Shown here: positions 1 through 64,000 of the stretch, piece by piece | Position numbering within the stretch: the first letter of the stretch is position 1 | How the letters are laid out: each line of letters starts with the position of its first letter | Assembly (NCBI RefSeq): GCF_053078305.1 | Contig: NZ_CP166879.1 | Direction: 5' to 3' (one strand) | Length of the DNA: 64,000 bases | Program-made: the position numbers and the translations under genes | Notes under the pieces: generated by a model | Databases searched by the model: none | Seen by the model: the letters and a program-made list of their open reading frames with translations, nothing else | Told to the model about the DNA's origin: nothing

Positions 1-206
1 ATAAACAACGCATTGTAATCGGCAGAGACTTGCGTCATATCACAGCTTTTCTGCAAACGTGTCAGCAACTCATCCTGCTCCAGTGGCCAGTTCGCAGCCA
101 GTTTCCCCTCACGAATCAGGGTAAACAGCGGCACCAGTAAAGGATCTTGTGGTTGGCGGTAATAGAGCGAACCCAGCACACGACAGAGGATAGAAAACTC
201 GTTCAT
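1..206 (-). CDS. ycdY: Chaperone YcdY, N-terminal part only (gene starts at 206 and runs off the left edge)
   Basis: Reverse-complement of 1-206 translates as MNEFSILCRVLGSLYYRQPQDPLLVPLF..., which I recall as the YcdY N-terminus; position downstream of ycdX matches K-12 synteny. Confidence 0.6.
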   Translation of the reverse strand, partial: MNEFSILCRVLGSLYYRQPQDPLLVPLFTLIREGKLAANWPLEQDELLTRLQKSCDMTQVSADYNALF

Positions 207-229
207 TAATATATTTCCATTACTAGTAA

Positions 230-967
230 TTAAAGGTCTGCAAATTCCGCAATCGGTGCCATACCGCGAGATTCAAGGAAGTTCAGTAAGCGGCGCGGAG
301 AAACATTCAAAATGCGCTCTGGCGGAAAATCTACCGCGTCGAGGATTTTAAGACACTCTTCAAATTCCCCCATGGTAAACGCGGTGTGAGAATCCGAGCC
401 TAATGCCACCCAACCTCCAGCATCACGTACCGCTGCGGCTACCGCACGACAGTTGTCTTCACTGCCCTTACGTGAGTGTAAAAATGAGGAATTATTGATT
501 TCCAGCGCCACCTGATGTTTCGCGGCTGCTTCAGCAACGGCTTTAACATCTATTTCATATTTCGGATTTCCGGGATGGCTTATTATATGCACATTGCCGC
601 TGGCGATAGTGGCGATCATCGCTTGTGTATTGGTCGCTTTATCATGTGGCGCAAAAACCGGCTCATGAAAACCGGCAATAATCAGATCCAGCGAATCAAA
701 CATTTTGCCGCTGCAATCAATTTCACCATCAACATTTTTAATGTTAGCTTCGATGCCGCGCAGGATCCCTACCCCATCAACCACTCGCGGCCAGATACGC
801 ATGTTAATGAAGTGCCAGTGATGCGGCGCATCTTCCATATCCGGGCCATGATCGGTGATCGCAAAAAGTTTAATGCCCTTTTGTTTGGCCTGGGCAATGT
901 AATCACTCAATGTGCTATATGCATGTGTGCTGGCAACGGTATGCATATGAAGGTCGACGGGATACAT
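230..967 (-). CDS. ycdX: PHP-family phosphoesterase YcdX (245 aa)
   Basis: 245-aa [21 protein letters not shown]... with PHP-domain His/Asp metal-binding motifs (HMHT, ITDHG); matches recalled K-12 YcdX and synteny. Confidence 0.85.
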
Positions 968-1021
968 AACTCTCTCCTGTATTCAATTCCCGCCAAGGAT
1001 AGCAGGAATCCTGATGCTTTA

Positions 1022-1999
<978 letters not shown>

Positions 2000-2130
2000 T
2001 TATCGTTATGATCTACAAAGGCCACCAGCATAACAAATCCGTGGTCGGTGGCAAAAAAAGCAGATTTCGCTTATTAAAACCACACATTGATTGAAGTTTG
2101 AATAAACGCGCGATTTTTTAAAAAAGTTTG

Positions 2131-2159
2131 TTGACCTCAGGTCATGATTTCCCTAAATT
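2131..2159 (+). promoter_or_regulatory. Candidate sigma70 promoter for serX: TTGACC -35, 17-nt spacer, TAAATT -10, AT-rich UP-like tract upstream, GC-rich discriminator
   Basis: Read directly: ttgacc at 2131-2136 and taaatt at 2154-2159, preceded by cgattttttaaaaaag, followed by agcgccc; about 35 nt upstream of the tRNA 5' end. Confidence 0.45.
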
Positions 2160-2193
2160 AGCGCCCGTTCCAGCAAGACAGGAACGACAATTT

Positions 2194-2281
2194 GGTGAGG
2201 TGTCCGAGTGGCTGAAGGAGCACGCCTGGAAAGTGTGTATACGGCAACGTATCGGGGGTTCGAATCCCCCCCTCACCGCCA
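2194..2281 (+). tRNA. serX: tRNA-Ser (anticodon GGA) with long variable arm and encoded CCA
   Basis: GGTGAGG...CCTCACC acceptor stem, anticodon loop CTGGAAA, GGTTCGAATCC T-arm, 88 nt; position between ghrA and ycdU matches serX. Confidence 0.9.
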
Positions 2282-2294
2282 TATTTAAAGAAGA

Positions 2295-2322
2295 GCTCGT
2301 ACGAAAGTACGGGCTTTTTTTT
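2295..2322 (+). terminator. Rho-independent terminator after serX
   Basis: gctcgtac-gaaa-gtacgggc hairpin followed by an 8-T run, read directly. Confidence 0.7.
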
Positions 2323-2463
2323 CGTATATTGCACACACCGGGTGCCCCCGCCCACGTCTGTTAGGGCGAGGGGAAATCGTGAACATCAACTGTCTGGTTG
2401 CTCAGTCAACAATCAAAATGCGCAAGAGAGTACAGAACATATATGCGTTATCTGGTCACTTCC

Positions 2464-3450
2464 TCACTTATTAAAATGCCCCCAACGGAAATACATGTCA
2501 CATGCCATCATAAAATCGTTATGCCAGAGGAATCGACAATAGAAAAAATAGTAAATTAAGCACGGTACATAGCAGAGTAAAAAATAGGCTTCAAACCAAA
2601 TCCGCCATTCCACAAGCGTTGCCAATACCGACACCAGCGTAATCCACATCACTTCAATAACCAGCAATATGAATAACCGAAGCCAAAGCGGCTTGGCAAA
2701 AAAGGTCGACAACGCATTTTCACTGGAGAAAAACAGATCGATTTCCTGCAAAAAAAGCCTGCCCAGAAAAGCGTACCGCCTGGAGAAGCGCAGAAAAAAC
2801 AGATTAATCGCCAACACTACGCCACAAAGAATGAGCAATGCAATTATCGATTTAAACGTTAACCACTGCCCCTCTATCACAAAAGAATCACTGTTACGCA
2901 ACGGGCTGATAGTAAGCAAGTTAACAACCGTTGAGATGCACACCGAAAGCAGCACATAGCGAGTCAGACTTTTATATTTTACTTTTTTCGCTACTGAAAT
3001 AGCGACCTGCTTGACATAACTGGTGCGGATCATCCGAAACAGCAGAAAGATGACCAACGGCCCAAGTAACGAAATCAGGAACAGCGCATATAACGAGGGT
3101 AGAAGCTGGTATAGCCCCCAACTCATTGCACTCAACATGATTAACGACAGAAATCCTGCCACCAGAGGTTGTGTAAGAAATAATTCTATTTTGTGGTTCT
3201 GCTTTTTCTTAAACCACGAAAAATCGATATTCTTCGTGACGCATTTATAAGCCCAGTACGCCTTGAGATCAAAAATAAAATTATACAGCACCAAGGCCAG
3301 AATCCCACTAACGACACCAATATCCTCTGATGGAAAAGTAAATCCTGCATTTTTCCAATAAAAGCCTATCAGAATAAGTCCAATAGCATAAATGTATATC
3401 AGACTTCGTTTATCCTGAAAGCGAATAAAAGTTAAATAATCAGGAATCAT
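2464..3450 (-). CDS. ycdU: Polytopic inner-membrane protein YcdU (328 aa)
   Basis: 328-aa highly hydrophobic ORF matching recalled YcdU; its ATG overlaps the stop of the upstream FabD-like gene (ATGA at 3447-3450). Confidence 0.8.
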
Positions 3451-4391
3451 TTGAATACCTTCGCATCACTAAATGCTTTACGACAATGCATAACTCGTTG
3501 CTGATCCACGCCAGCGAAATCATTTAACATATTCCCCAAATAGGGCTTATTACTTATTTCAAGGAAAGCTACCGAGGTTGGCATATTCAGAAATGTATCG
3601 AGAGATTCAGTCCATTTCACCGTATGAGTTAAGTGTAATGAGAGATTTTCTTTGATAATTGACGGAGCGACCTCGCTTTTTGCTGTTACGTTCATCAGAA
3701 CCTGATGCTCTGGCGAAGCGATATCCAGTCCGGCAAGATAATCGCGCATTGCCTGAACGCCGTCTTCCATCAAACGCGTGTGCCAGGCACCGCTCACACC
3801 GAGTTTAACCGGTTCGTATCCAGCGGCCATCAGCAGCGTGGCAAATTCATTCAACGCAGCCTGCGTTCCCCCAATAACCTGCTGGCGCGGCGTGTTATCA
3901 CAGCTAATATCCAGCGCAATGCCTGATTCCGTAATCATCGTCTGCAGTTGTTCGCGGTTGATGCCTTTAACCGCCAGCATTGCGCCTTTATTTCTCTGGC
4001 TTTCGTCATGCATCAGGCTGGCTCTGAAGTGAATCATGCCAAATAGCGTCTCAAGAGAAATAGCTCCGGCAGCGTAGAGCGCACTGTATTCACCAACGCT
4101 GTGTCCGCAGGACCCCACAACCGTTAAATTCTCAAGACGTTCACGGCACAGGGTATAGAGCGTTACATTAATTGCGGTCACCGCCAGTTGTTGTACCGTC
4201 GTTTGAATAAGGCGATTCATCGGCCCTTTCTGACACAGGCGACGCAGGTTCAGTCCGGAAATATCGCTGGCACAATCCCAGATATGTTTTGTACTGGCGT
4301 TGAGATCCCAAAGATCGCTGCCCATGCCAATAACCGGATTACCCTGACCGGCAAAAAGCAGTACTGTCGGTTGTGAAGCATTATTCATCAT
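3447..4391 (-). CDS. FabD-like malonyl-CoA:ACP transacylase (314 aa), intact counterpart of the K-12 ymdE fragment
   Basis: Acyltransferase GHSxG nucleophile motif (GHSVGE) and N-terminal FAGQG motif typical of FabD. Confidence 0.75.
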
Positions 4392-4401
4392 CTCTTTATC
4401 C

Positions 4402-5790
4402 TTATAGATAGTATTTAAAGCCCAAATAAAGGCCTAACGTGTCGCCAAAAAGCGAAAATTCAGAATACCGACTTCCCAGCGCGCTATAGCCACCGGCATA
4501 GGCTTCAAGCTGGTTACTGATAGCGCTGAGCGGCGTGGAATAATGCAGGCCCAGCAACGTGCTGCCATCAATGAGATTGACCACCAGCGAAGGCTGCAGC
4601 GTCGACTCTCCCGCCAGCGGCAGACTGGCCCAGGCGTTCAGATAGTGCTTACCCTGCAGCATCCCCTGATTGGCGGTATTGCTGATTTCTGAAGCCATCA
4701 GGTATTTGTAAGAATCAAATGCCTGATCCAGTGGCGCATAGCCGGTTGTGGTATTGAGGAAGTCAATTAACTCGCGCTGCTGACGCTGTTCAGCGCGCGA
4801 ATAACCCTCGCTCTGAAAGTAATACTCAACGCCAAACACGCTGAAATTATCACTGGTGTACTGCCCACCCAGCGCCAGCTCCACGCCGCTTTCATCTTTC
4901 GTTTCATAGAGCGAATCCGGAAACTGATATTCCTCGACCTGCGCCGTCTCATGGTGGGAAAGATGCCGCCATTGTTGGGAGCGGTGGTAGGCTGCGTCGA
5001 CATTCAGCGTCAGCTGCGGGGTGTAGTGATAACTGTCAGACAGCGCGAGTGACGGCGATGGTCCGAGCCGCACATTGACTGTCGGTGTGTGCTCACCAAA
5101 GCGATGATCGCTGTAGCTCAGCAGATAGGCTTCGTCGCTGTTTCCCTGCTGATTAGCAGACCAGTTGCCAGACGTCACATAGCGTTTGTCGATGGTGGCT
5201 AACTTCGGTATGACGCTCGCCGAAAACGCATAATCGCGTGTATCCAAGTTCATTTTTGCGCCCCACGATGACGCCTGATACGCCGATGTCATTTTGGGAT
5301 CGTGCAAACGTGTCGACTGGAATCCGGTGTAATAATGCGTTTGCAAATCAGAAGGTGAACGCAAAAAGAACATTCCTGACGGCGCGGCAAATTTGCCTGC
5401 TTCAAATTGAACGCTGTCCGAGGCGCTATAGACCAGACTGAGGCGGTTAATTAACGCACGTGTGCGGCTATCATCCGTTTCGAATTTCCCTGCGGGTTTA
5501 AGCGCATATTCGTTTATTCCATACAGATTGAGCTTAAGTTCCAGCGTATTGTCGATTATCGAACAACCGCTGTTGATGCCAATCCCCGCCTCCTGATAAC
5601 CGTTGTGACGTGTGTAGGGATTTTTGCCTGCAATCTGCCAGGCCGAAGCCTGTTTATTGACATAAGACACTTGCTCGTAAAGCGTCACATCGCTGTTTTG
5701 TGCCACCTCGTCACCTGACAGGCAATCCGCCTGTAGCGTCAACGGCAGCGCAACACACAGCAACGAAGAGATCTTCAGCCTGCGTTTCAT
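4402..5790 (-). CDS. Secreted protein, putative outer-membrane beta-barrel (462 aa)
   Basis: N-terminal signal peptide (MKRRLKISSLLCVALPLTLQA), Tyr/Gly/Ser-rich with alternating hydrophobic pattern, aromatic-rich C-terminus; stop overlaps next gene start. Confidence 0.4.
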   Translation of the reverse strand: MKRRLKISSLLCVALPLTLQADCLSGDEVAQNSDVTLYEQVSYVNKQASAWQIAGKNPYTRHNGYQEAGIGINSGCSIIDNTLELKLNLYGINEYALKPAGKFETDDSRTRALINRLSLVYSASDSVQFEAGKFAAPSGMFFLRSPSDLQTHYYTGFQSTRLHDPKMTSAYQASSWGAKMNLDTRDYAFSASVIPKLATIDKRYVTSGNWSANQQGNSDEAYLLSYSDHRFGEHTPTVNVRLGPSPSLALSDSYHYTPQLTLNVDAAYHRSQQWRHLSHHETAQVEEYQFPDSLYETKDESGVELALGGQYTSDNFSVFGVEYYFQSEGYSRAEQRQQRELIDFLNTTTGYAPLDQAFDSYKYLMASEISNTANQGMLQGKHYLNAWASLPLAGESTLQPSLVVNLIDGSTLLGLHYSTPLSAISNQLEAYAGGYSALGSRYSEFSLFGDTLGLYLGFKYYL

Positions 5791-6575
5791 TTCGCACCTC
5801 GCTGAATATACTCTTTGGTGAAATGAAACTCCGGCAGCGATTCCAGACGAACATCGCTGTACTCCATCACTGAATAGTTATTGCCGTGACGAACATCGGT
5901 AACGGTTATTTTCATGGGTCGCGTTTTCCCCAGCACCGGCTGGAAATCCTGATACAACACTTCTTTTATTAACTGGTCATCCTGCGAGTAATAGGCTGCC
6001 TTCCACGGGCGATTATCACCGTCTTTTTCAACGTAATAGATGACCTTCGGCCAGGTGATATCCGCCGATTTACGCACCAGCGCCAGCTTGTAACACTGCT
6101 TTTCAGCACACGTGACTTCCCCCACCAGGGTCGAGTCATAGGCATATTCAAAGTTAGTGACAATGACATCGCCGTTAGAGATTTGCCCAATTAATCTTTG
6201 TTGCCGTGAAATAGGCATAGGACGTCGCAGTTCCGGCGTGTAAAACCATAAATCGTACCAGTCGGAAAGCATGATTTTTCCTTTATCTCGCGGCGGATAA
6301 ATAAAACGCACCAGCGAGCGTGCATCCGCTTTTTCATTACCCTGCGGTTTCATAAAGCGCATGGAAATATCGAGGACCTGTTTATTCTCTGGCTGGGTTA
6401 CGCCCGCTTTATATTCCGTTACCGTCAGCGTGTAACGAAACGGTTTATTCGGCGAACGAATTTCGTCAGCGCGACGAATTATCTCCAGCGCCTTATTATC
6501 TGTGCTCGCCGCCTGAACGCACGACGTAGCGAGCCACAGGCAAGCAAACCACTTGCCGTAAAAAGCCATATTCAT
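5787..6575 (-). CDS. Periplasmic LolA-like lipid/lipoprotein carrier family protein (262 aa)
   Basis: Signal peptide followed by a soluble domain; placement between FtsX permease and OMP as in Lol-like modules; family assignment by composition and context only. Confidence 0.4.
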   Translation of the reverse strand: MNMAFYGKWFACLWLATSCVQAASTDNKALEIIRRADEIRSPNKPFRYTLTVTEYKAGVTQPENKQVLDISMRFMKPQGNEKADARSLVRFIYPPRDKGKIMLSDWYDLWFYTPELRRPMPISRQQRLIGQISNGDVIVTNFEYAYDSTLVGEVTCAEKQCYKLALVRKSADITWPKVIYYVEKDGDNRPWKAAYYSQDDQLIKEVLYQDFQPVLGKTRPMKITVTDVRHGNNYSVMEYSDVRLESLPEFHFTKEYIQRGAK

Positions 6576-6583
6576 AATTAGCC

Positions 6584-7894
6584 CTATGAGAATTTAAATG
6601 CGTCAGAAATATTCAACCGGGAAGCACGTAAAGCCGGTAACACAGAGGCGCCTGTTGCTGTCAAAATGGGTAATACCACCGTCACCCAAATCAATTCCGG
6701 GTTACTGGTTTTTATAAAGGCGGTATAGCCGATGGTTTGTCCCGGCGATGGCGGCATCGCAATACCATAAAGATTAATAATCCAGGCTAACACGCCCCCC
6801 ACCAGCAGGCTGCCGACTGCGCCAATCACACCAATAAAAATGCCTTCTGTCAGAAACAAGCGCGTGACGTGAAGCGGCTTCAGGCCTATGGCACGCAGAG
6901 TGGTAATTTCACGGGTGCGCTCAACAATGTTCATTGCCATCGAGTTGCCGATCATGAAGATGACAATCAGCGCAACAATCAGCTTGATGAAGAAATAGAT
7001 CCCCGATAGCAACCCTTCAACCTGTTGATAAAAGAGTGAAACATCACGCCAGTCTTTGACCACCAGCGGCAAATGATTGCGTTCGATAAATTGACGCAGC
7101 TTTGCGCTAAACGCCGCGGTGTCATCTTCTTTAAGCAGAATAAGCACTTTGCTGACGCCATCCGTACCCATCATGCGCTGCGCGGTGTCCAGCGGGATCT
7201 TCATCGCGACATCGTCATAATCTTTAATGCCTGACTCAAAAATGCCACGCAGTTTTAGCGACAATGCGCCCTGCCCGCCCGCCGTGTTGACCACCATCAC
7301 ATCCAGCCAGTCGTCGTATTTCGCATTCAACGTTTTCGCCAGGCCGCTGCCCAGGGTGATTTCATCACCTTTTACCCGGGAAAGGTCGCTCCCCGCGATA
7401 ATCTTATCGAACGATCCCAGCTTTAAAGCGGGCAATGGCTCGACACCCAGCGCAGAGAAATAGCTGGAGGTTTCGCTCTCGTAATGTGAAATTACGCCAG
7501 TAAACTCCAGTTGCCCGGAGAGCGTGGAAATATCCGTCGCCAGCGTCGGGTCCGACAAAATAGCTTTCTTTAACGCCGCATAATCGGCAATCAGGCTCTT
7601 ATTTTTATTCGACGTTTCAAAATAGTGCTGATTGTAAATCTGCACATGACCAATATTGGTACGAATCGTCTGCTCTTTCAGGATCCAGAAAGAGTAATCA
7701 ATAAATCCGCCATATAAAAAGATCGCCACACCACCCAATACAATAGCGGTTATGGTAGAAAAAGAGCGACGCTTGTGGCGAAAGAGATTCAAAAATGCAA
7801 ATTTGACATCTCGTGAATAAAACAGAACCTGATAAAACACAAAAAACAGGATCAGCAGCAGAACGCTATTAACAGCTAAAATTTCCCCGGACAT
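6584..7894 (-). CDS. ABC transporter permease, FtsX/MacB/LolC-like (436 aa)
   Basis: N-terminal TM helix, large periplasmic domain, C-terminal 3-TM FtsX-like domain (…IVERTREITTLRAIGLKP…). Confidence 0.7.
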   Translation of the reverse strand: MSGEILAVNSVLLLILFFVFYQVLFYSRDVKFAFLNLFRHKRRSFSTITAIVLGGVAIFLYGGFIDYSFWILKEQTIRTNIGHVQIYNQHYFETSNKNKSLIADYAALKKAILSDPTLATDISTLSGQLEFTGVISHYESETSSYFSALGVEPLPALKLGSFDKIIAGSDLSRVKGDEITLGSGLAKTLNAKYDDWLDVMVVNTAGGQGALSLKLRGIFESGIKDYDDVAMKIPLDTAQRMMGTDGVSKVLILLKEDDTAAFSAKLRQFIERNHLPLVVKDWRDVSLFYQQVEGLLSGIYFFIKLIVALIVIFMIGNSMAMNIVERTREITTLRAIGLKPLHVTRLFLTEGIFIGVIGAVGSLLVGGVLAWIINLYGIAMPPSPGQTIGYTAFIKTSNPELIWVTVVLPILTATGASVLPALRASRLNISDAFKFS

Positions 7895-8551
7895 TTACTC
7901 ACCTTTCATCAGCGGCAGCAGTACCTGGGTTAACTCTTCACTATCCCATTCTGGTACAACATTAAAATCCTGCGTCAGCGACTGCGCAAGCGCGGCGTTT
8001 TGCCCTTTAATTTGCGCCAACAACGCATTCGCGTGGGTGGTGTCCTTGCAGTGACGTAATGCGCGATAACGCATCGCCAGAATATGGTCGCGGATCGTTG
8101 TCGCCCATATCGCCGGGTCAGCCAGCATGTGTTCGGTGTCTTTGACTGTCACCACGCAACGCCCTGAATCTGCCGGTAAATAGGCATCTACGCGGGCGCG
8201 TAAATAGCGTACGCGTTGATTTTTCTCCTGCAAATCCACCGCTTCATCCAGCCAGAAAAAGCCGCTTTTGGCGTATTCTGAGGCATGGATAAAATCGTTT
8301 GTTGCCGCATAACCGTCCGCCTGACGCAGTAAGCCATAGGCGTAAAAAACCAGCGCCACCACATTGTGCCTGGCTTCATACTCTTTCTTTAACGCTTCGG
8401 TCAGCGTCGCCAGCGCGGCAGGCTGCGCCGGAAGCCCTTGTTGCAGAACCTGGTTAACGGCGTCGGGAGTTGCCGCGTAAATCTTCGGGGCCAAAAACGC
8501 CGCGTACAAAAAGACGCCGATAAGCAAAAATCCTTTATGCATCTGAGTCAT
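7895..8551 (-). CDS. Signal-peptide-bearing periplasmic protein of unknown function (218 aa)
   Basis: ORF with cleavable N-terminal signal peptide, Ala/Leu-rich helical composition; sits between the ABC ATPase and permease genes. Confidence 0.4.
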   Translation of the reverse strand: MTQMHKGFLLIGVFLYAAFLAPKIYAATPDAVNQVLQQGLPAQPAALATLTEALKKEYEARHNVVALVFYAYGLLRQADGYAATNDFIHASEYAKSGFFWLDEAVDLQEKNQRVRYLRARVDAYLPADSGRCVVTVKDTEHMLADPAIWATTIRDHILAMRYRALRHCKDTTHANALLAQIKGQNAALAQSLTQDFNVVPEWDSEELTQVLLPLMKGE

Positions 8552-9242
8552 GAATCAATACTCCATCCTGAATTTCAACCACTCGCCGCGCCCGCGCTTT
8601 TAATTCGCTGGAGTGCGTGGAAATAACAAATGTGGTGCCTGTCTGCTGATTAATCGTCAACAGCAGGTCCAAAATAGCCTCGCCGGTTGCCAGGTCTAAA
8701 TTTCCCGTCGGTTCATCGGCAATGACCACCATCGGTTCGTGGGCCAGTGCCCGGGCGATGGCGACACGCTGTTGTTGACCGCCCGATAATTGCCCAGGTT
8801 TGCGATCGCCAAAACCGCTTAATCCAACACTATCGAGATAATGCAGCGTCCGTTCAGTGGCTTCTTTTTTACTGAACTGACCATTAAGCACCAGTGGGAA
8901 ATAAACGTTATCGAAAACATTTAATACCGGCATAAGGTTAAAAAACTGAAAAATAAAACCCAAATGTTTTCCACGAATCACAGCCAACTGCTCTTCTGGC
9001 AGTTGGTTCAGTAATTTATTTAAAAATATCACCGTTCCGCTGGTCGGTTTATCAATACCCGAGAGAATATTCAACAGAGTACTTTTACCACTGCCTGACG
9101 GCCCACACAGTGCGAGAAATTCGCCTTTATTGATATCAAGATTAATGCTTTTAAGCGCATCAACCTTTCCTGCCCCAGCGCCATAACACTTATAAATATT
9201 GCTAAGCGAAATAGCGGGCAACGATTTAATAGTAGATTGCAT
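8535..9242 (-). CDS. ABC transporter ATP-binding protein (about 235 aa; start set at MQSTIKSL, ORF track extends to 9329)
   Basis: Walker A GPSGSGKST, ABC signature LSGGQQQRVAIARAL, Walker B VVIADEPT. Confidence 0.8.
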   Translation of the reverse strand: MQSTIKSLPAISLSNIYKCYGAGAGKVDALKSINLDINKGEFLALCGPSGSGKSTLLNILSGIDKPTSGTVIFLNKLLNQLPEEQLAVIRGKHLGFIFQFFNLMPVLNVFDNVYFPLVLNGQFSKKEATERTLHYLDSVGLSGFGDRKPGQLSGGQQQRVAIARALAHEPMVVIADEPTGNLDLATGEAILDLLLTINQQTGTTFVISTHSSELKARARRVVEIQDGVLIHDSDA

Positions 9243-9252
9243 ACGACTGTCG

Positions 9253-10206
9253 TTATCCTTCAAGGTATTCAAGGTCAAAGTAGTGATAACCAAACTGTTT
9301 ATCAGCAATGACCGTACGCATTTTTCCACCGGGCTGAATATGACGGGTTAAATAATCCATACTCAACGCGGGCGTCAGACAACCGCTTTCACCGTAATGG
9401 GCCACCAGGTCGATAACGCCAGCAGCAGGCCGGGACGGCATTTGTTGCCGTTCGCTGAAGGCCATGACATCAATATCCGTAGCATGCTGTGGCGCAGTGC
9501 CGGAATGATATTCCCCGCATTGCAGCCTGATGGCGCTCTCACGCTGGCTGAGAATAAAACAACCCACGCGTTCAACAGATAAATTCACCTCATCAGCGCG
9601 ACGGGGGAATAAACGCTTAGGCGGTTTACCCACATCCTCTTCAGAGAATACCAGTACCGGAATTGCCCGATAGGCAGCGCAAATCACCACGTTATCGAAT
9701 ACATCCCAGGCGAGATAATCCTGCGCCATACGCAGCGCCTGAACGAATGCCTGTTTTTCGCCGCGAATCTTGCAAGTCGGTTCCGTTATCGAAAACTTCT
9801 TAAGTAAATTCTTGGGAAGCGTATCAATAGTGGCGATATGCAGCGCACTGGAAATTTTTTCAAACGAACCGGATTCGCCCCAGGAATCGGCATAAATAAA
9901 TGCCGTGCGCGATTTCATTAACTTCATGCGCTCTTTAGTCGGCATTTGTTGTAATGCAGAATCGGTTACCTGCTCCATCGCCTCAAGGTAAGGCATATAT
10001 TGTGGATTACGGATCCGTTCCGGCGCATAAATATCGTTCTCAACGCCAAAGCGCTTCAGCCCCCAGCCATTAGCACGGGTGCCGTATAATCCCCTTTCGT
10101 ACATATGTGCTTCCCAGGCGTTGAGCCAGGTCGGCTGATAAAAATAAAAAATGTCGTCCGGTTCCGTAAGCGCCCAGGAAGACAGGTAGATACTCTTTTC
10201 CGTCAT
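9253..10206 (-). CDS. Hypothetical protein (317 aa) within the lipid biosynthesis cluster
   Basis: ORF tightly packed between the KS-like gene and the ABC ATPase gene; no motif I can assign confidently. Confidence 0.4.
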   Translation of the reverse strand: MTEKSIYLSSWALTEPDDIFYFYQPTWLNAWEAHMYERGLYGTRANGWGLKRFGVENDIYAPERIRNPQYMPYLEAMEQVTDSALQQMPTKERMKLMKSRTAFIYADSWGESGSFEKISSALHIATIDTLPKNLLKKFSITEPTCKIRGEKQAFVQALRMAQDYLAWDVFDNVVICAAYRAIPVLVFSEEDVGKPPKRLFPRRADEVNLSVERVGCFILSQRESAIRLQCGEYHSGTAPQHATDIDVMAFSERQQMPSRPAAGVIDLVAHYGESGCLTPALSMDYLTRHIQPGGKMRTVIADKQFGYHYFDLEYLEG

Positions 10207-28787: not shown

Positions 28788-30122
28788 ATGTCTAAATCGA
28801 CTTTTTTACACATTCTGATTAGCTCCATCATATTGGTGGCACTAATACAATCATCCGCCTGGGCCACTTGTTCTAATACACGCGTCGGACAAACGGAGGA
28901 CGGAAGATCGGCACTCATTGAGTTCGGAAAAATTAACCTGACCGACACCTATTTTGCGCCAGTAGGCTCACTACTCGCGACAACGGTCGTACCTTCCACT
29001 AACTACACATCAGGTGGCGCGTCAGGAAGCTCCGTACTGTGGGAATGTGACGCAACAGATTTGCCAAACATCTATTTTCTGGTCGCAACCAATGGCGACG
29101 ACCGCGTGGGTGGCTTTCACAATGCAGGCGGGCCTGATGGTCTGAGTGATGTCTATGCCACCTGGTTTGCTTTTGTCGGTCTCAAGCAGACTATGGCGGG
29201 CGTGACGATTGGTCGTTACTGGAAAAAAGTGCCCATCACCAGTTATGCCACTCAGGGAACTAAAATCCAGATCCGCTTACAGGATATCCCTCCTCTTCAT
29301 GCTGAGCTTTACCGTATTAGTACGCTGCCTGATACCGCTGGCGCAACCAGTTACTGCGGTAATACCAATACTGATGGCGACGGTGTGGGGTATGCGAAAC
29401 CCTCCGGCACACCTTATAACTGCACTCAGCCTAATGCCTATATTCAGCTTTCCGGTACCAGTGGTATTCCATTTGCTCATGATGAAGTGGGCGAGGACAG
29501 TGCGGATCACTATGATTTTTGGGGTGCTGATAATGGTTTTGGTTACGGAATGCGTTCGGCCAATCGACTCTACAACAATGCCACCTGCGTTGCCCGCAGC
29601 GCCACGCCGTTAGTATTGCTGCCGACAATTGCAGAAGCACAACTGAATGCGGGCATGGAAAGTACCGGTAATTTTAATGTCCGCGTCGAGTGTAGTAACT
29701 CAGTTCAATCAGGGATTAGTGATACTCAGACAGCATTAGGAATCCAGGTATCTGAAGGTGCATATACAGCAGCGCAAAAACTGGGGATTATCAATAGCAA
29801 CGGCGGAGTCAGCGCCTTAGTCTCAGATAATTATGACGCGGCAGAGATGGCAAAAGGCGTTGGGATCTACATCTCAAACAGTGCTTACCCCGATACGGCG
29901 ATGACGCTGGTTGGTCAACCGGGCATCGCGAAGTTAACCCCCGGAGGAAATGCAGCGGGGTGGTATCCTGTATTTGAAGGGGCAACATTAGAAGGTGCGA
30001 CTCACCCCGGATACTCCAGCTATAGTTACTCTTTTATCGCCCGGTTGAAGAAACTGCCAAATCAGACAGTCAGTGCGGGAAAAGTGCGGGCAACGGCGTA
30101 TATATTGGTGAAAATGCAATGA
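28788..30122 (+). CDS. Putative fimbrial tip adhesin, two-domain (444 aa)
   Basis: Signal peptide, large Cys-containing N-terminal domain plus C-terminal pilin-like domain; position after the usher gene. Confidence 0.5.
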   Translation: MSKSTFLHILISSIILVALIQSSAWATCSNTRVGQTEDGRSALIEFGKINLTDTYFAPVGSLLATTVVPSTNYTSGGASGSSVLWECDATDLPNIYFLVATNGDDRVGGFHNAGGPDGLSDVYATWFAFVGLKQTMAGVTIGRYWKKVPITSYATQGTKIQIRLQDIPPLHAELYRISTLPDTAGATSYCGNTNTDGDGVGYAKPSGTPYNCTQPNAYIQLSGTSGIPFAHDEVGEDSADHYDFWGADNGFGYGMRSANRLYNNATCVARSATPLVLLPTIAEAQLNAGMESTGNFNVRVECSNSVQSGISDTQTALGIQVSEGAYTAAQKLGIINSNGGVSALVSDNYDAAEMAKGVGIYISNSAYPDTAMTLVGQPGIAKLTPGGNAAGWYPVFEGATLEGATHPGYSSYSYSFIARLKKLPNQTVSAGKVRATAYILVKMQ

Positions 30123-30808
30123 AATCCGTTTTGCTGCTCTTAACCGTCTTGTTCGTACAGTCAGTGGAAGCCGGCATCATGCCGGCTTCTTCACGGATTA
30201 TTTATCGCGATGGCGATCGGGAAAAGACGCTGATGTTGGTCAATACCAATGACTACCCGGTACTGGTGCAAAGTTGGGTAGATAATGGTGAAGGCTCCCC
30301 AGAAGCTGCTTCTCCTCCCTTTGTGGTGCTGCCACCGGTTTTCCGCCTGGTAGCGAAACGAACCCAGGGATTACGGATTATCTATAATCATGACCCACTT
30401 CCCCAGGATCGCGAATCTGCATTCTGGTTAAATCTTTATGAAATGCCGCCAGAAACTCCCCATCAAGATCCCACACATTTAACGCTGGCAATGAATACGC
30501 AACTTAAAATCTTTTACAGGCCAAAATCTGTAACTATGACGCCCCAAGAAGCTATGCGTAAAATAAGTTGGCATCTGGGTAACGACGGCAGCAGTAGCTA
30601 TATTGAGCTTAATAACCCAACACCACTGAATATCTCTTTCACCTCCATCAGCATTGGGGCTACAAAGGTGCAGCAAGAAAGCGATATGATGATAAAACCC
30701 TTCAGTCAACGACGGTACTGGTTAGCAAGTAATAACGTTAGTGGTGTGGTTGCGGCGACATATCTCGATGATAATGGTGCACAGATAAAACAACAATTAG
30801 CGCAATAA
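30119..30808 (+). CDS. Second periplasmic fimbrial chaperone, PapD-like (229 aa)
   Basis: PapD-family motifs (RIIYRDGDREKTLMLVN, FWLNL, LKIFYRP); start overlaps the adhesin gene stop. Confidence 0.75.
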   Translation: MKSVLLLLTVLFVQSVEAGIMPASSRIIYRDGDREKTLMLVNTNDYPVLVQSWVDNGEGSPEAASPPFVVLPPVFRLVAKRTQGLRIIYNHDPLPQDRESAFWLNLYEMPPETPHQDPTHLTLAMNTQLKIFYRPKSVTMTPQEAMRKISWHLGNDGSSSYIELNNPTPLNISFTSISIGATKVQQESDMMIKPFSQRRYWLASNNVSGVVAATYLDDNGAQIKQQLAQ

Positions 30809-30953
30809 TGCTCTGAGTGGTATGTAAACTCATCGCGATGGTTCAACGCTAACGAATAACCACTATACCCACCTGGAGTACCGGAAGTGGAGAAATGACA
30901 AAATCTCTCCACTCCATTTTCCAGTCAAAACACCTCAACGCAGCCAAAAATCG

Positions 30954-31745
30954 TTAACGAATTGAATATCCACCATCAATGACTAATAGTTGTCCATTGA
31001 CATAATCTGAAGCGGCACTGGCGAGGAACACCATTGCGCCCATAAGATCCTGTGCCCTTCCCCAGCGTTGAGCCGGTATACGCCCTTTTATTAACTCTTT
31101 TATTTTAGGGTTATTATAAATAATAGCGGTCATTTCACTCACATAATATCCTGGGGCGATACCATTAATCTGAATATTATATTCCGCAAAATCATCGGCA
31201 TACGCTTTGGTCAGCCCCGCTAAAGCATGTTTAGTCGCCGCATACCCTGGCGACCAACGTCCCCCATGAAATGACAATACGGAACACATATTAATAACTT
31301 TCCCTTTTCTTTGCGGGACAAATATATTCAATGCGGCCTGGCTCATATCGAATGCAGCATTCAGGTTGAGATTAATCATCGGATCCCAGTCGTTTCGATT
31401 GAAATCGATAGGACGATTAATGTTACACACGCCCGCGTTATTGACCAGAATATCTAACTGACCGAAACGCTCCAGACACCTATTAATAATGGTGCATGCT
31501 GCATCAGGTTTTGTTATGTCTATTGTCATAAACTCAACTTCAACGCCTTCATGAGTTAAATGCTTTAAATATTTATTATCAGGCTCTTTGATGTCTACCA
31601 ACAACAGATTAGCTCCTGCTTTGGCCAGAGCAGAGCATAAGCCTCTCCCCAGTTCACCCGCGGCCCCAGTTACGATGGCCACCTTGTTATGTAAAGAAAA
31701 AAAATCCAATGAAAAATCTTCAATAGAAAAGCTCATATCACACAT
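30954..31745 (-). CDS. Short-chain dehydrogenase/reductase, KduD/FabG-like (263 aa)
   Basis: TGAAGELGRG Rossmann motif, NNAG, and Tyr/Lys catalytic pair (YAATK). Confidence 0.7.
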   Translation of the reverse strand: MCDMSFSIEDFSLDFFSLHNKVAIVTGAAGELGRGLCSALAKAGANLLLVDIKEPDNKYLKHLTHEGVEVEFMTIDITKPDAACTIINRCLERFGQLDILVNNAGVCNINRPIDFNRNDWDPMINLNLNAAFDMSQAALNIFVPQRKGKVINMCSVLSFHGGRWSPGYAATKHALAGLTKAYADDFAEYNIQINGIAPGYYVSEMTAIIYNNPKIKELIKGRIPAQRWGRAQDLMGAMVFLASAASDYVNGQLLVIDGGYSIR

Positions 31746-32423
31746 TGCTCCTTATGAGTAAGTAATATTTAAGGTGTAATTTAAGTAATTTTTAGATTTC
31801 AATAAAAAACTAAACGTATAAAACTCAGCATGAATAATAAACATCAAATCTTATATATTTTTAAGTAGTGATGCATCACGTAAAAAATATAGTCATCATA
31901 GATGTTATGCAGTACGCACAAAAAAAACAGGCTGGAATTGCTTGCTGATTTATAATCTTTATCTAAATTACTATTGGCGCTTTGGATAATAACATAAGCA
32001 TATATTACCTCCTAGCAATAATAGAGATAACCTCATATCAAGGTGTCACTGGTAAATAATCGGATAAAAGACAGTATCGGTCGGCGCATAGAGCTTCTTC
32101 TATTTCACCAGAAGTGCACAGCAGGAACTACCAATCACACGGTTAGTGTCATGGGTGGAGGATGCGGCCCGTTCTTTCCCTATAACAGGGTTACGCAGTT
32201 TCAATCAGTACATGCAGAAAAACCCCTAATTCACATCACTGCAGAAAGCATTTAATAGAAATATACATCGTTTAAGAATTTCAATTAAATCAAGATTATT
32301 CTTAAAAATCAGATAATTCACATTTGCATTTTTAGGAAATTATACTATAGTGCACTTAATGTTCTTGCCTTTATTTTCTGAGTAATACTGGATTTGTAAT
32401 ACACAACTAAGGTATAAAATGTA

Positions 32424-33236
32424 ATGATCTACATTATAAATGATGAAGTAAGATTCAACTCATCATCTAATAAGTTAACATCACTCCTTACATCAGAGGA
32501 AGTGATACTCACTTATCCTGCGGGAAAATGCTTAAAGTTACTTTTAGATAACGCTTATAGTGTCGTGTCACACAATCAATTCTTTGAAAAAGTCTGGAGC
32601 GATAGCAGTGCCGAAGTCGCAACCAACACTTTATATCAAAATATATCGATGATAAGACGTTCTTTTCGTGAAATCAGCTCAGCGACGATATTTAATGATG
32701 TTATCAGAACGGTGCCCCGTAAAGGCTTCAAAATCAATGAAGAAATCAGCATAACTGTTCTCGACAATAATCACAATGAGAATGAAAGTGTTGAGAGTGA
32801 AGAGAATGGTACCCACACTGAAAATATAAATAAAAATCACATTGCAAAAGGTATATTTACCACAAAGAATACATTGCTTATAGTTTGTTTTTTTGCGGCA
32901 TGGGGGATAGTGTATATATCTTCTTATTTTTTCGATATGGCTTTTCAAAGCAAATCCCACACTATAAAAAAAATAGATGCTTTCTCAAATTATGCTCAAC
33001 ACCCTACTCAGGAAGGATGCAGTTATTTCTATGATAATAAATACTTTAATTCCGTAGACATGTTATCACCGATTATTGAAAAATTGCAGAAGATGGAAAT
33101 TAACTGCAAAATACATCCTTACATTTACATTGCAACAAATGATAGCATGAGCGGATTTTATGCTTTCACCTGTAGTCAGATGTTAAACTCTGAATCACCA
33201 AATAATTGCAACTCTCTCTATTATAAAGCGGAGTAA
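32424..33236 (+). CDS. ToxR/CadC-like membrane-anchored transcriptional regulator (270 aa)
   Basis: N-terminal OmpR/PhoB-type winged-helix segment (…FEKVWSDSSAEVATNTLYQNISMIRR…TVPRKGFKI), one TM helix (LLIVCFFAAWGIVYISSYFF), periplasmic C-terminus; AT-rich. Confidence 0.6.
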   Translation: MIYIINDEVRFNSSSNKLTSLLTSEEVILTYPAGKCLKLLLDNAYSVVSHNQFFEKVWSDSSAEVATNTLYQNISMIRRSFREISSATIFNDVIRTVPRKGFKINEEISITVLDNNHNENESVESEENGTHTENINKNHIAKGIFTTKNTLLIVCFFAAWGIVYISSYFFDMAFQSKSHTIKKIDAFSNYAQHPTQEGCSYFYDNKYFNSVDMLSPIIEKLQKMEINCKIHPYIYIATNDSMSGFYAFTCSQMLNSESPNNCNSLYYKAE

Positions 33237-33240
33237 TCAT

Positions 33241-33732
33241 ATGACTCAAAGATATTTTCTGTTTGCGGGAATAATTTTATGTGCTTTTATTGCAGCAATT
33301 CTGAGCCATATTGCGTTTCATCATGCCAATGAACCAGCAGAGCAAAACATATCATGTAATGCCCATGTTATTAATTTCACCGATCATACAAAAATGGATC
33401 AATATTTTTCGTTAAATATGATTTCTGAAAATAACACAGGAAACATGTATCTCACGGGCGCATACACGGTAGATGGAAAAAAGATGGGCTTCATCCGCCG
33501 ATATGTGAGTTTTACATACAAGAAATTCCGTGATACCGTTTACTTCACCACTGTTAAAATACAAAAAATACAAAAAGATGATAACATTAGTGATGAAATC
33601 CTTGAAAATATCACTTCTGATTTTTTCATAAAAGTAGACACCTCAATTAATTTTTATGTTACACGTCAAAATGATTACAACTACGTATTCTCTACAGGCA
33701 GGACACCACGCTTCATATGTATTTCCCACTAA
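33241..33732 (+). CDS. Small membrane-anchored periplasmic protein, possible ToxS-like partner (163 aa)
   Basis: Single N-terminal TM helix then soluble domain; start 5 nt after the ToxR-like gene stop. Confidence 0.4.
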   Translation: MTQRYFLFAGIILCAFIAAILSHIAFHHANEPAEQNISCNAHVINFTDHTKMDQYFSLNMISENNTGNMYLTGAYTVDGKKMGFIRRYVSFTYKKFRDTVYFTTVKIQKIQKDDNISDEILENITSDFFIKVDTSINFYVTRQNDYNYVFSTGRTPRFICISH

Positions 33733-33833
33733 CAGCATTGTTGCTTCTGGCGTTTGTCACCAGTTAATAACCTTCTGATGGCTTTGTTTATATTTTAAGG
33801 CAATAAAAAACCATTCCAATATTGGTTAATTAT

Positions 33834-35444
33834 TTATCTGTTTACATACCATTGATAAAACTCTGTCGCTTTCATTGGTTTTGCATATAAGTATCCCTGA
33901 ACTAATGTCACGTTATTATGAATAAGATATTCCGCCTGGTGAGGAGTACTGACACCTTCTGCAATCGTTATCAAATTGAGTCGATTACTCAGCTTAATAA
34001 TAATATCTAAAACTGGCGTTTCGTCTTCCGCTGTAGTGAGTGTGTCTATAAAGCTTTTATCTATTTTAAGATAATCAACAGACAACTTTTGCAGAAGGCC
34101 AAGGGAACAATATCCCGTGCCAAAATCATCAACTGCAAATTCACAGCCATGGATCCTTAATTCATTTATTTTCTGTAATGCAAGATCAGTATCTTCAACC
34201 AGATTGCGTTCGGTAATCTCAAGAACAATGTTAAATTTATCAGATATTTCATTTTTAATATGTAAAACATCAGCAACAAAATCAGGATGTGCAAGATGCT
34301 CCGCGGCAATATTTATCCCAAGGTGAAACGGCTTTTTCACTTTCCAGCTTTGTACATCCTGAATAATCAGTTCAAAGAGATGCTTAGTTAACGGTATAAT
34401 TAAATTTTCCTCTTCTGCAGCGCGGATAAAAACTACCGGAGATATATTTTTACCATCTTCGCGTTGCCAACGCATTAACGCCTCAACCCCCAGACACGCT
34501 TTGGTTGTCGTGTCACATACTGGTTGATAATGCACAGAAAATTCTCCGGATGACATTCCTTTCTTAATTTCTTCTGCCAGGGACATTTTCCGAGATATCC
34601 AGCGCTGCCATAAGAAGTACAGAATAAAAGAAAGAAGAATAGATAATGGAAGAATGTAAAATACATTACTAATGACATAGGGATATAATGAAATCATCGG
34701 CGTAGTAACTGTAAGACTAGCCTGACTGATCGCAGAATTAAAATCTTTTTTTAACATATATAACTTGTCATTATTATTTACACCACTAATAATTGCAGGC
34801 CCTTCAGTAAAGCTAAGAGAAAATGAATCATCATTCTCATCATCAAGAACATCCATCAGATCATAGATATATCGTGACTCTACAATACTAAAAGCTGTCA
34901 TATCATTCCCTATTGGCATAAGGAACACTATGGCTGTTTTACCTGGTACAAAACTTGTACCGCTAATTGATACTATGCGTGATTCTTTATTTTTATTGTG
35001 AAAGCTCGTACCGTAAACATCGTTAACATTCATTTTTTTGAAACCGCTAACTGAAGAACATATTTGGAAATTATTTTCTATAAGCCCCGTTGTTCGAACA
35101 TAGGGGGTCAATGCTCCGTTAGCAATCAATTGTTCCAGGATATCTTTGCAGGGTTTCATCACCAGAATAGAAGTAAGCTTTGTCGTATGTTTTACAATTT
35201 GCGTAACATTATCAAGCTGTTTTAACAGAATACCGGCGGTAATTGTCGTATCTCGATTCATTTGAAATACTGACATAGCAAACGACAGTAACACCCCCAG
35301 AATGCCTGGTATTATAATGAGTACAAACATTTTTTTGTTGAATACCATACATGTTTCCCCACGCATCAGGGTGATGCAACCTAAGAAATTATAGTACAAT
35401 TGCCAGTAAAAGCGGGTGATAGCAGACTGATCAATGATAAGCAT
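33834..35444 (-). CDS. Membrane-bound EAL-domain c-di-GMP phosphodiesterase with periplasmic sensor domain (up to 536 aa; start possibly at 35348)
   Basis: Two TM segments flanking a periplasmic domain; cytoplasmic EAL domain with EALMRWQ and downstream DDFGTGYCSL motifs. Gene symbol left blank because equivalence to the O157 vmpA gene is only from memory. Confidence 0.75.
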   Translation of the reverse strand: MLIIDQSAITRFYWQLYYNFLGCITLMRGETCMVFNKKMFVLIIIPGILGVLLSFAMSVFQMNRDTTITAGILLKQLDNVTQIVKHTTKLTSILVMKPCKDILEQLIANGALTPYVRTTGLIENNFQICSSVSGFKKMNVNDVYGTSFHNKNKESRIVSISGTSFVPGKTAIVFLMPIGNDMTAFSIVESRYIYDLMDVLDDENDDSFSLSFTEGPAIISGVNNNDKLYMLKKDFNSAISQASLTVTTPMISLYPYVISNVFYILPLSILLSFILYFLWQRWISRKMSLAEEIKKGMSSGEFSVHYQPVCDTTTKACLGVEALMRWQREDGKNISPVVFIRAAEEENLIIPLTKHLFELIIQDVQSWKVKKPFHLGINIAAEHLAHPDFVADVLHIKNEISDKFNIVLEITERNLVEDTDLALQKINELRIHGCEFAVDDFGTGYCSLGLLQKLSVDYLKIDKSFIDTLTTAEDETPVLDIIIKLSNRLNLITIAEGVSTPHQAEYLIHNNVTLVQGYLYAKPMKATEFYQWYVNR

Positions 35445-35541
35445 TTAAGATCATATAGTACTATGATATTTCTGAAAATTGTTACGCATGTCTGCGAATA
35501 GCTATTTAGCGCTTACCAAAATCACCCGCTAAAATGCCGCT

Positions 35542-36900
35542 TTATGGTGACTCACAAAAATTCACCACATCCCTCACAACCACCTTATTACGCCCGGTCT
35601 CTTTCGCCTCGTATAGTGCGTTATCAGCCAGTCGATAGATCTCATTCGGGTTTAACGCATTTCCCTGAGTCACAACAGCGCCAATACTAATCGTCACTTT
35701 TTGTGGTATGGCGTATTCAGGATTATCACCAGTTAAACGCTCAACATTTTCCCGAATCCTTTCCGCTAAAGCTTTCGCACGTTCAGTATCGATGTCCGTC
35801 AGCAAGACGCCAAACTCTTCGCCGCCGACGCGCGCAAAAAGGTCATCTGGCCGTATGCTTTTCCCAATGATATTCACCACTGTTTTTATCACCTGATCGC
35901 CAATCGGATGCCCCCAGGTGTCGTTGACTTTTTTGAAGTGGTCGATATCCATAAGCATGACGCAATAAGGCGTTTTTTTGGCCGATGCTGATTGAACCGT
36001 CAGTTCATTAAAAAAATAATTTCTGTTAAATATATTGGTTAAGGGATCGCGATGTGCAATGTCCTTTGTTACTCGTAGCGCACTGAATATATGGCACATA
36101 AATATTACCATAACGGTTAACTTACTGACTACTTCAATAGTGCGACTAATATACCAAATGGACACGCTATACCTGCTCATAAATAAAAGAGAGACATTGT
36201 ACAGTACGGCACAAAAAGCAATCACCGTCACTCCATTCCAGATATCATAGCGTAAACCATTAAAGTATAGATTAACCGAAAGCAAGGTTAACCACATGAA
36301 AATCATTATGGTAACATATGAAGCTTTCCAAACCACTTGACCATTTTCATTGGTTAACTCGGCAATGTGTAAATCGTAGCTCTCATAATGGCTAGAAAGT
36401 ATGTGAGCAACTATCGGCCCCCCAAGAACAAAAAACAAACTTATGCACAAAGTCATTTTTTTGGAAAATAAATTGCGCTGTTTTGTGTTTTCACTAACTT
36501 TATTCACCAATGCCAGAAATATTAATATGCACAAACTCATCTGACGAAACAAATAATAAATTGCAATGTCATTTTGAACAACACTGCTTGTCAAACGCCC
36601 CTCAATCATTTGCTGAATGATAATGACGGTTTTAACAAAGTAAATCAAACAACTCAGAAAAGCCAAACTAAGTATACAGTTTGAAAATTGCCTACGGTCA
36701 TAAATGAAATACAACTGCATAAAAATAAATGCAACAGTATCGATAAAAAATAAAGCAATCATTACCATCAGATAGGTTGATAGTGGAACAACCTCCTCAA
36801 CGCCTGGCTGATTAAACCAACTATTCACCAAAACCAAAGCAAGCCCAAACAATAAGCTCACTAAGACAGTACTACTAATTCTCAAATAGTCTTTTTCCAT
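35542..36900 (-). CDS. dgcT: Membrane-anchored diguanylate cyclase DgcT/YcdT (452 aa; ORF track extends 41 codons upstream)
   Basis: Multi-TM N-terminal domain plus GGDEF domain (RVGGEEFGVLL); N-terminus MEKDYLRISSTVLV matches recalled YcdT; divergent from pgaA. Confidence 0.85.
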   Translation of the reverse strand: MEKDYLRISSTVLVSLLFGLALVLVNSWFNQPGVEEVVPLSTYLMVMIALFFIDTVAFIFMQLYFIYDRRQFSNCILSLAFLSCLIYFVKTVIIIQQMIEGRLTSSVVQNDIAIYYLFRQMSLCILIFLALVNKVSENTKQRNLFSKKMTLCISLFFVLGGPIVAHILSSHYESYDLHIAELTNENGQVVWKASYVTIMIFMWLTLLSVNLYFNGLRYDIWNGVTVIAFCAVLYNVSLLFMSRYSVSIWYISRTIEVVSKLTVMVIFMCHIFSALRVTKDIAHRDPLTNIFNRNYFFNELTVQSASAKKTPYCVMLMDIDHFKKVNDTWGHPIGDQVIKTVVNIIGKSIRPDDLFARVGGEEFGVLLTDIDTERAKALAERIRENVERLTGDNPEYAIPQKVTISIGAVVTQGNALNPNEIYRLADNALYEAKETGRNKVVVRDVVNFCESP

Positions 36901-37249
36901 AAAGCTACACCAACCTGTAGGTTGTAGATCCCTTTCTATTATTAATAGATATAAGAACTGTACAGTTGTCAATATGAAAACCCACTCACAAACAATACCG
37001 ATGATGATAGTTGCAGGCCGCAATTATTATTACCTTAGTGCTTTATACATTCTTTGCGACAAGACAGGCTTGCAAATATTTATAAATGGTTATAAGGAAA
37101 TCCTTATAAAACATTCATTCATAGATATATTAGGAATAACAATTGAATCCGTGAGTACAGTAACGCTGCATTTCATCAGGACTTTCGAAAAATCCGAAAT
37201 CATGCATCGGAATTTACTGATTTAATTATTTTACTCCTAATTTATTTTG

Positions 37250-37489
37250 AAAAAGGCATTGGGATTTATGCCGTATTCCTGAAGATCCTCATCATTGGAA
37301 TGGATTTTCGGGCGAGAAAAGGATTTTATATGGACACTCTGCTCATCATTTCTTCTTCTCATCATCAACAATTCACGTCTCTCTTCCGCGTTTAATAACG
37401 GATTATGAGGTGCAAAAAAATATCTTTCTTTTCAGTTACCTGTCATTAGATACAGAGAGAGATTTTGGCAATACATGGAGTAATACAGG
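37250..37489 (+). promoter_or_regulatory. pgaA 5' leader region with multiple GGA motifs (candidate CsrA-binding sites), one overlapping the SD/start (acaggatgt)
   Basis: GGA motifs read directly (cattggaatggatttt, aaaaggatttt, ataacggattatgagg, catggagtaatacaggATG); CsrA control of the pgaA leader is established for K-12. Confidence 0.5.
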
Positions 37490-39913
37490 ATGTATTCAAG
37501 TAGCAGAAAAAGGTGCCCGCAAACCAAATGGGCTTTGAAAATTCTTACTGCCGCATTTTTAGCAGCGAGTCCCGCGGCGAAGAGTGCCGTTAATAACGCC
37601 TATGATGCATTGATTATTGAAGCTCGCAAGGGAAATACTCAGCCAGTTTTGTTATGGTTTGCACAAAAATCAGCACTCAGTAATAACCAAATTGCTGACT
37701 GGTTACAGATTGCCTTATGGGCCGGGCAAGATAAACAGGTTATTACCGTTTACAACCGCTACCGTTATCAGCAATTACCAGCGCGTGGTTATGCAGCTGT
37801 CGCAGTCGCTTATCGTAACCTGCAACAATGGCAAAACTCGCTTACACTGTGGCAAAAGGCGCTCTCTCTGGAGCCGCAAAATAAGGATTATCAACGGGGA
37901 CAAATTTTAACCCTGGCAGATGCGGGTCACTATGATACTGCGCTGGTTAAACTTAAGCAGCTTAACTCTGGAGCACCGGACAAAGCCAATTTACTCGCAG
38001 AAGCCTATATCTATAAACTGGCAGGGCGTCATCAGGATGAATTACGGGCGATGACAGAGTCATTACCTGAAAATGCATCTACGCAACAATATCCCACAGA
38101 ATACGTGCAGGCATTACGTAATAATCAACTTGCTGCCGCGATTGACGATGCCAATTTAACGCCAGATATTCGCGCTGATATTCATGCCGAACTGGTCAGA
38201 CTGTCGTTTATGCCTACGCGCAGTGAAAGTGAACGTTATGCCATTGCCGATCGCGCCCTCGCCCAATACGCTGCATTAGAAATTCTGTGGCATGATAACC
38301 CTGACCGCACTGCCCAGTACCAGCGTATTCAGATCGATCATCTTGGCGCGTTATTAACTCGCGATCGTTATAAAGACGTTATTTCTCACTATCAGCGTTT
38401 AAAAAAGACGGGGCAAATTATTCCGCCCTGGGCGCAATATTGGGTTGCGTCGGCTTATCTCAAAGAACATCAGCCAAAAAAAGCACAGTCAATAATGACA
38501 GAGCTCTTTTATCACAAGGAGACCATTGCCCCGGATTTATCCGATGAAGAACTTGCGGATCTCTTTTACAGCCACCTGGAGAGTGAAAATTATCCCGGCG
38601 CGCTAACTGTCACCCAACATACCATTAATACTTCGCCGCCTTTCCTTCGGTTAATGGGCACGCCTACGAGCATCCCGAATGATACCTGGTTACAGGGGCA
38701 TTCGTTTCTCTCAACCGTAGCAAAATATAGTAATGATCTTCCTCAGGCTGAAATGACAGCCAGAGAGCTTGCTTATAACGCACCAGGAAATCAGGGACTG
38801 CGCATTGATTACGCGAGTGTGTTACAAGCCCGCGGTTGGCCTCGTGCAGCAGAAAATGAATTAAAAAAAGCAGAAGTGATCGAGCCACGTAATATTAATC
38901 TGGAGGTTGAACAAGCCTGGACAGCATTAACGTTACAAGAATGGCAGCAGGCAGCTGTCTTTACGCACGATGTTGTCGAACGTGAACCGCAATATCCTGG
39001 CGTTGTACGTTTAAAACGTGCGGTTGATGTACATAATCTTGCAGAGCTTCGTATCGCTGGCTCAACAGGAATTGATGCCGAAGGCCCGGATAGTGGTAAA
39101 CATGATGTCGACTTAACCACCATCGTTTATTCACCACCGCTAAATGATAACTGGCGCGGTTTTGCTGGATTCGGTTATGCCGATGGACAATTTAGCGAAG
39201 GAAAAGGGATTGTTCGCGACTGGCTTGCGGGTGTTGAGTGGCGGTCACGTAATATCTGGCTCGAGGCGGAGTACGCTGAACGCTTTTTCAATCATGAGCA
39301 TAAACCCGGCGCGCGCCTTTCTGGCTGGTATGATTTTAATGATAATTGGCGTATTGGTTCGCAACTGGAACGCCTCTCTCACCGCGTTCCATTACGGGCA
39401 ATGAAAAATGGTGTTACAGGCAACAGTGCTCAGGCTTATGTTCGCTGGTATCAAAATGAGCGGCGTAAGTACGGTGTCTCCTGGGCTTTCACTGATTTTT
39501 CCGACAGTAACCAGCGTCATGAAGTCTCAATTGAGGGTCAGGAACGCATCTGGTCTTCACCATATTTGATTGTCGATTTCCTACCCAGTCTGTATTACGA
39601 ACAAAATACAGAACACGATACCCCATACTACAACCCTATAAAAACGTTCGATATTGTTCCGGCATTTGAGGCAAGTCATTTGTTATGGCGAAGCTATGAA
39701 AATAGCTGGGAGCAAATCTTCAGCGCAGGTGTTGGTGCCTCCTGGCAAAAACATTATGGCACGGATGTCGTCACCCAACTCGGCTACGGGCAACGCATTA
39801 GCTGGAATGACGTGATTGATGCTGGCGCAACGCTACGCTGGGAAAAACGACCTTATGACGGTGACAGAGAACACAACTTATACGTTGAATTCGATATGAC
39901 ATTCAGATTTTAA
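37490..39913 (+). CDS. pgaA: PGA export porin PgaA (807 aa)
   Basis: Matches recalled PgaA (MYSSSRKRCP..., TPR-rich N-terminal domain, beta-barrel C-terminus). Confidence 0.9.
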   Translation: MYSSSRKRCPQTKWALKILTAAFLAASPAAKSAVNNAYDALIIEARKGNTQPVLLWFAQKSALSNNQIADWLQIALWAGQDKQVITVYNRYRYQQLPARGYAAVAVAYRNLQQWQNSLTLWQKALSLEPQNKDYQRGQILTLADAGHYDTALVKLKQLNSGAPDKANLLAEAYIYKLAGRHQDELRAMTESLPENASTQQYPTEYVQALRNNQLAAAIDDANLTPDIRADIHAELVRLSFMPTRSESERYAIADRALAQYAALEILWHDNPDRTAQYQRIQIDHLGALLTRDRYKDVISHYQRLKKTGQIIPPWAQYWVASAYLKEHQPKKAQSIMTELFYHKETIAPDLSDEELADLFYSHLESENYPGALTVTQHTINTSPPFLRLMGTPTSIPNDTWLQGHSFLSTVAKYSNDLPQAEMTARELAYNAPGNQGLRIDYASVLQARGWPRAAENELKKAEVIEPRNINLEVEQAWTALTLQEWQQAAVFTHDVVEREPQYPGVVRLKRAVDVHNLAELRIAGSTGIDAEGPDSGKHDVDLTTIVYSPPLNDNWRGFAGFGYADGQFSEGKGIVRDWLAGVEWRSRNIWLEAEYAERFFNHEHKPGARLSGWYDFNDNWRIGSQLERLSHRVPLRAMKNGVTGNSAQAYVRWYQNERRKYGVSWAFTDFSDSNQRHEVSIEGQERIWSSPYLIVDFLPSLYYEQNTEHDTPYYNPIKTFDIVPAFEASHLLWRSYENSWEQIFSAGVGASWQKHYGTDVVTQLGYGQRISWNDVIDAGATLRWEKRPYDGDREHNLYVEFDMTFRF

Positions 39914-39921
39914 GGATAAAT

Positions 39922-41940
39922 ATGTTACGTAATGGAAATAAATATCTCCTGATGCTGGTGAGTATAATTATGCTCACTGCGTGCATTAGCCAGTCAAAAA
40001 CATCATTTATACCGCCACAGGATCGCGAGTCTTTACTCGCCGAGCAACCGTGGCCGCATAATGGTTTTGTGGCGATTTCATGGCATAACGTTGAAGACGA
40101 AGCTGCCGACCAGCGTTTTATGTCAGTGCGGACATCAGCACTGCGTGAACAATTTGCCTGGCTGCGCGAGAACGGTTATCAACCGGTCAGTATTGCTCAA
40201 ATTCGTGAAGCACATCGAGGAGGAAAACCGCTACCGGAAAAAGCAGTAGTGCTGACTTTTGATGATGGCTACCAGAGTTTTTATACCCGCGTCTTCCCAA
40301 TTCTTCAGGCCTTCCAGTGGCCTGCTGTATGGGCCCCCGTCGGCAGTTGGGTCGATACGCCAGCGGATAAACAAGTAAAATTTGGCGATGAGATGGTCGA
40401 TCGAGAATATTTTGCCACGTGGCAACAAGTGCGAGAAGTTGCGCGTTCCCCGCTCGTTGAGGTCTCTTCTCATACATGGAATTCTCACTACGGTATTCAG
40501 GCTAATGCCACCGGCAGCTTATTGCCTGTATATGTAAATCGTGCATATTTTACTGACCACGCACGGTATGAAACCGCAGCAGAATACCGGGAAAGAATTC
40601 GTCTGGATGCTGTAAAAATGACGGAATACCTGCGTACAAAGGCTAAGGTAAATCCACACGTTTTTGTTTGGCCTTATGGCGAAGCGAATGGCATAGCGAT
40701 AGAGGAATTAAAAAAACTCGGTTATGACATGTTCTTCACCCTTGAATCAGGTTTGGCAAATGCGTCGCAATTGGATTCCATTCCGCGAGTATTAATCGCC
40801 AATAATCCCTCATTAAAAGAGTTTGCCCAGAAAATTATTACCGTACAGGAAAAATCACCACAACGGATAATGCATATCGATCTTGATTACGTTTATGACG
40901 AAAACCGCCAGCAAATGGATCGCAATATTGATGTGCTAATTCAGCGGGTGAAAGATATGCAAATATCAACCGTGTATTTGCAGGCATTTGCTGATCCCGA
41001 TGGTGATGGGCTGGTCAAAGAGGTCTGGTTTCCAAATCGTTTGCTACCAATGAAAGCAGATATTTTTAGTCGGGTTGCCTGGCAATTACGTACCCGCTCA
41101 GGTGTAAACATCTATGCGTGGATGCCGGTATTAAGCTGGGATTTAGATCCCACATTAACGCGAGTAAAATACTTACCAACAGGAGAGAAAAAAGCACAAA
41201 TTCATCCTGAACAATATCGCCGTCTCTCTCCTTTTGATGACAGGGTCAGAGCACAAGTTGGCATGTTATATGAAGATCTTGCCGGACATGCTGCTTTTGA
41301 TGGCCTATTGTTCCACGATGATGCTTTGCTTTCAGATTATGAAGATGCCAGTGCACCGGCTATCGCGGCTTATCAGCAAGCAGGCTTTAGCGGGAGTCTG
41401 AGCGAAATTCGACAAAACCCGGAGCAATTTAAACAGTGGACCCGCTTTAAAAGTCGTGCGTTAACTGACTTCACTTTAGAACTTAGTGCGCGCGTAAAAG
41501 CCATTCGTGGTCCACATGTTAAAACTGCACGAAATATTTTTGCACTTCCGGTAACACAACCTGAAAGTGAAGCCTGGTTTGCACAGAATTATGCTGATTT
41601 CCTAAAAAGCTATGACTGGACTGCTATTATGGCTATGCCTTATATGGAAGGTGTCGCAGAAAAATCGGCTGATCAATGGTTAATACAACTGACCAATCAG
41701 ATTAAAAGCATCCCTCAGGCTAAAGACAAATCTATTTTAGAATTACAGGCACAAAACTGGCAGAAAAATGGTCAGCATCAGGCTATTTCTTCGCAACAAC
41801 TCGCTCACTGGATGAGCCTATTACAACTGAATGGAGTGAAAAACTATGGTTATTATCCCGACAATTTTCTGCATAACCAACCTGAAATAGACGTTATTCG
41901 TCCTGAGTTTTCAACAGCCTGGTATCCGAAAAATGATTAA
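39922..41940 (+). CDS. pgaB: Poly-beta-1,6-N-acetylglucosamine N-deacetylase PgaB (672 aa)
   Basis: Lipoprotein signal (LTAC), polysaccharide deacetylase motifs (TFDDGY), size and synteny. Confidence 0.9.
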
Positions 41941-43258
41941 TCGCATCGTATCGTTTTTTATATTATGTCTGGTGTTATGCATACCCCTATGCGTAGCGTA
42001 CTTTCACTCTGGTGAACTGATGATGAGGTTCGTTTTCTTCTGGCCGTTTTTTATGTCCATTATGTGGATTGTTGGCGGCGTCTATTTCTGGGTCTATCGT
42101 GAACGCCACTGGCCGTGGGGAGAAAACGCACCAGCTCCCCAGTTGAAAGATAATCCGTCTATCTCCATTATCATTCCCTGTTTTAATGAGGAGAAAAACG
42201 TTGAGGAAACCATACACGCCGCTTTAGCACAGCGTTATGAGAACATTGAAGTTATTGCCGTAAATGACGGTTCAACAGATAAAACCCGTGCCATCCTGGA
42301 TCGCATGGCTGCACAAATTCCCCATTTGCGGGTCATTCATCTGGCGCAAAACCAGGGGAAAGCCATTGCGCTTAAAACCGGAGCTGCCGCGGCGAAAAGT
42401 GAATATCTGGTGTGCATTGATGGCGACGCGTTATTAGACCGCGATGCGGCGGCATATATTGTGGAACCGATGTTGTACAACCCGCGTGTGGGTGCCGTAA
42501 CCGGTAATCCTCGTATTCGCACACGTTCTACCCTGGTGGGTAAAATTCAGGTTGGCGAGTATTCCTCAATTATTGGTTTGATCAAGCGAACCCAGCGTAT
42601 CTATGGAAACGTATTTACCGTTTCCGGTGTTATTGCCGCATTTCGTCGCAGCGCCATGGCAGAAGTGGGTTACTGGAGTGACGATATGATCACCGAAGAT
42701 ATTGATATTAGCTGGAAGCTGCAGTTGAATCAGTGGACGATTTTTTACGAGCCTCGGGCGCTGTGCTGGATATTAATGCCTGAAACGTTAAAAGGGCTGT
42801 GGAAACAGCGCCTGCGCTGGGCTCAGGGCGGTGCAGAAGTATTCCTCAAAAATATGACAAGGCTATGGCGCAAAGAAAACTTTCGAATGTGGCCACTGTT
42901 TTTTGAATACTGCCTGACGACAATATGGGCCTTCACCTGCCTGGTCGGTTTCATTATTTACGCAGTCCAACTTGCCGGTGTACCGTTAAATATTGAATTG
43001 ACACTTATCGCTGCGACACATACTGCCGGAATATTATTGTGTACGTTATGTTTACTGCAATTTATTGTCAGCCTGATGATCGAGAATCGCTATGAGCATA
43101 ATCTGACTTCATCGCTTTTCTGGATTATTTGGTTCCCGGTTATTTTCTGGATGCTGAGCCTGGCAACGACATTGGTATCATTTACACGAGTCATGTTGAT
43201 GCCTAAAAAGCAACGCGCCCGTTGGGTAAGTCCCGATCGCGGGATTCTGAGAGGTTAA
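41933..43258 (+). CDS. pgaC: PGA synthase glycosyltransferase PgaC (441 aa)
   Basis: GT2 family motifs ([18 protein letters not shown]), multi-TM; overlaps pgaB by 8 nt. Confidence 0.9.
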
Positions 43259-43259
43259 T

Positions 43260-43673
43260 ATGAACAATTTAATTATTACGACCCGACAATCGCCAGTACG
43301 TTTACTGGTTGATTATGTTGCCACAACCATCTTGTGGACATTATTTGCTTTGTTCATATTCTTATTCGCCATGGATCTGCTGACGGGTTATTACTGGCAA
43401 AGCGAGGCCCGAAGCCGACTTCAGTTCTATTTTTTGCTGGCAGTGGCGAATGCCGTCGTGTTAATTGTCTGGGCGCTGTACAATAAGCTGCGTTTTCAAA
43501 AACAGCAGCATCATGCAGCCTACCAATATACGCCGCAAGAATATGCAGAGAGCTTAGCAATACCTGATGAGCTCTATCAGCAACTACAAAAAAGCCACAG
43601 GATGAGCGTACACTTCACCAGCCAGGGGCAAATAAAAATGGTGGTTTCAGAAAAAGCGCTAGTCCGGGCATAA
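43260..43673 (+). CDS. pgaD: PGA synthase subunit PgaD (137 aa)
   Basis: Small two-TM protein immediately after pgaC; matches recalled PgaD. Confidence 0.85.
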
Positions 43674-43686
43674 ACACCCAAAACAA

Positions 43687-43705
43687 AGCCCGGTTCGCCC
43701 GGGCT
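43687..43705. terminator. Hairpin between convergent pgaD and phoH (agcccgg-ttcgc-ccgggct), likely terminator mainly for phoH
   Basis: 7-bp GC-rich stem read directly; the T-rich flank is on the minus-strand side. Confidence 0.5.
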
Positions 43706-43722
43706 CTGCACCGATAATACAC

Positions 43723-44787
43723 TTAACTGTATGCATGCAGCGTACGTTGGCAAAGTGCCGAACGTACGCAATCCTCTTTACCGAACCGGACGATCCCGAC
43801 CATTTCATCTTCTTCGAAACGTTCCAGCGCGTCACTTAATCCGGAGCACACGCCGCGAGGCAAATCGCATTGCGTGATATCACCGTTGACGATAACCGTC
43901 ACGTTCTCCCCGAGGCGGGTTAAAAACATTTTCATTTGCGCGGCAGTCACATTCTGCGCCTCGTCAAGAATGACGACTGCATTTTCAAAGGTACGTCCAC
44001 GCATATAGGCGAACGGCGCAATTTCCACCTTCCCTATTTCCGGTCGCAGGCAGTACTGCATAAAGGAAGCCCCTAAGCGCCGGACCAGCACGTCGTAGAC
44101 CGGGCGAAAATAGGGAGCAAACTTTTCTGCGATATCTCCAGGTAAGAAGCCAAGATCTTCATCGGCTTGCAGAACTGGACGGGTGACGATAATCCTGTCG
44201 ACATCCTTATGTATCAGGGCCTCTGCCGCTTTTGCTGCGCTGATCCAGGTTTTTCCGCACCCGGCTTCGCCCGTGGCGAATATCAGCTGCTTACTCTCAA
44301 TAGCCTTCAGATAGTGCAATTGCGCTTCATTTCGCGCGAGGATGGGCGAGGTATCGCGACTGTCGCGGGCCATACCAATGGCTTCTACGCCGCTCATCTG
44401 CACAAGCGAGGTGACCGATTCTTCTTCACGCTGCTTATGGCTGCGCGAATCCCGTCTCAGCACACGTTTTGCCTCGCGACGAGCTTTGATCACTGCTTTT
44501 TGTCTTCCCATGGAGAGCACCTTGAGTTGTTTGTATTCATCACACGCGCCGTTGGCAGCGCGATTATGCGCACGAACATCAGAGGGTTGGCTTCCTTGTA
44601 AGCCATAGTTTGCTTTTGGATAAAATGCCGAAAAACGGCTACGCGCACCGTTTACGGCGTCGGTAACACATGAAAAGAAAGGATGAGGTTGAAAATGCAA
44701 AGTGACGAGATGACTACCGGAGGAGAAAACTCCGCGAGTGGTGGCGCGTTGATTATCTAAAACATGTCCAGTACAGGACGTTACCAT
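43723..44787 (-). CDS. phoH: PhoH, phosphate-starvation-inducible ATPase (354 aa)
   Basis: Walker A GEAGCGKT, PhoH-family core; synteny between pga and efe operons. Confidence 0.85.
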   Translation of the reverse strand: MVTSCTGHVLDNQRATTRGVFSSGSHLVTLHFQPHPFFSCVTDAVNGARSRFSAFYPKANYGLQGSQPSDVRAHNRAANGACDEYKQLKVLSMGRQKAVIKARREAKRVLRRDSRSHKQREEESVTSLVQMSGVEAIGMARDSRDTSPILARNEAQLHYLKAIESKQLIFATGEAGCGKTWISAAKAAEALIHKDVDRIIVTRPVLQADEDLGFLPGDIAEKFAPYFRPVYDVLVRRLGASFMQYCLRPEIGKVEIAPFAYMRGRTFENAVVILDEAQNVTAAQMKMFLTRLGENVTVIVNGDITQCDLPRGVCSGLSDALERFEEDEMVGIVRFGKEDCVRSALCQRTLHAYS

Positions 44788-44936
44788 CCGCGATCTCCAT
44801 AGTGACTGACTATCACTGCCGGGAACTTCCGCTGCTACTTAATAAGTACAACAGATCTCGCATTCATTGCAACAATATATTCACTTATATTTAACTATAA
44901 AACACCATTTTAGTGACATTAGTTTCTACTGGAAAG

Positions 44937-44954
44937 ATGACAGAGTGATGACAG
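44937..44954 (-). promoter_or_regulatory. Candidate Pho box (two CTGTCAT direct repeats 11 bp apart on the minus strand) upstream of phoH
   Basis: Plus strand reads atgacagagtgatgacag = reverse complement CTGTCATCACTCTGTCAT; resembles the PhoB consensus CTGTCATA(A/T)A(T/A)CTGTCA(C/T). Confidence 0.55.
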
Positions 44955-45031
44955 TGATGAAAAAAGCTGTGTGCTTTCAGCAGGATTCACATCAGGCATC
45001 TGCGCACAAATGCCTTATCCGCCTAAAAACA

Positions 45032-46303
45032 TTAAACCCGCAATAATGCGCTTCCGAGATAATCGTTCGCGTCCTTCACTCCCGGCAGCGCAAAAAAATA
45101 GCCGCCGCCGATAGGTTTAACGTATTCCTCCAGCGCTTCGCCATTGAGCCTTTTTTGTACTGTCAGGAAGCCTTTTTCCAGATCGTGCTGGTAGCAGACA
45201 AACAGTAGCCCCATATCCAGTTGTCCGGAGTTGGTGACGCCCAGTGAATAACTGTAGCCACGACGCAGCATCAGGCTGGACTCACTCTCCGCCGTGCGGG
45301 GATTCGCCAGCCGGATATGGCTGTCCAGCGCGATCACCTTCCCTTCCGGGTCGCTGGCGTAATCAGGCACATCATGCTCATGCTGCATTCCCAGCGGCGC
45401 ACCGGTTTGCTTATCACGGCCAAAAATCGTCTGCTGTTCTTTCAGCGGCGTTCTGTCCCAAAATTCCACTCGAAACTGAATCAAGCGTACTGCCTGATAG
45501 CTGCCACCGATTGTCCACGCAGGCTCCTGCTGATCTGCCGTTACCCACACCACTTTTTGCATCAACTTATCATTCTGGCTATCGGGATTGGCTGTGCCGT
45601 CTTTGAAACCCAGCAAATTAATCGGCGTCTCTTTGCCTTTACTACGCGCTGCGTGATCGGAAATAAACCCTTCCCGCTTCCAGCGCACACTGAGCAAATC
45701 CGGCGTGTGTTTGATGATATCGCGCAGTGCATGGATCACCGTGTCCTGGGTGTTGGCGCAAATCTGTAGCAACACATCACCATGACATAACGCCGTATCC
45801 AGCGAGTCGTTGGGGAAACGCGTCATCTTCTGCAGCTTTTTTGGCATCTGTGGCGCAAGGCCAAAGCGCTCATCAAACAATGAGTGACCCACCGATAACG
45901 TGATGGTGAGATTATCGGGCGCAATGTAGCCGCCAAGAATGCCGGAATCGAGTGGTGGCAGGCGCGGATTTGGCGTTTCTGGTGCTGCTCCGCCCTGAGT
46001 CAGAAAAGCAAAACGCTGAGTCAACAAGCGAAACAACCGCTCAAGATCGGCTTTATCGCTGGCAAGCACATCAAACGCCACCAGCATCATTGCGGCCTGT
46101 TGTGGCGTCAGGATCCCTGCCTGATGCTCACCATAAAACGGCTGTTTCTCATTGCGTGCATCCGGTGAAAGCGTGCCCGGTGCACTTTGCGTTTTTTGTG
46201 CATGAGCGACCGGACAACTTCCCGCCAGCGCCAGCGCACCAATTCCTTTCAGTAAACGTCGGCGTGACAGTTCATTCACGCCGTTTTCATCTTCATACTG
46301 CAT
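45032..46303 (-). CDS. efeB: Dye-decolorizing-type heme peroxidase EfeB (423 aa, Tat signal)
   Basis: Twin-arginine signal (SRRRLLKG), DyP-family core; synteny. Confidence 0.85.
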
Positions 46304-46308
46304 AACGC

Positions 46309-47436
46309 TTAATCCAGTCCCAGCACACCGCGAAGTTGCGCCAGATCTTCCGCCAGCGCAGTAATCGGCCCTTTCAGCGCGTTCCGGTCGGCCTCGGTCA
46401 ATTTGTCGTAGGTTTCAAAACCGTCTTTAGTACGGTATTTCGCCAGAATGGTATCGACCTTTTTAAAGTTGGCATCGACTTTTGCCAGCAGTTCCGGGTT
46501 GGCTTTTTGCAGTTGTGGACGCAGCAGATCGACAATTTTCTGCGAGCCTTCAACGTTAGCCTGGAAATCCCACAGATCGGTGTGGCTGTAGCGATCTTCT
46601 TCACCGCTGATTTTGCTGGCCGCCACTTCCTCAATCAGTCCGGCTGCACCGCCAACCACTTTTGAAGGTGGGAAAGCCAGTTCACTGATGCGTTTTTGTA
46701 AATCGACCACATCGGTATAAAGCTGCTCAGCGTACTGATCCATTCCTTTGGTGGTGTTGTCGCCAAACAATGCTTTTTCCAGACGGTGGAAACCGGTGAA
46801 TTTTGGATCAGCGGCTTTTTGCTCGTAATCATCTTCACGGGCGTCAATGCTGCCATCCAGATCGGAGAACAGTTCAGCAATCGGTTCAATGCGCTCATAG
46901 TGCTGGCGCGTCGGCGCATACAGTGCTTTCGCTTTTTCGATATCGCCTGCTTTAATCGCGTCGGTAAAGGCTTTGGTGTCGGTCACCAGCTGTGTGGTTT
47001 CCGCCATGACATACGCTTTATATGCAGTAATTGCACCACCAAGACTTAACAGCGCATCACTTTGCGCCGCATCCGCCGTTGCCTCACCTTTGACAATCAA
47101 CTTCCCTTTCGGGTTAGTCAGCAGACCGCAGGTCATATCGTATTCGCCAGGCTGTAAATTCGCCGTCATTTTCTGGCTAAAACCAGGGGCGATATTTTCC
47201 CGCTCTTCCACCACCATCACGCCTTTGAGGATCTCCCACTCCAGCGCCTTCTGGCTATGGTTCTGAATAATGAACTGTGTTTTCCCGGCGTTAACCGTAA
47301 TGGTCATCGGTTCGCACTGTTTATCCGTCACGGTCACTTTGACTTGCGGAATATCAGCGGCGTTAGCCATAAAAGCAGAAGAGAACAGCGCAGCCACGCT
47401 CAACTGCAATGCGTTACGGCGGAAGTTAATGGTCAT
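46309..47436 (-). CDS. efeO: Periplasmic iron-binding protein EfeO (375 aa; ORF track extends 13 codons upstream)
   Basis: Signal peptide, cupredoxin-like N-terminal and M75 peptidase-like C-terminal regions; matches recalled EfeO. Confidence 0.85.
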
Positions 47437-47493
47437 GACGAGACTATCCCTTTTAAGTATGTTGTAACTAAGCAAGAGTTTGCGTCGTATTTG

Positions 47494-48324
47494 CTACGCG
47501 GAGCGAGACGCTGTCGCCCCTGCACGTGGTGGCAGAGCAAACGCCACCAGCGCCGGGATGAGATAAATAAACCAGACGGCGACTTCGCTGACGCTCGGCG
47601 CTTCCTGATAACCAAAAATACCTTCCATTAGCGTGCCGAACAGCGAGTGAGTTGAGAGCACCGCGCTCATATCAAAGGCGATTTCCTGAAAGTGGTTCCA
47701 CAATCCGGCTTCATGAAATGCGCGAATGGCACCTGCAGCCAGCCCTGCGGCGACGAAGAGAATAAACAGGCTGGTCCATTTAAAAAATGCACCAAGATTG
47801 AGGCGAATACCGCCCCAGTAGAGCAGGAAGCCGAGCACCACGGCAGTAGCAAGACCGAGCATTGCACCCAGCGGCGGCCAGATCCCGACATCTTGTTGAA
47901 ATGCCGCCAGCAGGAAAAATACCGACTCCAGCCCTTCCCTTGCAACGGCAAAAAAGACCATCATCACCAGCGCCCAGCCATGATGATTTCCACGCTGCAA
48001 TGCGCTATCGACCGCCTGCTCCAGTTGCACTTTGACGTTGCGCGACACTTTGCGCATCCAGAAAACCATCCAGGTAAGGATCACCACGGCGATCACCGCC
48101 ACGATACCTTCAAACAGTTCCTGTTCTTTTTGCGGAAATTCGCCGGTGGTTTCGTTAATGAAGATACCCAAGCCCAGGCACAACGCAGCGGCAAACAACA
48201 CGCCAATCCACATCACACCAATCCATCGGCCTCGCTGGGTACGCTTAAGATAGCTGGCAATCAAACTGACAATCAGCGCGGCTTCAAGCCCTTCGCGCAA
48301 CATAATGAGAAATGGAACAAACAT
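47494..48324 (-). CDS. efeU: Ferrous iron permease EfeU (276 aa), apparently intact
   Basis: FTR1-family permease with two REGLE motifs (MLREGLEAAL, AVAREGLESVF) in one uninterrupted frame. Confidence 0.85.
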   Translation of the reverse strand: MFVPFLIMLREGLEAALIVSLIASYLKRTQRGRWIGVMWIGVLFAAALCLGLGIFINETTGEFPQKEQELFEGIVAVIAVVILTWMVFWMRKVSRNVKVQLEQAVDSALQRGNHHGWALVMMVFFAVAREGLESVFFLLAAFQQDVGIWPPLGAMLGLATAVVLGFLLYWGGIRLNLGAFFKWTSLFILFVAAGLAAGAIRAFHEAGLWNHFQEIAFDMSAVLSTHSLFGTLMEGIFGYQEAPSVSEVAVWFIYLIPALVAFALPPRAGATASRSA

Positions 48325-48383
48325 GCCACCCACCCTTAAACGTTTTTCTGAGTCAATCTATGCAAAGAAAAGTAAATCGCAGT

Positions 48384-48401
48384 GATAGCGATTATCATTA
48401 C
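48384..48401. promoter_or_regulatory. Candidate Fur box upstream of efeU (GATAGCGATTATCATTAC)
   Basis: Resembles Fur consensus GATAATGATAATCATTATC; lies 60-77 bp upstream of the efeU start codon. Confidence 0.5.
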
Positions 48402-61970: not shown

Positions 61971-63299
61971 ATGGCAATGTTCGGTTTTCCTCACTGGCAG
62001 TTGAAATCGACCTCTACAGAGAGCGGCGTGGTCGCGCCGGATGAACGATTGCCGTTTGCTCAGACGGCAATAATGGGCGTTCAACACGCGGTGGCGATGT
62101 TTGGCGCGACGGTGTTAATGCCGATTCTGATGGGGCTGGATCCCAATCTTTCCATTTTAATGTCAGGGATCGGCACGTTACTGTTTTTCTTTATTACCGG
62201 CGGGCGCGTGCCCAGTTATCTCGGCTCCAGCGCGGCTTTTGTCGGCGTGGTGATCGCCGCAACGGGCTTTAACGGTCAGGGCATTAACCCGAATATCAGC
62301 ATTGCGCTGGGCGGGATTATCGCCTGTGGGCTGGTTTATACCGTCATTGGCCTGGTGGTGGTGAAAATCGGCACGCGCTGGATTGAACGGCTAATGCCGC
62401 CGGTGGTGACGGGTGCGGTGGTGATGGCGATTGGCCTGAACTTAGCGCCTATCGCGGTAAAAAGTGTATCGGCTTCAGGCTTTGATAGCTGGATGGCGGT
62501 AATGACGGTGCTGTGTATTGGGCTGGTGGCGGTGTTTACCCGTGGCATGATCCAGCGGTTATTGATTCTTGTAGGATTAATTGTCGCCTGTCTGCTGTAT
62601 GGCGTGATGACCAACGTTTTAGGGCTGGGAAAAGCCGTCGATTTTACTCTCGTCAGCCATGCTGCCTGGTTCGGTCTGCCACATTTTTCCACTCCTGCTT
62701 TTAATGGTCAGGCAATGATGCTGATTGCGCCCGTGGCGGTGATTCTGGTGGCGGAAAACTTAGGTCATCTCAAGGCGGTCGCCGGGATGACCGGACGCAA
62801 TATGGACCCGTATATGGGGCGAGCATTCGTAGGCGATGGTCTGGCAACGATGCTTTCTGGTTCTGTCGGTGGCAGCGGCGTAACCACCTACGCCGAGAAT
62901 ATCGGTGTAATGGCCGTGACAAAAGTCTACTCGACGCTGGTGTTTGTCGCTGCTGCCGTCATCGCCATGCTGTTGGGCTTTTCACCGAAATTTGGCGCGC
63001 TGATTCATACCATTCCGGCCGCGGTGATTGGTGGTGCATCAATTGTTGTGTTCGGGCTGATTGCCGTCGCAGGCGCAAGGATCTGGGTACAAAACCGTGT
63101 CGATTTAAGCCAGAACGGTAATTTGATTATGGTCGCAGTAACCTTAGTGCTGGGCGCGGGTGATTTTGCTCTCACGCTGGGCGGTTTTACGTTGGGAGGA
63201 ATCGGTACAGCAACCTTTGGCGCGATTTTACTCAATGCGTTATTAAGCAGAAGGTTGGTTGACGTTCCACCGCCAGAAGTTGTTCATCAGGAGCCATAA
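61971..63299 (+). CDS. rutG: RutG, pyrimidine (uracil) permease, NCS2 family (442 aa)
   Basis: Multi-TM NCS2 transporter; start at MAMFGFPHWQL; synteny. Confidence 0.85.
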   Translation: MAMFGFPHWQLKSTSTESGVVAPDERLPFAQTAIMGVQHAVAMFGATVLMPILMGLDPNLSILMSGIGTLLFFFITGGRVPSYLGSSAAFVGVVIAATGFNGQGINPNISIALGGIIACGLVYTVIGLVVVKIGTRWIERLMPPVVTGAVVMAIGLNLAPIAVKSVSASGFDSWMAVMTVLCIGLVAVFTRGMIQRLLILVGLIVACLLYGVMTNVLGLGKAVDFTLVSHAAWFGLPHFSTPAFNGQAMMLIAPVAVILVAENLGHLKAVAGMTGRNMDPYMGRAFVGDGLATMLSGSVGGSGVTTYAENIGVMAVTKVYSTLVFVAAAVIAMLLGFSPKFGALIHTIPAAVIGGASIVVFGLIAVAGARIWVQNRVDLSQNGNLIMVAVTLVLGAGDFALTLGGFTLGGIGTATFGAILLNALLSRRLVDVPPPEVVHQEP

Positions 63300-63381
63300 A
63301 CAGAAAACCGCCGGGATTACCGGCGGTGATGACTTTTTGACGAGCTTAAGAAAAAAATGCATTCGTCATTGATTAGCCCGG

Positions 63382-63555
63382 CTAGTTGTCGCTTTTGCCG
63401 TGACTGCTCTTGCCACCTTTTTTACCTGCTTCAGATGCGCGCTGCGGATCATTCTTGAAATTACCCCCGCTGTGCTGTCCACCTTTTTTACCTGCTTCTG
63501 ATGCTCTTTCGCGGTCTTCTGCAAAATTGCCGGAACCGCCTCGATGGTTTGCCAT
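63382..63555 (-). CDS. ymdF: YmdF, KGG-repeat stress-induced protein (57 aa)
   Basis: Two KGG-motif repeats (SEAGKKGGQHSGGN / SEAGKKGGKSSHG). Confidence 0.7.
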   Translation of the reverse strand: MANHRGGSGNFAEDRERASEAGKKGGQHSGGNFKNDPQRASEAGKKGGKSSHGKSDN

Positions 63556-63927
63556 TACTGACCTCCGTCTGGGTATAGACATCATATTGCATAGAATTAA
63601 CGCGGCGTATGGCGGCTGCCATATTTTCGCTACGTGGGACTAAGCTTAGTGAACTGACGTGTTTCTACCCGCGTTTGGTAATATCCTGCAACAGCTTCTT
63701 AGCGAGAATAGATATCATCTCCAATAATTATCCATAAGCCGCTCTTATGATTAAAAAAACGCGATGAGATAAAAATGTGTCATTTTGCGACAAAATTGCG
63801 TGCTTGTGAAAGTTGTTATAAATCAAATAAGTGGTTGTGAAATTTGCACTCTGAAAAGGACGTCTTATCTTTAAATAAGTGGTAGCGAATCGCTACGGAA
63901 TAGAGATAACACGAGGAGTGGTTAGAA

Positions 63928-63990
63928 ATGGCTAAAGTTCTGGTGCTTTATTATTCCATGTACGGACATATTGAAACCATGAAGCATTAA
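63928..63990 (+). pseudogene. wrbA: wrbA 5' fragment: first 18 codons match WrbA, then the sequence diverges and hits a stop (MAKVLVLYYSMYGHIETM-KH-stop)
   Basis: Translation read directly; intact WrbA continues ...IETMARAVAEGA from memory; the window ends 10 nt later. Confidence 0.55.
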
Positions 63991-64000
63991 AAACACAGAA

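What the first reader, a model, noticed from the sequence alone, without database searches (positions are those of the whole stretch)
2464..4391. ycdU is translationally coupled to the FabD-like gene, suggesting K-12 ycdU is an orphaned cluster member
The FabD-like stop codon and the ycdU start codon overlap in ATGA (3447-3450) on the minus strand. In K-12 only a fragment of the acyltransferase gene (ymdE) remains upstream of ycdU. Here the acyltransferase gene is full length and continuous with the whole lipid cluster, so YcdU, a polytopic inner-membrane protein of unknown function, is probably the terminal component of this pathway.
Basis: partly seen in the sequence, partly recalled or inferred. 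Interest (0 to 1): 0.6.

Follow-up and report, generated by a model that had tools for sequence, protein, structure and literature searches.

The report
ycdU: orphaned last gene of a lipid operon
The E. coli K-12 gene ycdU, a membrane protein of unknown function, is the surviving last gene of a roughly 15-gene lipid-synthesis-and-export operon that an IS3-linked deletion removed from K-12, so its function should be studied in strains that still carry the operon.

Summary
On the minus strand the FabD-like ORF (3447-4391) ends in TGA inside ATGA (3450-3447), and that ATG starts ycdU (2464-3450). K-12 has dgcT, IS3, a 357-bp 3' remnant of the same acyltransferase gene (ymdE), then ycdU.

The main interpretation is strongly supported. 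In all 28 loci outside E. coli where the upstream flank could be read, a YcdU homologue lies directly after a FabD-like gene at the 3' end of the same collinear cluster. These loci span more than 12 genera and include relatives only 14-22% identical. The chromosomal neighbourhoods differ, and no downstream gene is conserved.

Among 5426 complete E. coli genomes, ycdU is in 2662 and the cluster in 390. About 85% of ycdU-positive genomes are therefore IS3-bordered orphans.

The ATGA overlap itself is not conserved. It occurs in 4 lineages; the others have gaps of 4-34 nt. Translational coupling remains an inference.

YcdU is a predicted 8-helix membrane protein with no solved-structure relative and no catalytic-type residue conserved across the family. 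My working hypothesis, at about 35%, is that it translocates or hands over the lipid product to the Lol-like exporter.

The finding is useful for annotation and of moderate interest.

The parts
2464..3450 (-). ycdU, 328 aa. It is a predicted 8-helix inner-membrane protein and the conserved last gene of the cluster.
   Evidence: ORF. RefSeq calls it 'protein YcdU'. AF2 model has pLDDT 86 and pTM 0.83 with 8 long helices. A homologue occupies this position in 28 of 28 other loci.
3447..3450 (-). ATGA, where the stop of the FabD-like gene overlaps the start of ycdU.
   Evidence: Read directly. The same overlap is annotated in ET350 and in K-12.
3458..3462 (-). GAAGG, a Shine-Dalgarno-like element 7 nt upstream of the ycdU ATG, inside the end of the FabD-like ORF.
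   Evidence: Sequence. It is an inference, not tested.
3447..4391 (-). FabD-like malonyl-CoA:ACP transacylase, 314 aa (RefSeq start at 4388). K-12 ymdE is its 3' 357 bp.
   Evidence: NCBIfam TIGR00128 fabD, E 1.7e-52 but 178.7 bits against a cut-off of 260.9. Best solved relatives are PksC and DisD. GQG, GHSxGE, Arg at +25 and the AWH motif are all present.
3790..3790 (.). K-12-type deletion end point. Everything 5' of here in the operon, up to dgcT, is replaced by IS3. About 1550 complete genomes are of this type.
3975..3975 (.). Second IS3-bordered deletion end point, leaving a 528-bp remnant. About 727 complete genomes are of this type.
4402..5790 (-). 462-aa protein with a signal peptide and no known family; presumed outer-membrane component.
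   Evidence: Collinear in the other loci.
5787..6575 (-). LolA-like periplasmic carrier (Pfam TP_0789-like).
   Evidence: RefSeq calls it 'outer membrane lipoprotein-sorting protein'. Orthologues hit PF17131.
6584..7894 (-). FtsX/LolCE-like ABC permease.
   Evidence: NCBIfam TIGR02212 lolCE, E 2.8e-26, below the cut-off.
7895..8551 (-). 218-aa protein with an N-terminal signal or anchor; no known family.
8535..9329 (-). LolD/DevA-like ABC ATPase.
   Evidence: NCBIfam TIGR02211, E 1.1e-67, below the cut-off.
9253..10206 (-). 317-aa cytoplasmic protein with a FabH/KS-III-like thiolase fold; candidate chain-joining or off-loading enzyme.
   Evidence: AF2 pLDDT 85. Foldseek matches AbyA1, OleA, DpsC, CerJ and ChlB3 at E about 1e-10.
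10203..11492 (-). Divergent ketosynthase-like protein.
11431..13989 (-). 852-aa protein with two ketosynthase domains (FabF-like followed by a second KS-like domain).
   Evidence: Pfam domains on orthologues.
14063..15223 (-). GcvT-like aminomethyltransferase-family protein.
15259..15540 (-). Acyl carrier protein.
15562..16110 (-). FabZ/FabA-like dehydratase.
16114..16911 (-). SDR ketoreductase-like protein.
16889..17257 (-). Holo-ACP synthase (AcpS), first gene of the lipid part of the locus.
17273..22793 (-). Two-partner secretion pair directly upstream: ShlB/FhaC-type transporter (17273-18892) and a filamentous-haemagglutinin-like exoprotein (18981-22793).
   Evidence: The same tpsA-tpsB-acpS order occurs in L034, L035 and L036.
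2194..2281 (+). tRNA-Ser (serX), convergent with ycdU; it marks the end of the operon and the K-12 backbone.
   Evidence: coordinates converted from locus L001.

Best explanation
ycdU is the conserved 3'-terminal gene of a long, tightly packed operon. The operon encodes a dedicated type-II fatty-acid/polyketide-like synthase: AcpS, ketoreductase, dehydratase, ACP, a GcvT-like protein, a two-domain ketosynthase, a ketosynthase-like protein, a FabH-like enzyme and a FabD-like malonyl transacylase. It also encodes an envelope export route: a LolD-like ATPase, an FtsX/LolCE-like permease, a 218-aa periplasmic protein, a LolA-like carrier and a 462-aa presumed outer-membrane protein.

In E. coli this locus is part of O-island 47, between dgcT and serX. 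In the K-12 lineage and about 2270 other complete genomes, an IS3-bordered deletion removed everything from just after dgcT to the middle of the FabD-like gene. What remains is the ymdE fragment and an intact, poorly expressed, orphaned ycdU.

The conserved gene order, the orphan state and the IS3 borders are shown by tool results. Three things are inferred.

1. ycdU is co-transcribed with the FabD-like gene and probably translationally coupled to it. The junction is a 4-nt overlap or a gap of 4-34 nt in every locus.
2. YcdU is a non-catalytic inner-membrane component.
3. My preferred mechanism, at about 35% probability, rests on how LolCDE/MacB-type ABC systems work. They extract substrates from the periplasmic face of the inner membrane and do not carry them across it. 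The lipid is made on ACP in the cytoplasm and is probably released or joined by the FabH-like enzyme, so it still needs a step across the inner membrane. YcdU is the only polytopic membrane protein in the cluster apart from the permease. I therefore propose that it translocates the product or hands it to the exporter.

The confidence value below refers to cluster membership and the orphan origin, not to this mechanism.
For: Junction and K-12 remnant.

Synteny:
- 18 of 18 species loci from a genome-wide scan have KS852, KS429, h317, LolD-like, h218, permease, LolA-like, h462, FabD-like and ycdU in the same order. None has ghrA or ycdX nearby.
- Reverse tests seeded with h462 and h317 found ycdU after the FabD-like gene in Utexia, 'Neisseria sp.', a metagenome contig, Acinetobacter equi, Rahnella and Pantoea vagans.
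- An exhaustive profile search found about 30 remote full-length relatives. All 4 readable contexts have a FabD-like gene directly upstream. One of them (L030) lacks the LolA-like and h462 genes.
- No gene downstream of ycdU is shared beyond single genera, and the shared ones are mostly convergent.

E. coli population: ycdU is in 2662 of 5426 genomes, the cluster in 390 and the full junction in 389. Both truncation classes are IS3-bordered next to dgcT.

Expression: K-12 ycdU RNA counts are 53 and 64, against hundreds to tens of thousands for most other genes in the same table (PMC10294691). No sigma-70-like site lies on the minus strand between 3450 and 4400.

Mechanism:
- The model has 8 helices, and Lys/Arg-rich loops give an N-in/C-in topology.
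- There is no solved-structure relative.
- Family-wide invariant residues are only M1, Y68, P183 and G230, plus Pro, Gly and aromatic positions. No His, Asp, Ser or Cys is conserved.
- The best conserved block, LVLPLxxKPxFSLxxGY, falls in the predicted periplasmic loop between helices 5 and 6.
- A cytoplasmic FabH-like enzyme is available for chain release or joining.
- The ABC parts are LolCDE/DevA-like.
Against: - Co-transcription and translational coupling were not measured.
- The ATGA overlap is present in only 4 of the lineages examined.
- The orphan ycdU is intact in about 2270 genomes with few amino-acid changes. Goldstone et al. 2016 (PMC4951805) found ymdE-ycdU in the core genome of bovine-mastitis strains and argued for retained function, so an autonomous role in cluster-less strains is not excluded.
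- The translocator idea rests on elimination and analogy only. No substrate, partner or phenotype is known.
- The product of the cluster is unknown.
- The tight and very deep pairing with the FabD-like gene, kept even where the outer-membrane parts are absent, could equally point to a role on the synthase side.
Confidence: 0.85

Rival explanations
1. ycdU is an independent backbone gene that merely abuts the island. The overlap with the acyltransferase gene is incidental, and YcdU has its own function unrelated to the lipid cluster.
For: ycdU lies outside O-island 47 as defined against K-12 (z1528-z1556; PMC8565820). About 85% of ycdU-positive E. coli genomes lack the cluster. The ORF stays intact in them. 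Goldstone et al. report ymdE-ycdU as core genes of mastitis-associated strains.
Against: In 28 of 28 loci in other taxa the homologue is the last gene of the same cluster, in unrelated chromosomal contexts. This includes relatives at 14-22% identity. No stand-alone homologue was seen outside E. coli. All inspected E. coli orphans keep an IS3-bordered piece of the FabD-like gene. About 51% of E. coli genomes lack ycdU altogether. Expression in K-12 is very low.
Confidence: 0.05
2. YcdU is a membrane-bound enzyme, an acyltransferase or chain-release enzyme. It takes the finished acyl chain from ACP, or from the FabD-like protein, and attaches it to a membrane acceptor. This would make the FabD-like/YcdU pair an off-loading module.
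For: The FabD-like/YcdU pairing is the most deeply conserved adjacency and persists in L030, where the LolA-like and h462 genes are missing. The cluster has no thioesterase or PlsC-type acyltransferase. Within Enterobacterales, polar residues near the cytoplasmic face (D4, R10, Q12, H310, D318, R322) are invariant.
Against: Across the whole family no His, Asp, Ser or Cys is conserved; H310 and D318 are lost in the remote relatives. The FabD-like protein keeps the Arg that selects malonyl units, so it looks like a normal loader. A FabH-like enzyme of the kind that performs transfers and condensations (CerJ, ChlB3, OleA) is already encoded in the cluster. YcdU shows no fold similarity to MBOAT, PlsY or other membrane acyltransferases.
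Confidence: 0.2
3. YcdU is a non-catalytic membrane anchor or scaffold. It tethers the soluble synthase (FabD-like protein, ACP, ketosynthases) to the inner membrane next to the ABC exporter, without moving the lipid itself.
For: The gene is tightly linked to the FabD-like gene in every locus. No catalytic residues are conserved. Basic motifs on the cytoplasmic side (RRYxxxGE, YWxY) are conserved.
Against: The best conserved block lies in a predicted periplasmic loop, which a purely cytoplasmic docking role does not explain. Eight membrane helices are more than an anchor needs. There is no interaction evidence.
Confidence: 0.2

Closest known systems
E. coli K-12 ymdE (b1028, pseudogene) and ycdU (b1029), with O-island 47 of E. 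coli O157:H7 EDL933 (z1528-z1556)
   Same: It is the same locus. The window is 98.5% identical to O157:H7 over ycdU, the FabD-like gene and the 12.9-kb cluster. K-12 ymdE is the 3' 357 bp of the FabD-like gene. Earlier work noted that ymdE is cut by IS3 and that a 945-bp version exists in other phylogroups (PMC4951805).
   Different: No paper I could search ties ycdU to the lipid cluster or shows the conserved cluster across genera. The published O-island boundary, drawn against K-12, places ycdU outside the island. From memory, Perna et al. 2001 described OI-47 only as 'an adhesin and polyketide or fatty-acid biosynthesis system'; I did not check this here.
Aryl polyene (APE) and xanthomonadin-type clusters: a type-II polyketide/fatty-acid synthase plus LolA-like export to the outer membrane
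   Same: Both have a dedicated ACP, KS/KS-like pairs, a ketoreductase, a FabA/ApeI-like dehydratase (faint ApeI-like Pfam hits), a LolA-like carrier and envelope export genes in one operon.
   Different: This cluster has an ABC/FtsX (LolCDE-like) exporter rather than an MMPL/RND exporter. It also has a GcvT-like protein, a fused two-KS protein, a FabH-like enzyme, its own FabD-like loader and YcdU. No aryl-starter enzymes (ammonia lyase, CoA ligase), glycosyltransferase or thioesterase were annotated. The comparison with APE gene content rests on my own knowledge of that family.
LolCDE-LolA lipoprotein release system and the DevBCA heterocyst-glycolipid exporter
   Same: The ATPase scores against the LolD and DevA models and the permease against the LolC/E model. 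A LolA-like periplasmic protein is encoded next to them.
   Different: All scores are far below the curated cut-offs (227.7 against 307.75; 92.4 against 362.45). These are therefore paralogous Lol-like parts dedicated to this cluster, not the housekeeping Lol system. Neither known system has a YcdU-like partner.
Trans-acting malonyl-CoA:ACP transacylases of trans-AT polyketide synthases (PksC, DisD) and housekeeping FabD
   Same: The FabD-like protein aligns end to end with them (E 8e-33 to PksC) and has all catalytic motifs.
   Different: It scores below the FabD equivalog cut-off (178.7 against 260.9 bits). It is always followed by a YcdU-family membrane protein gene.

Membership tests
YcdU protein (E. 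coli b1029) and its family | Near-identity to K-12 YcdU over the full length | tested here: met
   99% identity over 328 aa to the cluster named 'protein YcdU [Escherichia coli]'. There are 3 non-synonymous differences from the K-12 gene.
YcdU protein (E. coli b1029) and its family | Polytopic inner-membrane protein | tested here: met
   The AF2 model has 8 long helices, pLDDT 86. Hydropathy segments and Lys/Arg-rich alternate loops are present. These are predictions only; the location was not measured.
YcdU protein (E. coli b1029) and its family | Membership of a curated family (Pfam or NCBIfam HMM) | tested here: not met
   No NCBIfam family at E<=0.001. No precomputed Pfam domain on any full-length homologue; the sole precomputed hit is on an unrelated partial match, P0112. 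The family exists only as a name given by annotation.
Malonyl-CoA:ACP transacylase (FabD, Acyl_transf_1) | GQG oxyanion motif, GHSxG nucleophile, Arg 25 residues after the Ser, and a catalytic His | tested here: met
   FAGQG, GHSVGEY, FRASLM (Arg at +25) and SGAWHT are seen in the alignment to PksC and in the sequence.
Malonyl-CoA:ACP transacylase (FabD, Acyl_transf_1) | Score above the curated cut-off of the housekeeping FabD equivalog model | tested here: not met
   TIGR00128 scores 178.7 bits against a cut-off of 260.9. It is a paralogue dedicated to the cluster, not housekeeping FabD.
Translationally coupled gene pair | Stop of the upstream gene overlaps or lies next to the start of the downstream gene, with a ribosome-binding site inside the upstream ORF | tested here: met
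   ATGA at 3450-3447 and GAAGG at 3462-3458. Other loci have an overlap or a 4-34 nt gap.
Translationally coupled gene pair | Downstream translation depends on translation of the upstream gene | not testable with these tools
   This needs reporter fusions with premature stops in the FabD-like gene.
Single operon (co-transcription of the cluster with ycdU) | Same strand, short junctions, no internal terminator or promoter, conserved order | tested here: inconclusive
   All 14 junctions measure from -77 to +73 nt. Order is conserved in 28 loci. The consensus scan shows no minus-strand promoter-like site in 3450-4400, but it has weak power, and some terminator-like hairpins appear at chance frequency. 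No RNA data for a cluster-positive strain were available.
Aryl polyene (APE) biosynthetic gene cluster | MMPL/RND exporter, aryl-starter enzymes, glycosyltransferase, acyltransferase and thioesterase set | tested here: not met
   None of these is annotated in the cluster or detected by NCBIfam. The exporter is ABC/FtsX. The list of APE features comes from my own knowledge.
LolCDE lipoprotein-release system | Scores above the curated cut-offs of the LolD and LolC/E models | tested here: not met
   LolD 227.7 against 307.75; lolCE 92.4 against 362.45. The parts are Lol-like only.

The most novel reading that the evidence does not exclude
YcdU founds a family of inner-membrane lipid translocators with a fold unlike any solved structure. 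It would be an obligatory partner of a dedicated malonyl transacylase in a conserved pathway linked to two-partner secretion. That pathway would make a so-far unknown envelope lipid, or a lipid attached to the neighbouring haemagglutinin-like exoprotein, and send it to the outer membrane in EHEC O157:H7, Enterobacter, Klebsiella, Kosakonia, Pantoea and others.
Probability: 0.2. Interest if true: 0.7.

Novelty: new variant of a known kind. Interest (0 to 1): 0.42.

Why it matters
ycdU is one of the E. coli K-12 genes whose function is still unknown. If it is a leftover from a deleted operon, that explains why work in K-12 has found nothing for it. It also shows where to look instead: strains that keep the whole operon, such as O157:H7, which carries it in O-island 47.

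The result bears on the reported association of ymdE-ycdU with mastitis strains. That association is more likely a marker of a deletion lineage than a functional two-gene unit.

It also draws attention to a widespread, uncharacterised lipid synthesis and export locus. The locus sits next to a two-partner-secretion adhesin in a major pathogen and in many plant- and gut-associated Enterobacterales. It includes at least three conserved protein families with no assigned function (YcdU, the 462-aa protein and the 218-aa protein) and a FabH-like enzyme that public annotation calls 'ATP-binding protein'.

Tried and rejected
- **Family libraries.** NCBIfam has no model that matches YcdU, h462, h218, h317 or the LolA-like protein. 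A PDB sequence search for h317 and h218 found nothing.
- **Aryl polyene hypothesis.** My first guess from memory was that this is the aryl polyene cluster. I rejected it after annotation: the cluster has no MMPL exporter and no aryl-starter enzymes, but has an ABC/FtsX exporter and a GcvT-like protein.
- **Literature.** A search by EDL933 locus tags returned only noise. Searches for the gene combination found nothing relevant. Reviews of OI-47 discuss only GrvA and VmpA.
- **Selection on the orphan copy.** dN/dS between the window, K-12 and SCEC020001 rests on 9-10 substitutions per pair (ratios 0.12-0.57) and cannot separate selection from recency.
- **Promoter and terminator scan.** Counts equal those of shuffled sequence, so the scan neither shows nor excludes a ycdU promoter.
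- **Base composition.** ycdU has 40.5% G+C against 48-54% for most cluster genes, but its GC3 is similar (0.48). The low G+C reflects its hydrophobic amino-acid content and says nothing about origin.
- **Not attempted.** I did not try a linker-fused FabD-like/YcdU structure prediction, because the tool does not report inter-domain confidence.
Full report
**What is in the window.** The window is E. coli chromosome and is 100% identical over the region to strain ET350. On the minus strand the order is as follows.

- Backbone: ycdX, ghrA and the convergent tRNA-Ser serX (2194-2281).
- Finding: ycdU (2464-3450) and a FabD-like acyltransferase gene (3447-4391).
- Export genes: a 462-aa secreted protein of unknown family, a LolA-like (TP_0789-like) protein, an FtsX/LolCE-like permease, a 218-aa anchored periplasmic protein and a LolD-like ATPase.
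- Synthase genes: a 317-aa protein, a divergent ketosynthase-like protein, an 852-aa two-ketosynthase-domain protein, a GcvT-like protein, ACP, a FabZ-like dehydratase, an SDR ketoreductase and AcpS (up to 17257).
- Upstream of these: a ShlB-type transporter and a filamentous-haemagglutinin-like exoprotein (17273-22793).
- Further upstream: a fimbrial operon, a regulator, an EAL protein and dgcT.

This is the layout of O-island 47 of O157:H7 (z1528-z1556; PMC8565820). The window is 98.5% identical to it.

**The observation.** The minus strand reads ...TTC AAA TGA and ATG ATT CCT..., so the two ORFs share ATGA at 3450-3447. A GAAGG lies 7 nt before the ATG. K-12 has dgcT, IS3, a 357-bp 3' fragment of the same acyltransferase gene and then ycdU, with the same overlap. 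The remnant differs from the window at 8 of 357 positions.

It is not an unusual feature. All 14 junctions of the cluster measure between -77 and +73 nt, and three of them are -4 overlaps.

- *Forward scan.* YcdU homologues form a small family almost confined to Enterobacterales (112 clusters at 90% identity). I scanned one genome per species with a profile of 25 homologues. This returned 18 usable loci from Mixta, Kosakonia, Enterobacter, Izhakiella, Silvania, Leclercia, Klebsiella oxytoca, Tenebrionibacter and Buttiauxella. In all 18 the homologue is preceded, in the same order and on the same strand, by the FabD-like, 462-aa, LolA-like, permease, 218-aa, ATPase, 317-aa, KS-like and two-KS genes. 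ghrA and ycdX are never nearby.
- *Reverse tests.* These started from other cluster proteins (the 462-aa protein, the 317-aa protein). They reached Utexia (Orbaceae), a genome labelled Neisseria sp., a metagenome contig, Acinetobacter equi, Rahnella sikkimica and Pantoea vagans. Each has the ycdU homologue directly after the FabD-like gene. In the 'Neisseria sp.' record the gene is present but was not called.
- *Remote relatives.* An exhaustive profile search of 1.84 billion representatives found about 30 remote full-length relatives at 14-22% identity. Four contexts were readable, and all have a FabD-like gene directly upstream in a recognisably related cluster. One of them lacks the LolA-like and 462-aa genes. 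A fifth contig starts just before the gene.
- *Downstream genes.* Nothing downstream of ycdU is conserved beyond single genera, and the neighbours are mostly convergent.

In total, 28 of 28 readable loci agree. ycdU is the conserved last gene of this cluster, and the cluster moves as a unit between chromosomal sites.

**E. coli population.** Counts come from 5426 complete genomes.

| State | Genomes |
|---|---|
| ycdU present | 2662 (2607 with at least 80% of the gene) |
| 12.9-kb cluster present | 390 (380 nearly complete) |
| Full-length FabD-like gene with its upstream neighbour | 389 |
| 176-bp segment 3795-3970 present | 1116 |

These counts imply the following.

- About 7% of genomes have the cluster with ycdU.
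- About 727 genomes have a 528-bp remnant of the FabD-like gene.
- About 1550 genomes have the 357-bp K-12-type remnant.
- About 51% of genomes lack ycdU.

The examples of both remnant classes that I inspected have IS3 in the same place and orientation next to dgcT. The orphan state therefore comes from one or two IS3-associated deletions of about 31 kb that were inherited clonally. It does not reflect independent maintenance of ycdU.

In K-12 the ycdU RNA level reported in a PhoB study is very low: 53 and 64 counts, against hundreds to tens of thousands for most other genes in the same table (PMC10294691). Goldstone et al. (PMC4951805) had already noted three things: ymdE is cut by IS3, a 945-bp version exists in other phylogroups, and ymdE-ycdU are core genes in mastitis isolates. 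They did not connect ycdU to the lipid cluster. I found no paper that does.

**The junction across taxa.** The 4-nt overlap occurs in E. coli, Tenebrionibacter, Acinetobacter equi and Rahnella. Elsewhere the stop lies 4-34 nt before the start, usually with a GG-rich element between them. In E. coli a 1-nt indel lengthened the FabD-like C-terminus and created the overlap. Close juxtaposition is universal, but the overlap is not. Translational coupling is plausible and unproven.

**What the two proteins are.** The FabD-like protein has every catalytic motif of malonyl-CoA:ACP transacylases, including the Arg that selects malonyl units. It aligns best with the trans-acting loaders PksC and DisD. 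It scores below the housekeeping FabD cut-off, so it is a dedicated loader.

Within Enterobacterales many polar residues are invariant, including the N-terminal MIPDY and a C-terminal WH..D....CDMY.R motif. Across the whole family only M1, Y68, P183 and G230, plus several Pro and aromatic positions, are conserved. No catalytic-type residue is retained. The best conserved block (LVLPLxxKPxFSLxxGY) lies in the predicted periplasmic loop between helices 5 and 6.

**How it most likely works.** The gene content is shown; the roles that follow are inferred. The cluster encodes a complete type-II synthase and a LolCDE-like ABC system with a LolA-like carrier and a presumed outer-membrane protein.

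The 317-aa protein is labelled 'ATP-binding protein' by public sources. It folds confidently (pLDDT 85) as a FabH/KS-III-type thiolase. Its closest structures are AbyA1, OleA, DpsC, CerJ and ChlB3, which are enzymes that join or transfer acyl chains. A cytoplasmic release or joining enzyme is therefore available.

By established knowledge of that family, LolCDE/MacB-type transporters take substrates from the periplasmic side of the inner membrane and do not carry them across it. That leaves one unassigned step: moving the product across the inner membrane or presenting it to the permease. YcdU is the only other polytopic membrane protein in the cluster.

| Role proposed for YcdU | Probability |
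|---|---|
| Translocates the product or hands it to the exporter | about 35% |
| Membrane acyltransferase or off-loading partner of the FabD-like protein | about 20% |
| Scaffold or anchor | about 20% |
| Something else | remainder |

The very deep pairing with the FabD-like gene is the main observation the translocator idea does not explain.

**Comparison with known systems.** The locus works like the aryl polyene, xanthomonadin and heterocyst-glycolipid systems, in that it combines a dedicated synthase with envelope export. It is not a member of the aryl polyene family, because the exporter type and the accessory enzymes differ. Its Lol-like parts score far below the curated Lol cut-offs. 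It is an uncharacterised variant of that general kind. From memory, it has been noted since 2001 only as a 'polyketide or fatty-acid biosynthesis system' in OI-47.

**Verdict.** Translational coupling and a terminal pathway step remain inferences. The result is a sound piece of gene-context annotation for a K-12 gene of unknown function and a pointer to an unstudied conserved locus. It is not a surprising new mechanism. Interest is 0.42.

Noticed in passing
window 17273-22793; also L034 1-2911, L035 1-2935, L036 1-2888, L025 13779-21371, L031 1848-10476, L032 12019-14217: A two-partner-secretion pair (haemagglutinin-like exoprotein plus ShlB/FhaC transporter) lies directly upstream of acpS in E. 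coli, Acinetobacter equi, Rahnella and Pantoea vagans. It also adjoins the cluster in Utexia and in two remote relatives, one of which has the order ycdU-acpS-shlB-tpsA. The adhesin-like system and the lipid cluster therefore appear to be one conserved unit. This raises the possibility of a lipid-modified or lipid-dependent exoprotein.
   Followed up: partly
window 9253-10206: Several public sources name the 317-aa cluster protein 'ATP-binding protein'. Its confident AF2 model has a FabH/KS-III thiolase fold closest to AbyA1, OleA, DpsC, CerJ and ChlB3. The public name is probably wrong, and the protein is a candidate chain-joining or off-loading enzyme.
   Followed up: yes
L026 12255-13235: The record labelled Neisseria sp. 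Ec49-e6-T10 contains an intact YcdU homologue (46% identity, full length) after the FabD-like gene. No gene is called there in the public gene calls.
   Followed up: yes
window 3447-3480: In E. coli the FabD-like ORF is 4-5 codons longer at its C-terminus than in most other genera, because of a 1-nt indel. This is what creates the ATGA overlap. The same kind of overlap arose separately in Tenebrionibacter, Acinetobacter equi and Rahnella.
   Followed up: partly
window 2464-3450 (protein residues 1-5): The N-terminus of YcdU (Met, Ile/Leu, Pro, then often Asp/Ser/Asn and Tyr/Phe) is conserved even in relatives at 14-22% identity. This is unusual for the first residues of a membrane protein. It could reflect a functional N-terminus or a constraint on the translation-initiation region.
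   Followed up: no
L030 1-11065; L029 and L032: The cluster exists in variant forms. L030 lacks the LolA-like and 462-aa genes but keeps the FabD-like/YcdU pair. L029 and L032 carry an extra SDR gene between the permease and the LolA-like gene.
   Followed up: partly
window 2282-2463 compared with K-12 locus L002 9520-10199: The window has no RtT sRNA repeat between ycdU and serX. K-12 has four tandem copies and strain SCEC020001 has one, so the copy number varies at this site.
   Followed up: no
E. coli records: Five or six matches to ycdU and the FabD-like remnant lie on records labelled as plasmids, for example a 306-kb record of strain STEC711. These may be chromosomal pieces assigned to plasmids, or real transfers.
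   Followed up: no

Follow-up and report, generated by a model that had tools for sequence, protein, structure and literature searches.

A five-gene module within a type II FAS/PKS-like gene cluster of Escherichia coli and its proposed role in transport of the cluster product across the cell envelope

Five consecutive genes in an O-island-47-type island of E. coli were found to encode a LolD/MacB-class ATPase, an FtsX/MacB-type permease, a LolA-superfamily carrier, a predicted outer-membrane barrel and a further secreted protein. On balance, these genes probably form a dedicated, envelope-spanning pathway for the product of the type II FAS/PKS-like cluster that surrounds them, and the module most likely carries this product to the cell surface, an inferred role that is well supported by its genomic context. 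The module occupies positions 4402-9242 of the window, i.e., the whole stretch of 64,000 nucleotides of contig NZ_CP166879.1 that was analyzed. Its genes have the following order:

8535-9242, minus strand: ABC ATPase, 235 aa (ATG at 9242; the same start is used by PGAP, the NCBI annotation pipeline)
7895-8551, minus strand: secreted protein, 218 aa, predicted to be all-alpha and TPR-like
6584-7894, minus strand: FtsX/MacB-type permease, 436 aa (Pfam MacB_PCD and FtsX)
5787-6575, minus strand: PF17131 carrier of the LolA superfamily, 262 aa, predicted to be soluble and periplasmic (Pfam, PDB 3BUU)
4402-5790, minus strand: predicted 18-stranded outer-membrane beta-barrel, 462 aa, orphan family

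Five consecutive genes had been proposed for this region, and the ORFs were found exactly at these coordinates, with identities of the proteins that are far beyond chance. The original prediction was wrong about the gene order, because the gene for the 218-aa periplasmic protein is located between the ATPase and permease genes, and not after the permease gene. The genes for the ATPase and the 218-aa protein overlap by 17 nt, the latter abuts the permease gene directly (TAA followed by ATG), the permease and carrier genes are separated by a gap of 8 nt, and the carrier and barrel genes share a 4-nt ATGA overlap. These tight junctions fit one translationally coupled operon, and a consensus scan revealed no promoter or terminator signals above chance inside the five-gene module. 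Biosynthetic genes are present on both flanks, i.e., ketosynthase genes upstream and the genes for FabD and YcdU downstream, and thus the module had correctly been placed within the cluster. The two signal-peptide proteins that had been predicted are the 218-aa protein and the carrier. A signal peptide was also found on the 462-aa barrel protein, and all three proteins have conserved cysteine pairs, as is typical of periplasmic proteins.

All catalytic motifs of the ATPase are intact, i.e., Walker A (residues 47-54), the Q-loop, LSGGQ (152-156), Walker B (VVIADE, 172-177) and the H-loop, as expected for the proposed cytoplasmic ATPase with Walker and signature motifs. The best NCBIfam match was LolD (TIGR02211, E=7.8e-68), with a score of 228.3 bits that is below the curated LolD equivalog cut-off of 307.75, and the score for NF008639 was also below the cut-off (209.5 versus 360). 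The NCBIfam models of YbbA, DarD, MacB and FtsE were close as well. The identity to E. coli LolD is 42%, and the nearest solved structures are MJ0796, LolD, YbbA and MacB. Judged from its sequence, the protein is a nucleotide-binding subunit of the LolD/MacB (type VII) class.

The permease contains the domains MacB_PCD (PF12704, residues 44-268, E=7.9e-9) and FtsX (PF02687, residues 302-429, E=3.2e-17), and its periplasmic part comprises about 230 aa, in agreement with the predicted FtsX-type permease with a large periplasmic domain. The four core hydrophobic helices are present (47-65, 295-313, 352-370 and 401-419), and there is one extra N-terminal hydrophobic segment (5-23). The latter is kept in all orthologues and is apparently absent from the relatives in Nitrosomonas, for which the BLASTP alignments start only after it. 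The identity is 21-23% to LolC and LolE of E. coli, but full-length identities of 32-36% were obtained with the closest permeases, those of FtsX type that adjoin NE2245-type PF17131 proteins and DUF1302 barrels in nitrifying bacteria; the score for the curated LolC/LolE model TIGR02212 was 92.4 bits, below the cut-off of 362. With a C-terminal FtsX domain, a MacB-type periplasmic core between TM1 and TM2, four core helices and a cognate ATPase with intact catalytic motifs, the two proteins can be classified as a type VII ABC transporter of the MacB/FtsX superfamily.

The gene for the secreted 218-aa protein always lies between those for the ATPase and the permease. The protein is all-alpha and TPR-like by its predicted fold; a match to an adaptor family was not found, nor was a sequence-level membership in TPR-plus-barrel portals of the AlgK/AlgE type. 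The carrier matched the PF17131 profile with residues 84-259 (E=5.6e-36, positions 2-184 of the 184 of the model) and the solved family member PDB 3BUU, the 'LolA superfamily protein NE2245', with residues 29-259 against 9-227 (E=5.9e-34). This near-full-length homology to a LolA-superfamily structure speaks for the LolA-like fold that had been proposed. PF17131 was the only match in a Pfam scan, even at E<=10, and the LolA family PF03548 was not matched. The family is named LolA_like or TP_0789-like, the database protein name is 'outer membrane lipoprotein-sorting protein', and an experimentally shown ligand for any PF17131 protein was not found in the searchable literature. The orthologues of the carrier have signal peptides, but no conserved lipobox cysteine, and therefore the protein is predicted to be soluble and not lipid-anchored.

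For the 462-aa protein, the putative beta-barrel of the original prediction, structure prediction yielded with high confidence an outer-membrane barrel with 18 strands that falls into the OprD/AlgE class. The predicted protein has a signal peptide, and its 18 strands are joined by short turns on the periplasmic side and by long loops on the outside, which is the OprD/Occ-AlgE architecture. Its nearest structural relatives are Occ/OprD, ChiP, AlgE and Wzi (6-11% identity), which conduct hydrophilic solutes or polysaccharide and are not known to insert lipids. No Pfam family was matched even at E<=10, including the porin and alginate-export families. Membership in DUF1302 (PF06980) was rejected, as there was no Pfam match and hhalign of the barrel alignment against the DUF1302 protein of N. 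eutropha gave a probability of 0.1%. Cysteine C23, just after the signal peptide, is nearly invariant across orthologues and pairs with a second conserved cysteine, C76. The residue before C23 is D or H in most orthologues, unlike a lipobox, while one orthologue has a canonical L-L-A-G-C lipobox, and one source names an orthologue 'Lipoprotein'. In view of the pairing with C76, a disulfide is the simpler reading.

The other genes of the cluster are the following:

16889-17257, minus strand: holo-ACP synthase, first cluster gene (annotation)
16114-16875, minus strand: FabG-like ketoreductase of the SDR family (profile match, annotation)
15562-16110, minus strand: FabZ/ApeI-like dehydratase (profile match)
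15259-15540, minus strand: acyl carrier protein (annotated as ACP; PP-binding domain in orthologues)
14063-15223, minus strand: GcvT-like aminomethyltransferase-family protein (NF001567, E=1.6e-39, below cut-off)
11431-13989, minus strand: fused two-domain ketosynthase, 852 aa (TIGR03150, E=1e-135 for residues 6-398; second ketosynthase domain)
10203-11426, minus strand: divergent third ketosynthase-like protein (weak ketosynthase matches; annotated as beta-ketoacyl synthase)
9253-10206, minus strand: conserved 317-aa protein directly upstream of the ATPase (kept in all loci)
3447-4391, minus strand: FabD-like malonyl-CoA:ACP transacylase, after the barrel gene in all loci (TIGR00128 fabD, E=1.7e-52)
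2464-3450, minus strand: YcdU, multi-pass inner-membrane protein, last cluster gene (annotated as ycdU; about 8 hydrophobic segments; no real Pfam family)

The cluster enzymes build an acyl chain on ACP. As read from the sequence, the N-terminal domain of the fused ketosynthase is FabF-like with Cys/His/His motifs, and the C-terminal domain resembles a chain-length factor and is devoid of the active-site cysteine. The FabD-like protein is full length here, whereas K-12 has only a remnant of it, ymdE, which has been described (PMC4951805). The 317-aa protein had no Pfam, NCBIfam or PDB match. No enoyl reductase was found in the cluster, and therefore its product is probably an acyl compound of unsaturated or polyene-like nature. 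Among the cluster proteins searched, a thioesterase was not detected, and none matched an adenylating enzyme or a glycosyl- or acyltransferase family.

The proposed link between the module and the biosynthetic genes was borne out by their distribution, as all five genes travel with the cluster in every complete locus examined, in about 20 genera. The same 13-gene order was found in all 24 complete loci (from Enterobacter, Kosakonia, Mixta, Klebsiella, Leclercia, Serratia, Rahnella, Izhakiella, Acinetobacter, Neisseria, Utexia, Aeromonas and others), each of them with ycdU at the end. Distant variants, even those in which the gene order is shuffled, have all five components next to the ketosynthase, GcvT-like and FabD genes known from the other loci, at a barrel identity of only 20-27%. 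At >=95% identity, a complete module was found in 382 genomes. While ycdU is present in 2662 of 5426 genomes, the module is present in only 389, and many strains, K-12 among them, have retained no more than the cluster tail, ymdE'-ycdU. In strain ES5 the segment from acpS to the GcvT-like gene is lost and FabD is frameshifted, and in strain ETEC6335 the ketosynthase fusion is frameshifted; thus, the cluster may not be active in every carrier. In the window itself, the cluster ORFs from acpS through ycdU are all intact and reach the full length of their orthologues in other genera.

The module had been called 'Lol/MacB-like', which holds true as a resemblance, but not as a membership. It was rejected as a true Lol system, since the curated cut-offs for LolC, LolD and LolE were missed and the profile scans gave no match to LolA (PF03548) or LolB among the five proteins. 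It was also rejected as a MacAB-TolC pump, since there is neither a membrane-fusion adaptor of the HlyD family nor a TolC-family duct, the 218-aa protein being all-alpha and TPR-like and the 462-aa protein a porin-like barrel by their predicted folds. The cluster encodes no clear lipoprotein; in the barrel protein, D or H usually precedes the cysteine that follows the signal peptide. The same genome keeps a separate canonical lolCDE. The likeness to LolCDE-LolA-LolB of E. coli comprises the LolD-class ATPase, the FtsX permease with a MacB-type periplasmic domain, the soluble LolA-superfamily carrier and the lack of a membrane-fusion adaptor. By analogy, the shared logic would be extraction from the inner membrane, chaperoning across the periplasm and delivery to the outer membrane. 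In contrast to the LolC/LolE pair there is a single permease gene, implying a homodimer, and its product has the extra N-terminal helix. In addition, the carrier belongs to PF17131 instead of PF03548, the outer-membrane partner is the predicted 18-stranded barrel instead of LolB, a TPR-like protein is added, and a small molecule or lipid is the presumed cargo instead of a lipoprotein.

The closest relatives at the sequence level are FtsX-ABC/PF17131 (NE2245, PDB 3BUU)/DUF1302 loci of Nitrosomonas and Nitrosospira. There, the set of permease, ATPase and PF17131 protein recurs with a different large barrel of the DUF1302 family, adjoining lipid-type enzymes (an Acetyltransf_5 N-acyltransferase-like protein and a glycosyltransferase), and the ABC ATPase and the outer-membrane barrel (480-560 aa) are encoded in the same locus, as is the case for the present module. 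These loci differ in that they have two permease genes instead of one, a DUF1302 barrel and other neighbouring enzymes; a homologue of the 218-aa protein or a TPR-family gene was not called in them.

Aryl-polyene (APE) clusters are similar in being type II PKS-like, in having an unsaturated acyl chain on ACP and in their built-in LolA-superfamily protein(s). For these clusters, LolA-like ApeL, LolB-like ApeN (DUF3261) and the RND/MMPL protein ApeM have been suggested as the route by which aryl-polyene lipids reach the outer membrane (bioRxiv 10.1101/2020.12.19.423268). The present module differs by an ABC/FtsX instead of an RND energiser, by another carrier family and by a barrel and a TPR protein instead of a LolB-like lipoprotein, and the biosynthetic genes differ by the ketosynthase fusion and the GcvT-like protein, and by the lack of matches to adenylating, glycosyl- or acyltransferase enzymes among the proteins searched. 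MacAB-TolC, DevBCA and the darobactin system DarBCD share the type VII ATPase and FtsX permease, and also lie within a biosynthetic cluster whose product they handle; in contrast to them, the barrel is monomeric, porin-like and 18-stranded by its predicted fold, and the soluble carrier suggests a shuttle and not a continuous duct. AlgK-AlgE, PelB, BcsC and PgaA export polysaccharide that is made by a synthase of the inner membrane, with a TPR unit that is either a lipoprotein or part of the barrel protein by fusion, whereas the TPR-like protein of the module is small, soluble and encoded between ATPase and permease. Finally, sets of DUF1302, DUF1329 (LolA/LolB-like), BNR and RND proteins also comprise a large outer-membrane barrel, a periplasmic protein of the LolA superfamily and an inner-membrane transporter that is energised. 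Mutants of DUF1302, DUF1329 and the RND protein showed cofitness, and the export of an envelope component was proposed (bioRxiv 10.1101/072470). However, all component families differ from those of the module, the energiser is an RND protein, a link of the sets to a biosynthetic cluster is missing, and their function is debated. DUF1302 and DUF1329 genes are also found in catabolic clusters for hydrophobic compounds.

It can reasonably be inferred that a hydrophobic product would leave the inner membrane by extraction and would reach the outer membrane or the surface. The transport routes proposed for aryl-polyene lipids and for the DUF1302/DUF1329/RND sets are precedents for this logic. In the proposed pathway, two copies of the ATPase would power a homodimer of the permease, which, like other type VII ABC transporters, would work from the periplasmic face and pull the amphipathic product from the outer leaflet or the periplasm. 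The product would then be handed to the soluble PF17131 protein and be shielded while crossing the periplasm. At the outer membrane the 18-stranded barrel would take it over, either for insertion there or for release. The TPR-like protein may be a periplasmic scaffold or adaptor, linking the permease to the carrier, or the carrier to the barrel as AlgK does for AlgE, and YcdU might anchor or flip the product. Every protein-protein contact in this pathway is conjectural. It weighs against the pathway that the nearest structural relatives of the barrel are solute or polysaccharide channels, that there is no LolB-like acceptor, and that the cluster is decaying in some E. coli strains.

These channel-like relatives (OprD/Occ, ChiP, AlgE), which are open to solutes or polymers, would fit an efflux and self-protection pump that secretes a diffusible small molecule, like the cluster-embedded MacB-type exporters such as DarBCD. 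The barrel would then simply serve as an exit channel, the PF17131 protein would act as a binding protein in the periplasm, and nothing would be inserted into the outer membrane. The ATPase also scores almost as well against DarD of darobactin export and MacB as against LolD. However, the adaptor and the TolC-type duct used by MacB-type tripartite pumps are missing, the LolA-superfamily carrier suggests a cargo that needs shielding from water, and the acyl chain is built on ACP with no thioesterase among the proteins searched, so that a pump of this kind is rather unlikely. Uptake or recycling of a hydrophobic precursor or starter unit through the barrel is far less probable still. It could be argued for from OprD/Occ and ChiP, which are uptake channels, and from the catabolic clusters with DUF1302/DUF1329 genes, but the cluster is devoid of an importer-type substrate-binding protein. 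In addition, the known FtsX/MacB-type ABC transporters (LolCDE, MacB) are mechanotransmitters, whose substrates are expelled or extracted at the periplasmic face, with no import through the inner membrane.

Equally improbable is a private Lol pathway for a cluster-encoded envelope protein, possibly the 462-aa protein itself, instead of a small-molecule product. The database name of PF17131, the nearly invariant C23 and the single orthologues with a lipobox or named 'Lipoprotein' point in this direction. Against it, D or H precedes the cysteine in most orthologues and a C23-C76 disulfide is simpler, the genome has a canonical lolCDE, the cluster offers no other lipoprotein candidate, and beta-barrels are inserted by the BAM machinery and not by Lol. 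The decay in ES5 and ETEC6335 and the frequent survival of only the ymdE'-ycdU tail could also mean that the module in E. coli is an inactive relic of a horizontally acquired cluster, without present function. The intact ORFs of the source window and the many genomes with a complete module argue against this, and it is considered improbable, though less so than the uptake and private Lol readings.

Compared with the dedicated pathway for the cluster product as such, a more specific form of it is tentative, i.e., possible, but not the expected case. The module may be a previously undescribed surface-lipid route, in which a PF17131-linked FtsX extractor with an extra N-terminal helix, a LolA-superfamily shuttle, a TPR adaptor and an orphan AlgE-like barrel would insert or display a polyene-like lipid made by the O-island-47 cluster in the outer leaflet. 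If this is true, the route would have an outer-membrane end-point unlike LolB, LptDE and TolC, and EHEC O157:H7, like many gut- and insect-associated Enterobacterales, would bear a so far undescribed lipid on its surface.

The module consists of five consecutive open reading frames on the minus strand, which extend exactly over the region 4402-9242 named in the original prediction. The predicted gene order had to be corrected, as the gene for a 218-aa protein is located between the ATPase and the permease genes. The five genes and the upstream part of the surrounding cluster are:

8535-9242, minus strand: ATPase, 235 aa from the ATG at 9242 (the same start is used by PGAP)
7895-8551, minus strand: 218-aa protein, open reading frame
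6584-7894, minus strand: permease, open reading frame of 436 aa
5787-6575, minus strand: carrier, open reading frame of 262 aa
4402-5790, minus strand: putative barrel, open reading frame of 462 aa
9253-10206, minus strand: 317-aa protein, directly upstream of the ATPase, present in every cluster copy with 48-66% identity
10203-15223, minus strand: biosynthetic core with ketosynthase fusion, third ketosynthase and GcvT-like aminomethyltransferase-family protein

Going from the ATPase to the barrel, the first two genes overlap by 17 nt, the second and third abut directly, 8 nt separate the third from the fourth, and the last two share a 4-nt ATGA overlap; on both sides the flanking genes are 10 nt away. 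Because of these tight junctions and short flanks, the five genes are taken to belong to a single operon with translational coupling. Scans for promoter and terminator consensus sequences across the module yielded matches at chance level, with no excess, and are uninformative either way about an internal split.

The ATPase belongs to the LolD/MacB class of subunits. Among the NCBIfam models LolD scored best (E=8e-68), with 228 bits versus a curated cut-off of 308, and the scores for YbbA, DarD, MacB and FtsE were nearly equal. The identity to E. coli LolD is 42%, and the complete set of catalytic motifs is intact. The FtsX-type permease with a periplasmic domain was also recovered: it contains the Pfam domains MacB_PCD (44-268) and FtsX (302-429) together with the four canonical helices. 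Residues 5-23 form an extra hydrophobic helix ahead of the canonical first helix, which is kept in every orthologue aligned; a strongly basic segment comes next (within residues 1-43). This sequence predicts a topology with five helices and the N-terminus outside, which is unusual among FtsX/MacB permeases. The identity to E. coli LolC and LolE is only 21-23%, and canonical lolCDE genes were found elsewhere in such genomes. Membership in the true Lol or MacAB-TolC systems was rejected, as curated cut-offs were missed and partner proteins are absent.

The carrier had been proposed to be LolA-like, and it indeed matched PF17131 (E=6e-36) and aligned over almost its full length to the solved structure of the "LolA superfamily protein NE2245" (3BUU, E=6e-34). 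Signal peptides are present in the carrier orthologues, and N-terminal alignments revealed that a lipobox cysteine is not conserved; thus, the carrier should be periplasmic and soluble, and it is unlikely to be a lipoprotein. For the 218-aa and 462-aa proteins, sequence searches against Pfam, NCBIfam and PDB were all without a match, so homologue alignments were built and both structures were then predicted. The model of the 462-aa protein is confident (pLDDT 86, pTM 0.83) and shows 18 strands, joined by turns of 3-7 residues on the periplasmic side and by long loops on the outside, in line with the suspected beta-barrel. In a Foldseek search against AFDB50 it matched, outside its own family, mainly "Alginate export domain" proteins. 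At the sequence level, a profile comparison led to the rejection of a divergent DUF1302 protein as its identity. A signal peptide is present in each of the two proteins, as is a conserved pair of cysteines (C23/C76 in the 462-aa and C132/C168 in the 218-aa protein), which fits a non-cytoplasmic location. From its sequence the barrel, too, is unlikely to be a lipoprotein, although the case for exclusion is weaker than for the carrier.

The closest relatives of the transporter were found in nitrifiers. Along its entire length, the permease shares 32-36% identity with two FtsX permeases of Nitrosomonas eutropha (E=1e-58 and 3e-53); the BLASTP alignments start only downstream of the extra helix. 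In the respective N. eutropha locus (L035, 654-9657), the genes for these two permeases occur together with those for a NE2245 orthologue and a DUF1302 outer-membrane protein, and an ABC ATPase gene was seen in this stretch. The Nitrosospira lacus locus (L036, 1-9544) encodes a NE2245 orthologue, a DUF1302 barrel and a pair of FtsX permeases, beside an Acetyltransf_5 protein and a glycosyltransferase. Because the permease is far closer to these NE2245-side permeases than to LolC/LolE, sequence comparison places the ABC transporter and the carrier in a wider, uncharacterised family of PF17131-based modules. In both nitrifiers DUF1302 is in the barrel position, whereas here it is occupied by a non-homologous barrel family. 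A member of Acetyltransf_5, the family to which synthases of N-acyl amino acids and ornithine lipids belong, adjoins the NE2245-orthologue locus in both species, and this proximity suggests a lipid as the cargo of NE2245.

Similar transport sets have been proposed before. For aryl-polyene lipids these are the LolA-like ApeL, the LolB-like ApeN and the RND protein ApeM (bioRxiv 10.1101/2020.12.19.423268), and for DUF1302, DUF1329 and RND proteins the export of envelope components was proposed from cofitness (bioRxiv 10.1101/072470), which is disputed elsewhere. The transport logic of both proposals is common to the module described here. In Bacteroidetes, PF17131 genes share iron-regulated operons with MMPL and ABC genes. 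Export modules of the Lol-like or type VII ABC kind inside lipid or polyene clusters are known already; new is the combination of a PF17131 carrier, an orphan AlgE/OprD-like barrel replacing LolB/TolC, an orphan, putatively TPR-like partner and an extra-helix permease.

The location inside a biosynthetic cluster was verified, with the 317-aa protein and ketosynthase genes on one side and FabD and YcdU on the other. The order of the operon is acpS, SDR ketoreductase, FabZ-like dehydratase, ACP, GcvT-like protein, fused two-domain ketosynthase, third ketosynthase-like protein, 317-aa protein, the five module genes, FabD and YcdU. In the 852-aa fusion, an active-looking FabF-like ketosynthase is joined to another ketosynthase domain without the active-site cysteine (chain-length-factor-like); the third ketosynthase is divergent. 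Within the core there are weak similarities to models of cispentacin AmcF and AmcE. Neither an enoyl reductase nor a thioesterase was matched among the cluster proteins searched, and, because no enoyl reductase was found, an unsaturated acyl compound is a plausible product. Pfam, NCBIfam and PDB searches gave no match for the 317-aa protein, which is labelled "ATP-binding protein" in one genome annotation, and no useful match for YcdU.

That the module serves the cluster product is argued most strongly by its co-inheritance with the cluster, even in distant variants. The barrel family is very small, i.e., 86 clusters, all with at least 41% identity, in a collection of 5.8 billion proteins, 56 matches among 1.84 billion representatives, and presence in 21 of 100,044 species genomes. 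The gene order from the FabZ-like dehydratase to YcdU was identical in all 24 complete loci, which stem from Enterobacter, Kosakonia, Mixta, Klebsiella, Leclercia, Serratia, Rahnella, Izhakiella, Silvania, Tenebrionibacter, Buttiauxella, Acinetobacter, Neisseria, Utexia and Aeromonas. In distant metagenomic variants (barrel identity 20-27%) the triad of ATPase, homologue of the 218-aa protein (hhalign probability 98.5-99.8%) and permease is still contiguous, and the PF17131 protein and the barrel adjoin the genes for the ketosynthase fusion, the GcvT-like protein and FabD, as in the complete loci; one of these variants has a reshuffled gene order. The carrier-barrel-FabD block is also kept on three more short contigs.

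The window is part of an E. coli chromosome, with ycdX, ghrA and tRNA-Ser(GGA) at its start and pgaABCD, efe, put and rut further along, and the island with the module lies between dgcT (ycdT) and ghrA. It corresponds to O-island 47 of O157:H7 EDL933, z1528-z1556 (PMC8565820). In the searchable literature on this island only regulators are discussed and nothing is said about the module genes, for which no functional study was found; their current annotation is generic (two as ABC transporter subunits, one as a "lipoprotein-sorting protein" and two as hypotheticals). A "polyketide or fatty-acid biosynthesis system" in this island was reportedly listed already in the 2001 EDL933 genome paper. 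In the region 32001-38000 the G+C content is 34-39%, versus about 50% elsewhere in the window; by collinearity with strain ETEC6335, it should contain genes for an SDR, a ToxR-type regulator (GrvA-like), a small hypothetical protein and an EAL-domain protein, and dgcT. Two-partner secretion genes (17273-22793, minus strand) are located directly upstream of acpS:

17273-18892, minus strand: ShlB/FhaC-type transporter, upstream of acpS
18981-20645 and 20703-22793, minus strand: filamentous-haemagglutinin-like gene, split in two open reading frames, annotated as frameshifted in matching genomes

Two-partner secretion and ShlB genes are likewise found beside the cluster copy of the unrelated bacterium Utexia (L004, 13779-21371). 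This proximity could be due to chance or to a functional link.

Of 5426 complete E. coli genomes, 382 contain the module at thresholds of at least 95% identity and at least 80% length. The distribution of ycdU is much wider, with 2662 of 5426 genomes versus only 389 for the module. K-12 ymdE, a truncated FabD-like pseudogene, and ycdU, which correspond to 2464-4391 (minus strand) of the window, are an apparent leftover 3' tail of the cluster; they are read as its remnant because FabD and YcdU end the operon in all 24 complete loci of other genera and ycdU is far more widespread than the module. In one published study, ymdE-ycdU were singled out as uncharacterised genes with enrichment in bovine-mastitis E. 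coli (PMC4951805).

Taken together, we consider it probable that the module acts in envelope export. A type VII ABC transporter of two ATPase and two permease subunits would take an amphipathic product out of the inner membrane from its periplasmic face, the soluble PF17131 carrier would ferry it through the periplasm, the predicted 18-stranded barrel would be the outer-membrane end-point, and the putatively TPR-like 218-aa protein may be a periplasmic adaptor. This scheme builds on the identities of the genes and the predicted folds of their products, on localisation signals, and on the structure of the operon and its co-inheritance. The cargo, the hand-over order and the stoichiometry are our proposal, as would be any roles of the 218-aa protein, of the extra helix in the permease and of YcdU.

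The channel-like relatives of the barrel would also suit a pump for secretion of, or self-protection from, a diffusible compound, but the presence of a carrier and the absence of an adaptor and of TolC make this unlikely. That the module is a private sorting system for proteins or lipoproteins is very improbable, and so, to the same degree, is a function in uptake. The module could also be an inactive relic in E. coli, which would be compatible with the other readings. The cluster is indeed decaying in some strains: in ES5 (L001) the segment from acpS to the GcvT-like gene is missing and FabD is frameshifted, and in ETEC6335 (L002) the ketosynthase fusion is frameshifted. However, the window copy is intact, and we regard a relic as quite improbable. 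In both strains the five transport genes are intact and 100% identical to the window.

To our knowledge, the cargo is known for none of the thousands of PF17131 "lipoprotein-sorting" proteins. The cluster is a case in which it can be identified, because the biosynthetic genes are attached. It also accounts for K-12 ymdE and ycdU as its apparent leftover tail. If the export reading is true, two orphan protein families would be assigned a function for the first time. If the exported product is a surface lipid, it would be an unexamined envelope feature of a major pathogen, enterohaemorrhagic E. coli O157:H7, and Enterobacter, Klebsiella, Kosakonia and insect-associated relatives would carry the lipid as well.

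Follow-up and report, generated by a model that had tools for sequence, protein, structure and literature searches.

Several described systems stand close to the gene pair analysed here. CadC is a membrane-anchored winged-helix regulator of the ToxR family, with a large periplasmic sensor, that works with LysP. ToxS is reported to protect ToxR, and TcpH to protect TcpP, from proteolysis, and among the barrels of the VtrA/VtrC–ToxR/ToxS superfamily bile binding has been demonstrated only for VtrC and ToxS. GrvA/FidL was already listed as a "co-component" system by Kinch et al. (PNAS 2022, PMC9214523), who assign to FidL a lipocalin-like barrel containing a conserved disulfide, present an AlphaFold2 (AF2) model of the GrvA/FidL complex with an interface like that of VtrA/VtrC, and report that the periplasmic domains of YqeI and YqeJ form a complex when co-expressed. 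A 2026 preprint again names GrvA-FidL among such regulators. Two paralogous pairs have a like architecture and gene order: YqeI/YqeJ of Escherichia coli K-12 (an ETT2 remnant) and, from its description in the literature, MarT/FidL of Salmonella (SPI-3).

What has been published on GrvA function reaches us here through summaries, in reviews, of the work of Tobe 2005 and Morgan 2013/2016 (PMC10877973, PMC8565820, PMC6393859). In these summaries overexpression of GrvA raises ler transcription and adherence, and in O157:H7 GrvA increases LEE expression and decreases GAD acid resistance, the effect on LEE being indirect, through GadW and then GadE. The same summaries have RcsB activating grvA, with binding at the grvA promoter reported or hypothesised (PMC8565820, PMC6393859), and the inputs that they name, RcsB and bicarbonate, act at the level of transcription. 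These review accounts, through which the Morgan 2016 study is cited here, describe no ligand, no direct DNA target and no requirement for FidL. Deletion of the entire O-island 47 (OI-47), on the other hand, raised type III secretion (PMC3378721), a result that does not fit a simple picture of GrvA as an activator; the net effect of the island is therefore not simply that of GrvA.

The gene pair of O-island 47

The window, a stretch of 64,000 nucleotides from RefSeq assembly GCF_053078305.1 (contig NZ_CP166879.1), contains the GrvA–FidL pair of E. coli OI-47, orthologous to the genes of O157:H7. The two proteins are identical at 269 of 270 and 162 of 163 positions to ECs_1274 (grvA, z1531) and ECs_1273 (FidL-like protein) of O157:H7 Sakai, with one conservative substitution in each (E64 here versus D; M82 here versus I). 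Positions 2268-42872 of the window are collinear with the Sakai island from pgaC to ycdU (40.6 kb, 97.9%), and the pair has the same chromosomal position and the same island gene order: pgaABCD, dgcT, pdeT (vmpA), fidL, grvA, a short-chain dehydrogenase (SDR) gene, a chaperone-usher fimbrial operon, a TPS pair and ACP/ketosynthase genes. The differences from Sakai OI-47 are that the host lineage is here mostly LEE-negative and that the tpsA gene of the island is truncated. RefSeq calls the first product 'winged helix-turn-helix domain-containing protein' and the second 'YqeJ family protein', 'FidL' or 'hypothetical protein', beside pdeT. The first-pass annotation had not recognised the pair as the named GrvA/FidL of OI-47, and it is already known. 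The features of the pair are as follows.

32424..33236, + strand: grvA, membrane-anchored ToxR-family transcription regulator (270 aa), 32% identical to K-12 YqeI (E=8e-39)
32496..32732, + strand: winged-helix DNA-binding region of GrvA, residues 25-103 (Pfam Trans_reg_C, PF00486, E=4.1e-11; best PDB sequence match 8b4b)
32868..32933, + strand: predicted single transmembrane segment of GrvA, residues ~149-170, no other stretch reaching a 19-residue Kyte-Doolittle mean of 1.6
32937..33233, + strand: predicted periplasmic domain of GrvA, residues 172-270, beta-beta-alpha-beta-beta-beta, with Cys199/228/250/262
33230..33233, + strand: GGAG, putative Shine-Dalgarno (SD) sequence of fidL, read from the sequence within the last grvA codons, 7 nt ahead of the ATG at 33241
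33241..33732, + strand: fidL-like gene for a YqeJ-family co-component (163 aa); predicted N-terminal membrane anchor at residues 3-29 and predicted periplasmic lipocalin-like 8-stranded barrel at residues 37-162

Both open reading frames begin with ATG and lie where the first-pass annotation had placed them, and the RefSeq annotation of identical genomes gives the same coordinates. The spacing between them, which had been put at 5 nt, is 4 nt (33237-33240). The GGAG inside the end of grvA and this short gap suggest that the translation of the two genes is coupled, and the layout is typical for a co-translated pair. G+C content is 34% in both genes versus 48% over the whole window. As a unit, the pair is found in 410 of 5426 complete E. 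coli genomes (a 2.1-kb region, one copy per genome), and it is also kept as a pair in Pseudocitrobacter, E. marmotae, Citrobacter and K-12 (yqeIJ); the adjacency of the two genes is thus not due to chance. In every locus examined, a FidL-type gene adjoins a GrvA/YqeI-type gene.

In a comparison with the paralogous YqeI/YqeJ pair, FidL is 21% identical to YqeJ (E=3e-17), the four cysteines of GrvA and the two of FidL align, and the periplasmic parts of the two pairs are only ~20% identical. The two systems also differ in genomic location and in that the yqeIJ reading frames overlap.

Architecture and family placement

The first-pass annotation had assigned to the 270-aa protein an OmpR-type winged helix, and had proposed a profile search as the check that could refute it; that search detected the fold (the Trans_reg_C match listed above). 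The best match of GrvA to a solved structure in a PDB sequence search is the DNA-binding domain of Vibrio cholerae ToxR (8b4b, E=3.8e-7), with PhoB-family proteins and CadC ranking below it, and NCBIfam gives only sub-threshold matches to the winged helix. The rest of the topology proposed earlier, one transmembrane helix and a periplasmic domain, also agrees with the predictions: hydropathy shows one hydrophobic segment (19-residue Kyte-Doolittle mean up to 2.03), followed by a C-terminal domain of about 100 aa. We modelled this domain from ~70 full-length homologues obtained by profile search and trimmed to residues 172-270. The predicted structure (pLDDT 83.6) is a small alpha/beta domain of the ToxR/VtrA type, and its best fold match is the ToxR periplasmic domain. 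Each of its four cysteines is kept in 71-72 of the 72 homologues. Compared with the Pseudocitrobacter orthologue, the DNA-binding domain is 79% identical and the sensor parts 42%; compared with YqeI, the values are 48% and 20%. The sensor parts thus evolve much faster than the DNA-binding domain.

FidL, too, is predicted to span the membrane once, as the first-pass annotation had it, its only hydrophobic segment (residues ~3-29, Kyte-Doolittle mean up to 2.51) being modelled as a helix. The AlphaFold2 model (mean pLDDT 94.9) continues with eight strands and a short helix, and its best fold matches are ToxS and VtrC, with PDB 5kew and 8dml among the hits. In an alignment of 67 sequences, drawn from 78 cluster representatives of an exhaustive HMMER search, Cys39 is invariant and Cys160 at least 90% conserved. 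The conserved cysteines of GrvA and FidL fit the disulfides that Kinch et al. describe for this branch, although it is the cysteines that are seen here. Searches with the FidL sequence returned no match in the PDB, nothing meaningful in NCBIfam and no match in the Pfam-A library that was scanned. Precomputed annotations of the family carry PF27292 (YqeJ_C) and PF15941 (FidL_like), and the absent Pfam match probably reflects an older version of the scanned library, a point to bear in mind wherever a missing Pfam match serves as evidence.

Taken together, a winged-helix DNA-binding domain, a predicted single transmembrane helix in each protein, a predicted ToxR/VtrA-type periplasmic domain and a co-oriented adjacent partner with a predicted lipocalin-like barrel support the placement of GrvA/FidL as a two-protein co-component transmembrane regulator of the VtrA/VtrC–ToxR/ToxS superfamily. 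The ToxR-ToxS arrangement suggested by the first-pass annotation holds in this sense, with ToxR matches for GrvA in both sequence and fold, ToxS and VtrC fold matches for FidL, and the same domain order in both proteins. Strict orthology to ToxR/ToxS was considered and rejected: only the winged helix matches ToxR by sequence, the PDB sequence search detected no similarity between FidL and ToxS, and the structural alignments have 4-14% identity. ToxR has two periplasmic cysteines and GrvA four, and their regulons differ. According to Kinch et al., GrvA is also without the C-terminal helix that ToxR and VtrA possess (PMC9214523). GrvA/FidL is therefore a distant superfamily relative of ToxR/ToxS and not its orthologue.

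Distribution, neighbourhood and upstream region

One review confines OI-47 with grvA to O157:H7 and the O55:H7 progenitor of that serotype, with O145:H28 as a reported exception. Copies of the locus in O157:H7 and O55:H7 are 98.7% identical to the window and those in O145:H28 96.7%, and the 32 closest copies (at least 99%) come from pig, chicken, otter, mink, frog, river-water and human isolates. We searched complete E. coli genomes with a chimeric query made of 3 kb of the grvA locus (31800-34800) and 0.9 kb of Sakai escN, a marker of the LEE. A single matching place, that is, no escN, was seen in 28 of the 29 records most similar to the window, versus two places in the O157:H7 records. Overall there were 1108 places in 774 records, and 410 genomes carry the grvA locus; from these figures we estimate by arithmetic, assuming one place per marker per genome, that ~75 of the 410 grvA-positive genomes carry no escN. 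The pair is not confined to O157:H7, O55:H7 and O145:H28, and it is common in LEE-negative E. coli. Since nearly all of these closest genomes (28 of 29) lack the LEE marker, the published role in LEE regulation cannot be the whole story in the lineage of the window.

The surroundings of the pair are partly conserved between genera. In Pseudocitrobacter sp. RIT415 (locus L004, 1-11303), whose orthologues are 51% identical, the order is TPS, 207-aa gene, six-gene fimbrial cluster, SDR, grvA, fidL; the TPS and SDR genes are thus also retained beside the pair, and sugar-utilisation genes stand in place of the pdeT/dgcT side. The link to the c-di-GMP genes (pdeT/dgcT) on which the first-pass annotation had also remarked is therefore not conserved there. 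In the Citrobacter freundii complex (locus L010, 926-9324), a YqeI-like pair (46% to YqeI) follows a fimbrial operon of like layout, the common order being major subunit, chaperone, usher, ~445-aa subunit and second chaperone; the 446-aa Citrobacter subunit is homologous to the 444-aa subunit of OI-47 (E=2e-29). A related pair in Erwinia lies beside autotransporter and fimbrial genes. A local fimbrial or TPS target of GrvA, as had been suggested earlier, is plausible and receives some support from this synteny.

Several features of the neighbourhood deserve a record of their own. The tpsA gene (18981..22793, minus strand) has an in-frame TAG at codon 697 (20703-20705), a position at which TGG (Trp) stands in Sakai ECs_1282 and in strain LR14, and apart from this stop it is 99.4% identical to Sakai; on account of the stop, the adhesin/haemolysin-like TpsA of this strain is truncated, or its gene a pseudogene. 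Between tpsA and the divergently oriented fimbrial operon lie 1.4 kb of AT-rich DNA, which contain, at 23055-23107, a perfect 17-nt inverted repeat read by eye (CGAATATCTGAAATGAT ... ATCATTTCAGATATTCG, 19-nt spacer). The fimbrial operon is headed by the gene for a 207-aa protein (24184-24807) without a Pfam domain, in a position kept in Pseudocitrobacter; we considered it as a YqeH/EcpR-like regulator and as a match of the 207-aa neighbour in Citrobacter, and it has no similarity to either. On the other side, the start of pdeT/vmpA (33834-35444, minus strand) is ambiguous, the longest reading frame giving 536 aa (as in Sakai ECs_1272) versus 504 aa in newer RefSeq annotation. An Rfam scan of 30800-37600 gave no RNA family at E up to 0.1, and PADLOC gave no defence-system family.

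Upstream of grvA, three candidate regulatory features can be listed.

32291..32304, no strand assigned: RcsAB-box-like pseudo-palindrome CAAGATTATTCTTA (consensus TAAGAWTATTCYTA, up to 2 mismatches), candidate RcsB site
32311..32319, + strand: second copy of AGATWATTC (AGATAATTC), 18 nt after the first copy (32293-32301)
32317..32346, + strand: sigma-70-like promoter candidate TTCACA-18-TATACT (consensus scan 10/12), ~78 nt upstream of the grvA ATG

The pseudo-palindrome CAAGATTATTCTTA is the only match to TAAGAWTATTCYTA with up to 2 mismatches in the window, a window-wide count not above chance, and we infer from its sequence that it may be an RcsB site. It lies within the best-conserved block of an upstream region that is common with Pseudocitrobacter and otherwise diverged, in which TCAGATAATTCACA is unchanged between the two. 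AGATWATTC occurs three times in the window, twice of these here, and the second AGATAATTC and the -35-like TTCACA follow the pseudo-palindrome directly. A promoter and terminator scan of the region gave sites no more numerous than in shuffled sequence. The 678-nt region upstream of grvA also contains an unannotated 70-aa reading frame with a GTG start (32043-32255); this stretch aligns poorly with Pseudocitrobacter, so it is probably not a gene.

Mechanism and alternative explanations

We consider it highly probable (roughly 0.88) that the grvA–fidL operon of OI-47 encodes a co-component transmembrane regulator of the following kind. Transcription of the operon would be driven by the envelope-stress regulator RcsB, as reported in the literature. 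GrvA would reside in the inner membrane, with its winged-helix domain in the cytoplasm, where it would bind DNA while tethered to the membrane, and with a small, presumably disulfide-bonded domain in the periplasm. FidL, anchored by one helix, would expose its lipocalin-like barrel to the periplasm and dock it on the periplasmic sheet of GrvA, in a heterodimer analogous to those of VtrC and ToxS. There, by the same analogy, it may either stabilise the periplasmic domain of GrvA or relay a small hydrophobic signal, possibly bile salts. In O157:H7 the output would be that of the literature, LEE up and GAD acid resistance down via GadW and GadE.

One alternative concerns the role of FidL. It could be a stabiliser that guards the periplasmic domain of GrvA from proteolysis, and not a ligand sensor, with the signal entering mainly through the control of transcription by RcsB. 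We hold this as a possibility, and would not bet on it: the fold of FidL is equally close to ToxS, partner proteins in the family inhibit proteolysis or stimulate heterodimer formation (PMC10269533), the conserved cysteines of GrvA suggest a redox- or DsbA-dependent point of stability, and the upstream inputs named in the reviews act on transcription; but the predicted barrel is lipocalin-like, a fold that in VtrC binds bile salts (PDB 5kew, 8dml), and the roles of sensor and stabiliser can coexist. Another proposal would make GrvA a self-sufficient one-component sensor of the CadC type, and the second gene that of an unrelated small membrane protein. There is weak similarity to CadC at the N-terminus (NCBIfam E=1.6e-4; PDB 5ju7, E=0.11), but the score against the CadC model NF007540 is 20.7 bits versus a cut-off of 400 and covers the winged helix only, so that membership of the CadC family was rejected. 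In addition, the periplasmic domain of ~100 aa is predicted to be ToxR-like and unlike the large CadC sensor, and the second protein, with its modelled ToxS/VtrC fold, would give GrvA a lipocalin-like partner instead of LysP and accompanies GrvA/YqeI-type genes wherever we looked. This proposal is extremely improbable, and the label "CadC-type one-component" in the first-pass annotation is imprecise for a two-protein system.

Two further explanations concern what the co-component regulator does in this lineage. The native, direct role of GrvA/FidL could be to activate the fimbrial operon to which the pair is linked (24184-30808), perhaps together with the divergent TPS genes, with the effects on LEE and GAD secondary, in parallel with the action of PsaE/PsaF on psaA and of MarT on misL; this would add to the mechanism above and not replace it. 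Since LEE is missing in most close relatives, another target must justify the retention of the pair, and members of the family regulate neighbouring surface structures (PMC9214523; PMC10269533, Table 1). The Pseudocitrobacter locus, which keeps the TPS–fimbrial–SDR–grvA–fidL order and drops the pdeT/dgcT side, and the Citrobacter pair downstream of its fimbrial operon point the same way. However, the papers cited here on GrvA contain no experiment that ties GrvA to the OI-47 fimbriae, no motif common to the DNA upstream of grvA and to the fimbrial/tpsA intergenic stretch was found, AGATWATTC being absent from the latter, tpsA is a pseudogene in this strain, and the synteny may reflect mere co-transfer on one island. 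We regard a fimbrial role as tentative, with the odds against it. The absence of LEE, the known output of the pair, in close relatives could also be read as a sign that grvA–fidL is functionless in this strain, carried along silently or in decay on an AT-rich island acquired horizontally; the low G+C of the pair is typical of xenogeneic DNA, and the neighbouring tpsA has its premature stop. But both reading frames are intact, and with a divergence of ~1.3% in the DNA each protein has a single conservative difference from its O157:H7 counterpart, a pattern of substitutions consistent with purifying selection, and all structural cysteines, the SD sequence and the motifs of the promoter region are conserved. 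We therefore judge such decay very improbable.

The co-component regulator favoured here had been named, annotated in RefSeq (winged helix and YqeJ-family/FidL), studied in EHEC and assigned to its superfamily, so its identification carries little weight as a discovery. The residual value of the analysis is in the LEE-independent distribution of the pair and in its conserved linkage to fimbriae. GrvA/FidL might be, and we put this forward as a conjecture more likely to fail than to hold, primarily a gut-signal switch for the OI-47 fimbriae and possibly the TPS adhesin. Passed on with them as a single module in both Escherichia and Pseudocitrobacter, it would have been retained by commensal, animal and environmental E. 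coli that are LEE-negative, and the LEE and GAD effects of O157:H7 would be a later rewiring. Given the spread of the pair in LEE-negative strains and its linkage to one fimbrial/TPS module across genera, the adjacent fimbrial promoter is the first place in which to seek a direct target of GrvA.

Follow-up and report, generated by a model that had tools for sequence, protein, structure and literature searches.

The window analyzed here, a stretch of 64,000 nucleotides (NCBI RefSeq assembly GCF_053078305.1, contig NZ_CP166879.1), is E. coli chromosome and harbors pdeT (vmpA, the orthologue of Z1528) on the minus strand at 33834..35348, which encodes a CSS-domain EAL c-di-GMP phosphodiesterase. 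The mechanical ORF list and the RefSeq annotation both give a longer ORF (33834-35444, minus strand, 536 aa). A start at Met33 of this ORF, yielding a protein of 504 aa, is likely on sequence grounds, with the NCBIfam profile alignment starting only at residue 41 of the 536-aa ORF, GGGGAA preceding the ATG, and the homology to O145:H28 beginning 5 nt upstream of that ATG in the sequence comparison.

The Pfam search detected both a CSS-motif (PF12792, residues 63-222, E 3.8e-13) and an EAL domain (PF00563, residues 291-523, E 5.6e-64) in 536-aa numbering. In the 504-aa numbering, the CSS domain is bracketed by two hydrophobic segments (hydropathy peaks at 1-30 and 221-248), with TM1 at about 7-28, TM2 at about 225-247 and the EAL domain at about 259-491, while the periplasmic domain contains C67 and C97-S98-S99. 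Both C67 and the C97-S-S motif are invariant among 16 PdeT homologues with identities down to 34%, and so are E289 (of E-A-L), R293, N346, E377, E380, D407, D408, K428, E464 and Q484. The roles of the catalytic and metal-binding residues of EAL domains come from established structural work. All metal- and substrate-binding residues are present in PdeT and match up with the active EAL domain of PA3825, so that the domain is predicted to be catalytically active.

The same architecture of TM1, a CSS domain with two cysteines, TM2 and EAL is found in PdeC (YjcC), PdeB, PdeD, PdeG and PdeN of K-12. The identity between PdeT and PdeC is 33% and covers TM2 and the EAL domain only, the periplasmic domains being unalignable by BLASTP. 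In PdeC and PdeB, a DsbA/DsbB-dependent disulfide lowers activity and the reduced form is processed by DegP/DegQ (PMC5897775); redox control and processing are features of those two proteins, and PdeT might share them by analogy.

PdeT is identical to the O157:H7 protein at 530 of 536 residues (98.9%) without gaps. The six substitutions (S211R, K227R, E399A, L421H, I431S and P501S, window residue first, 536-aa numbering) all lie outside the catalytic and cysteine positions, and the nucleotide identity to EDL933 is 99.0% with the whole gene covered. The gene order around pdeT is that of O157:H7 Z1813, and one RefSeq record among the matching genomes uses pdeT as the gene name. In the literature, vmpA/pdeT (Z1528) was placed in OI-47 by Richter et al., its position was given as directly downstream of ycdT/dgcT and as the first gene of OI-47 (PMC4287979), and the protein was counted as an additional CSS-domain phosphodiesterase of EHEC/EPEC (PMC5897775). 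In EDL933, as here, the gene lies between grvA-fidL and dgcT-pgaABCD; the host of the window, however, is not O157, its best match being the human rectal isolate ES5. Deletion of vmpA in O157:H7 with biofilm and motility assays, a check that the earlier note suggested, was reported by Branchu et al. 2013, as cited in PMC5635171, PMC4076661 and PMC5807413, and c-di-GMP hydrolysis by the O157:H7 orthologue is reported in the title of that study and in PMC5897775 and PMC5635171. The mutant is described there as increased in biofilm and decreased in motility (PMC5807413, PMC4076661), and the role of PdeT in biofilm formation as 'proven' in EDL933 (PMC5635171). The EAL gene is the already described pdeT (vmpA), which brings the CSS-domain c-di-GMP phosphodiesterases of E. 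coli to six; earlier publications cover the gene, its enzyme class, its knockout phenotypes and its place beside dgcT/pga.

Neighbours of pdeT at the dgcT-pgaABCD locus

Directly upstream of pdeT lies dgcT (ycdT; 35542..36900, minus strand), annotated as such in matching genomes, which encodes a diguanylate cyclase of 452 aa with a MASE4 membrane domain (4.4e-68) and a GGDEF domain (6.2e-50) according to Pfam. The A-site GGEEF is at residue 359, with an RxxD I-site (RPDD) at 350, five residues upstream, and 437 of the 452 residues are identical to K-12 DgcT (b1025). The dgcT-pgaA intergenic region (36901..37489), from which both genes diverge, would by its sequence contain their promoters and 5′ leaders and is conserved in most E. 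coli genomes. Beyond it, the pgaABCD operon (37490..43673, plus strand; ORF list and annotation of matching genomes) comprises pgaA (37490-39913, 807 aa, scoring 1446 bits with NCBIfam PgaA, whose cut-off is 1043), pgaB (39922-41940, 672 aa, 654 identical to K-12), pgaC (41933-43258, 441 aa, 439 identical) and pgaD (43260-43673, 137 aa, all identical), all on the plus strand. The four genes are full length, with products as long as in K-12, without internal stops and in K-12 order (b1024-b1021), at 97-100% identity. The activity of PgaCD depends on c-di-GMP, a statement of the earlier note that agrees with established knowledge.

On the other side, a unit convergent with pdeT (32424..33732, plus strand) consists of grvA (Z1531; 32424-33236), a ToxR-like membrane regulator with weak Trans_reg_C-type matches that RefSeq labels 'winged helix-turn-helix', and the gene for its FidL-like partner (33241-33732; RefSeq 'FidL-like protein'). 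GrvA is z1531 and lies within OI-47 (PMC8565820), and GrvA/FidL was described as a co-component system (PMC9214523).

The dgcT-pdeT spacer (35349..35541, minus strand) holds the right-hand OI-47 junction, as revealed by blastn of K-12 against the window and by the sequence itself, with K-12 homology stopping at 35531, 11 nt past the dgcT stop codon. One promoter-like match (35478-35450) was observed in the spacer; since the region has 17 such matches, no real excess over the 15.7 expected from shuffling, no promoter was assigned. A search for terminator-like sites revealed no intrinsic terminator between dgcT and pdeT, and the fold of the spacer has no GC hairpin with a U tract after it, so transcription from dgcT into pdeT by read-through is possible. 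When all of the window was scanned with Rfam, the target region gave no match.

The EAL gene, dgcT and the pga genes are real genes rather than chance ORFs, and the arrangement outlined by the earlier note holds: the EAL gene (33834-35444) adjoins dgcT on the same minus strand, dgcT is divergent from pgaA, and an intact pgaABCD lies beside it, with pgaB, pgaC and pgaD (39922-43673) located past the end of the region which that note spanned. The stretch holding these genes has 99.9% identity to strain ES5 and 98.3% to O157:H7. Its description of a membrane-bound, periplasmic-sensor EAL phosphodiesterase is likewise supported by the CSS-motif and EAL domains with their two flanking transmembrane segments, and the catalytic EAL residues and the pair of CSS cysteines are all kept.

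The OI-47 segment and the distribution of pdeT

A segment of 31,740 bp (3791..35530) that is absent from K-12 was delimited by aligning the K-12 locus to the window with blastn and by the junction sequences. OI-47 of EDL933 is 31,727 bp in length and spans z1528-z1556 (PMC8565820). The segment is equivalent to this O-island, and of its genes pdeT is the one closest to dgcT. The serX tRNA gene was located at 2194-2281. In K-12, IS3D occupies the place of the 31.7 kb; its flanks are not duplicated, and a truncated gene, ymdE, is left as a remnant. These features suggest that K-12 is derived by deletion, its arrangement looking like an IS3-bounded deletion and not like the ancestral state. The earlier note was right in that the EAL gene belongs to a segment which K-12 lacks, but given this history its wording that the island 'adds' the gene is doubtful.

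Among 5,426 complete E. coli genomes, about 4,249 matched the dgcT-pgaA segment and 414 carried pdeT, 410 of the latter at full length and at least 95% identity; about 90% of the genomes with a dgcT-pgaA match are without pdeT. Twenty-seven genomes, of O145:H28 type, have dgcT deleted and pdeT kept. Outside E. coli, seven look-ups of the closest homologues (51-56% identity) yielded eight loci (Enterobacter, Klebsiella, Citrobacter and others), and in none of the eight do the 8 kb around the pdeT homologue harbor a GGDEF or pga gene or a homologue of dgcT, pgaA or pgaC. One of these loci, from Enterobacter hormaechei, was ruled out as a syntenic counterpart of OI-47, tblastn revealing no GrvA/FidL match and an usher and chaperones only 31-33% identical. 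Within E. coli, the presence of DgcT, PdeT and the PGA components varies independently from genome to genome, and the co-inheritance and co-location expected of a local module of diguanylate cyclase, phosphodiesterase and effector were not observed in the genomes compared.

Readings of the position of pdeT

The earlier note had proposed a local c-di-GMP pool on which the phosphodiesterase may antagonise DgcT. Spelled out as a module, DgcT would be the dedicated source and PdeT the dedicated sink, jointly gating PgaCD in strains with OI-47. The three loci are adjacent, dgcT and pdeT lie on one strand and no terminator is predicted in their spacer, and DgcT, PdeT and PgaCD are all inner-membrane proteins. 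A precedent from Yersinia pestis is HmsT/HmsP, the diguanylate cyclase/phosphodiesterase pair serving Hms, a PGA-like polysaccharide. Like DgcC/PdeK of E. coli, that pair combines a membrane diguanylate cyclase with a membrane EAL phosphodiesterase, one supplying and the other removing c-di-GMP at an exopolysaccharide synthase, which is what such a pool pictures; both pairs, however, have specific knockout phenotypes and protein contacts, whereas PdeT/DgcT/PgaCD is known here from its genes, and the pattern of their co-occurrence in genomes argues against an obligate set. DgcC/PdeK is the local pair of the pEtN-cellulose synthase (PMC7397504). Against a dedicated pool stand the independent inheritance of the components, the genomes that kept pdeT and lost dgcT, and the homologue loci free of GGDEF and pga genes. 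In K-12, moreover, PGA synthesis depends on DgcZ (PMC10211494), and DgcT is below detection and CsrA-repressed (PMC5635695). The motility phenotype of the vmpA mutant (PMC5807413) further indicates that the enzyme acts beyond PGA. The proposal is not supported by these data and we consider it unlikely, the least so of the alternatives.

A more specific version is a shade less credible still, namely that pdeT and dgcT are co-transcribed and provide a redox-gated sink and a source at PgaCD, with O145:H28 being a natural 'sink-only' rewiring in which pdeT replaces dgcT at the promoter divergent from pgaA.

PdeT might instead belong functionally to the cargo of OI-47, with its chaperone-usher fimbriae and GrvA/FidL, coupling adhesin expression to motility like fimbria-linked EAL proteins in other systems, with the contact with dgcT being accidental. 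Several contexts point that way: pdeT is convergent with grvA-fidL and 3 kb from a fimbrial operon, the E. hormaechei homologue (55%) has both a fimbrial operon and a pair of Trans_reg_C and FidL_like genes within 5 kb, the Citrobacter homologue follows an invasin-like adhesin of 2,372 aa, Klebsiella oxytoca-type contigs carry a fimbrial gene about 8 kb from the homologue, and a fimbria-linked EAL protein, PdeY (SfaY), is known in E. coli (PMC5635171). However, the regulator pair and fimbrial genes of E. hormaechei are no orthologues of the OI-47 set, four of the seven homologue contexts are without adhesin genes, and the literature covered contains no report of the regulatory link, which makes this explanation distinctly improbable.

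Very improbable, and the weakest of all, is that in the strain of the window pdeT contributes little, being poorly expressed or disulfide-inactivated, and persists as a neutral relic of DNA that most E. coli have lost: the segment is deleted in most lineages, island genes near pdeT are decaying in the lineage of the window (for example, a frameshifted two-partner-secretion gene), a disulfide keeps CSS-domain phosphodiesterases in a low-activity state (PMC5897775), and the region is AT-rich and might be silenced, as such DNA often is, by H-NS, but the ORF is intact with every catalytic residue kept, nearly all carriers maintain it at full length, and deletion of the O157:H7 orthologue gives phenotypes (PMC5635171, PMC4076661, PMC5807413).

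The reading that we favor, with a probability of about 0.82, is that pdeT is a c-di-GMP drain at the dgcT-proximal edge of OI-47 and owes its position beside dgcT and pga to the history of the locus rather than to a dedicated module. PdeT would be an inner-membrane protein whose two transmembrane helices flank the periplasmic CSS domain, and its cytoplasmic EAL domain would hydrolyse c-di-GMP; the lowered c-di-GMP would favor motility and act against matrix and biofilm functions that depend on c-di-GMP. By analogy with PdeC, a DsbA-dependent disulfide between the two conserved periplasmic cysteines probably holds the activity down, in which case PdeT would respond to the periplasmic redox state. 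Its place beside dgcT/pgaABCD probably reflects a deletion/insertion hot spot next to serX. Any effect on PGA would be one output among several of draining the c-di-GMP pool, and would hinge on whether PgaCD draws on the CsrA-repressed dgcT or on the separately encoded DgcZ. Counting against the locus-history reading, dgcT and pdeT could be co-transcribed, being on the same strand without a recognisable terminator, which fits a source-and-sink pair. The low G+C common to dgcT and pdeT (0.39 and 0.36), unlike the pga genes (0.44-0.47), was also counted against it.

Meaning for E. coli

If PdeT did act specifically on PGA via DgcT, it would be one further example of the known local c-di-GMP signalling, and if the two were co-transcribed with PdeT redox-gated, the periplasmic redox state would set PGA output in the approximately 8% of E. 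coli genomes with OI-47 still in place. Two results are of modest value: the K-12 arrangement can be seen as the outcome of a probable deletion rather than as the starting point, and natural variants without dgcT but with pdeT exist, which are usable as ready-made test strains.

Genes of the pdeT–dgcT–pga region and identity of the EAL gene

The window is E. coli chromosome; over 30800–37500 it shows 99.9% identity to strain ES5 and 98.3% to O157:H7. The earlier note had claimed an EAL phosphodiesterase gene beside dgcT and pgaA at 33834–39913, and these three genes were indeed found there, with their domains assigned by Pfam and NCBIfam. The pdeT ORF (33834–35444, minus strand) encodes 536 aa, with a Pfam CSS-motif domain at residues 63–222 (E = 3.8e-13) and an EAL domain at residues 291–523 (E = 5.6e-64), while the dgcT ORF (35542–36900, minus strand) encodes 452 aa from the RefSeq start, with MASE4 (E = 4.4e-68) and GGDEF (E = 6.2e-50) domains. 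DgcT contains GGEEF and, five residues before it, an RPDD I-site, and is identical to K-12 DgcT at 437 of 452 positions. On the plus strand, pgaA (37490–39913) matches PgaA with 1446 bits at an NCBIfam cut-off of 1043, and is followed up to 43673 by full-length pgaB, pgaC and pgaD, with 97–100% identity to K-12. Directly past pgaD, the plus strand at 43728–43921 gave an Rfam match to Ysr251, a Yersinia antisense sRNA family (189 bits against a gathering score of 100); the 3′ end of phoH, encoded on the other strand, overlaps with it.

The protein is identical to its same-position O157:H7 counterpart at 530 of 536 residues, and the gene is 99.0% identical in DNA to that of EDL933 (match H31); the name pdeT is used in the annotation of one RefSeq genome (match H28). 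PdeT/VmpA has been described as the sixth CSS-domain phosphodiesterase, present in certain EHEC and EPEC (Herbst et al. 2018, PMC5897775), and its functionality in biofilm formation was called proven in EDL933 (Cimdins et al. 2017, PMC5635171). The vmpA mutant is reported to show increased biofilm and decreased motility, as cited from Branchu et al. 2013 in PMC5807413 and PMC4076661. OI-47 is given as a 31,727-bp island spanning z1528–z1556, with Z1528 as its first ORF (PMC8565820), and Richter et al. is among the publications that cover the gene and its position; the gene, its enzyme class, the knockout phenotype and the adjacency to dgcT and pga are therefore already published. The earlier note is accurate in what it sees, but the gene is named and experimentally studied, its genomic context is published, and the experiment proposed has largely been done already.

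Predicted activity and start codon of PdeT

Counted from Met33, PdeT has 504 aa, with hydrophobic segments at about 7–28 and 225–247 on either side of a periplasmic domain that bears C67 and C97-S98-S99. The EAL domain carries E289-A-L, R293, N346, E377/E380, D407-D408, K428, E464 and Q484; across 16 aligned homologues, with identities down to 34%, neither these residues nor the two cysteines vary, and the EAL residues also line up with the active PA3825 EAL domain. None of the six substitutions relative to the O157 protein falls at these EAL or cysteine positions. From these features together, PdeT is predicted to be an active enzyme. Its activity may be gated by a periplasmic disulfide, by analogy with PdeC; PdeC and PdeT share just 33% identity, confined to TM2 and the EAL domain. 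The true start is probably Met33 at 35348, since the NCBIfam profile alignment begins at residue 41 of the 536-aa ORF, GGGGAA lies just 5′ of the Met33 ATG, and homology to O145:H28 begins 5 nt before this ATG. Within the dgcT–pdeT spacer (35349–35541), a promoter-like site lies at 35478–35450.

Distribution of pdeT and its possible partners

The closest homologues beyond the E. coli cluster are just 51–56% identical (Enterobacter, Klebsiella, Citrobacter, Lelliottia, Serratia), and eight such foreign loci were covered in seven look-ups. Their contexts vary and include mobile elements, a plasmid-like contig and defence genes; in some, the homologue lies near fimbriae or a giant adhesin. A link of PdeT to the cargo of OI-47 itself is weakly suggested by the convergent arrangement of pdeT with grvA-fidL, which is known to encode a ToxR-like co-component pair of regulators (PMC9214523; PMC10877973), by the nearby chaperone-usher operon, and by one Enterobacter locus with the same kinds of genes close to the homologue, although these are not orthologous to the OI-47 genes.

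Within E. coli, pdeT was found in 414 of 5,426 complete genomes, whereas a query running from pdeT through dgcT into the beginning of pgaA matched about 4,249, nearly all through the dgcT–pgaA part. In O145:H28 RM12581, window 35354–37115, which is the whole of dgcT with 215 bp upstream, is precisely deleted (junction at 7513–7520 of that locus, L004), so that pdeT is directly divergent from pgaA; from 5 nt before Met33 it is fused to the pgaA–dgcT intergenic region, which puts the phosphodiesterase in the place of the cyclase. The pgaB of RM12581 is frameshifted. Of the 5,426 genomes, 27 in total share the junction.

Although OI-47/grvA is described in reviews as restricted to O157:H7, O55:H7 and O145:H28, some of the 414 pdeT carriers were isolated from humans, chickens, pigs and water and bear no label of these serotypes. 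At least three pdeT allele groups were observed, with about 99.5–100%, 99.0% and 96–98% identity to the window, and one match lies in a record classed as plasmid.

A local c-di-GMP pool shared by DgcT, PdeT and PgaCD has a low prior probability. The location of dgcT and pdeT on one strand, with a spacer free of terminator-like structure, and the similarly low G+C of both (0.39 and 0.36) are in its favor, but pdeT is far less widespread than the dgcT–pgaA segment, the 27 genomes with the O145:H28-type junction keep pdeT without dgcT, and none of the eight foreign loci gave tblastn matches to DgcT, PgaA or PgaC, or GGDEF or pga Pfam matches within 8 kb of the homologue. Moreover, PGA synthesis by PgaABCD is ascribed to DgcZ in a recent review (PMC10211494), DgcT in K-12 is CsrA-repressed and below detection (PMC5635695), and its link to PGA was merely "suggested" from the divergent position (PMC4287979); the reported motility phenotype of the vmpA mutant (PMC5807413) shows that PdeT acts beyond PGA. 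Adjacency is the sole positive support for such a module.

History of the OI-47 locus

Inside the island, ES5, the best-matching genome, lacks window 13049–18037, 5 kb of the ketosynthase/fatty-acid-like gene cluster, and has one fused gene, annotated as "beta-ketoacyl synthase N-terminal-like", in their place. The two-partner-secretion/filamentous-haemagglutinin-like gene (about 18974–22787, minus strand) is split into two ORFs of 554 and 696 aa, in agreement with the "frameshifted" pseudogene of ES5, while an intact CDS is annotated in O157:H7. An 80-bp unit at 2263–2342, composed of the tRNA-Ser (serX) 3′ end plus flanking sequence, is single-copy in the window; three matches to it lie in the serX–ycdU interval of K-12 and may be leftovers of repeated attachment sites.

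A third allele was observed in other strains, such as O139:H1 P15-25, whose homology stops within the last ~12 codons of dgcT (window ~35531–35579; 5468–6960 of that locus, L006). A tyrosine integrase gene follows this break, so the allele reflects the integration of a different element in the dgcT 3′ end.

The homology of K-12 to the window ends at 35531, 11 nt beyond the dgcT stop, and resumes leftwards at about 3790, with IS3D exactly replacing the 31.7 kb (window 3791–35530; 14246–15503 of the K-12 locus, L002). No target duplication was found at the IS3D flanks, one side ending in "...cattt" and the other beginning with "gtgcc...". On the far side of IS3D, ymdE is a 3′ remnant of an ACP S-malonyltransferase gene, of which the window has an intact copy (3447–4391), and an unrelated broiler isolate carries the same IS3 and truncated gene. 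Taken together, the K-12 state looks like an IS3-associated deletion, judged from junctions rather than from phylogenetic reconstruction. The earlier statement that the island adds a phosphodiesterase would therefore be better put as a loss by most E. coli, and the absence of OI-47 from K-12-like strains appears to reflect its deletion there, not an insertion in O157.

Follow-up and report, generated by a model that had tools for sequence, protein, structure and literature searches.

The 5' region of pgaA in the window (the whole 64-kb stretch of DNA that was analyzed, with positions counted from its first letter) raises the question of whether the interval at 37250-37495 is the CsrA-repressed leader of the pgaABCD operon and whether PGA production would remain under Csr control in a strain with a variable island nearby. 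The pgaA CDS in the ORF list (37490..39913, + strand) encodes an 807-aa PGA export porin and is the first gene of pgaABCD; its name comes from the annotation of a 99%-identical record, and the product shares 98.3% amino acid identity with K-12 PgaA. The diguanylate cyclase gene dgcT (ycdT; 35542..36900, - strand), also named from the annotation of a 99%-identical record, is divergent, and pgaB, pgaC, and pgaD follow pgaA according to the ORF list and the annotated record. This divergent ycdT-pgaABCD layout has been described (PMC4287979). The dgcT-pgaA intergenic region is 589 bp long and houses the pgaA promoter and the 5' untranslated leader (37254..37489, + strand; 236 nt), identified by homology to the 234-nt K-12 leader (PMC4052769, PMC3571907), with its start placed from the homologous K-12 transcription start (ATG minus 234). 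The first-pass annotation had read this interval as the pgaA leader, and that reading holds: pgaA starts at 37490, the leader aligns to that of K-12 without rearrangement, and the limits 37250-37495 suit a leader at 37254-37489 with a start-codon CsrA site that extends to about 37493. The feature is the already known and well-studied pgaABCD 5' UTR, and its presence here is ordinary and expected. Its identity as a CsrA- and Rho-regulated leader, together with the account of a two-layer CsrA off-switch carried over from K-12, is almost certainly correct for the window, judging from its sequence and predicted structure. A search of 35000-40000 against Rfam with a cutoff of E <= 1 returned no relevant match, only two chance snoRNA matches inside dgcT; Rfam apparently has no model for the pgaA leader, so this result says nothing against the identification. 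The record NZ_CP062811.1 is collinear with the window, with 99.0% identity over 37.6 kb and 100% identity only around the leader, and a proposal that it is the same sequence as the window was dropped because of that 99.0% value.

Several GGA motifs, one of them across the pgaA start codon, had been proposed for this interval, and eight are present on the + strand, at 37262, 37297, 37302, 37321, 37332, 37400, 37477, and 37488, corresponding to leader positions +9, +44, +49, +68, +79, +147, +224, and +235. The last lies in acaGGAtg, where its A doubles as the A of the pgaA ATG (37490), and the GGA at 37477 lies in caUGGAGua, the Shine-Dalgarno sequence. Five of the eight carry an ANGGA core, and the spacing is 11 nt both between the Shine-Dalgarno and AUG sites and between +68 and +79. 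The leader thus follows the generic pattern of CsrA/RsmA targets, with at least two GGA sites 10 to 63 nt apart, spacings within reach of a CsrA dimer (PMC4052769), and one site over the Shine-Dalgarno sequence. Across all 246-nt windows of the 64 kb on both strands, the mean is 2.77 GGAs, and 0.5% reach eight. Mononucleotide shuffles of the interval gave a P value of 0.0012 for eight GGAs, and dinucleotide-preserving shuffles gave a mean of 5.47 and a P value of 0.089 for at least eight. The clustering is real, yet by itself it is only modestly above the local dinucleotide expectation; GGA density alone is therefore weak evidence, and the identification is carried by homology. The shuffle means, the approximately 25 other places in the window that likewise hold eight GGAs per 246 nt, and the GGAs at +9, +44, and +49, for which no role was found in the published literature, are what one would cite for regarding the cluster as a functionless by-product of an A/T- and purine-rich intergenic composition. 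That explanation is highly improbable, since CsrA binding to the orthologous K-12 leader has been footprinted and site mutations relieve repression (PMC4052769, PMC7652899), and since the Shine-Dalgarno and AUG sites are 100% conserved in a divergent pga allele with only 61% identity at third codon positions. Of the eight GGAs, only about five correspond to published or inferred CsrA sites.

The closest known system is the K-12 pgaABCD 5' UTR (Wang et al. 2005; Figueroa-Bossi et al. 2014), with which the window shares the locus, the neighbors, and approximately 99% identity (98.7% between the leader and K-12-type records). The alignment with MG1655 is collinear with two differences only, a 2-nt indel that gives an A-run of seven instead of five (37414..37420, + strand) and a substitution at leader position +191 (37444, + strand), where the window has C against an A in K-12 and in six more of the sampled strains. 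The A-run ranges from 5 to 9 across the sampled strains and lies mostly inside a predicted loop; the MFE structure shows the C at 37444 as an unpaired bulge. Both differences miss every GGA, the AGAGA repeat, the Shine-Dalgarno sequence, the start codon, the hairpin at +61..+107, and the C-rich Rho-loading region. Upstream, the promoter spacer carries C in place of the K-12 A at 37234 (-20), and this C and the C at 37444 are unique to the window allele among the eight alleles sampled. The first-pass annotation had assumed conservation of the experimentally defined CsrA sites, for which sequence divergence and structure prediction were the relevant checks. The Shine-Dalgarno site, the AUG site, and the two sites at +61-81 are the same as in K-12, with CAUGGAGUA and ACAGGAUG letter-identical and the sites as published (PMC4052769, PMC7652899), and the window leader has the same MFE fold as the K-12 leader.

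Six CsrA sites are known in the K-12 leader, of which those at the Shine-Dalgarno sequence and at the AUG are needed to repress translation, and the published site at the latter covers the initiating AUG (PMC4052769, PMC7652899). In the window, the site over the start codon is AAUACAGGAUGU (37482..37493, + strand; GGA at 37488-37490), and that over the Shine-Dalgarno sequence is AUACAUGGAGUA (37471..37482, + strand; GGA at 37477-37479); both are identical to K-12. AAUACAGGAUGU matches the SELEX consensus RUACARGGAUGU at 8 of 12 positions in register and at 11 of 12 after a 1-nt shift. The ACGGA at +145..+149 (37398..37402, + strand), also identical to K-12, is probably the third published site. 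ACGGA is listed among the primary CsrA site types, and AGAGA is listed as a secondary type, for which Wang 2005 is one of the papers cited (PMC4066749, table 2). One published pgaA site is apparently AGAGA rather than GGA, and the AGAGAGAGA repeat at +201..+209 (37454..37462, + strand), again the same as in K-12, is probably this non-GGA fourth site. The spacing between sites 3 and 4 is 54 nt in K-12 and 56 nt in the window allele.

The published pgaA mechanism exceeds occlusion of the Shine-Dalgarno sequence in that CsrA also remodels a hairpin and provokes Rho-dependent termination. The L arm of this anti-terminator hairpin (+61..+81; 37314..37334, + strand) is identical to K-12, pairs with 37335-37360 in the MFE structure, and bears the two 5'-proximal CsrA sites, AAGGA at 37319-37323 and AUGGA at 37330-37334. 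The R arm (+82..+107; 37335..37360, + strand), likewise identical to K-12, forms the rut region's 5' half, and this whole region lies in a C>G-rich bubble (+50..+130; 37303..37383, + strand; interval according to PMC4052769) with 20 C and 12 G in 81 nt. In K-12, the L arm and its two CsrA sites at +61-81 control Rho termination, and deletion of the R arm abolishes Rho dependence (PMC4052769). MFE predictions for the window and K-12 leaders alike give a discontinuous hairpin at exactly +61..+107, as in Figueroa-Bossi et al. (PMC4052769). Folding stability relative to shuffled sequence is unremarkable (z = 0.36 for the whole leader and z = -0.49 for the hairpin), which fits the published description of an imperfect hairpin and means that these scores add no independent structural support. 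The mechanism, each step of which is experimental in K-12, would be carried over to the window through near-identical sequence and predicted structure. In the nascent RNA, the purine-rich L arm would pair with the pyrimidine-rich R arm, masking half of the rut region and allowing read-through, and CsrA bound to both L-arm GGA sites would open the hairpin so that Rho loads and transcription halts within the leader. On transcripts that escape, CsrA dimers over the Shine-Dalgarno sequence (37477) and the start codon (37488) would block ribosomes and destabilize the mRNA, and sequestration of CsrA by CsrB, CsrC, or McaS would reverse both layers. McaS is known to act on pgaA through CsrA (PMC3571907).

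The same region contains a 21-codon uORF (37330-37395; MDTLLIISSSHHQQFTSLFRV), whose translation might set the access of Rho to the rut region in the manner of a leader-peptide attenuator. The uORF begins at the second CsrA site, spans the rut region, and stays open with length and stop codon unchanged in the 78%-identical allele. It has no Shine-Dalgarno sequence except the CsrA site itself, mutants of its start codon have no phenotype, as published, and the two alleles differ in it by 6 nonsynonymous and 3 synonymous changes, which gives no sign of selection on the peptide. Such attenuation is scarcely credible here and was ruled out on the published mutagenesis and the uORF substitution pattern.

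At its 5' terminus, the leader is predicted to fold into a stem-loop, GGCAU-UGGGAUUU-AUGCC, whose loop holds a GGA (37255..37272, + strand; -6.7 kcal/mol, z = -2.3) and which is absent from the published set of CsrA sites. On the - strand, the reverse complement of 37255..37272 scored as terminator-like. All three GGAs at +9, +44, and +49 are kept in the divergent allele despite its 61% identity at third codon positions. It is nevertheless rather improbable that the one at +9 and the tandem pair at +44/+49 are additional functional CsrA contacts, and the same holds for the separate idea that the 5-to-9 A-run, which lies in the termination zone, tunes read-through between strains. If the first were true, +9 and +44/+49 may control 5'-end-dependent decay or recruit CsrA before the L arm emerges.

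The leader was found in 4,250 of 5,426 complete E. coli genomes, with at least 95% identity in 4,164, and the allele in the window is the common one of the K-12 type rather than the divergent one. The divergent pga allele (NT1W25 and SCPM-O-B-8794) has the same gene order, with a leader that is 78% identical and a pgaA CDS that is 79.5% identical. The last 33 nt of the leader, which hold the Shine-Dalgarno and AUG sites, are fully conserved in it, the rut core CATTTCTTCTTCTCA is invariant, and the AAGGA at +68 is kept. The retention of these elements despite deep divergence points to purifying selection on them. Two GGAs, those at +79 and at +147 (now GGG), have been lost in this allele, so not every site is indispensable. 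An equivalent 5' hairpin with a loop GGA and an analogous purine/pyrimidine hairpin are predicted for the divergent leader, and in the strains that carry it, dgcT directly adjoins tRNA-Ser/RtT with no variable segment. In a scan for the exact 19-mer CATGGAGTAATACAGGATG with one genome per species, one Escherichia genome matched, with the divergent allele; the other matches were a stretch of 382 bp from E. coli contaminating a Tannerella assembly, and three in unrelated MAGs that are attributable to chance.

That PGA production stays under Csr control is inferred from these intact cis-elements, and the strength of that control would also depend on the CsrA level and other trans factors. The first-pass annotation had extended the statement to the presence of the neighboring island, and the leader is indeed intact: the intergenic region is unaffected by the variable segment of approximately 33 kb, whose end is about 1.8 kb away. 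Since the segment ends beyond dgcT, there is little reason to expect an effect on the leader in cis. On the far side of dgcT, the window has vmpA/pdeT and this segment, whereas K-12 has an IS3-truncated remnant. Upstream of 37254, a consensus promoter scan of the + strand found no sigma-70 match. This is expected of an activator-dependent promoter such as the NhaR-activated pgaA promoter and does not count against it. csrA lies outside the window and is present in 5,425 of the 5,426 complete E. coli genomes, with at least 99% identity in 5,423.

With all cis-elements intact, Csr control of PGA could still differ quantitatively from that in K-12 through the C at -20, the A7 run, the C at +191, or the levels of CsrA, CsrB, or CsrC. 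E. coli C has the same kinds of determinants, and its CsrA repression of pga is far weaker, as a result of an IS3 insertion in the csrA promoter (PMC8151843). The polymorphic A-run and the two allele-specific C residues also speak for such a difference, and only 110 of the 4,250 leader records are at least 99% identical to the window leader. It is unlikely all the same, given that the allele-specific changes spare all GGAs, both hairpin arms, and the rut core and leave the predicted structure the same, that the 56-nt spacing of sites 3 and 4 is still inside the 10- to 63-nt range of a CsrA dimer (PMC4052769), and that the csrA CDS is near-universal and highly conserved.

The strain carries the standard PGA cis-regulatory apparatus, made up of the sites for translational repression by CsrA and the Rho attenuator that CsrA triggers; this has little import beyond correct annotation, and homology suffices to annotate the leader. 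As sources of differences between strains in PGA output, the levels of CsrA, CsrB, and CsrC, NhaR, c-di-GMP enzymes (for instance, the neighboring vmpA/pdeT), and promoter IS insertions are more promising than the leader sequence. Among other CsrA-controlled leaders, those of glgC, cstA, nhaR, and ydeH/dgcZ resemble that of pgaA in having GGA-centered sites, one of which lies over the Shine-Dalgarno sequence, and in all five a CsrA dimer bridges pairs of sites and ribosome binding is blocked (PMC4066749, PMC7652899). The pgaA leader differs from the others in having the most sites, six, and an anti-terminator hairpin that CsrA opens for Rho loading, and in the reviewed text this Rho-dependent layer is described for pgaA only (PMC7652899).

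The interval 37250-37495 is intergenic and lies between the divergent genes dgcT (ycdT; 35542-36900, minus strand) and pgaA (plus strand, start 37490, 807 amino acids), the latter followed by pgaB, pgaC, and pgaD. It is the already known leader of pgaABCD, in its common K-12-type form, and the PgaA protein is 98.3% identical to that of K-12. Of 5426 complete E. coli genomes, 4251 have a pgaA upstream region that matches a 501-nt query around the site, and 4250 match the leader when it is searched by itself, 4164 of them at an identity of at least 95%. The K-12 leader is 234 nt long (PMC4052769; PMC3571907), which would place the homologous transcription start at 37254 (+1) and give a leader of 236 nt here. 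The dgcT-pgaA intergenic region measures 589 bp, versus 586 bp in K-12, and thus contains no IS1-type insertion such as the one reported to disrupt the pgaA promoter of EAEC 55989 (PMC4287979). Rfam holds no model for the pgaA leader. Approximately 1175 of the 5426 genomes have no match to the leader; in some, such as H30, the query matches over no more than its first ~100 nt, which suggests a pga deletion. Seven leader matches in the E. coli collection are on plasmids. In addition, a 382-bp contig labelled Tannerella forsythia ATCC 43037 (NZ_JUET01000049.1) carries a K-12-type E. coli pgaA leader, which is almost certainly E. coli contamination of that assembly.

The first-pass annotation had interpreted this region as a CsrA-repressed leader on the basis of multiple GGA motifs, including one at the start codon, and both the motifs and their coordinates were correct. 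Eight GGA triplets start on the plus strand at 37262, 37297, 37302, 37321, 37332, 37400, 37477, and 37488; that at 37477 (caUGGAGua) is the Shine-Dalgarno (SD) sequence, and the last (acaGGAtg) shares its A with the ATG of pgaA. Over both strands of the 64-kb window, 246-nt windows have a mean of 2.77 GGAs, and just 0.5% reach eight. Shuffles of the interval gave a P value of 0.0012 when only mononucleotide composition was kept and of 0.089 (mean, 5.47) when dinucleotides were preserved. Motif density by itself would not carry the claim, and the identification is carried by homology. Plus-strand GGAs are also dense in the 180 bp that precede the transcription start (37078-37253), where windows from 37078 and 37157 likewise reach eight; this density is probably compositional, because the segment is promoter and NhaR-binding DNA that is not transcribed with pgaA.

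Alignment with the leader of K-12 MG1655 revealed two differences only, an A-run of seven rather than five residues (37414-37420; K-12 +161-165) and an A-to-C change at 37444 (K-12 +189). None of the eight GGAs, nor the AGAGAGAGA repeat (37454-37462), the SD sequence, or the AUG, differs from K-12. In the predicted structure, the A-run falls largely in a loop, with its first three residues weakly paired, and 37444 is a single-base bulge. The length of the A-run, which sits in the zone of Rho-dependent termination, varies from five in K-12, O157, ST131, and 2012C-4502 to seven here, eight in XJ6.1, and nine in WCHEC040047. Among eight aligned sequences, two changes are unique to the allele of the window, A to C at 37234 (-20, in the pgaA promoter spacer) and A to C at 37444 (+191).

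Six CsrA sites were described in the K-12 leader by Wang et al. in 2005, as related in PMC4052769 and PMC7652899. According to these accounts, the distal pair of sites overlaps the SD sequence and the AUG and is needed for translational repression, and its mutation relieves ~60% of the repression. K-12 positions +61 to +107 form a discontinuous hairpin whose L arm (+61-81) bears the two 5'-proximal CsrA sites and whose R arm (+82-107) makes up the 5' half of the C-rich Rho utilization (rut) site (Figueroa-Bossi et al. 2014, PMC4052769). In the same study, deletion of L locked expression off, deletion of R raised it ~10-fold with loss of Rho dependence, and McaS was found to act by titrating CsrA and not by pairing with the leader. 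In K-12, CsrA on the L arm opens the hairpin so that Rho loads and terminates transcription inside the leader, and CsrA over the SD sequence and AUG represses translation; for the allele of the window, we infer CsrA binding, Rho dependence, and the transcription start from K-12, and the same steps would apply. Structure prediction is consistent with this, as the minimum free energy folds of the two leaders are identical, each with a hairpin spanning exactly +61 to +107. The region from +50 to +130 contains 20 C versus 12 G.

Because the published 5'-proximal pair lies within +61-81, it corresponds to the GGAs at +68 and +79. For the other two published sites, which we take to be the third and fourth, the likeliest candidates are the ACGGA motif at +145 and, near +201, the AGAGA repeat. 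AGAGA is listed as a secondary CsrA site in table 2 of PMC4066749, which cites Wang 2005. The spacing between these two presumed sites increases from 54 nt in K-12 to 56 nt here, which is well within the 10- to 63-nt span bridgeable by a CsrA dimer (PMC4052769). By this partly inferred assignment, about five of the eight GGAs match defined sites, a further defined site lacks a GGA, and the other three GGAs, at +9, +44, and +49, are outside the six published sites. The GGA at +9 occupies the 8-nt loop of a 5'-terminal stem-loop (37255-37272; -6.7 kcal/mol, z = -2.3), and good CsrA sites classically present their GGA in a hairpin loop; a literature search for a published role of this GGA found none.

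A deeply divergent pgaABCD allele is present in a small group of genomes labelled E. coli, such as NT1W25 (L003, 5999-6235), and also in SCPM-O-B-8794, the sole Escherichia genome matched in the species-representative scan. Its identity is 79.5% in the pgaA coding sequence (61% at third codon positions) and 78% in the leader, but identity is 100% from 33 nt before the start codon, a stretch that includes both translational CsrA sites, through the first 20 nt of the coding sequence. The rut core CATTTCTTCTTCTCA shows no difference either, and the allele retains the AAGGA at +68 and, in shape, the 5' hairpin with its loop GGA. It lacks the GGAs at +79 and +147, and a hairpin of comparable purine/pyrimidine type is predicted for it. 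A 21-codon upstream ORF (37330-37395; MDTLLIISSSHHQQFTSLFRV) runs across the rut region and is still open in this allele. The ORF has six nonsynonymous versus three synonymous changes, with no sign of selection on the peptide, and mutation of its AUG in K-12 had no effect (PMC4052769).

Taken with these qualifications, the comparison supports the interpretation of 37250-37495 as a CsrA-repressed leader. The further claim that PGA production remains under Csr control stands as far as the cis-elements are concerned, which are intact relative to K-12 and indicate the capacity for such control, not its strength. In E. coli C, pga is repressed far less than in K-12 because an IS3 element in the csrA promoter lowers CsrA (PMC8151843). 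csrA lies outside the 64-kb window and is present in 5425 of 5426 E. coli genomes.

Control had also been thought to persist despite a neighbouring island. This variable segment of ~33 kb (~2183-35444) lies between tRNA-Ser (~2183-2270) and dgcT. Seen from pgaA, it ends beyond dgcT, at ~1.8 kb from the promoter, which made cis-interference with the leader unlikely from the outset. Its gene content was taken from the annotation of NZ_CP062811.1, the record of a Quebec pig isolate to which the window aligns collinearly at 99.0% identity: ycdU, an intact ymdE-like ACP malonyltransferase, an FAS/PKS-like cluster (two ketosynthases, ACP, a FabZ-like protein, SDR, and acpS), an ABC transporter with a LolA-like protein, an FhaC/filamentous-haemagglutinin two-partner secretion pair, and a chaperone-usher fimbrial operon. 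Directly downstream of dgcT is a 536-amino-acid EAL gene with a CSS motif (Pfam; 33834-35444, minus strand). In EHEC, the c-di-GMP phosphodiesterase gene vmpA/pdeT, which is missing from K-12, is just downstream of ycdT (PMC4287979), and by position and domain type the 33834-35444 gene corresponds to it. The PGA operon, which is activated by c-di-GMP, is thus flanked by genes for both a cyclase and a phosphodiesterase. Of the ~33-kb segment, K-12 retains no more than an IS3-truncated remnant, with ycdU, a shortened ymdE, and IS3, and NT1W25 passes from tRNA-Ser/RtT to dgcT with nothing in between.

Follow-up and report, generated by a model that had tools for sequence, protein, structure and literature searches.

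The 18-bp direct repeat CTGTCATCACTCTGTCAT, found on the minus strand at positions 44954-44937 of the window (the whole 64,000-nucleotide stretch of DNA analyzed here), is very probably the Pho box of phoH, from which PhoB drives activation of the upstream promoter P1. The site is already known, from mapping in 1993 and from ChIP-seq, which confirmed it in 2023. The 1993 study, by Kim et al. (J Bacteriol 175:1316), reportedly found the pho box upstream of P1 to be footprinted by PhoB. What is still uncertain is where exactly P1 starts, not what the site is. The coordinates of the box, the promoter elements, and the phoH reading frame are collected in Table 1.

Sequence, setting, and conservation of the repeat

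The window covers the E. coli pgaCD-phoH-efeOB region, and the ORFs around the box are pgaC, pgaD, phoH, efeB, efeO, and efeU. The region matches E. coli strain TUM13936 at 100% identity and K-12 at about 98%, and the box itself is base-for-base the same as K-12 MG1655 1084825-1084842. All 18 bp of the K-12 phoH P1 Pho box are shared, as are the next 33 bp (44936-44904) except for one SNP at 44911; in both loci the box is flanked by efeB on its upstream side and by phoH on its downstream side, and the ATG of the 354-aa ORF is equally distant. At the strain level, the K-12 locus differs in carrying, upstream of the box, a 100-bp REP/BIME copy that is absent from the window. The missing 100 bp would follow the efeB stop and precede the Pho box (junction 44988/44987), between two copies of GATGCCTGATG; the longer REP/BIME form is carried by most E. 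coli genomes, and REP-like sequence is found in the window at ~45024-44990. Over the 90 bp that follow the box downstream, three SNPs relative to K-12 (44911, 44882, and 44865) fall inside or beside the ArcA operator. Further upstream, the 279-aa ORF of efeU (47494-48333, minus strand) is intact, and the gene is annotated as functional in the identical TUM13936, whereas in K-12 it is a frameshifted pseudogene. This strain would be expected to behave like K-12.

Table 1. Position of the Pho box, promoter elements, and phoH reading frame in the window
Feature	Position	Strand	Description
phoH	43723..44787	-	354-aa ORF starts at 44787; conserved 262-aa core starts at 44511
Pho box	44937..44954	-	Two CTGTCAT heptamers and the 4-bp spacer CACT, 18 bp; PhoB dimer binding site
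Upstream half-site CTGTCAT	44948..44954	-	T44953, G44952, and A44949 invariant in 22 species; absent in E. albertii and Escherichia sp. L005
Downstream, promoter-proximal half-site CTGTCAT	44937..44943	-	T44942, G44941, and A44938 invariant in 22 species; kept in all Escherichia examined
Candidate P1 -10 GAAACT	44921..44926	-	Putative; follows the box after 10 nt; P1 predicted to start near 44914
ArcA-P direct-repeat operator	44866..44919	-	Repressor site just downstream of the box; two window SNPs inside
Constitutive promoter P2	44836..44872	-	-35 TTGCAA 44872-44867, 18-nt spacer, -10 TACTTA 44848-44843, start A 44836

On the minus strand, the box reads in the context ...ttcatcaCTGTCATcactCTGTCATctttcc... 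and, over a longer stretch, ...ttttttcatcaCTGTCATcactCTGTCATctttccagtagaaactaatgtcac.... Both heptamers are perfect copies of the consensus CTGTCAT unit, and their starts are 11 bp apart, exactly as the sequence-only reading had described them. The classical Pho box consensus is CTGTCATA(A/T)A(A/T)CTGTCA(C/T), with an A/T-rich 4-bp segment between the units. The spacer CACT, with A/T at two of its four positions, is less A/T-rich than this consensus; similarly varying spacers occur in other ChIP-derived PhoB sites, such as CTTT at ugpB and CAAA at yoaI (Fitzgerald et al. 2023, PMC10294691). The sequence TCATCAC (44960-44954) was considered as a third upstream unit and rejected: its phase is 9 bp, not 11, and it is conserved only in E. 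coli and E. whittamii.

A single copy of the pattern CTGTCATNNNNCTGTCAT is present in the 64-kb window and none in 100 dinucleotide-preserving shuffles, and we estimate its chance expectation at ~5e-4 (14 fixed bases, two strands, 64 kb). When up to three mismatches to the pattern are allowed, the window yields seven matches versus 5.05 expected; such mismatched matches are close to expectation, so only the exact site stands out. A log-odds matrix built from 58 other ChIP-derived PhoB sites, with phoH's own site left out, gave the box 18.47 bits. This score ranks first of ~128,000 positions on both strands of the window, would rank sixth among the 58 training sites, and is reached in one of 200 Markov-1 random windows. 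The next-best matrix match, GGTAATGACTCTGTCATC (38067-38050, minus strand, 15.3 bits), is antisense inside an 807-aa pgaA-like ORF, and a further match, TTTCACTCCATTGTCACA (49901-49918, plus strand, 13.9 bits), is inside a 447-aa ORF; both were set aside as intragenic sites with no PhoB ChIP-seq peak at the corresponding K-12 positions.

The position of the box is conserved well beyond E. coli. We scanned one genome per species, for a total of 80 Enterobacteriaceae phoH loci, 79 of them usable, and searched 700 nt upstream. In ~75 of the 79 species, the best coding-strand matrix match is found 410-428 nt from the PhoH core ATG, and the median score is 13.4 bits on the coding strand versus 8.2 bits on the opposite strand and 4.8 bits in a coding control. 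Exceptions are found in E. albertii and one Escherichia sp., each with half a box, and at one locus with too little upstream sequence. In an alignment of 22 species, both units keep their T-G-x-x-A(T) core invariant or nearly so, at a distance of exactly 11 columns. The box sequence is CTGTCATCACTCTGTCAT in Escherichia, CTGTTATATTTCTGTAAT in Enterobacter, and CTGAAATAATTTTGTCAT in Citrobacter; phased repeats with differing spacer sequences hold the same position across genera. Within E. coli, 5382 of 5426 complete genomes contain a 60-nt segment that comprises the box and the putative -10, and 2970 have it at 100% identity. In seven divergent E. coli, every difference is located outside CTGTCATCACTCTGTCATCTTTCCAGTAGAA, leaving the box and spacer invariant, and in strain 1919D62 the homology ends exactly at the 5' edge of the box.

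The number of phased units varies among lineages. Many other genera (loci L011, L014, L020, L029, and others) carry three 11-bp-phased units, for example TTGATATATTT CTGTAATATTT TTGTCAGATGA, at ~410-428 nt upstream of the core ATG, and the best 18-mer corresponds to units 1 and 2 in some species and to units 2 and 3 in others; the third unit is degenerate in E. coli (CCAGTAG). One locus (L010, CACSKA010000011.1), titled 'Chryseobacterium sp. 18061', has an Enterobacteriaceae-type phoH locus with a 95% identical protein and is nearly identical to the Citrobacter sp. 18056 locus, so this assembly is probably mislabelled or contaminated. At the other extreme, E. albertii (L009) and Escherichia sp. 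MOD1-EC7003 (L005) have only the promoter-proximal half-box. Comparing E. albertii with locus L006 (...TTGCTCGCC-A-CTGTCATCTTT versus ...TTGCTCGCC-T-CTGTCATCACA-CTGTCATCTTT), the difference looks like the loss of exactly one 11-bp unit.

Such an apparent loss implies that the repeat can slip, and the local sequence is repetitive (TCATCAC TG TCATCAC TCTG TCATC), both of which would suit a chance or slippage duplication without function. The absence of the pattern from all shuffles, the fixed position of the phased repeats in most species, and the binding of PhoB in vivo leave this explanation a negligible probability.

PhoB occupancy and the promoters of phoH

Direct evidence for the Pho box comes from K-12, where a PhoB ChIP-seq peak associated with phoH has its center at 1084845 and a ChIP score of 11 (Fitzgerald et al. 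2023, PMC10294691, Table 1), and where the MEME site at this peak is TGTCATCACTCTGTCATC (Fitzgerald et al. 2023, PMC10294691). The peak center corresponds to window position 44934, and the 3' end of the box is 3 bp away, in identical sequence. The same study reported phoH RNA values of 37,076 in the wild type and 13,375 in a phoB deletion (q<0.01), which we calculate to be a 2.8-fold decrease, together with a sigma-70 occupancy at phoH that was reduced by more than 2-fold in the deletion; phoH is one of seven classical operons with both PhoB binding and significant PhoB-dependent RNA (PMC10294691). Two papers citing Kim et al. 1993 state that PhoB activates phoH under phosphate limitation and that a second promoter, P2, exists. 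The sequence-only reading had proposed a PhoB-type architecture and assigned the repeat to phoH as its Pho box, a proposal now supported by K-12 identity, the ChIP-seq peak, and PhoB-dependent RNA; the only PhoB peak of the region sits on the box, and no PhoB-dependent promoter was found mapped elsewhere.

Other literature mentions the site sparingly. The available text and supplements of an earlier PhoB ChIP-chip study do not mention phoH, and in a PhoB ChIP-exo paper phoH appears solely as a RegulonDB target. A literature search with the box sequence gave no match beyond the PhoB ChIP-seq paper, and a search for named phoH promoters returned unrelated word matches only.

PhoB promoters usually place PhoB where the -35 element would otherwise be. 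Downstream of the box, 10 nt (ctttccagta) precede the hexamer GAAACT at 44926-44921, and the same 10-nt spacing separates the box from the -10 elements of phoA (TATAGT), phoB (CATAAT), and pstS (TATTTT). GAAACT is a weak hexamer, matching the -10 consensus at three of six positions; across 22 species, the consensus of the block is GAnACT, and its A at 44925 never varies. This block is overlapped in many other genera by a third phased unit, TTGTCAG, and its conservation may therefore not be due to a -10 element. Considering spacing and conservation together, the -10 element of P1 is probably GAAACT and transcription probably starts near 44914, with the center of the box ~31.5 bp upstream of this predicted start.

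The phoH box shares with those of phoA, phoB, and pstS two 7-bp TGTCA-type units, an 11-bp periodicity, the coding-strand orientation, and, probably, a location that replaces the -35 element. It differs from them in its spacer CACT, which is not A/T-rich, and in a much weaker -10 candidate; pstS has two boxes and phoH one. The response also differs in magnitude, with PhoB induction of ~3-fold for phoH versus ~200- to 960-fold for phoA, pstS, and phoB, as computed from the RNA values in Table 1 of PMC10294691.

A promoter scan identified TTTCCA and TAAAAT separated by a 17-nt spacer (44935-44907), with nine of 12 positions matched. The TAAAAT hexamer arises by a G-to-A change at 44911, where K-12 has TGAAAT. 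We rejected this element as the PhoB-dependent P1: its -10 is 24 nt from the box instead of 10, and it requires a strain-specific SNP. It might nonetheless add PhoB-independent transcription, and one could argue that PhoB binds the box in this strain and adds little, with P2 or this strain-specific sigma-70 promoter dominating. PhoB binding is transcriptionally inert at many sites (Fitzgerald et al. 2023, PMC10294691), and the effect on phoH RNA is merely 2.8-fold, as such an arrangement would predict. The scan, however, returned two sites versus 1.1 in shuffles, which is weak evidence for the promoter; phoH belongs to the classical operons with binding and significant PhoB-dependent RNA (PMC10294691), and the box position is conserved across genera, unlike what is expected for an inert site. 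We consider a dominant PhoB-independent promoter unlikely, with a very low probability.

Immediately downstream of the box is the operator of a second regulator of the same family. The ArcA-P operator at phoH, ATGTCACTGAAATGG...TTGCAAT, gave a DNase I footprint that, counted from P2, covers -80 to -21 (Park et al. 2013 supplement). It resembles the Pho box in regulator family, 11-bp phasing, and strand, and it immediately adjoins the box. It differs in having GTTA/GTAA-type repeats, in four units over 54-60 bp, in repressing, and in having no overlap with the box. The proximity raises the alternative that the repeat serves another OmpR/PhoB-family regulator, either as an extension of the ArcA operator or by cross-talk with CusR, BaeR, or KdpE: ArcA-P protects ~60 bp starting ~20 nt downstream of the box, and the repeats are 11-bp-phased. 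Both the ArcA footprint and the predicted repeats (44919-44866), however, stop short of the box; the heptamers are of the TGTCA type, not the ArcA TGTTA element; and PhoB occupancy at the box was demonstrated directly by ChIP-seq (PMC10294691). Another family member as the principal ligand is therefore highly improbable, and PhoB remains the assigned regulator.

The TSS map of Kim D. et al. 2012 contains a sole phoH TSS, at 1084166 (NC_000913.2) with 221 reads. This TSS converts to window position 44836 and corresponds to P2; the P1 start is not in that map. The P2 elements TTGC and TA..A are invariant across 22 species.

These elements can be assembled into a model of phoH activation. Upon phosphate limitation, phosphorylated PhoB would bind the box as a head-to-tail dimer whose two winged-helix domains would each occupy one of the CTGTCAT units, 11 bp (one helical turn) apart. 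The box would fill the place of the -35 element, 10 bp upstream of the weak -10 (probably GAAACT), and PhoB would recruit sigma-70 RNA polymerase to P1, the upstream phoH promoter with a predicted start near 44914. The PhoB-independent P2 would fire ~80 nt further downstream, where the ArcA-P operator overlaps its -35 element. The effect of PhoB on total phoH RNA would be just ~3-fold because the constitutive P2 is located downstream.

The phoH start codon and a candidate structured leader

The distance from the box to phoH depends on which start codon is accepted, and the annotations disagree: MG1655 has a 354-aa phoH starting at 1084992 (window 44787), and PGAP annotates a 262-aa PhoH from 44511, in TUM13936 and even in K-12 TOP10. 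The sequence-only reading had placed the box about 150 bp upstream of the phoH start, which agrees with the 149 nt between the 3' end of the box and the 354-aa ATG; the distance becomes 425 nt if the PGAP start is used, so the value of 150 bp is conditional on the start codon.

Several observations bear on this choice. The start at 44511 has its own invariant Shine-Dalgarno sequence, AAGGTG, at 44523-44518. The 276 nt between 44787 and 44511 evolve unlike coding sequence: among 56 in-frame species, the entropy at the three codon positions is 0.83/0.78/0.78 in the 92-codon extension, which K-12 annotation treats as the N-terminus of PhoH, versus 0.09/0.07/0.77 in the first 276 nt of the PhoH core. 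The reading frame of the upstream ATG is nevertheless kept open. A stop codon is found in this frame within the first 150 nt in 0 of 80 sequences, versus 69 and 80 of 80 for the other two frames; by composition alone, an open frame has a chance of ~0.16 per sequence. The upstream ATG and its GGAG block (44798-44785) do not vary. In 56 sequences (55 species and the window), the upstream ORF shares the frame of the core; in 24 it is shifted, among them E. albertii, another E. coli, many Citrobacter, and Salmonella arizonae and diarizonae. A shifted ORF ends either 22 nt past the core ATG or 23 nt short of it. Taken together, these comparative data cast doubt on the 354-aa form as a conserved protein.

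The leader also displays signs of a conserved fold. A consensus structure derived from 80 leader sequences (loci L004-L083, ~1672-2000) contains 76 pairs, 93% of them canonical, and shifting the 3' partners by 1-3 columns lowers the canonical fraction to 34-49%. Both sides have changed at 24 of the 76 pairs, and the helix 44661-44655/44630-44624 covaries at all seven of its pairs. Folded singly, the E. coli leader gives a z of -1.13, which is not significant, so the case for structure is made by covariation only. An Rfam scan of 44350-45100 returned a noise match alone (BSnc120, E=0.088), and a literature search on the phoH mRNA and leader found nothing relevant.

The pattern of variation suggests a structured leader in which selection acts on translation rather than on the encoded peptide, which makes the leader a candidate new cis-regulatory element. 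We put forward, tentatively and at somewhat less than even probability, a broader proposal: both phoH promoters would feed a conserved structured leader of ~325-400 nt (44836-44512) that exerts an undescribed post-transcriptional control, by translational coupling or as an RNA switch, on top of PhoB and ArcA, and the 354-aa form would be an accident of frame.

The re-identification of the phoH box serves as a positive control, in that reading sequence alone can recover real operator sites. PhoB may no longer control phoH in the Escherichia lineages with half a box, E. albertii and Escherichia sp. L005. The leader could matter more than the Pho box itself: PhoH is an ATPase that occurs widely and has no known function, and a conserved structured, translated leader, if true, would provide a handle on when and how PhoH is made.

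Follow-up and report, generated by a model that had tools for sequence, protein, structure and literature searches.

The window, a stretch of 64,000 nucleotides (nt) from contig NZ_CP166879.1 of the RefSeq assembly GCF_053078305.1, carries, judged by its sequence, the efeUOB locus of an E. coli strain. The three genes lie on the minus strand and form a tripartite operon, in which efeU is followed by full-length efeO and efeB with intergenic gaps of 57 nt (efeU-efeO) and 5 nt (efeO-efeB). Its neighbours on the two sides are phoH and putP/putA, an arrangement also seen in E. coli K-12. The genes and features at the locus are the following.

45032–46303, minus strand: efeB, 423 amino acids (aa), Tat-exported DyP-type haem peroxidase/deferrochelatase (TIGR01412, PDB, motifs)
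46309–47436, minus strand: efeO, 375 aa, periplasmic cupredoxin and imelysin (M75) protein with a signal peptide (Pfam, NCBIfam, PDB)
47494–48324, minus strand: efeU, 276 codons plus stop, Ftr1-type inner-membrane iron permease (translation, family models)
47926–47940, minus strand: REGLE (REXXE) motif 2, inside hydrophobic segment 4 (residues 119–137)
48218–48219, minus strand: GG of codon 36 (GGT, 48219–48217), of which one G is gone in K-12 and both are present here (alignment)
48283–48297, minus strand: REGLE (REXXE) motif 1, inside hydrophobic segment 1 (residues 5–23)
48325–48458, minus strand: regulatory region common to E. coli; similarity to most genomes stops about 94–125 nt past 48334
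48330–48335, minus strand: likely ribosome-binding site GGGTGG, 5 nt before the ATG (read from the sequence)
48362–48376, plus strand: CpxR-like tandem pentamer GCAAAGAAAAGTAAA, one mismatch to GTAAA-N5-GTAAA (motif scan)
48384–48402, minus strand: candidate Fur box CGTAATGATAATCGCTATC, 19 nt
48391–48418, minus strand: putative promoter inferred by hand, TTGTAT (48418–48413), 16-nt spacer, GATAAT (48396–48391)

The initial annotation of this stretch had read efeU as a single open frame of 276 codons with two REGLE motifs, and both observations hold. On the minus strand, which that annotation had left unstated, the frame opens with the ATG at 48324, closes with the stop codon at 47496–47494 and covers 831 nt with no internal stop; the motifs occupy residues 10–14 and 129–133. 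A Kyte-Doolittle hydropathy scan, which is a crude method, resolved seven distinct hydrophobic segments; on this rough measure, the protein has the features of the EfeU/Ftr1 family, namely about seven transmembrane segments with REXXE motifs in helices 1 and 4. All three family models were matched over the full length and above their curated cut-offs: Pfam FTR1 (PF03239) over residues 1–275 with E=1.8e-89 and 300.3 bits (cut-off 25.3), the NCBIfam EfeU equivalog NF041756 with 330.5 bits (cut-off 255) and the subfamily model TIGR00145 with 349.9 bits (cut-off 303.8). An identical protein, WP_000497935.1, is named EfeU in RefSeq and occurs in strain A16. A GTG at 48333, three codons 5' of the ATG, lengthens the mechanically derived open reading frame (ORF) to 279 aa; the 276-aa form is the one annotated by RefSeq in the closest genomes, and GGGTGG is likely to be its ribosome-binding site. 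A sequence search of the PDB with EfeU found no relatives at E<=0.001, i.e. no solved EfeU/Ftr1 structure recognizable by sequence.

The two partner genes appear equally complete. Pfam and NCBIfam matches span residues 1–375 of the 375 residues of EfeO, the nearest solved structure of which is PDB 7wgu, deposited as 'EfeO' (E=1e-229). EfeB scored 617 bits against the equivalog model TIGR01412 and matched the PDB entries 3o72, 2y4f and 2y4d with E<1e-260; the twin-arginine motif SRRRLLKG and the catalytic residues D235, H329 and R347 are all present. Two positions of EfeB differ from the sequences compared: residue 12, directly before the twin-arginine motif, is Leu here and Pro in K-12, O157, EcPF18 and a published sequence from extraintestinal pathogenic E. 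coli (ExPEC), and residue 170 is Thr here and Ala in K-12, O157, A16 and EcPF18.

The contrast with K-12, on which the initial annotation had partly built its case for a functional EfeUOB system, was borne out with respect to the gene itself. The MG1655 copy of efeU (b4490) is listed as an 830-nt pseudogene that lacks one G. The alignment to K-12 efeU that had been proposed for locating this frameshift, performed with the window, MG1655, the O157 strain 180-PT54 and strain A16, placed the deletion in the GG of codon 36, of which K-12 retains a single G. This was the only insertion or deletion across the aligned genes; a frameshift that might have escaped notice in the efeU of the window was thus searched for by comparison with MG1655, O157 and A16, and none was present. 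As a consequence of the missing base, the K-12 protein reads R33, W34, I35, V36 and then runs into a stop at codon 37, leaving 36 residues. In the window, O157, A16, EcPF18, YZ22PE165 and N10, the frame stays open up to codon 277, and the single-G deletion in codon 36 that defines the cryptic pseudogene of the K-12 type is absent from the window.

What did not stand is the notion that an intact gene sets this strain apart, as it is K-12 that is atypical. The gene was found in 5,417 of 5,426 complete E. coli genomes, and the state of the deletion site was counted with short queries centred on it, for which each 28-base seed was forced to span the site. The 41-mer of the K-12 deletion junction was matched in 367 of the 5,426 genomes, and the strains listed for it are mostly K-12 laboratory derivatives (MG1655, W3110, BW25113, DH1, HB101, MC4100, NEB10-beta). 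The undeleted 42-mer as it occurs in the window was found in 3,928 genomes and its variant with the synonymous exchange GTG→GTA at V37, as in EcPF18, in another 1,024, so that at least 4,952 genomes (91%) have an undeleted site. About 98 genomes fell outside all three queries, presumably owing to other single-nucleotide polymorphisms within the 42-mer. An intact efeU is therefore the norm in E. coli, and the frameshift is peculiar to the K-12 lineage.

Over the efeU region (47400–48520), the nearest genome is that of strain A16, isolated from otter faeces in Mexico, with 99.7% identity; most other E. coli genomes show approximately 97.4–97.8%. Only 9 of 5,417 genomes reach an identity of at least 99% over this region, and therefore the window belongs to an E. 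coli lineage that has been sampled sparsely. We considered whether this rarity marks an efeU feature special to the lineage and rejected the idea, since what differs are synonymous or conservative polymorphisms of an ordinary kind. Plasmid records hold 7 of the 5,419 places that match the efeU region.

A Fur-like box had been noted 60–77 nt upstream of the efeU ATG, and it is indeed located there, reading GATAGCGATTATCATTAC on the plus strand at 48384–48401. In the direction of efeU (48402 to 48384), the 19-nt sequence CGTAATGATAATCGCTATC shares 15 of 19 positions with the Fur consensus GATAATGATAATCATTATC, and its core TGATAATCGCTATCA shares 12 of 14 with the 7-1-7 motif TGATAATNATTATCA. Across both strands of the 64-kb window, this is the top match to the 19-bp consensus, the runners-up having five mismatches, and also the top match to the 7-1-7 motif. 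Simulation with a first-order Markov model of the same composition yielded approximately 0.33 chance matches of this quality per 64 kb, with at least one in 20% of the simulated windows. Taken alone, the match would thus be only suggestive. The expectation within one given upstream region of about 200 bp is approximately 0.001, however, and the match becomes convincing through its position, as the iron transporter gene efeU starts within about 200 nt downstream of it.

Conservation points in the same direction. An 18-nt part of the box, GTAATGATAATCGCTATC (18 of the 19 positions), is invariant in six divergent E. coli strains including K-12 and O157:H7, and the stretch from GTAATG to the ATG is identical in all six except for one base in EcPF18. 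From the Fur box down to the ATG, over approximately 80 nt, the window does not differ from K-12 and O157:H7. Beyond about 95–135 nt upstream of the ATG, the sequences of the six strains become variable or unrelated. The upstream region hence has two of the features expected of a Fur-repressed promoter, a 19-bp box that resembles the consensus and its conservation among orthologous promoters. This is in line with published work: EfeUOB of O157:H7 and Nissle is described as Fur-regulated in reviews, a Fur pan-regulon study of nine E. coli strains assigns efeU and efeO to a Fur-2 iModulon, i.e. a set of co-regulated genes, and a Fur box upstream of efeU was detected computationally in an ExPEC strain, for which CpxR is listed as a second regulator.

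A sigma-70 promoter consisting of TTGTAT and GATAAT separated by 16 nt is plausible, which would place the -10 hexamer within the Fur box. A consensus sigma-70 scan of 48250–49550 did not return it, nor any other promoter at the box; its -35 hexamer agrees with the consensus at just three of six positions, which is why the scan passed over it. Between the box and the efeU ATG lies the CpxR-like pentamer pair GCAAAGAAAAGTAAA, which may be a CpxR site of efeU; negative regulation of this gene by CpxR is on record. Only four sites with one mismatch to GTAAA-N5-GTAAA occur in the window, one of them in the efeU leader; at up to two mismatches, the motif is barely enriched (85 matches versus 67 expected). 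The Fur box is also overlapped, on the minus strand, by the inverted repeat AATCGC-N7-GCGATT with a T-rich run behind it (48375–48393). In the scan of 48250–49550, one terminator-like hairpin was flagged at the box, which does not exceed the chance rate, and an Rfam search returned nothing in or near the efeU leader.

Approximately 135 nt upstream of the efeU ATG begins a 2.1-kb insertion that separates the efeU promoter from putP (48459–50996). In the window, putP and efeU are about 2.7 kb apart, as against 542 bp in K-12 and 220 bp in EcPF18, and the insertion occurs in 643 of the 5,426 E. coli genomes (~12%), including O157:H7 EDL933. It is AT-rich, with a spacer of 36% GC (48335–49504), and holds an ORF of 447 aa on the plus strand (49505–50848) with three repeats of about 55 aa in its C-terminal half, which RefSeq lists as 'hypothetical protein'. 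No Pfam, NCBIfam or PDB match was obtained for this ORF, and the only matches to PHROG families were weak and concerned families of unknown function (phrog_11707, E=1e-18). That the insertion alters the regulation of efeUOB in the lineages that have it, for example through silencing by nucleoid proteins or read-in transcription, or that it belongs itself to an iron or acid response, appears to us very improbable.

Compared with known systems, the locus is closest to EfeUOB of O157:H7, which has the same position between putP and phoH, the same three genes, the same 2.1-kb upstream insertion and the same sequence from the Fur box to the ATG. EfeU is identical at 275 of 276 residues, with L44F as the sole change, EfeO at 372 of 375 (I29, E237 and E348 differ) and EfeB at 418 of 423 (E6, L12, D48, T170 and V323 differ). 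The K-12 pseudogene b4490 is orthologous; its promoter and Fur box are identical to those of the window and efeO and efeB are intact in both, the difference residing in the G missing from codon 36, with which the K-12 protein ends after 36 residues. Ftr1p/Fet3p of Saccharomyces cerevisiae resembles the system in the FTR1 family membership of its permease, the two REXXE motifs found in EfeU and the coupling of an oxidase to a permease, but the yeast partner is a multicopper oxidase, in place of the cupredoxin/M75 protein and the DyP peroxidase of the bacterial system. EfeUOB of Bacillus subtilis (YwbLMN) and FtrABCD of Bordetella and Brucella likewise handle ferrous iron with a permease of the Ftr1 type and partner proteins that are periplasmic or extracytoplasmic; these are distant orthologues with other accessory proteins and regulation, and the comparison here is by description.

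Taken together, the locus is very probably the canonical intact efeUOB (ycdNOB) operon of non-K-12 E. coli, functional and Fur-repressed as in O157:H7. The literature describes the operon as cryptic in K-12, where efeU is frameshifted, and as functional in two other strains, O157:H7 (Cao et al. 2007, Mol Microbiol 65:857, PubMed id 17627767) and Nissle 1917 (EfeU; Grosse et al. 2006, Mol Microbiol 62:120). The systems of O157:H7 and Nissle are characterized as ferrous-iron transporters active at low pH. The proposal of a functional, iron-repressed EfeUOB made in the initial annotation is supported and coincides with the published state of the operon in non-K-12 E. coli; the intact operon and its Fur control are already known (Grosse et al. 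2006; Cao et al. 2007), and there is no departure from published knowledge. Given the identity of 275 of 276 residues to EfeU of O157:H7 and the literature on that protein, we infer that the EfeU of the window transports Fe2+.

EfeU would act as a seven-helix permease, in which the REGLE motifs of helices 1 and 4 would bind iron and pass it on, with EfeO (cupredoxin and M75 domains) and the Tat-exported DyP haem peroxidase EfeB as probable periplasmic partners. According to the published oxidase-permease model, which is analogous to yeast Fet3p/Ftr1p, periplasmic Fe2+ would be oxidized and then handed as Fe3+ to EfeU; for B. subtilis, it is reported that EfeB oxidizes Fe2+ and that EfeO hands Fe3+ to EfeU. 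When iron is plentiful, Fe2+-Fur is expected to occupy the 19-bp box about 60–78 nt upstream of the ATG, over the likely -10 hexamer, and to block transcription, and CpxR may add repression of efeUOB at high pH. Both regulators would presumably bind in this strain as well. With Fur repression on the one hand and CpxR repression at high pH on the other, the operon should therefore be expressed in low-iron, acidic and aerobic conditions, and in this strain it would import iron under iron limitation, especially at low pH. Deletion of efeOB in one ExPEC strain is reported to have had no virulence phenotype, and the physiological importance of EfeUOB therefore seems to depend on the conditions.

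Three other readings were weighed against this one. The main substrate may be something other than free Fe2+, either haem iron made accessible by EfeB acting as a deferrochelatase, in accordance with the name 'deferrochelatase/peroxidase' used by RefSeq and by the PDB depositors, or EfeO-bound Fe3+ as in B. subtilis, where EfeUOB is reported to import both ferrous and ferric iron and EfeB to be dispensable for ferric uptake. We consider this unlikely in view of the description of the O157:H7 and Nissle systems as low-pH ferrous-iron transporters, and it would touch the chemistry of a known system and not the identity of the locus. It is also conceivable that the operon looks intact and is nevertheless silent or non-functional, be it through L44F in EfeU, through P12L or T170 in EfeB or through silencing spreading out of the AT-rich insertion. 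Substitutions relative to O157, K-12 and EcPF18 do exist, the published ExPEC signal peptide of EfeB has Pro at position 12, and the spacer with 36% GC starts as close as about 135 nt upstream of the efeU ATG. However, each substitution is either conservative or located away from any known motif, the REGLE motifs as well as D235, H329 and R347 of EfeB are unbroken, strain A16 has the same EfeU and EfeO proteins, and O157:H7, whose system is reported to be functional, has the same insertion, all of which makes a silent operon very unlikely.

The remaining reading concerns regulation and takes the Fur-like box for a chance match in AT-rich DNA, with the operon under pH control by CpxR alone. The four mismatches to the Fur consensus and the roughly one in five simulated 64-kb sequences that hold at least one such match would allow for it, but the box is the best in the window and lies 60–78 nt upstream of an iron transporter, a position for which the chance expectation is so low; it is invariant across divergent E. 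coli while its flanks vary, and Fur regulation of efeU/efeUOB has been published. An accidental box therefore strikes us as extremely improbable.

The canonical, Fur-repressed operon thus being the preferred reading, the strain, like ~91% or more of sequenced E. coli, would have a working form of the low-pH ferrous-iron importer that the K-12 reference lacks. The value of the result lies in correct annotation, as the efeU pseudogene of K-12 should not be carried over to other strains.

Apart from the efeUOB locus, a large accessory gene cluster (2194–36000) adjoins a tRNA gene (2194–2278). This cluster presumably resembles O-island 47 of O157:H7, and it contains the following genes.

6584–7894: FtsX/MacB-type permease
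10203–13989: two beta-ketoacyl-synthase proteins
14063–15223: GCV_T-family protein
17273–18892: TpsB/ShlB of a two-partner secretion pair
18981–20645 and 20703–22793: TpsA filamentous haemagglutinin in two ORFs, the former with haemagglutinin repeats and the latter with the TPS domain
33834–35444: CSS-motif EAL protein

The split TpsA haemagglutinin may be a pseudogene. On the plus strand at 43728–43921, the Rfam family Ysr251 (Yersinia sRNA 251, antisense type) was matched with 189 bits against a gathering score of 100, and this match lies antisense to the 3' end of phoH (43723–44787, minus strand).
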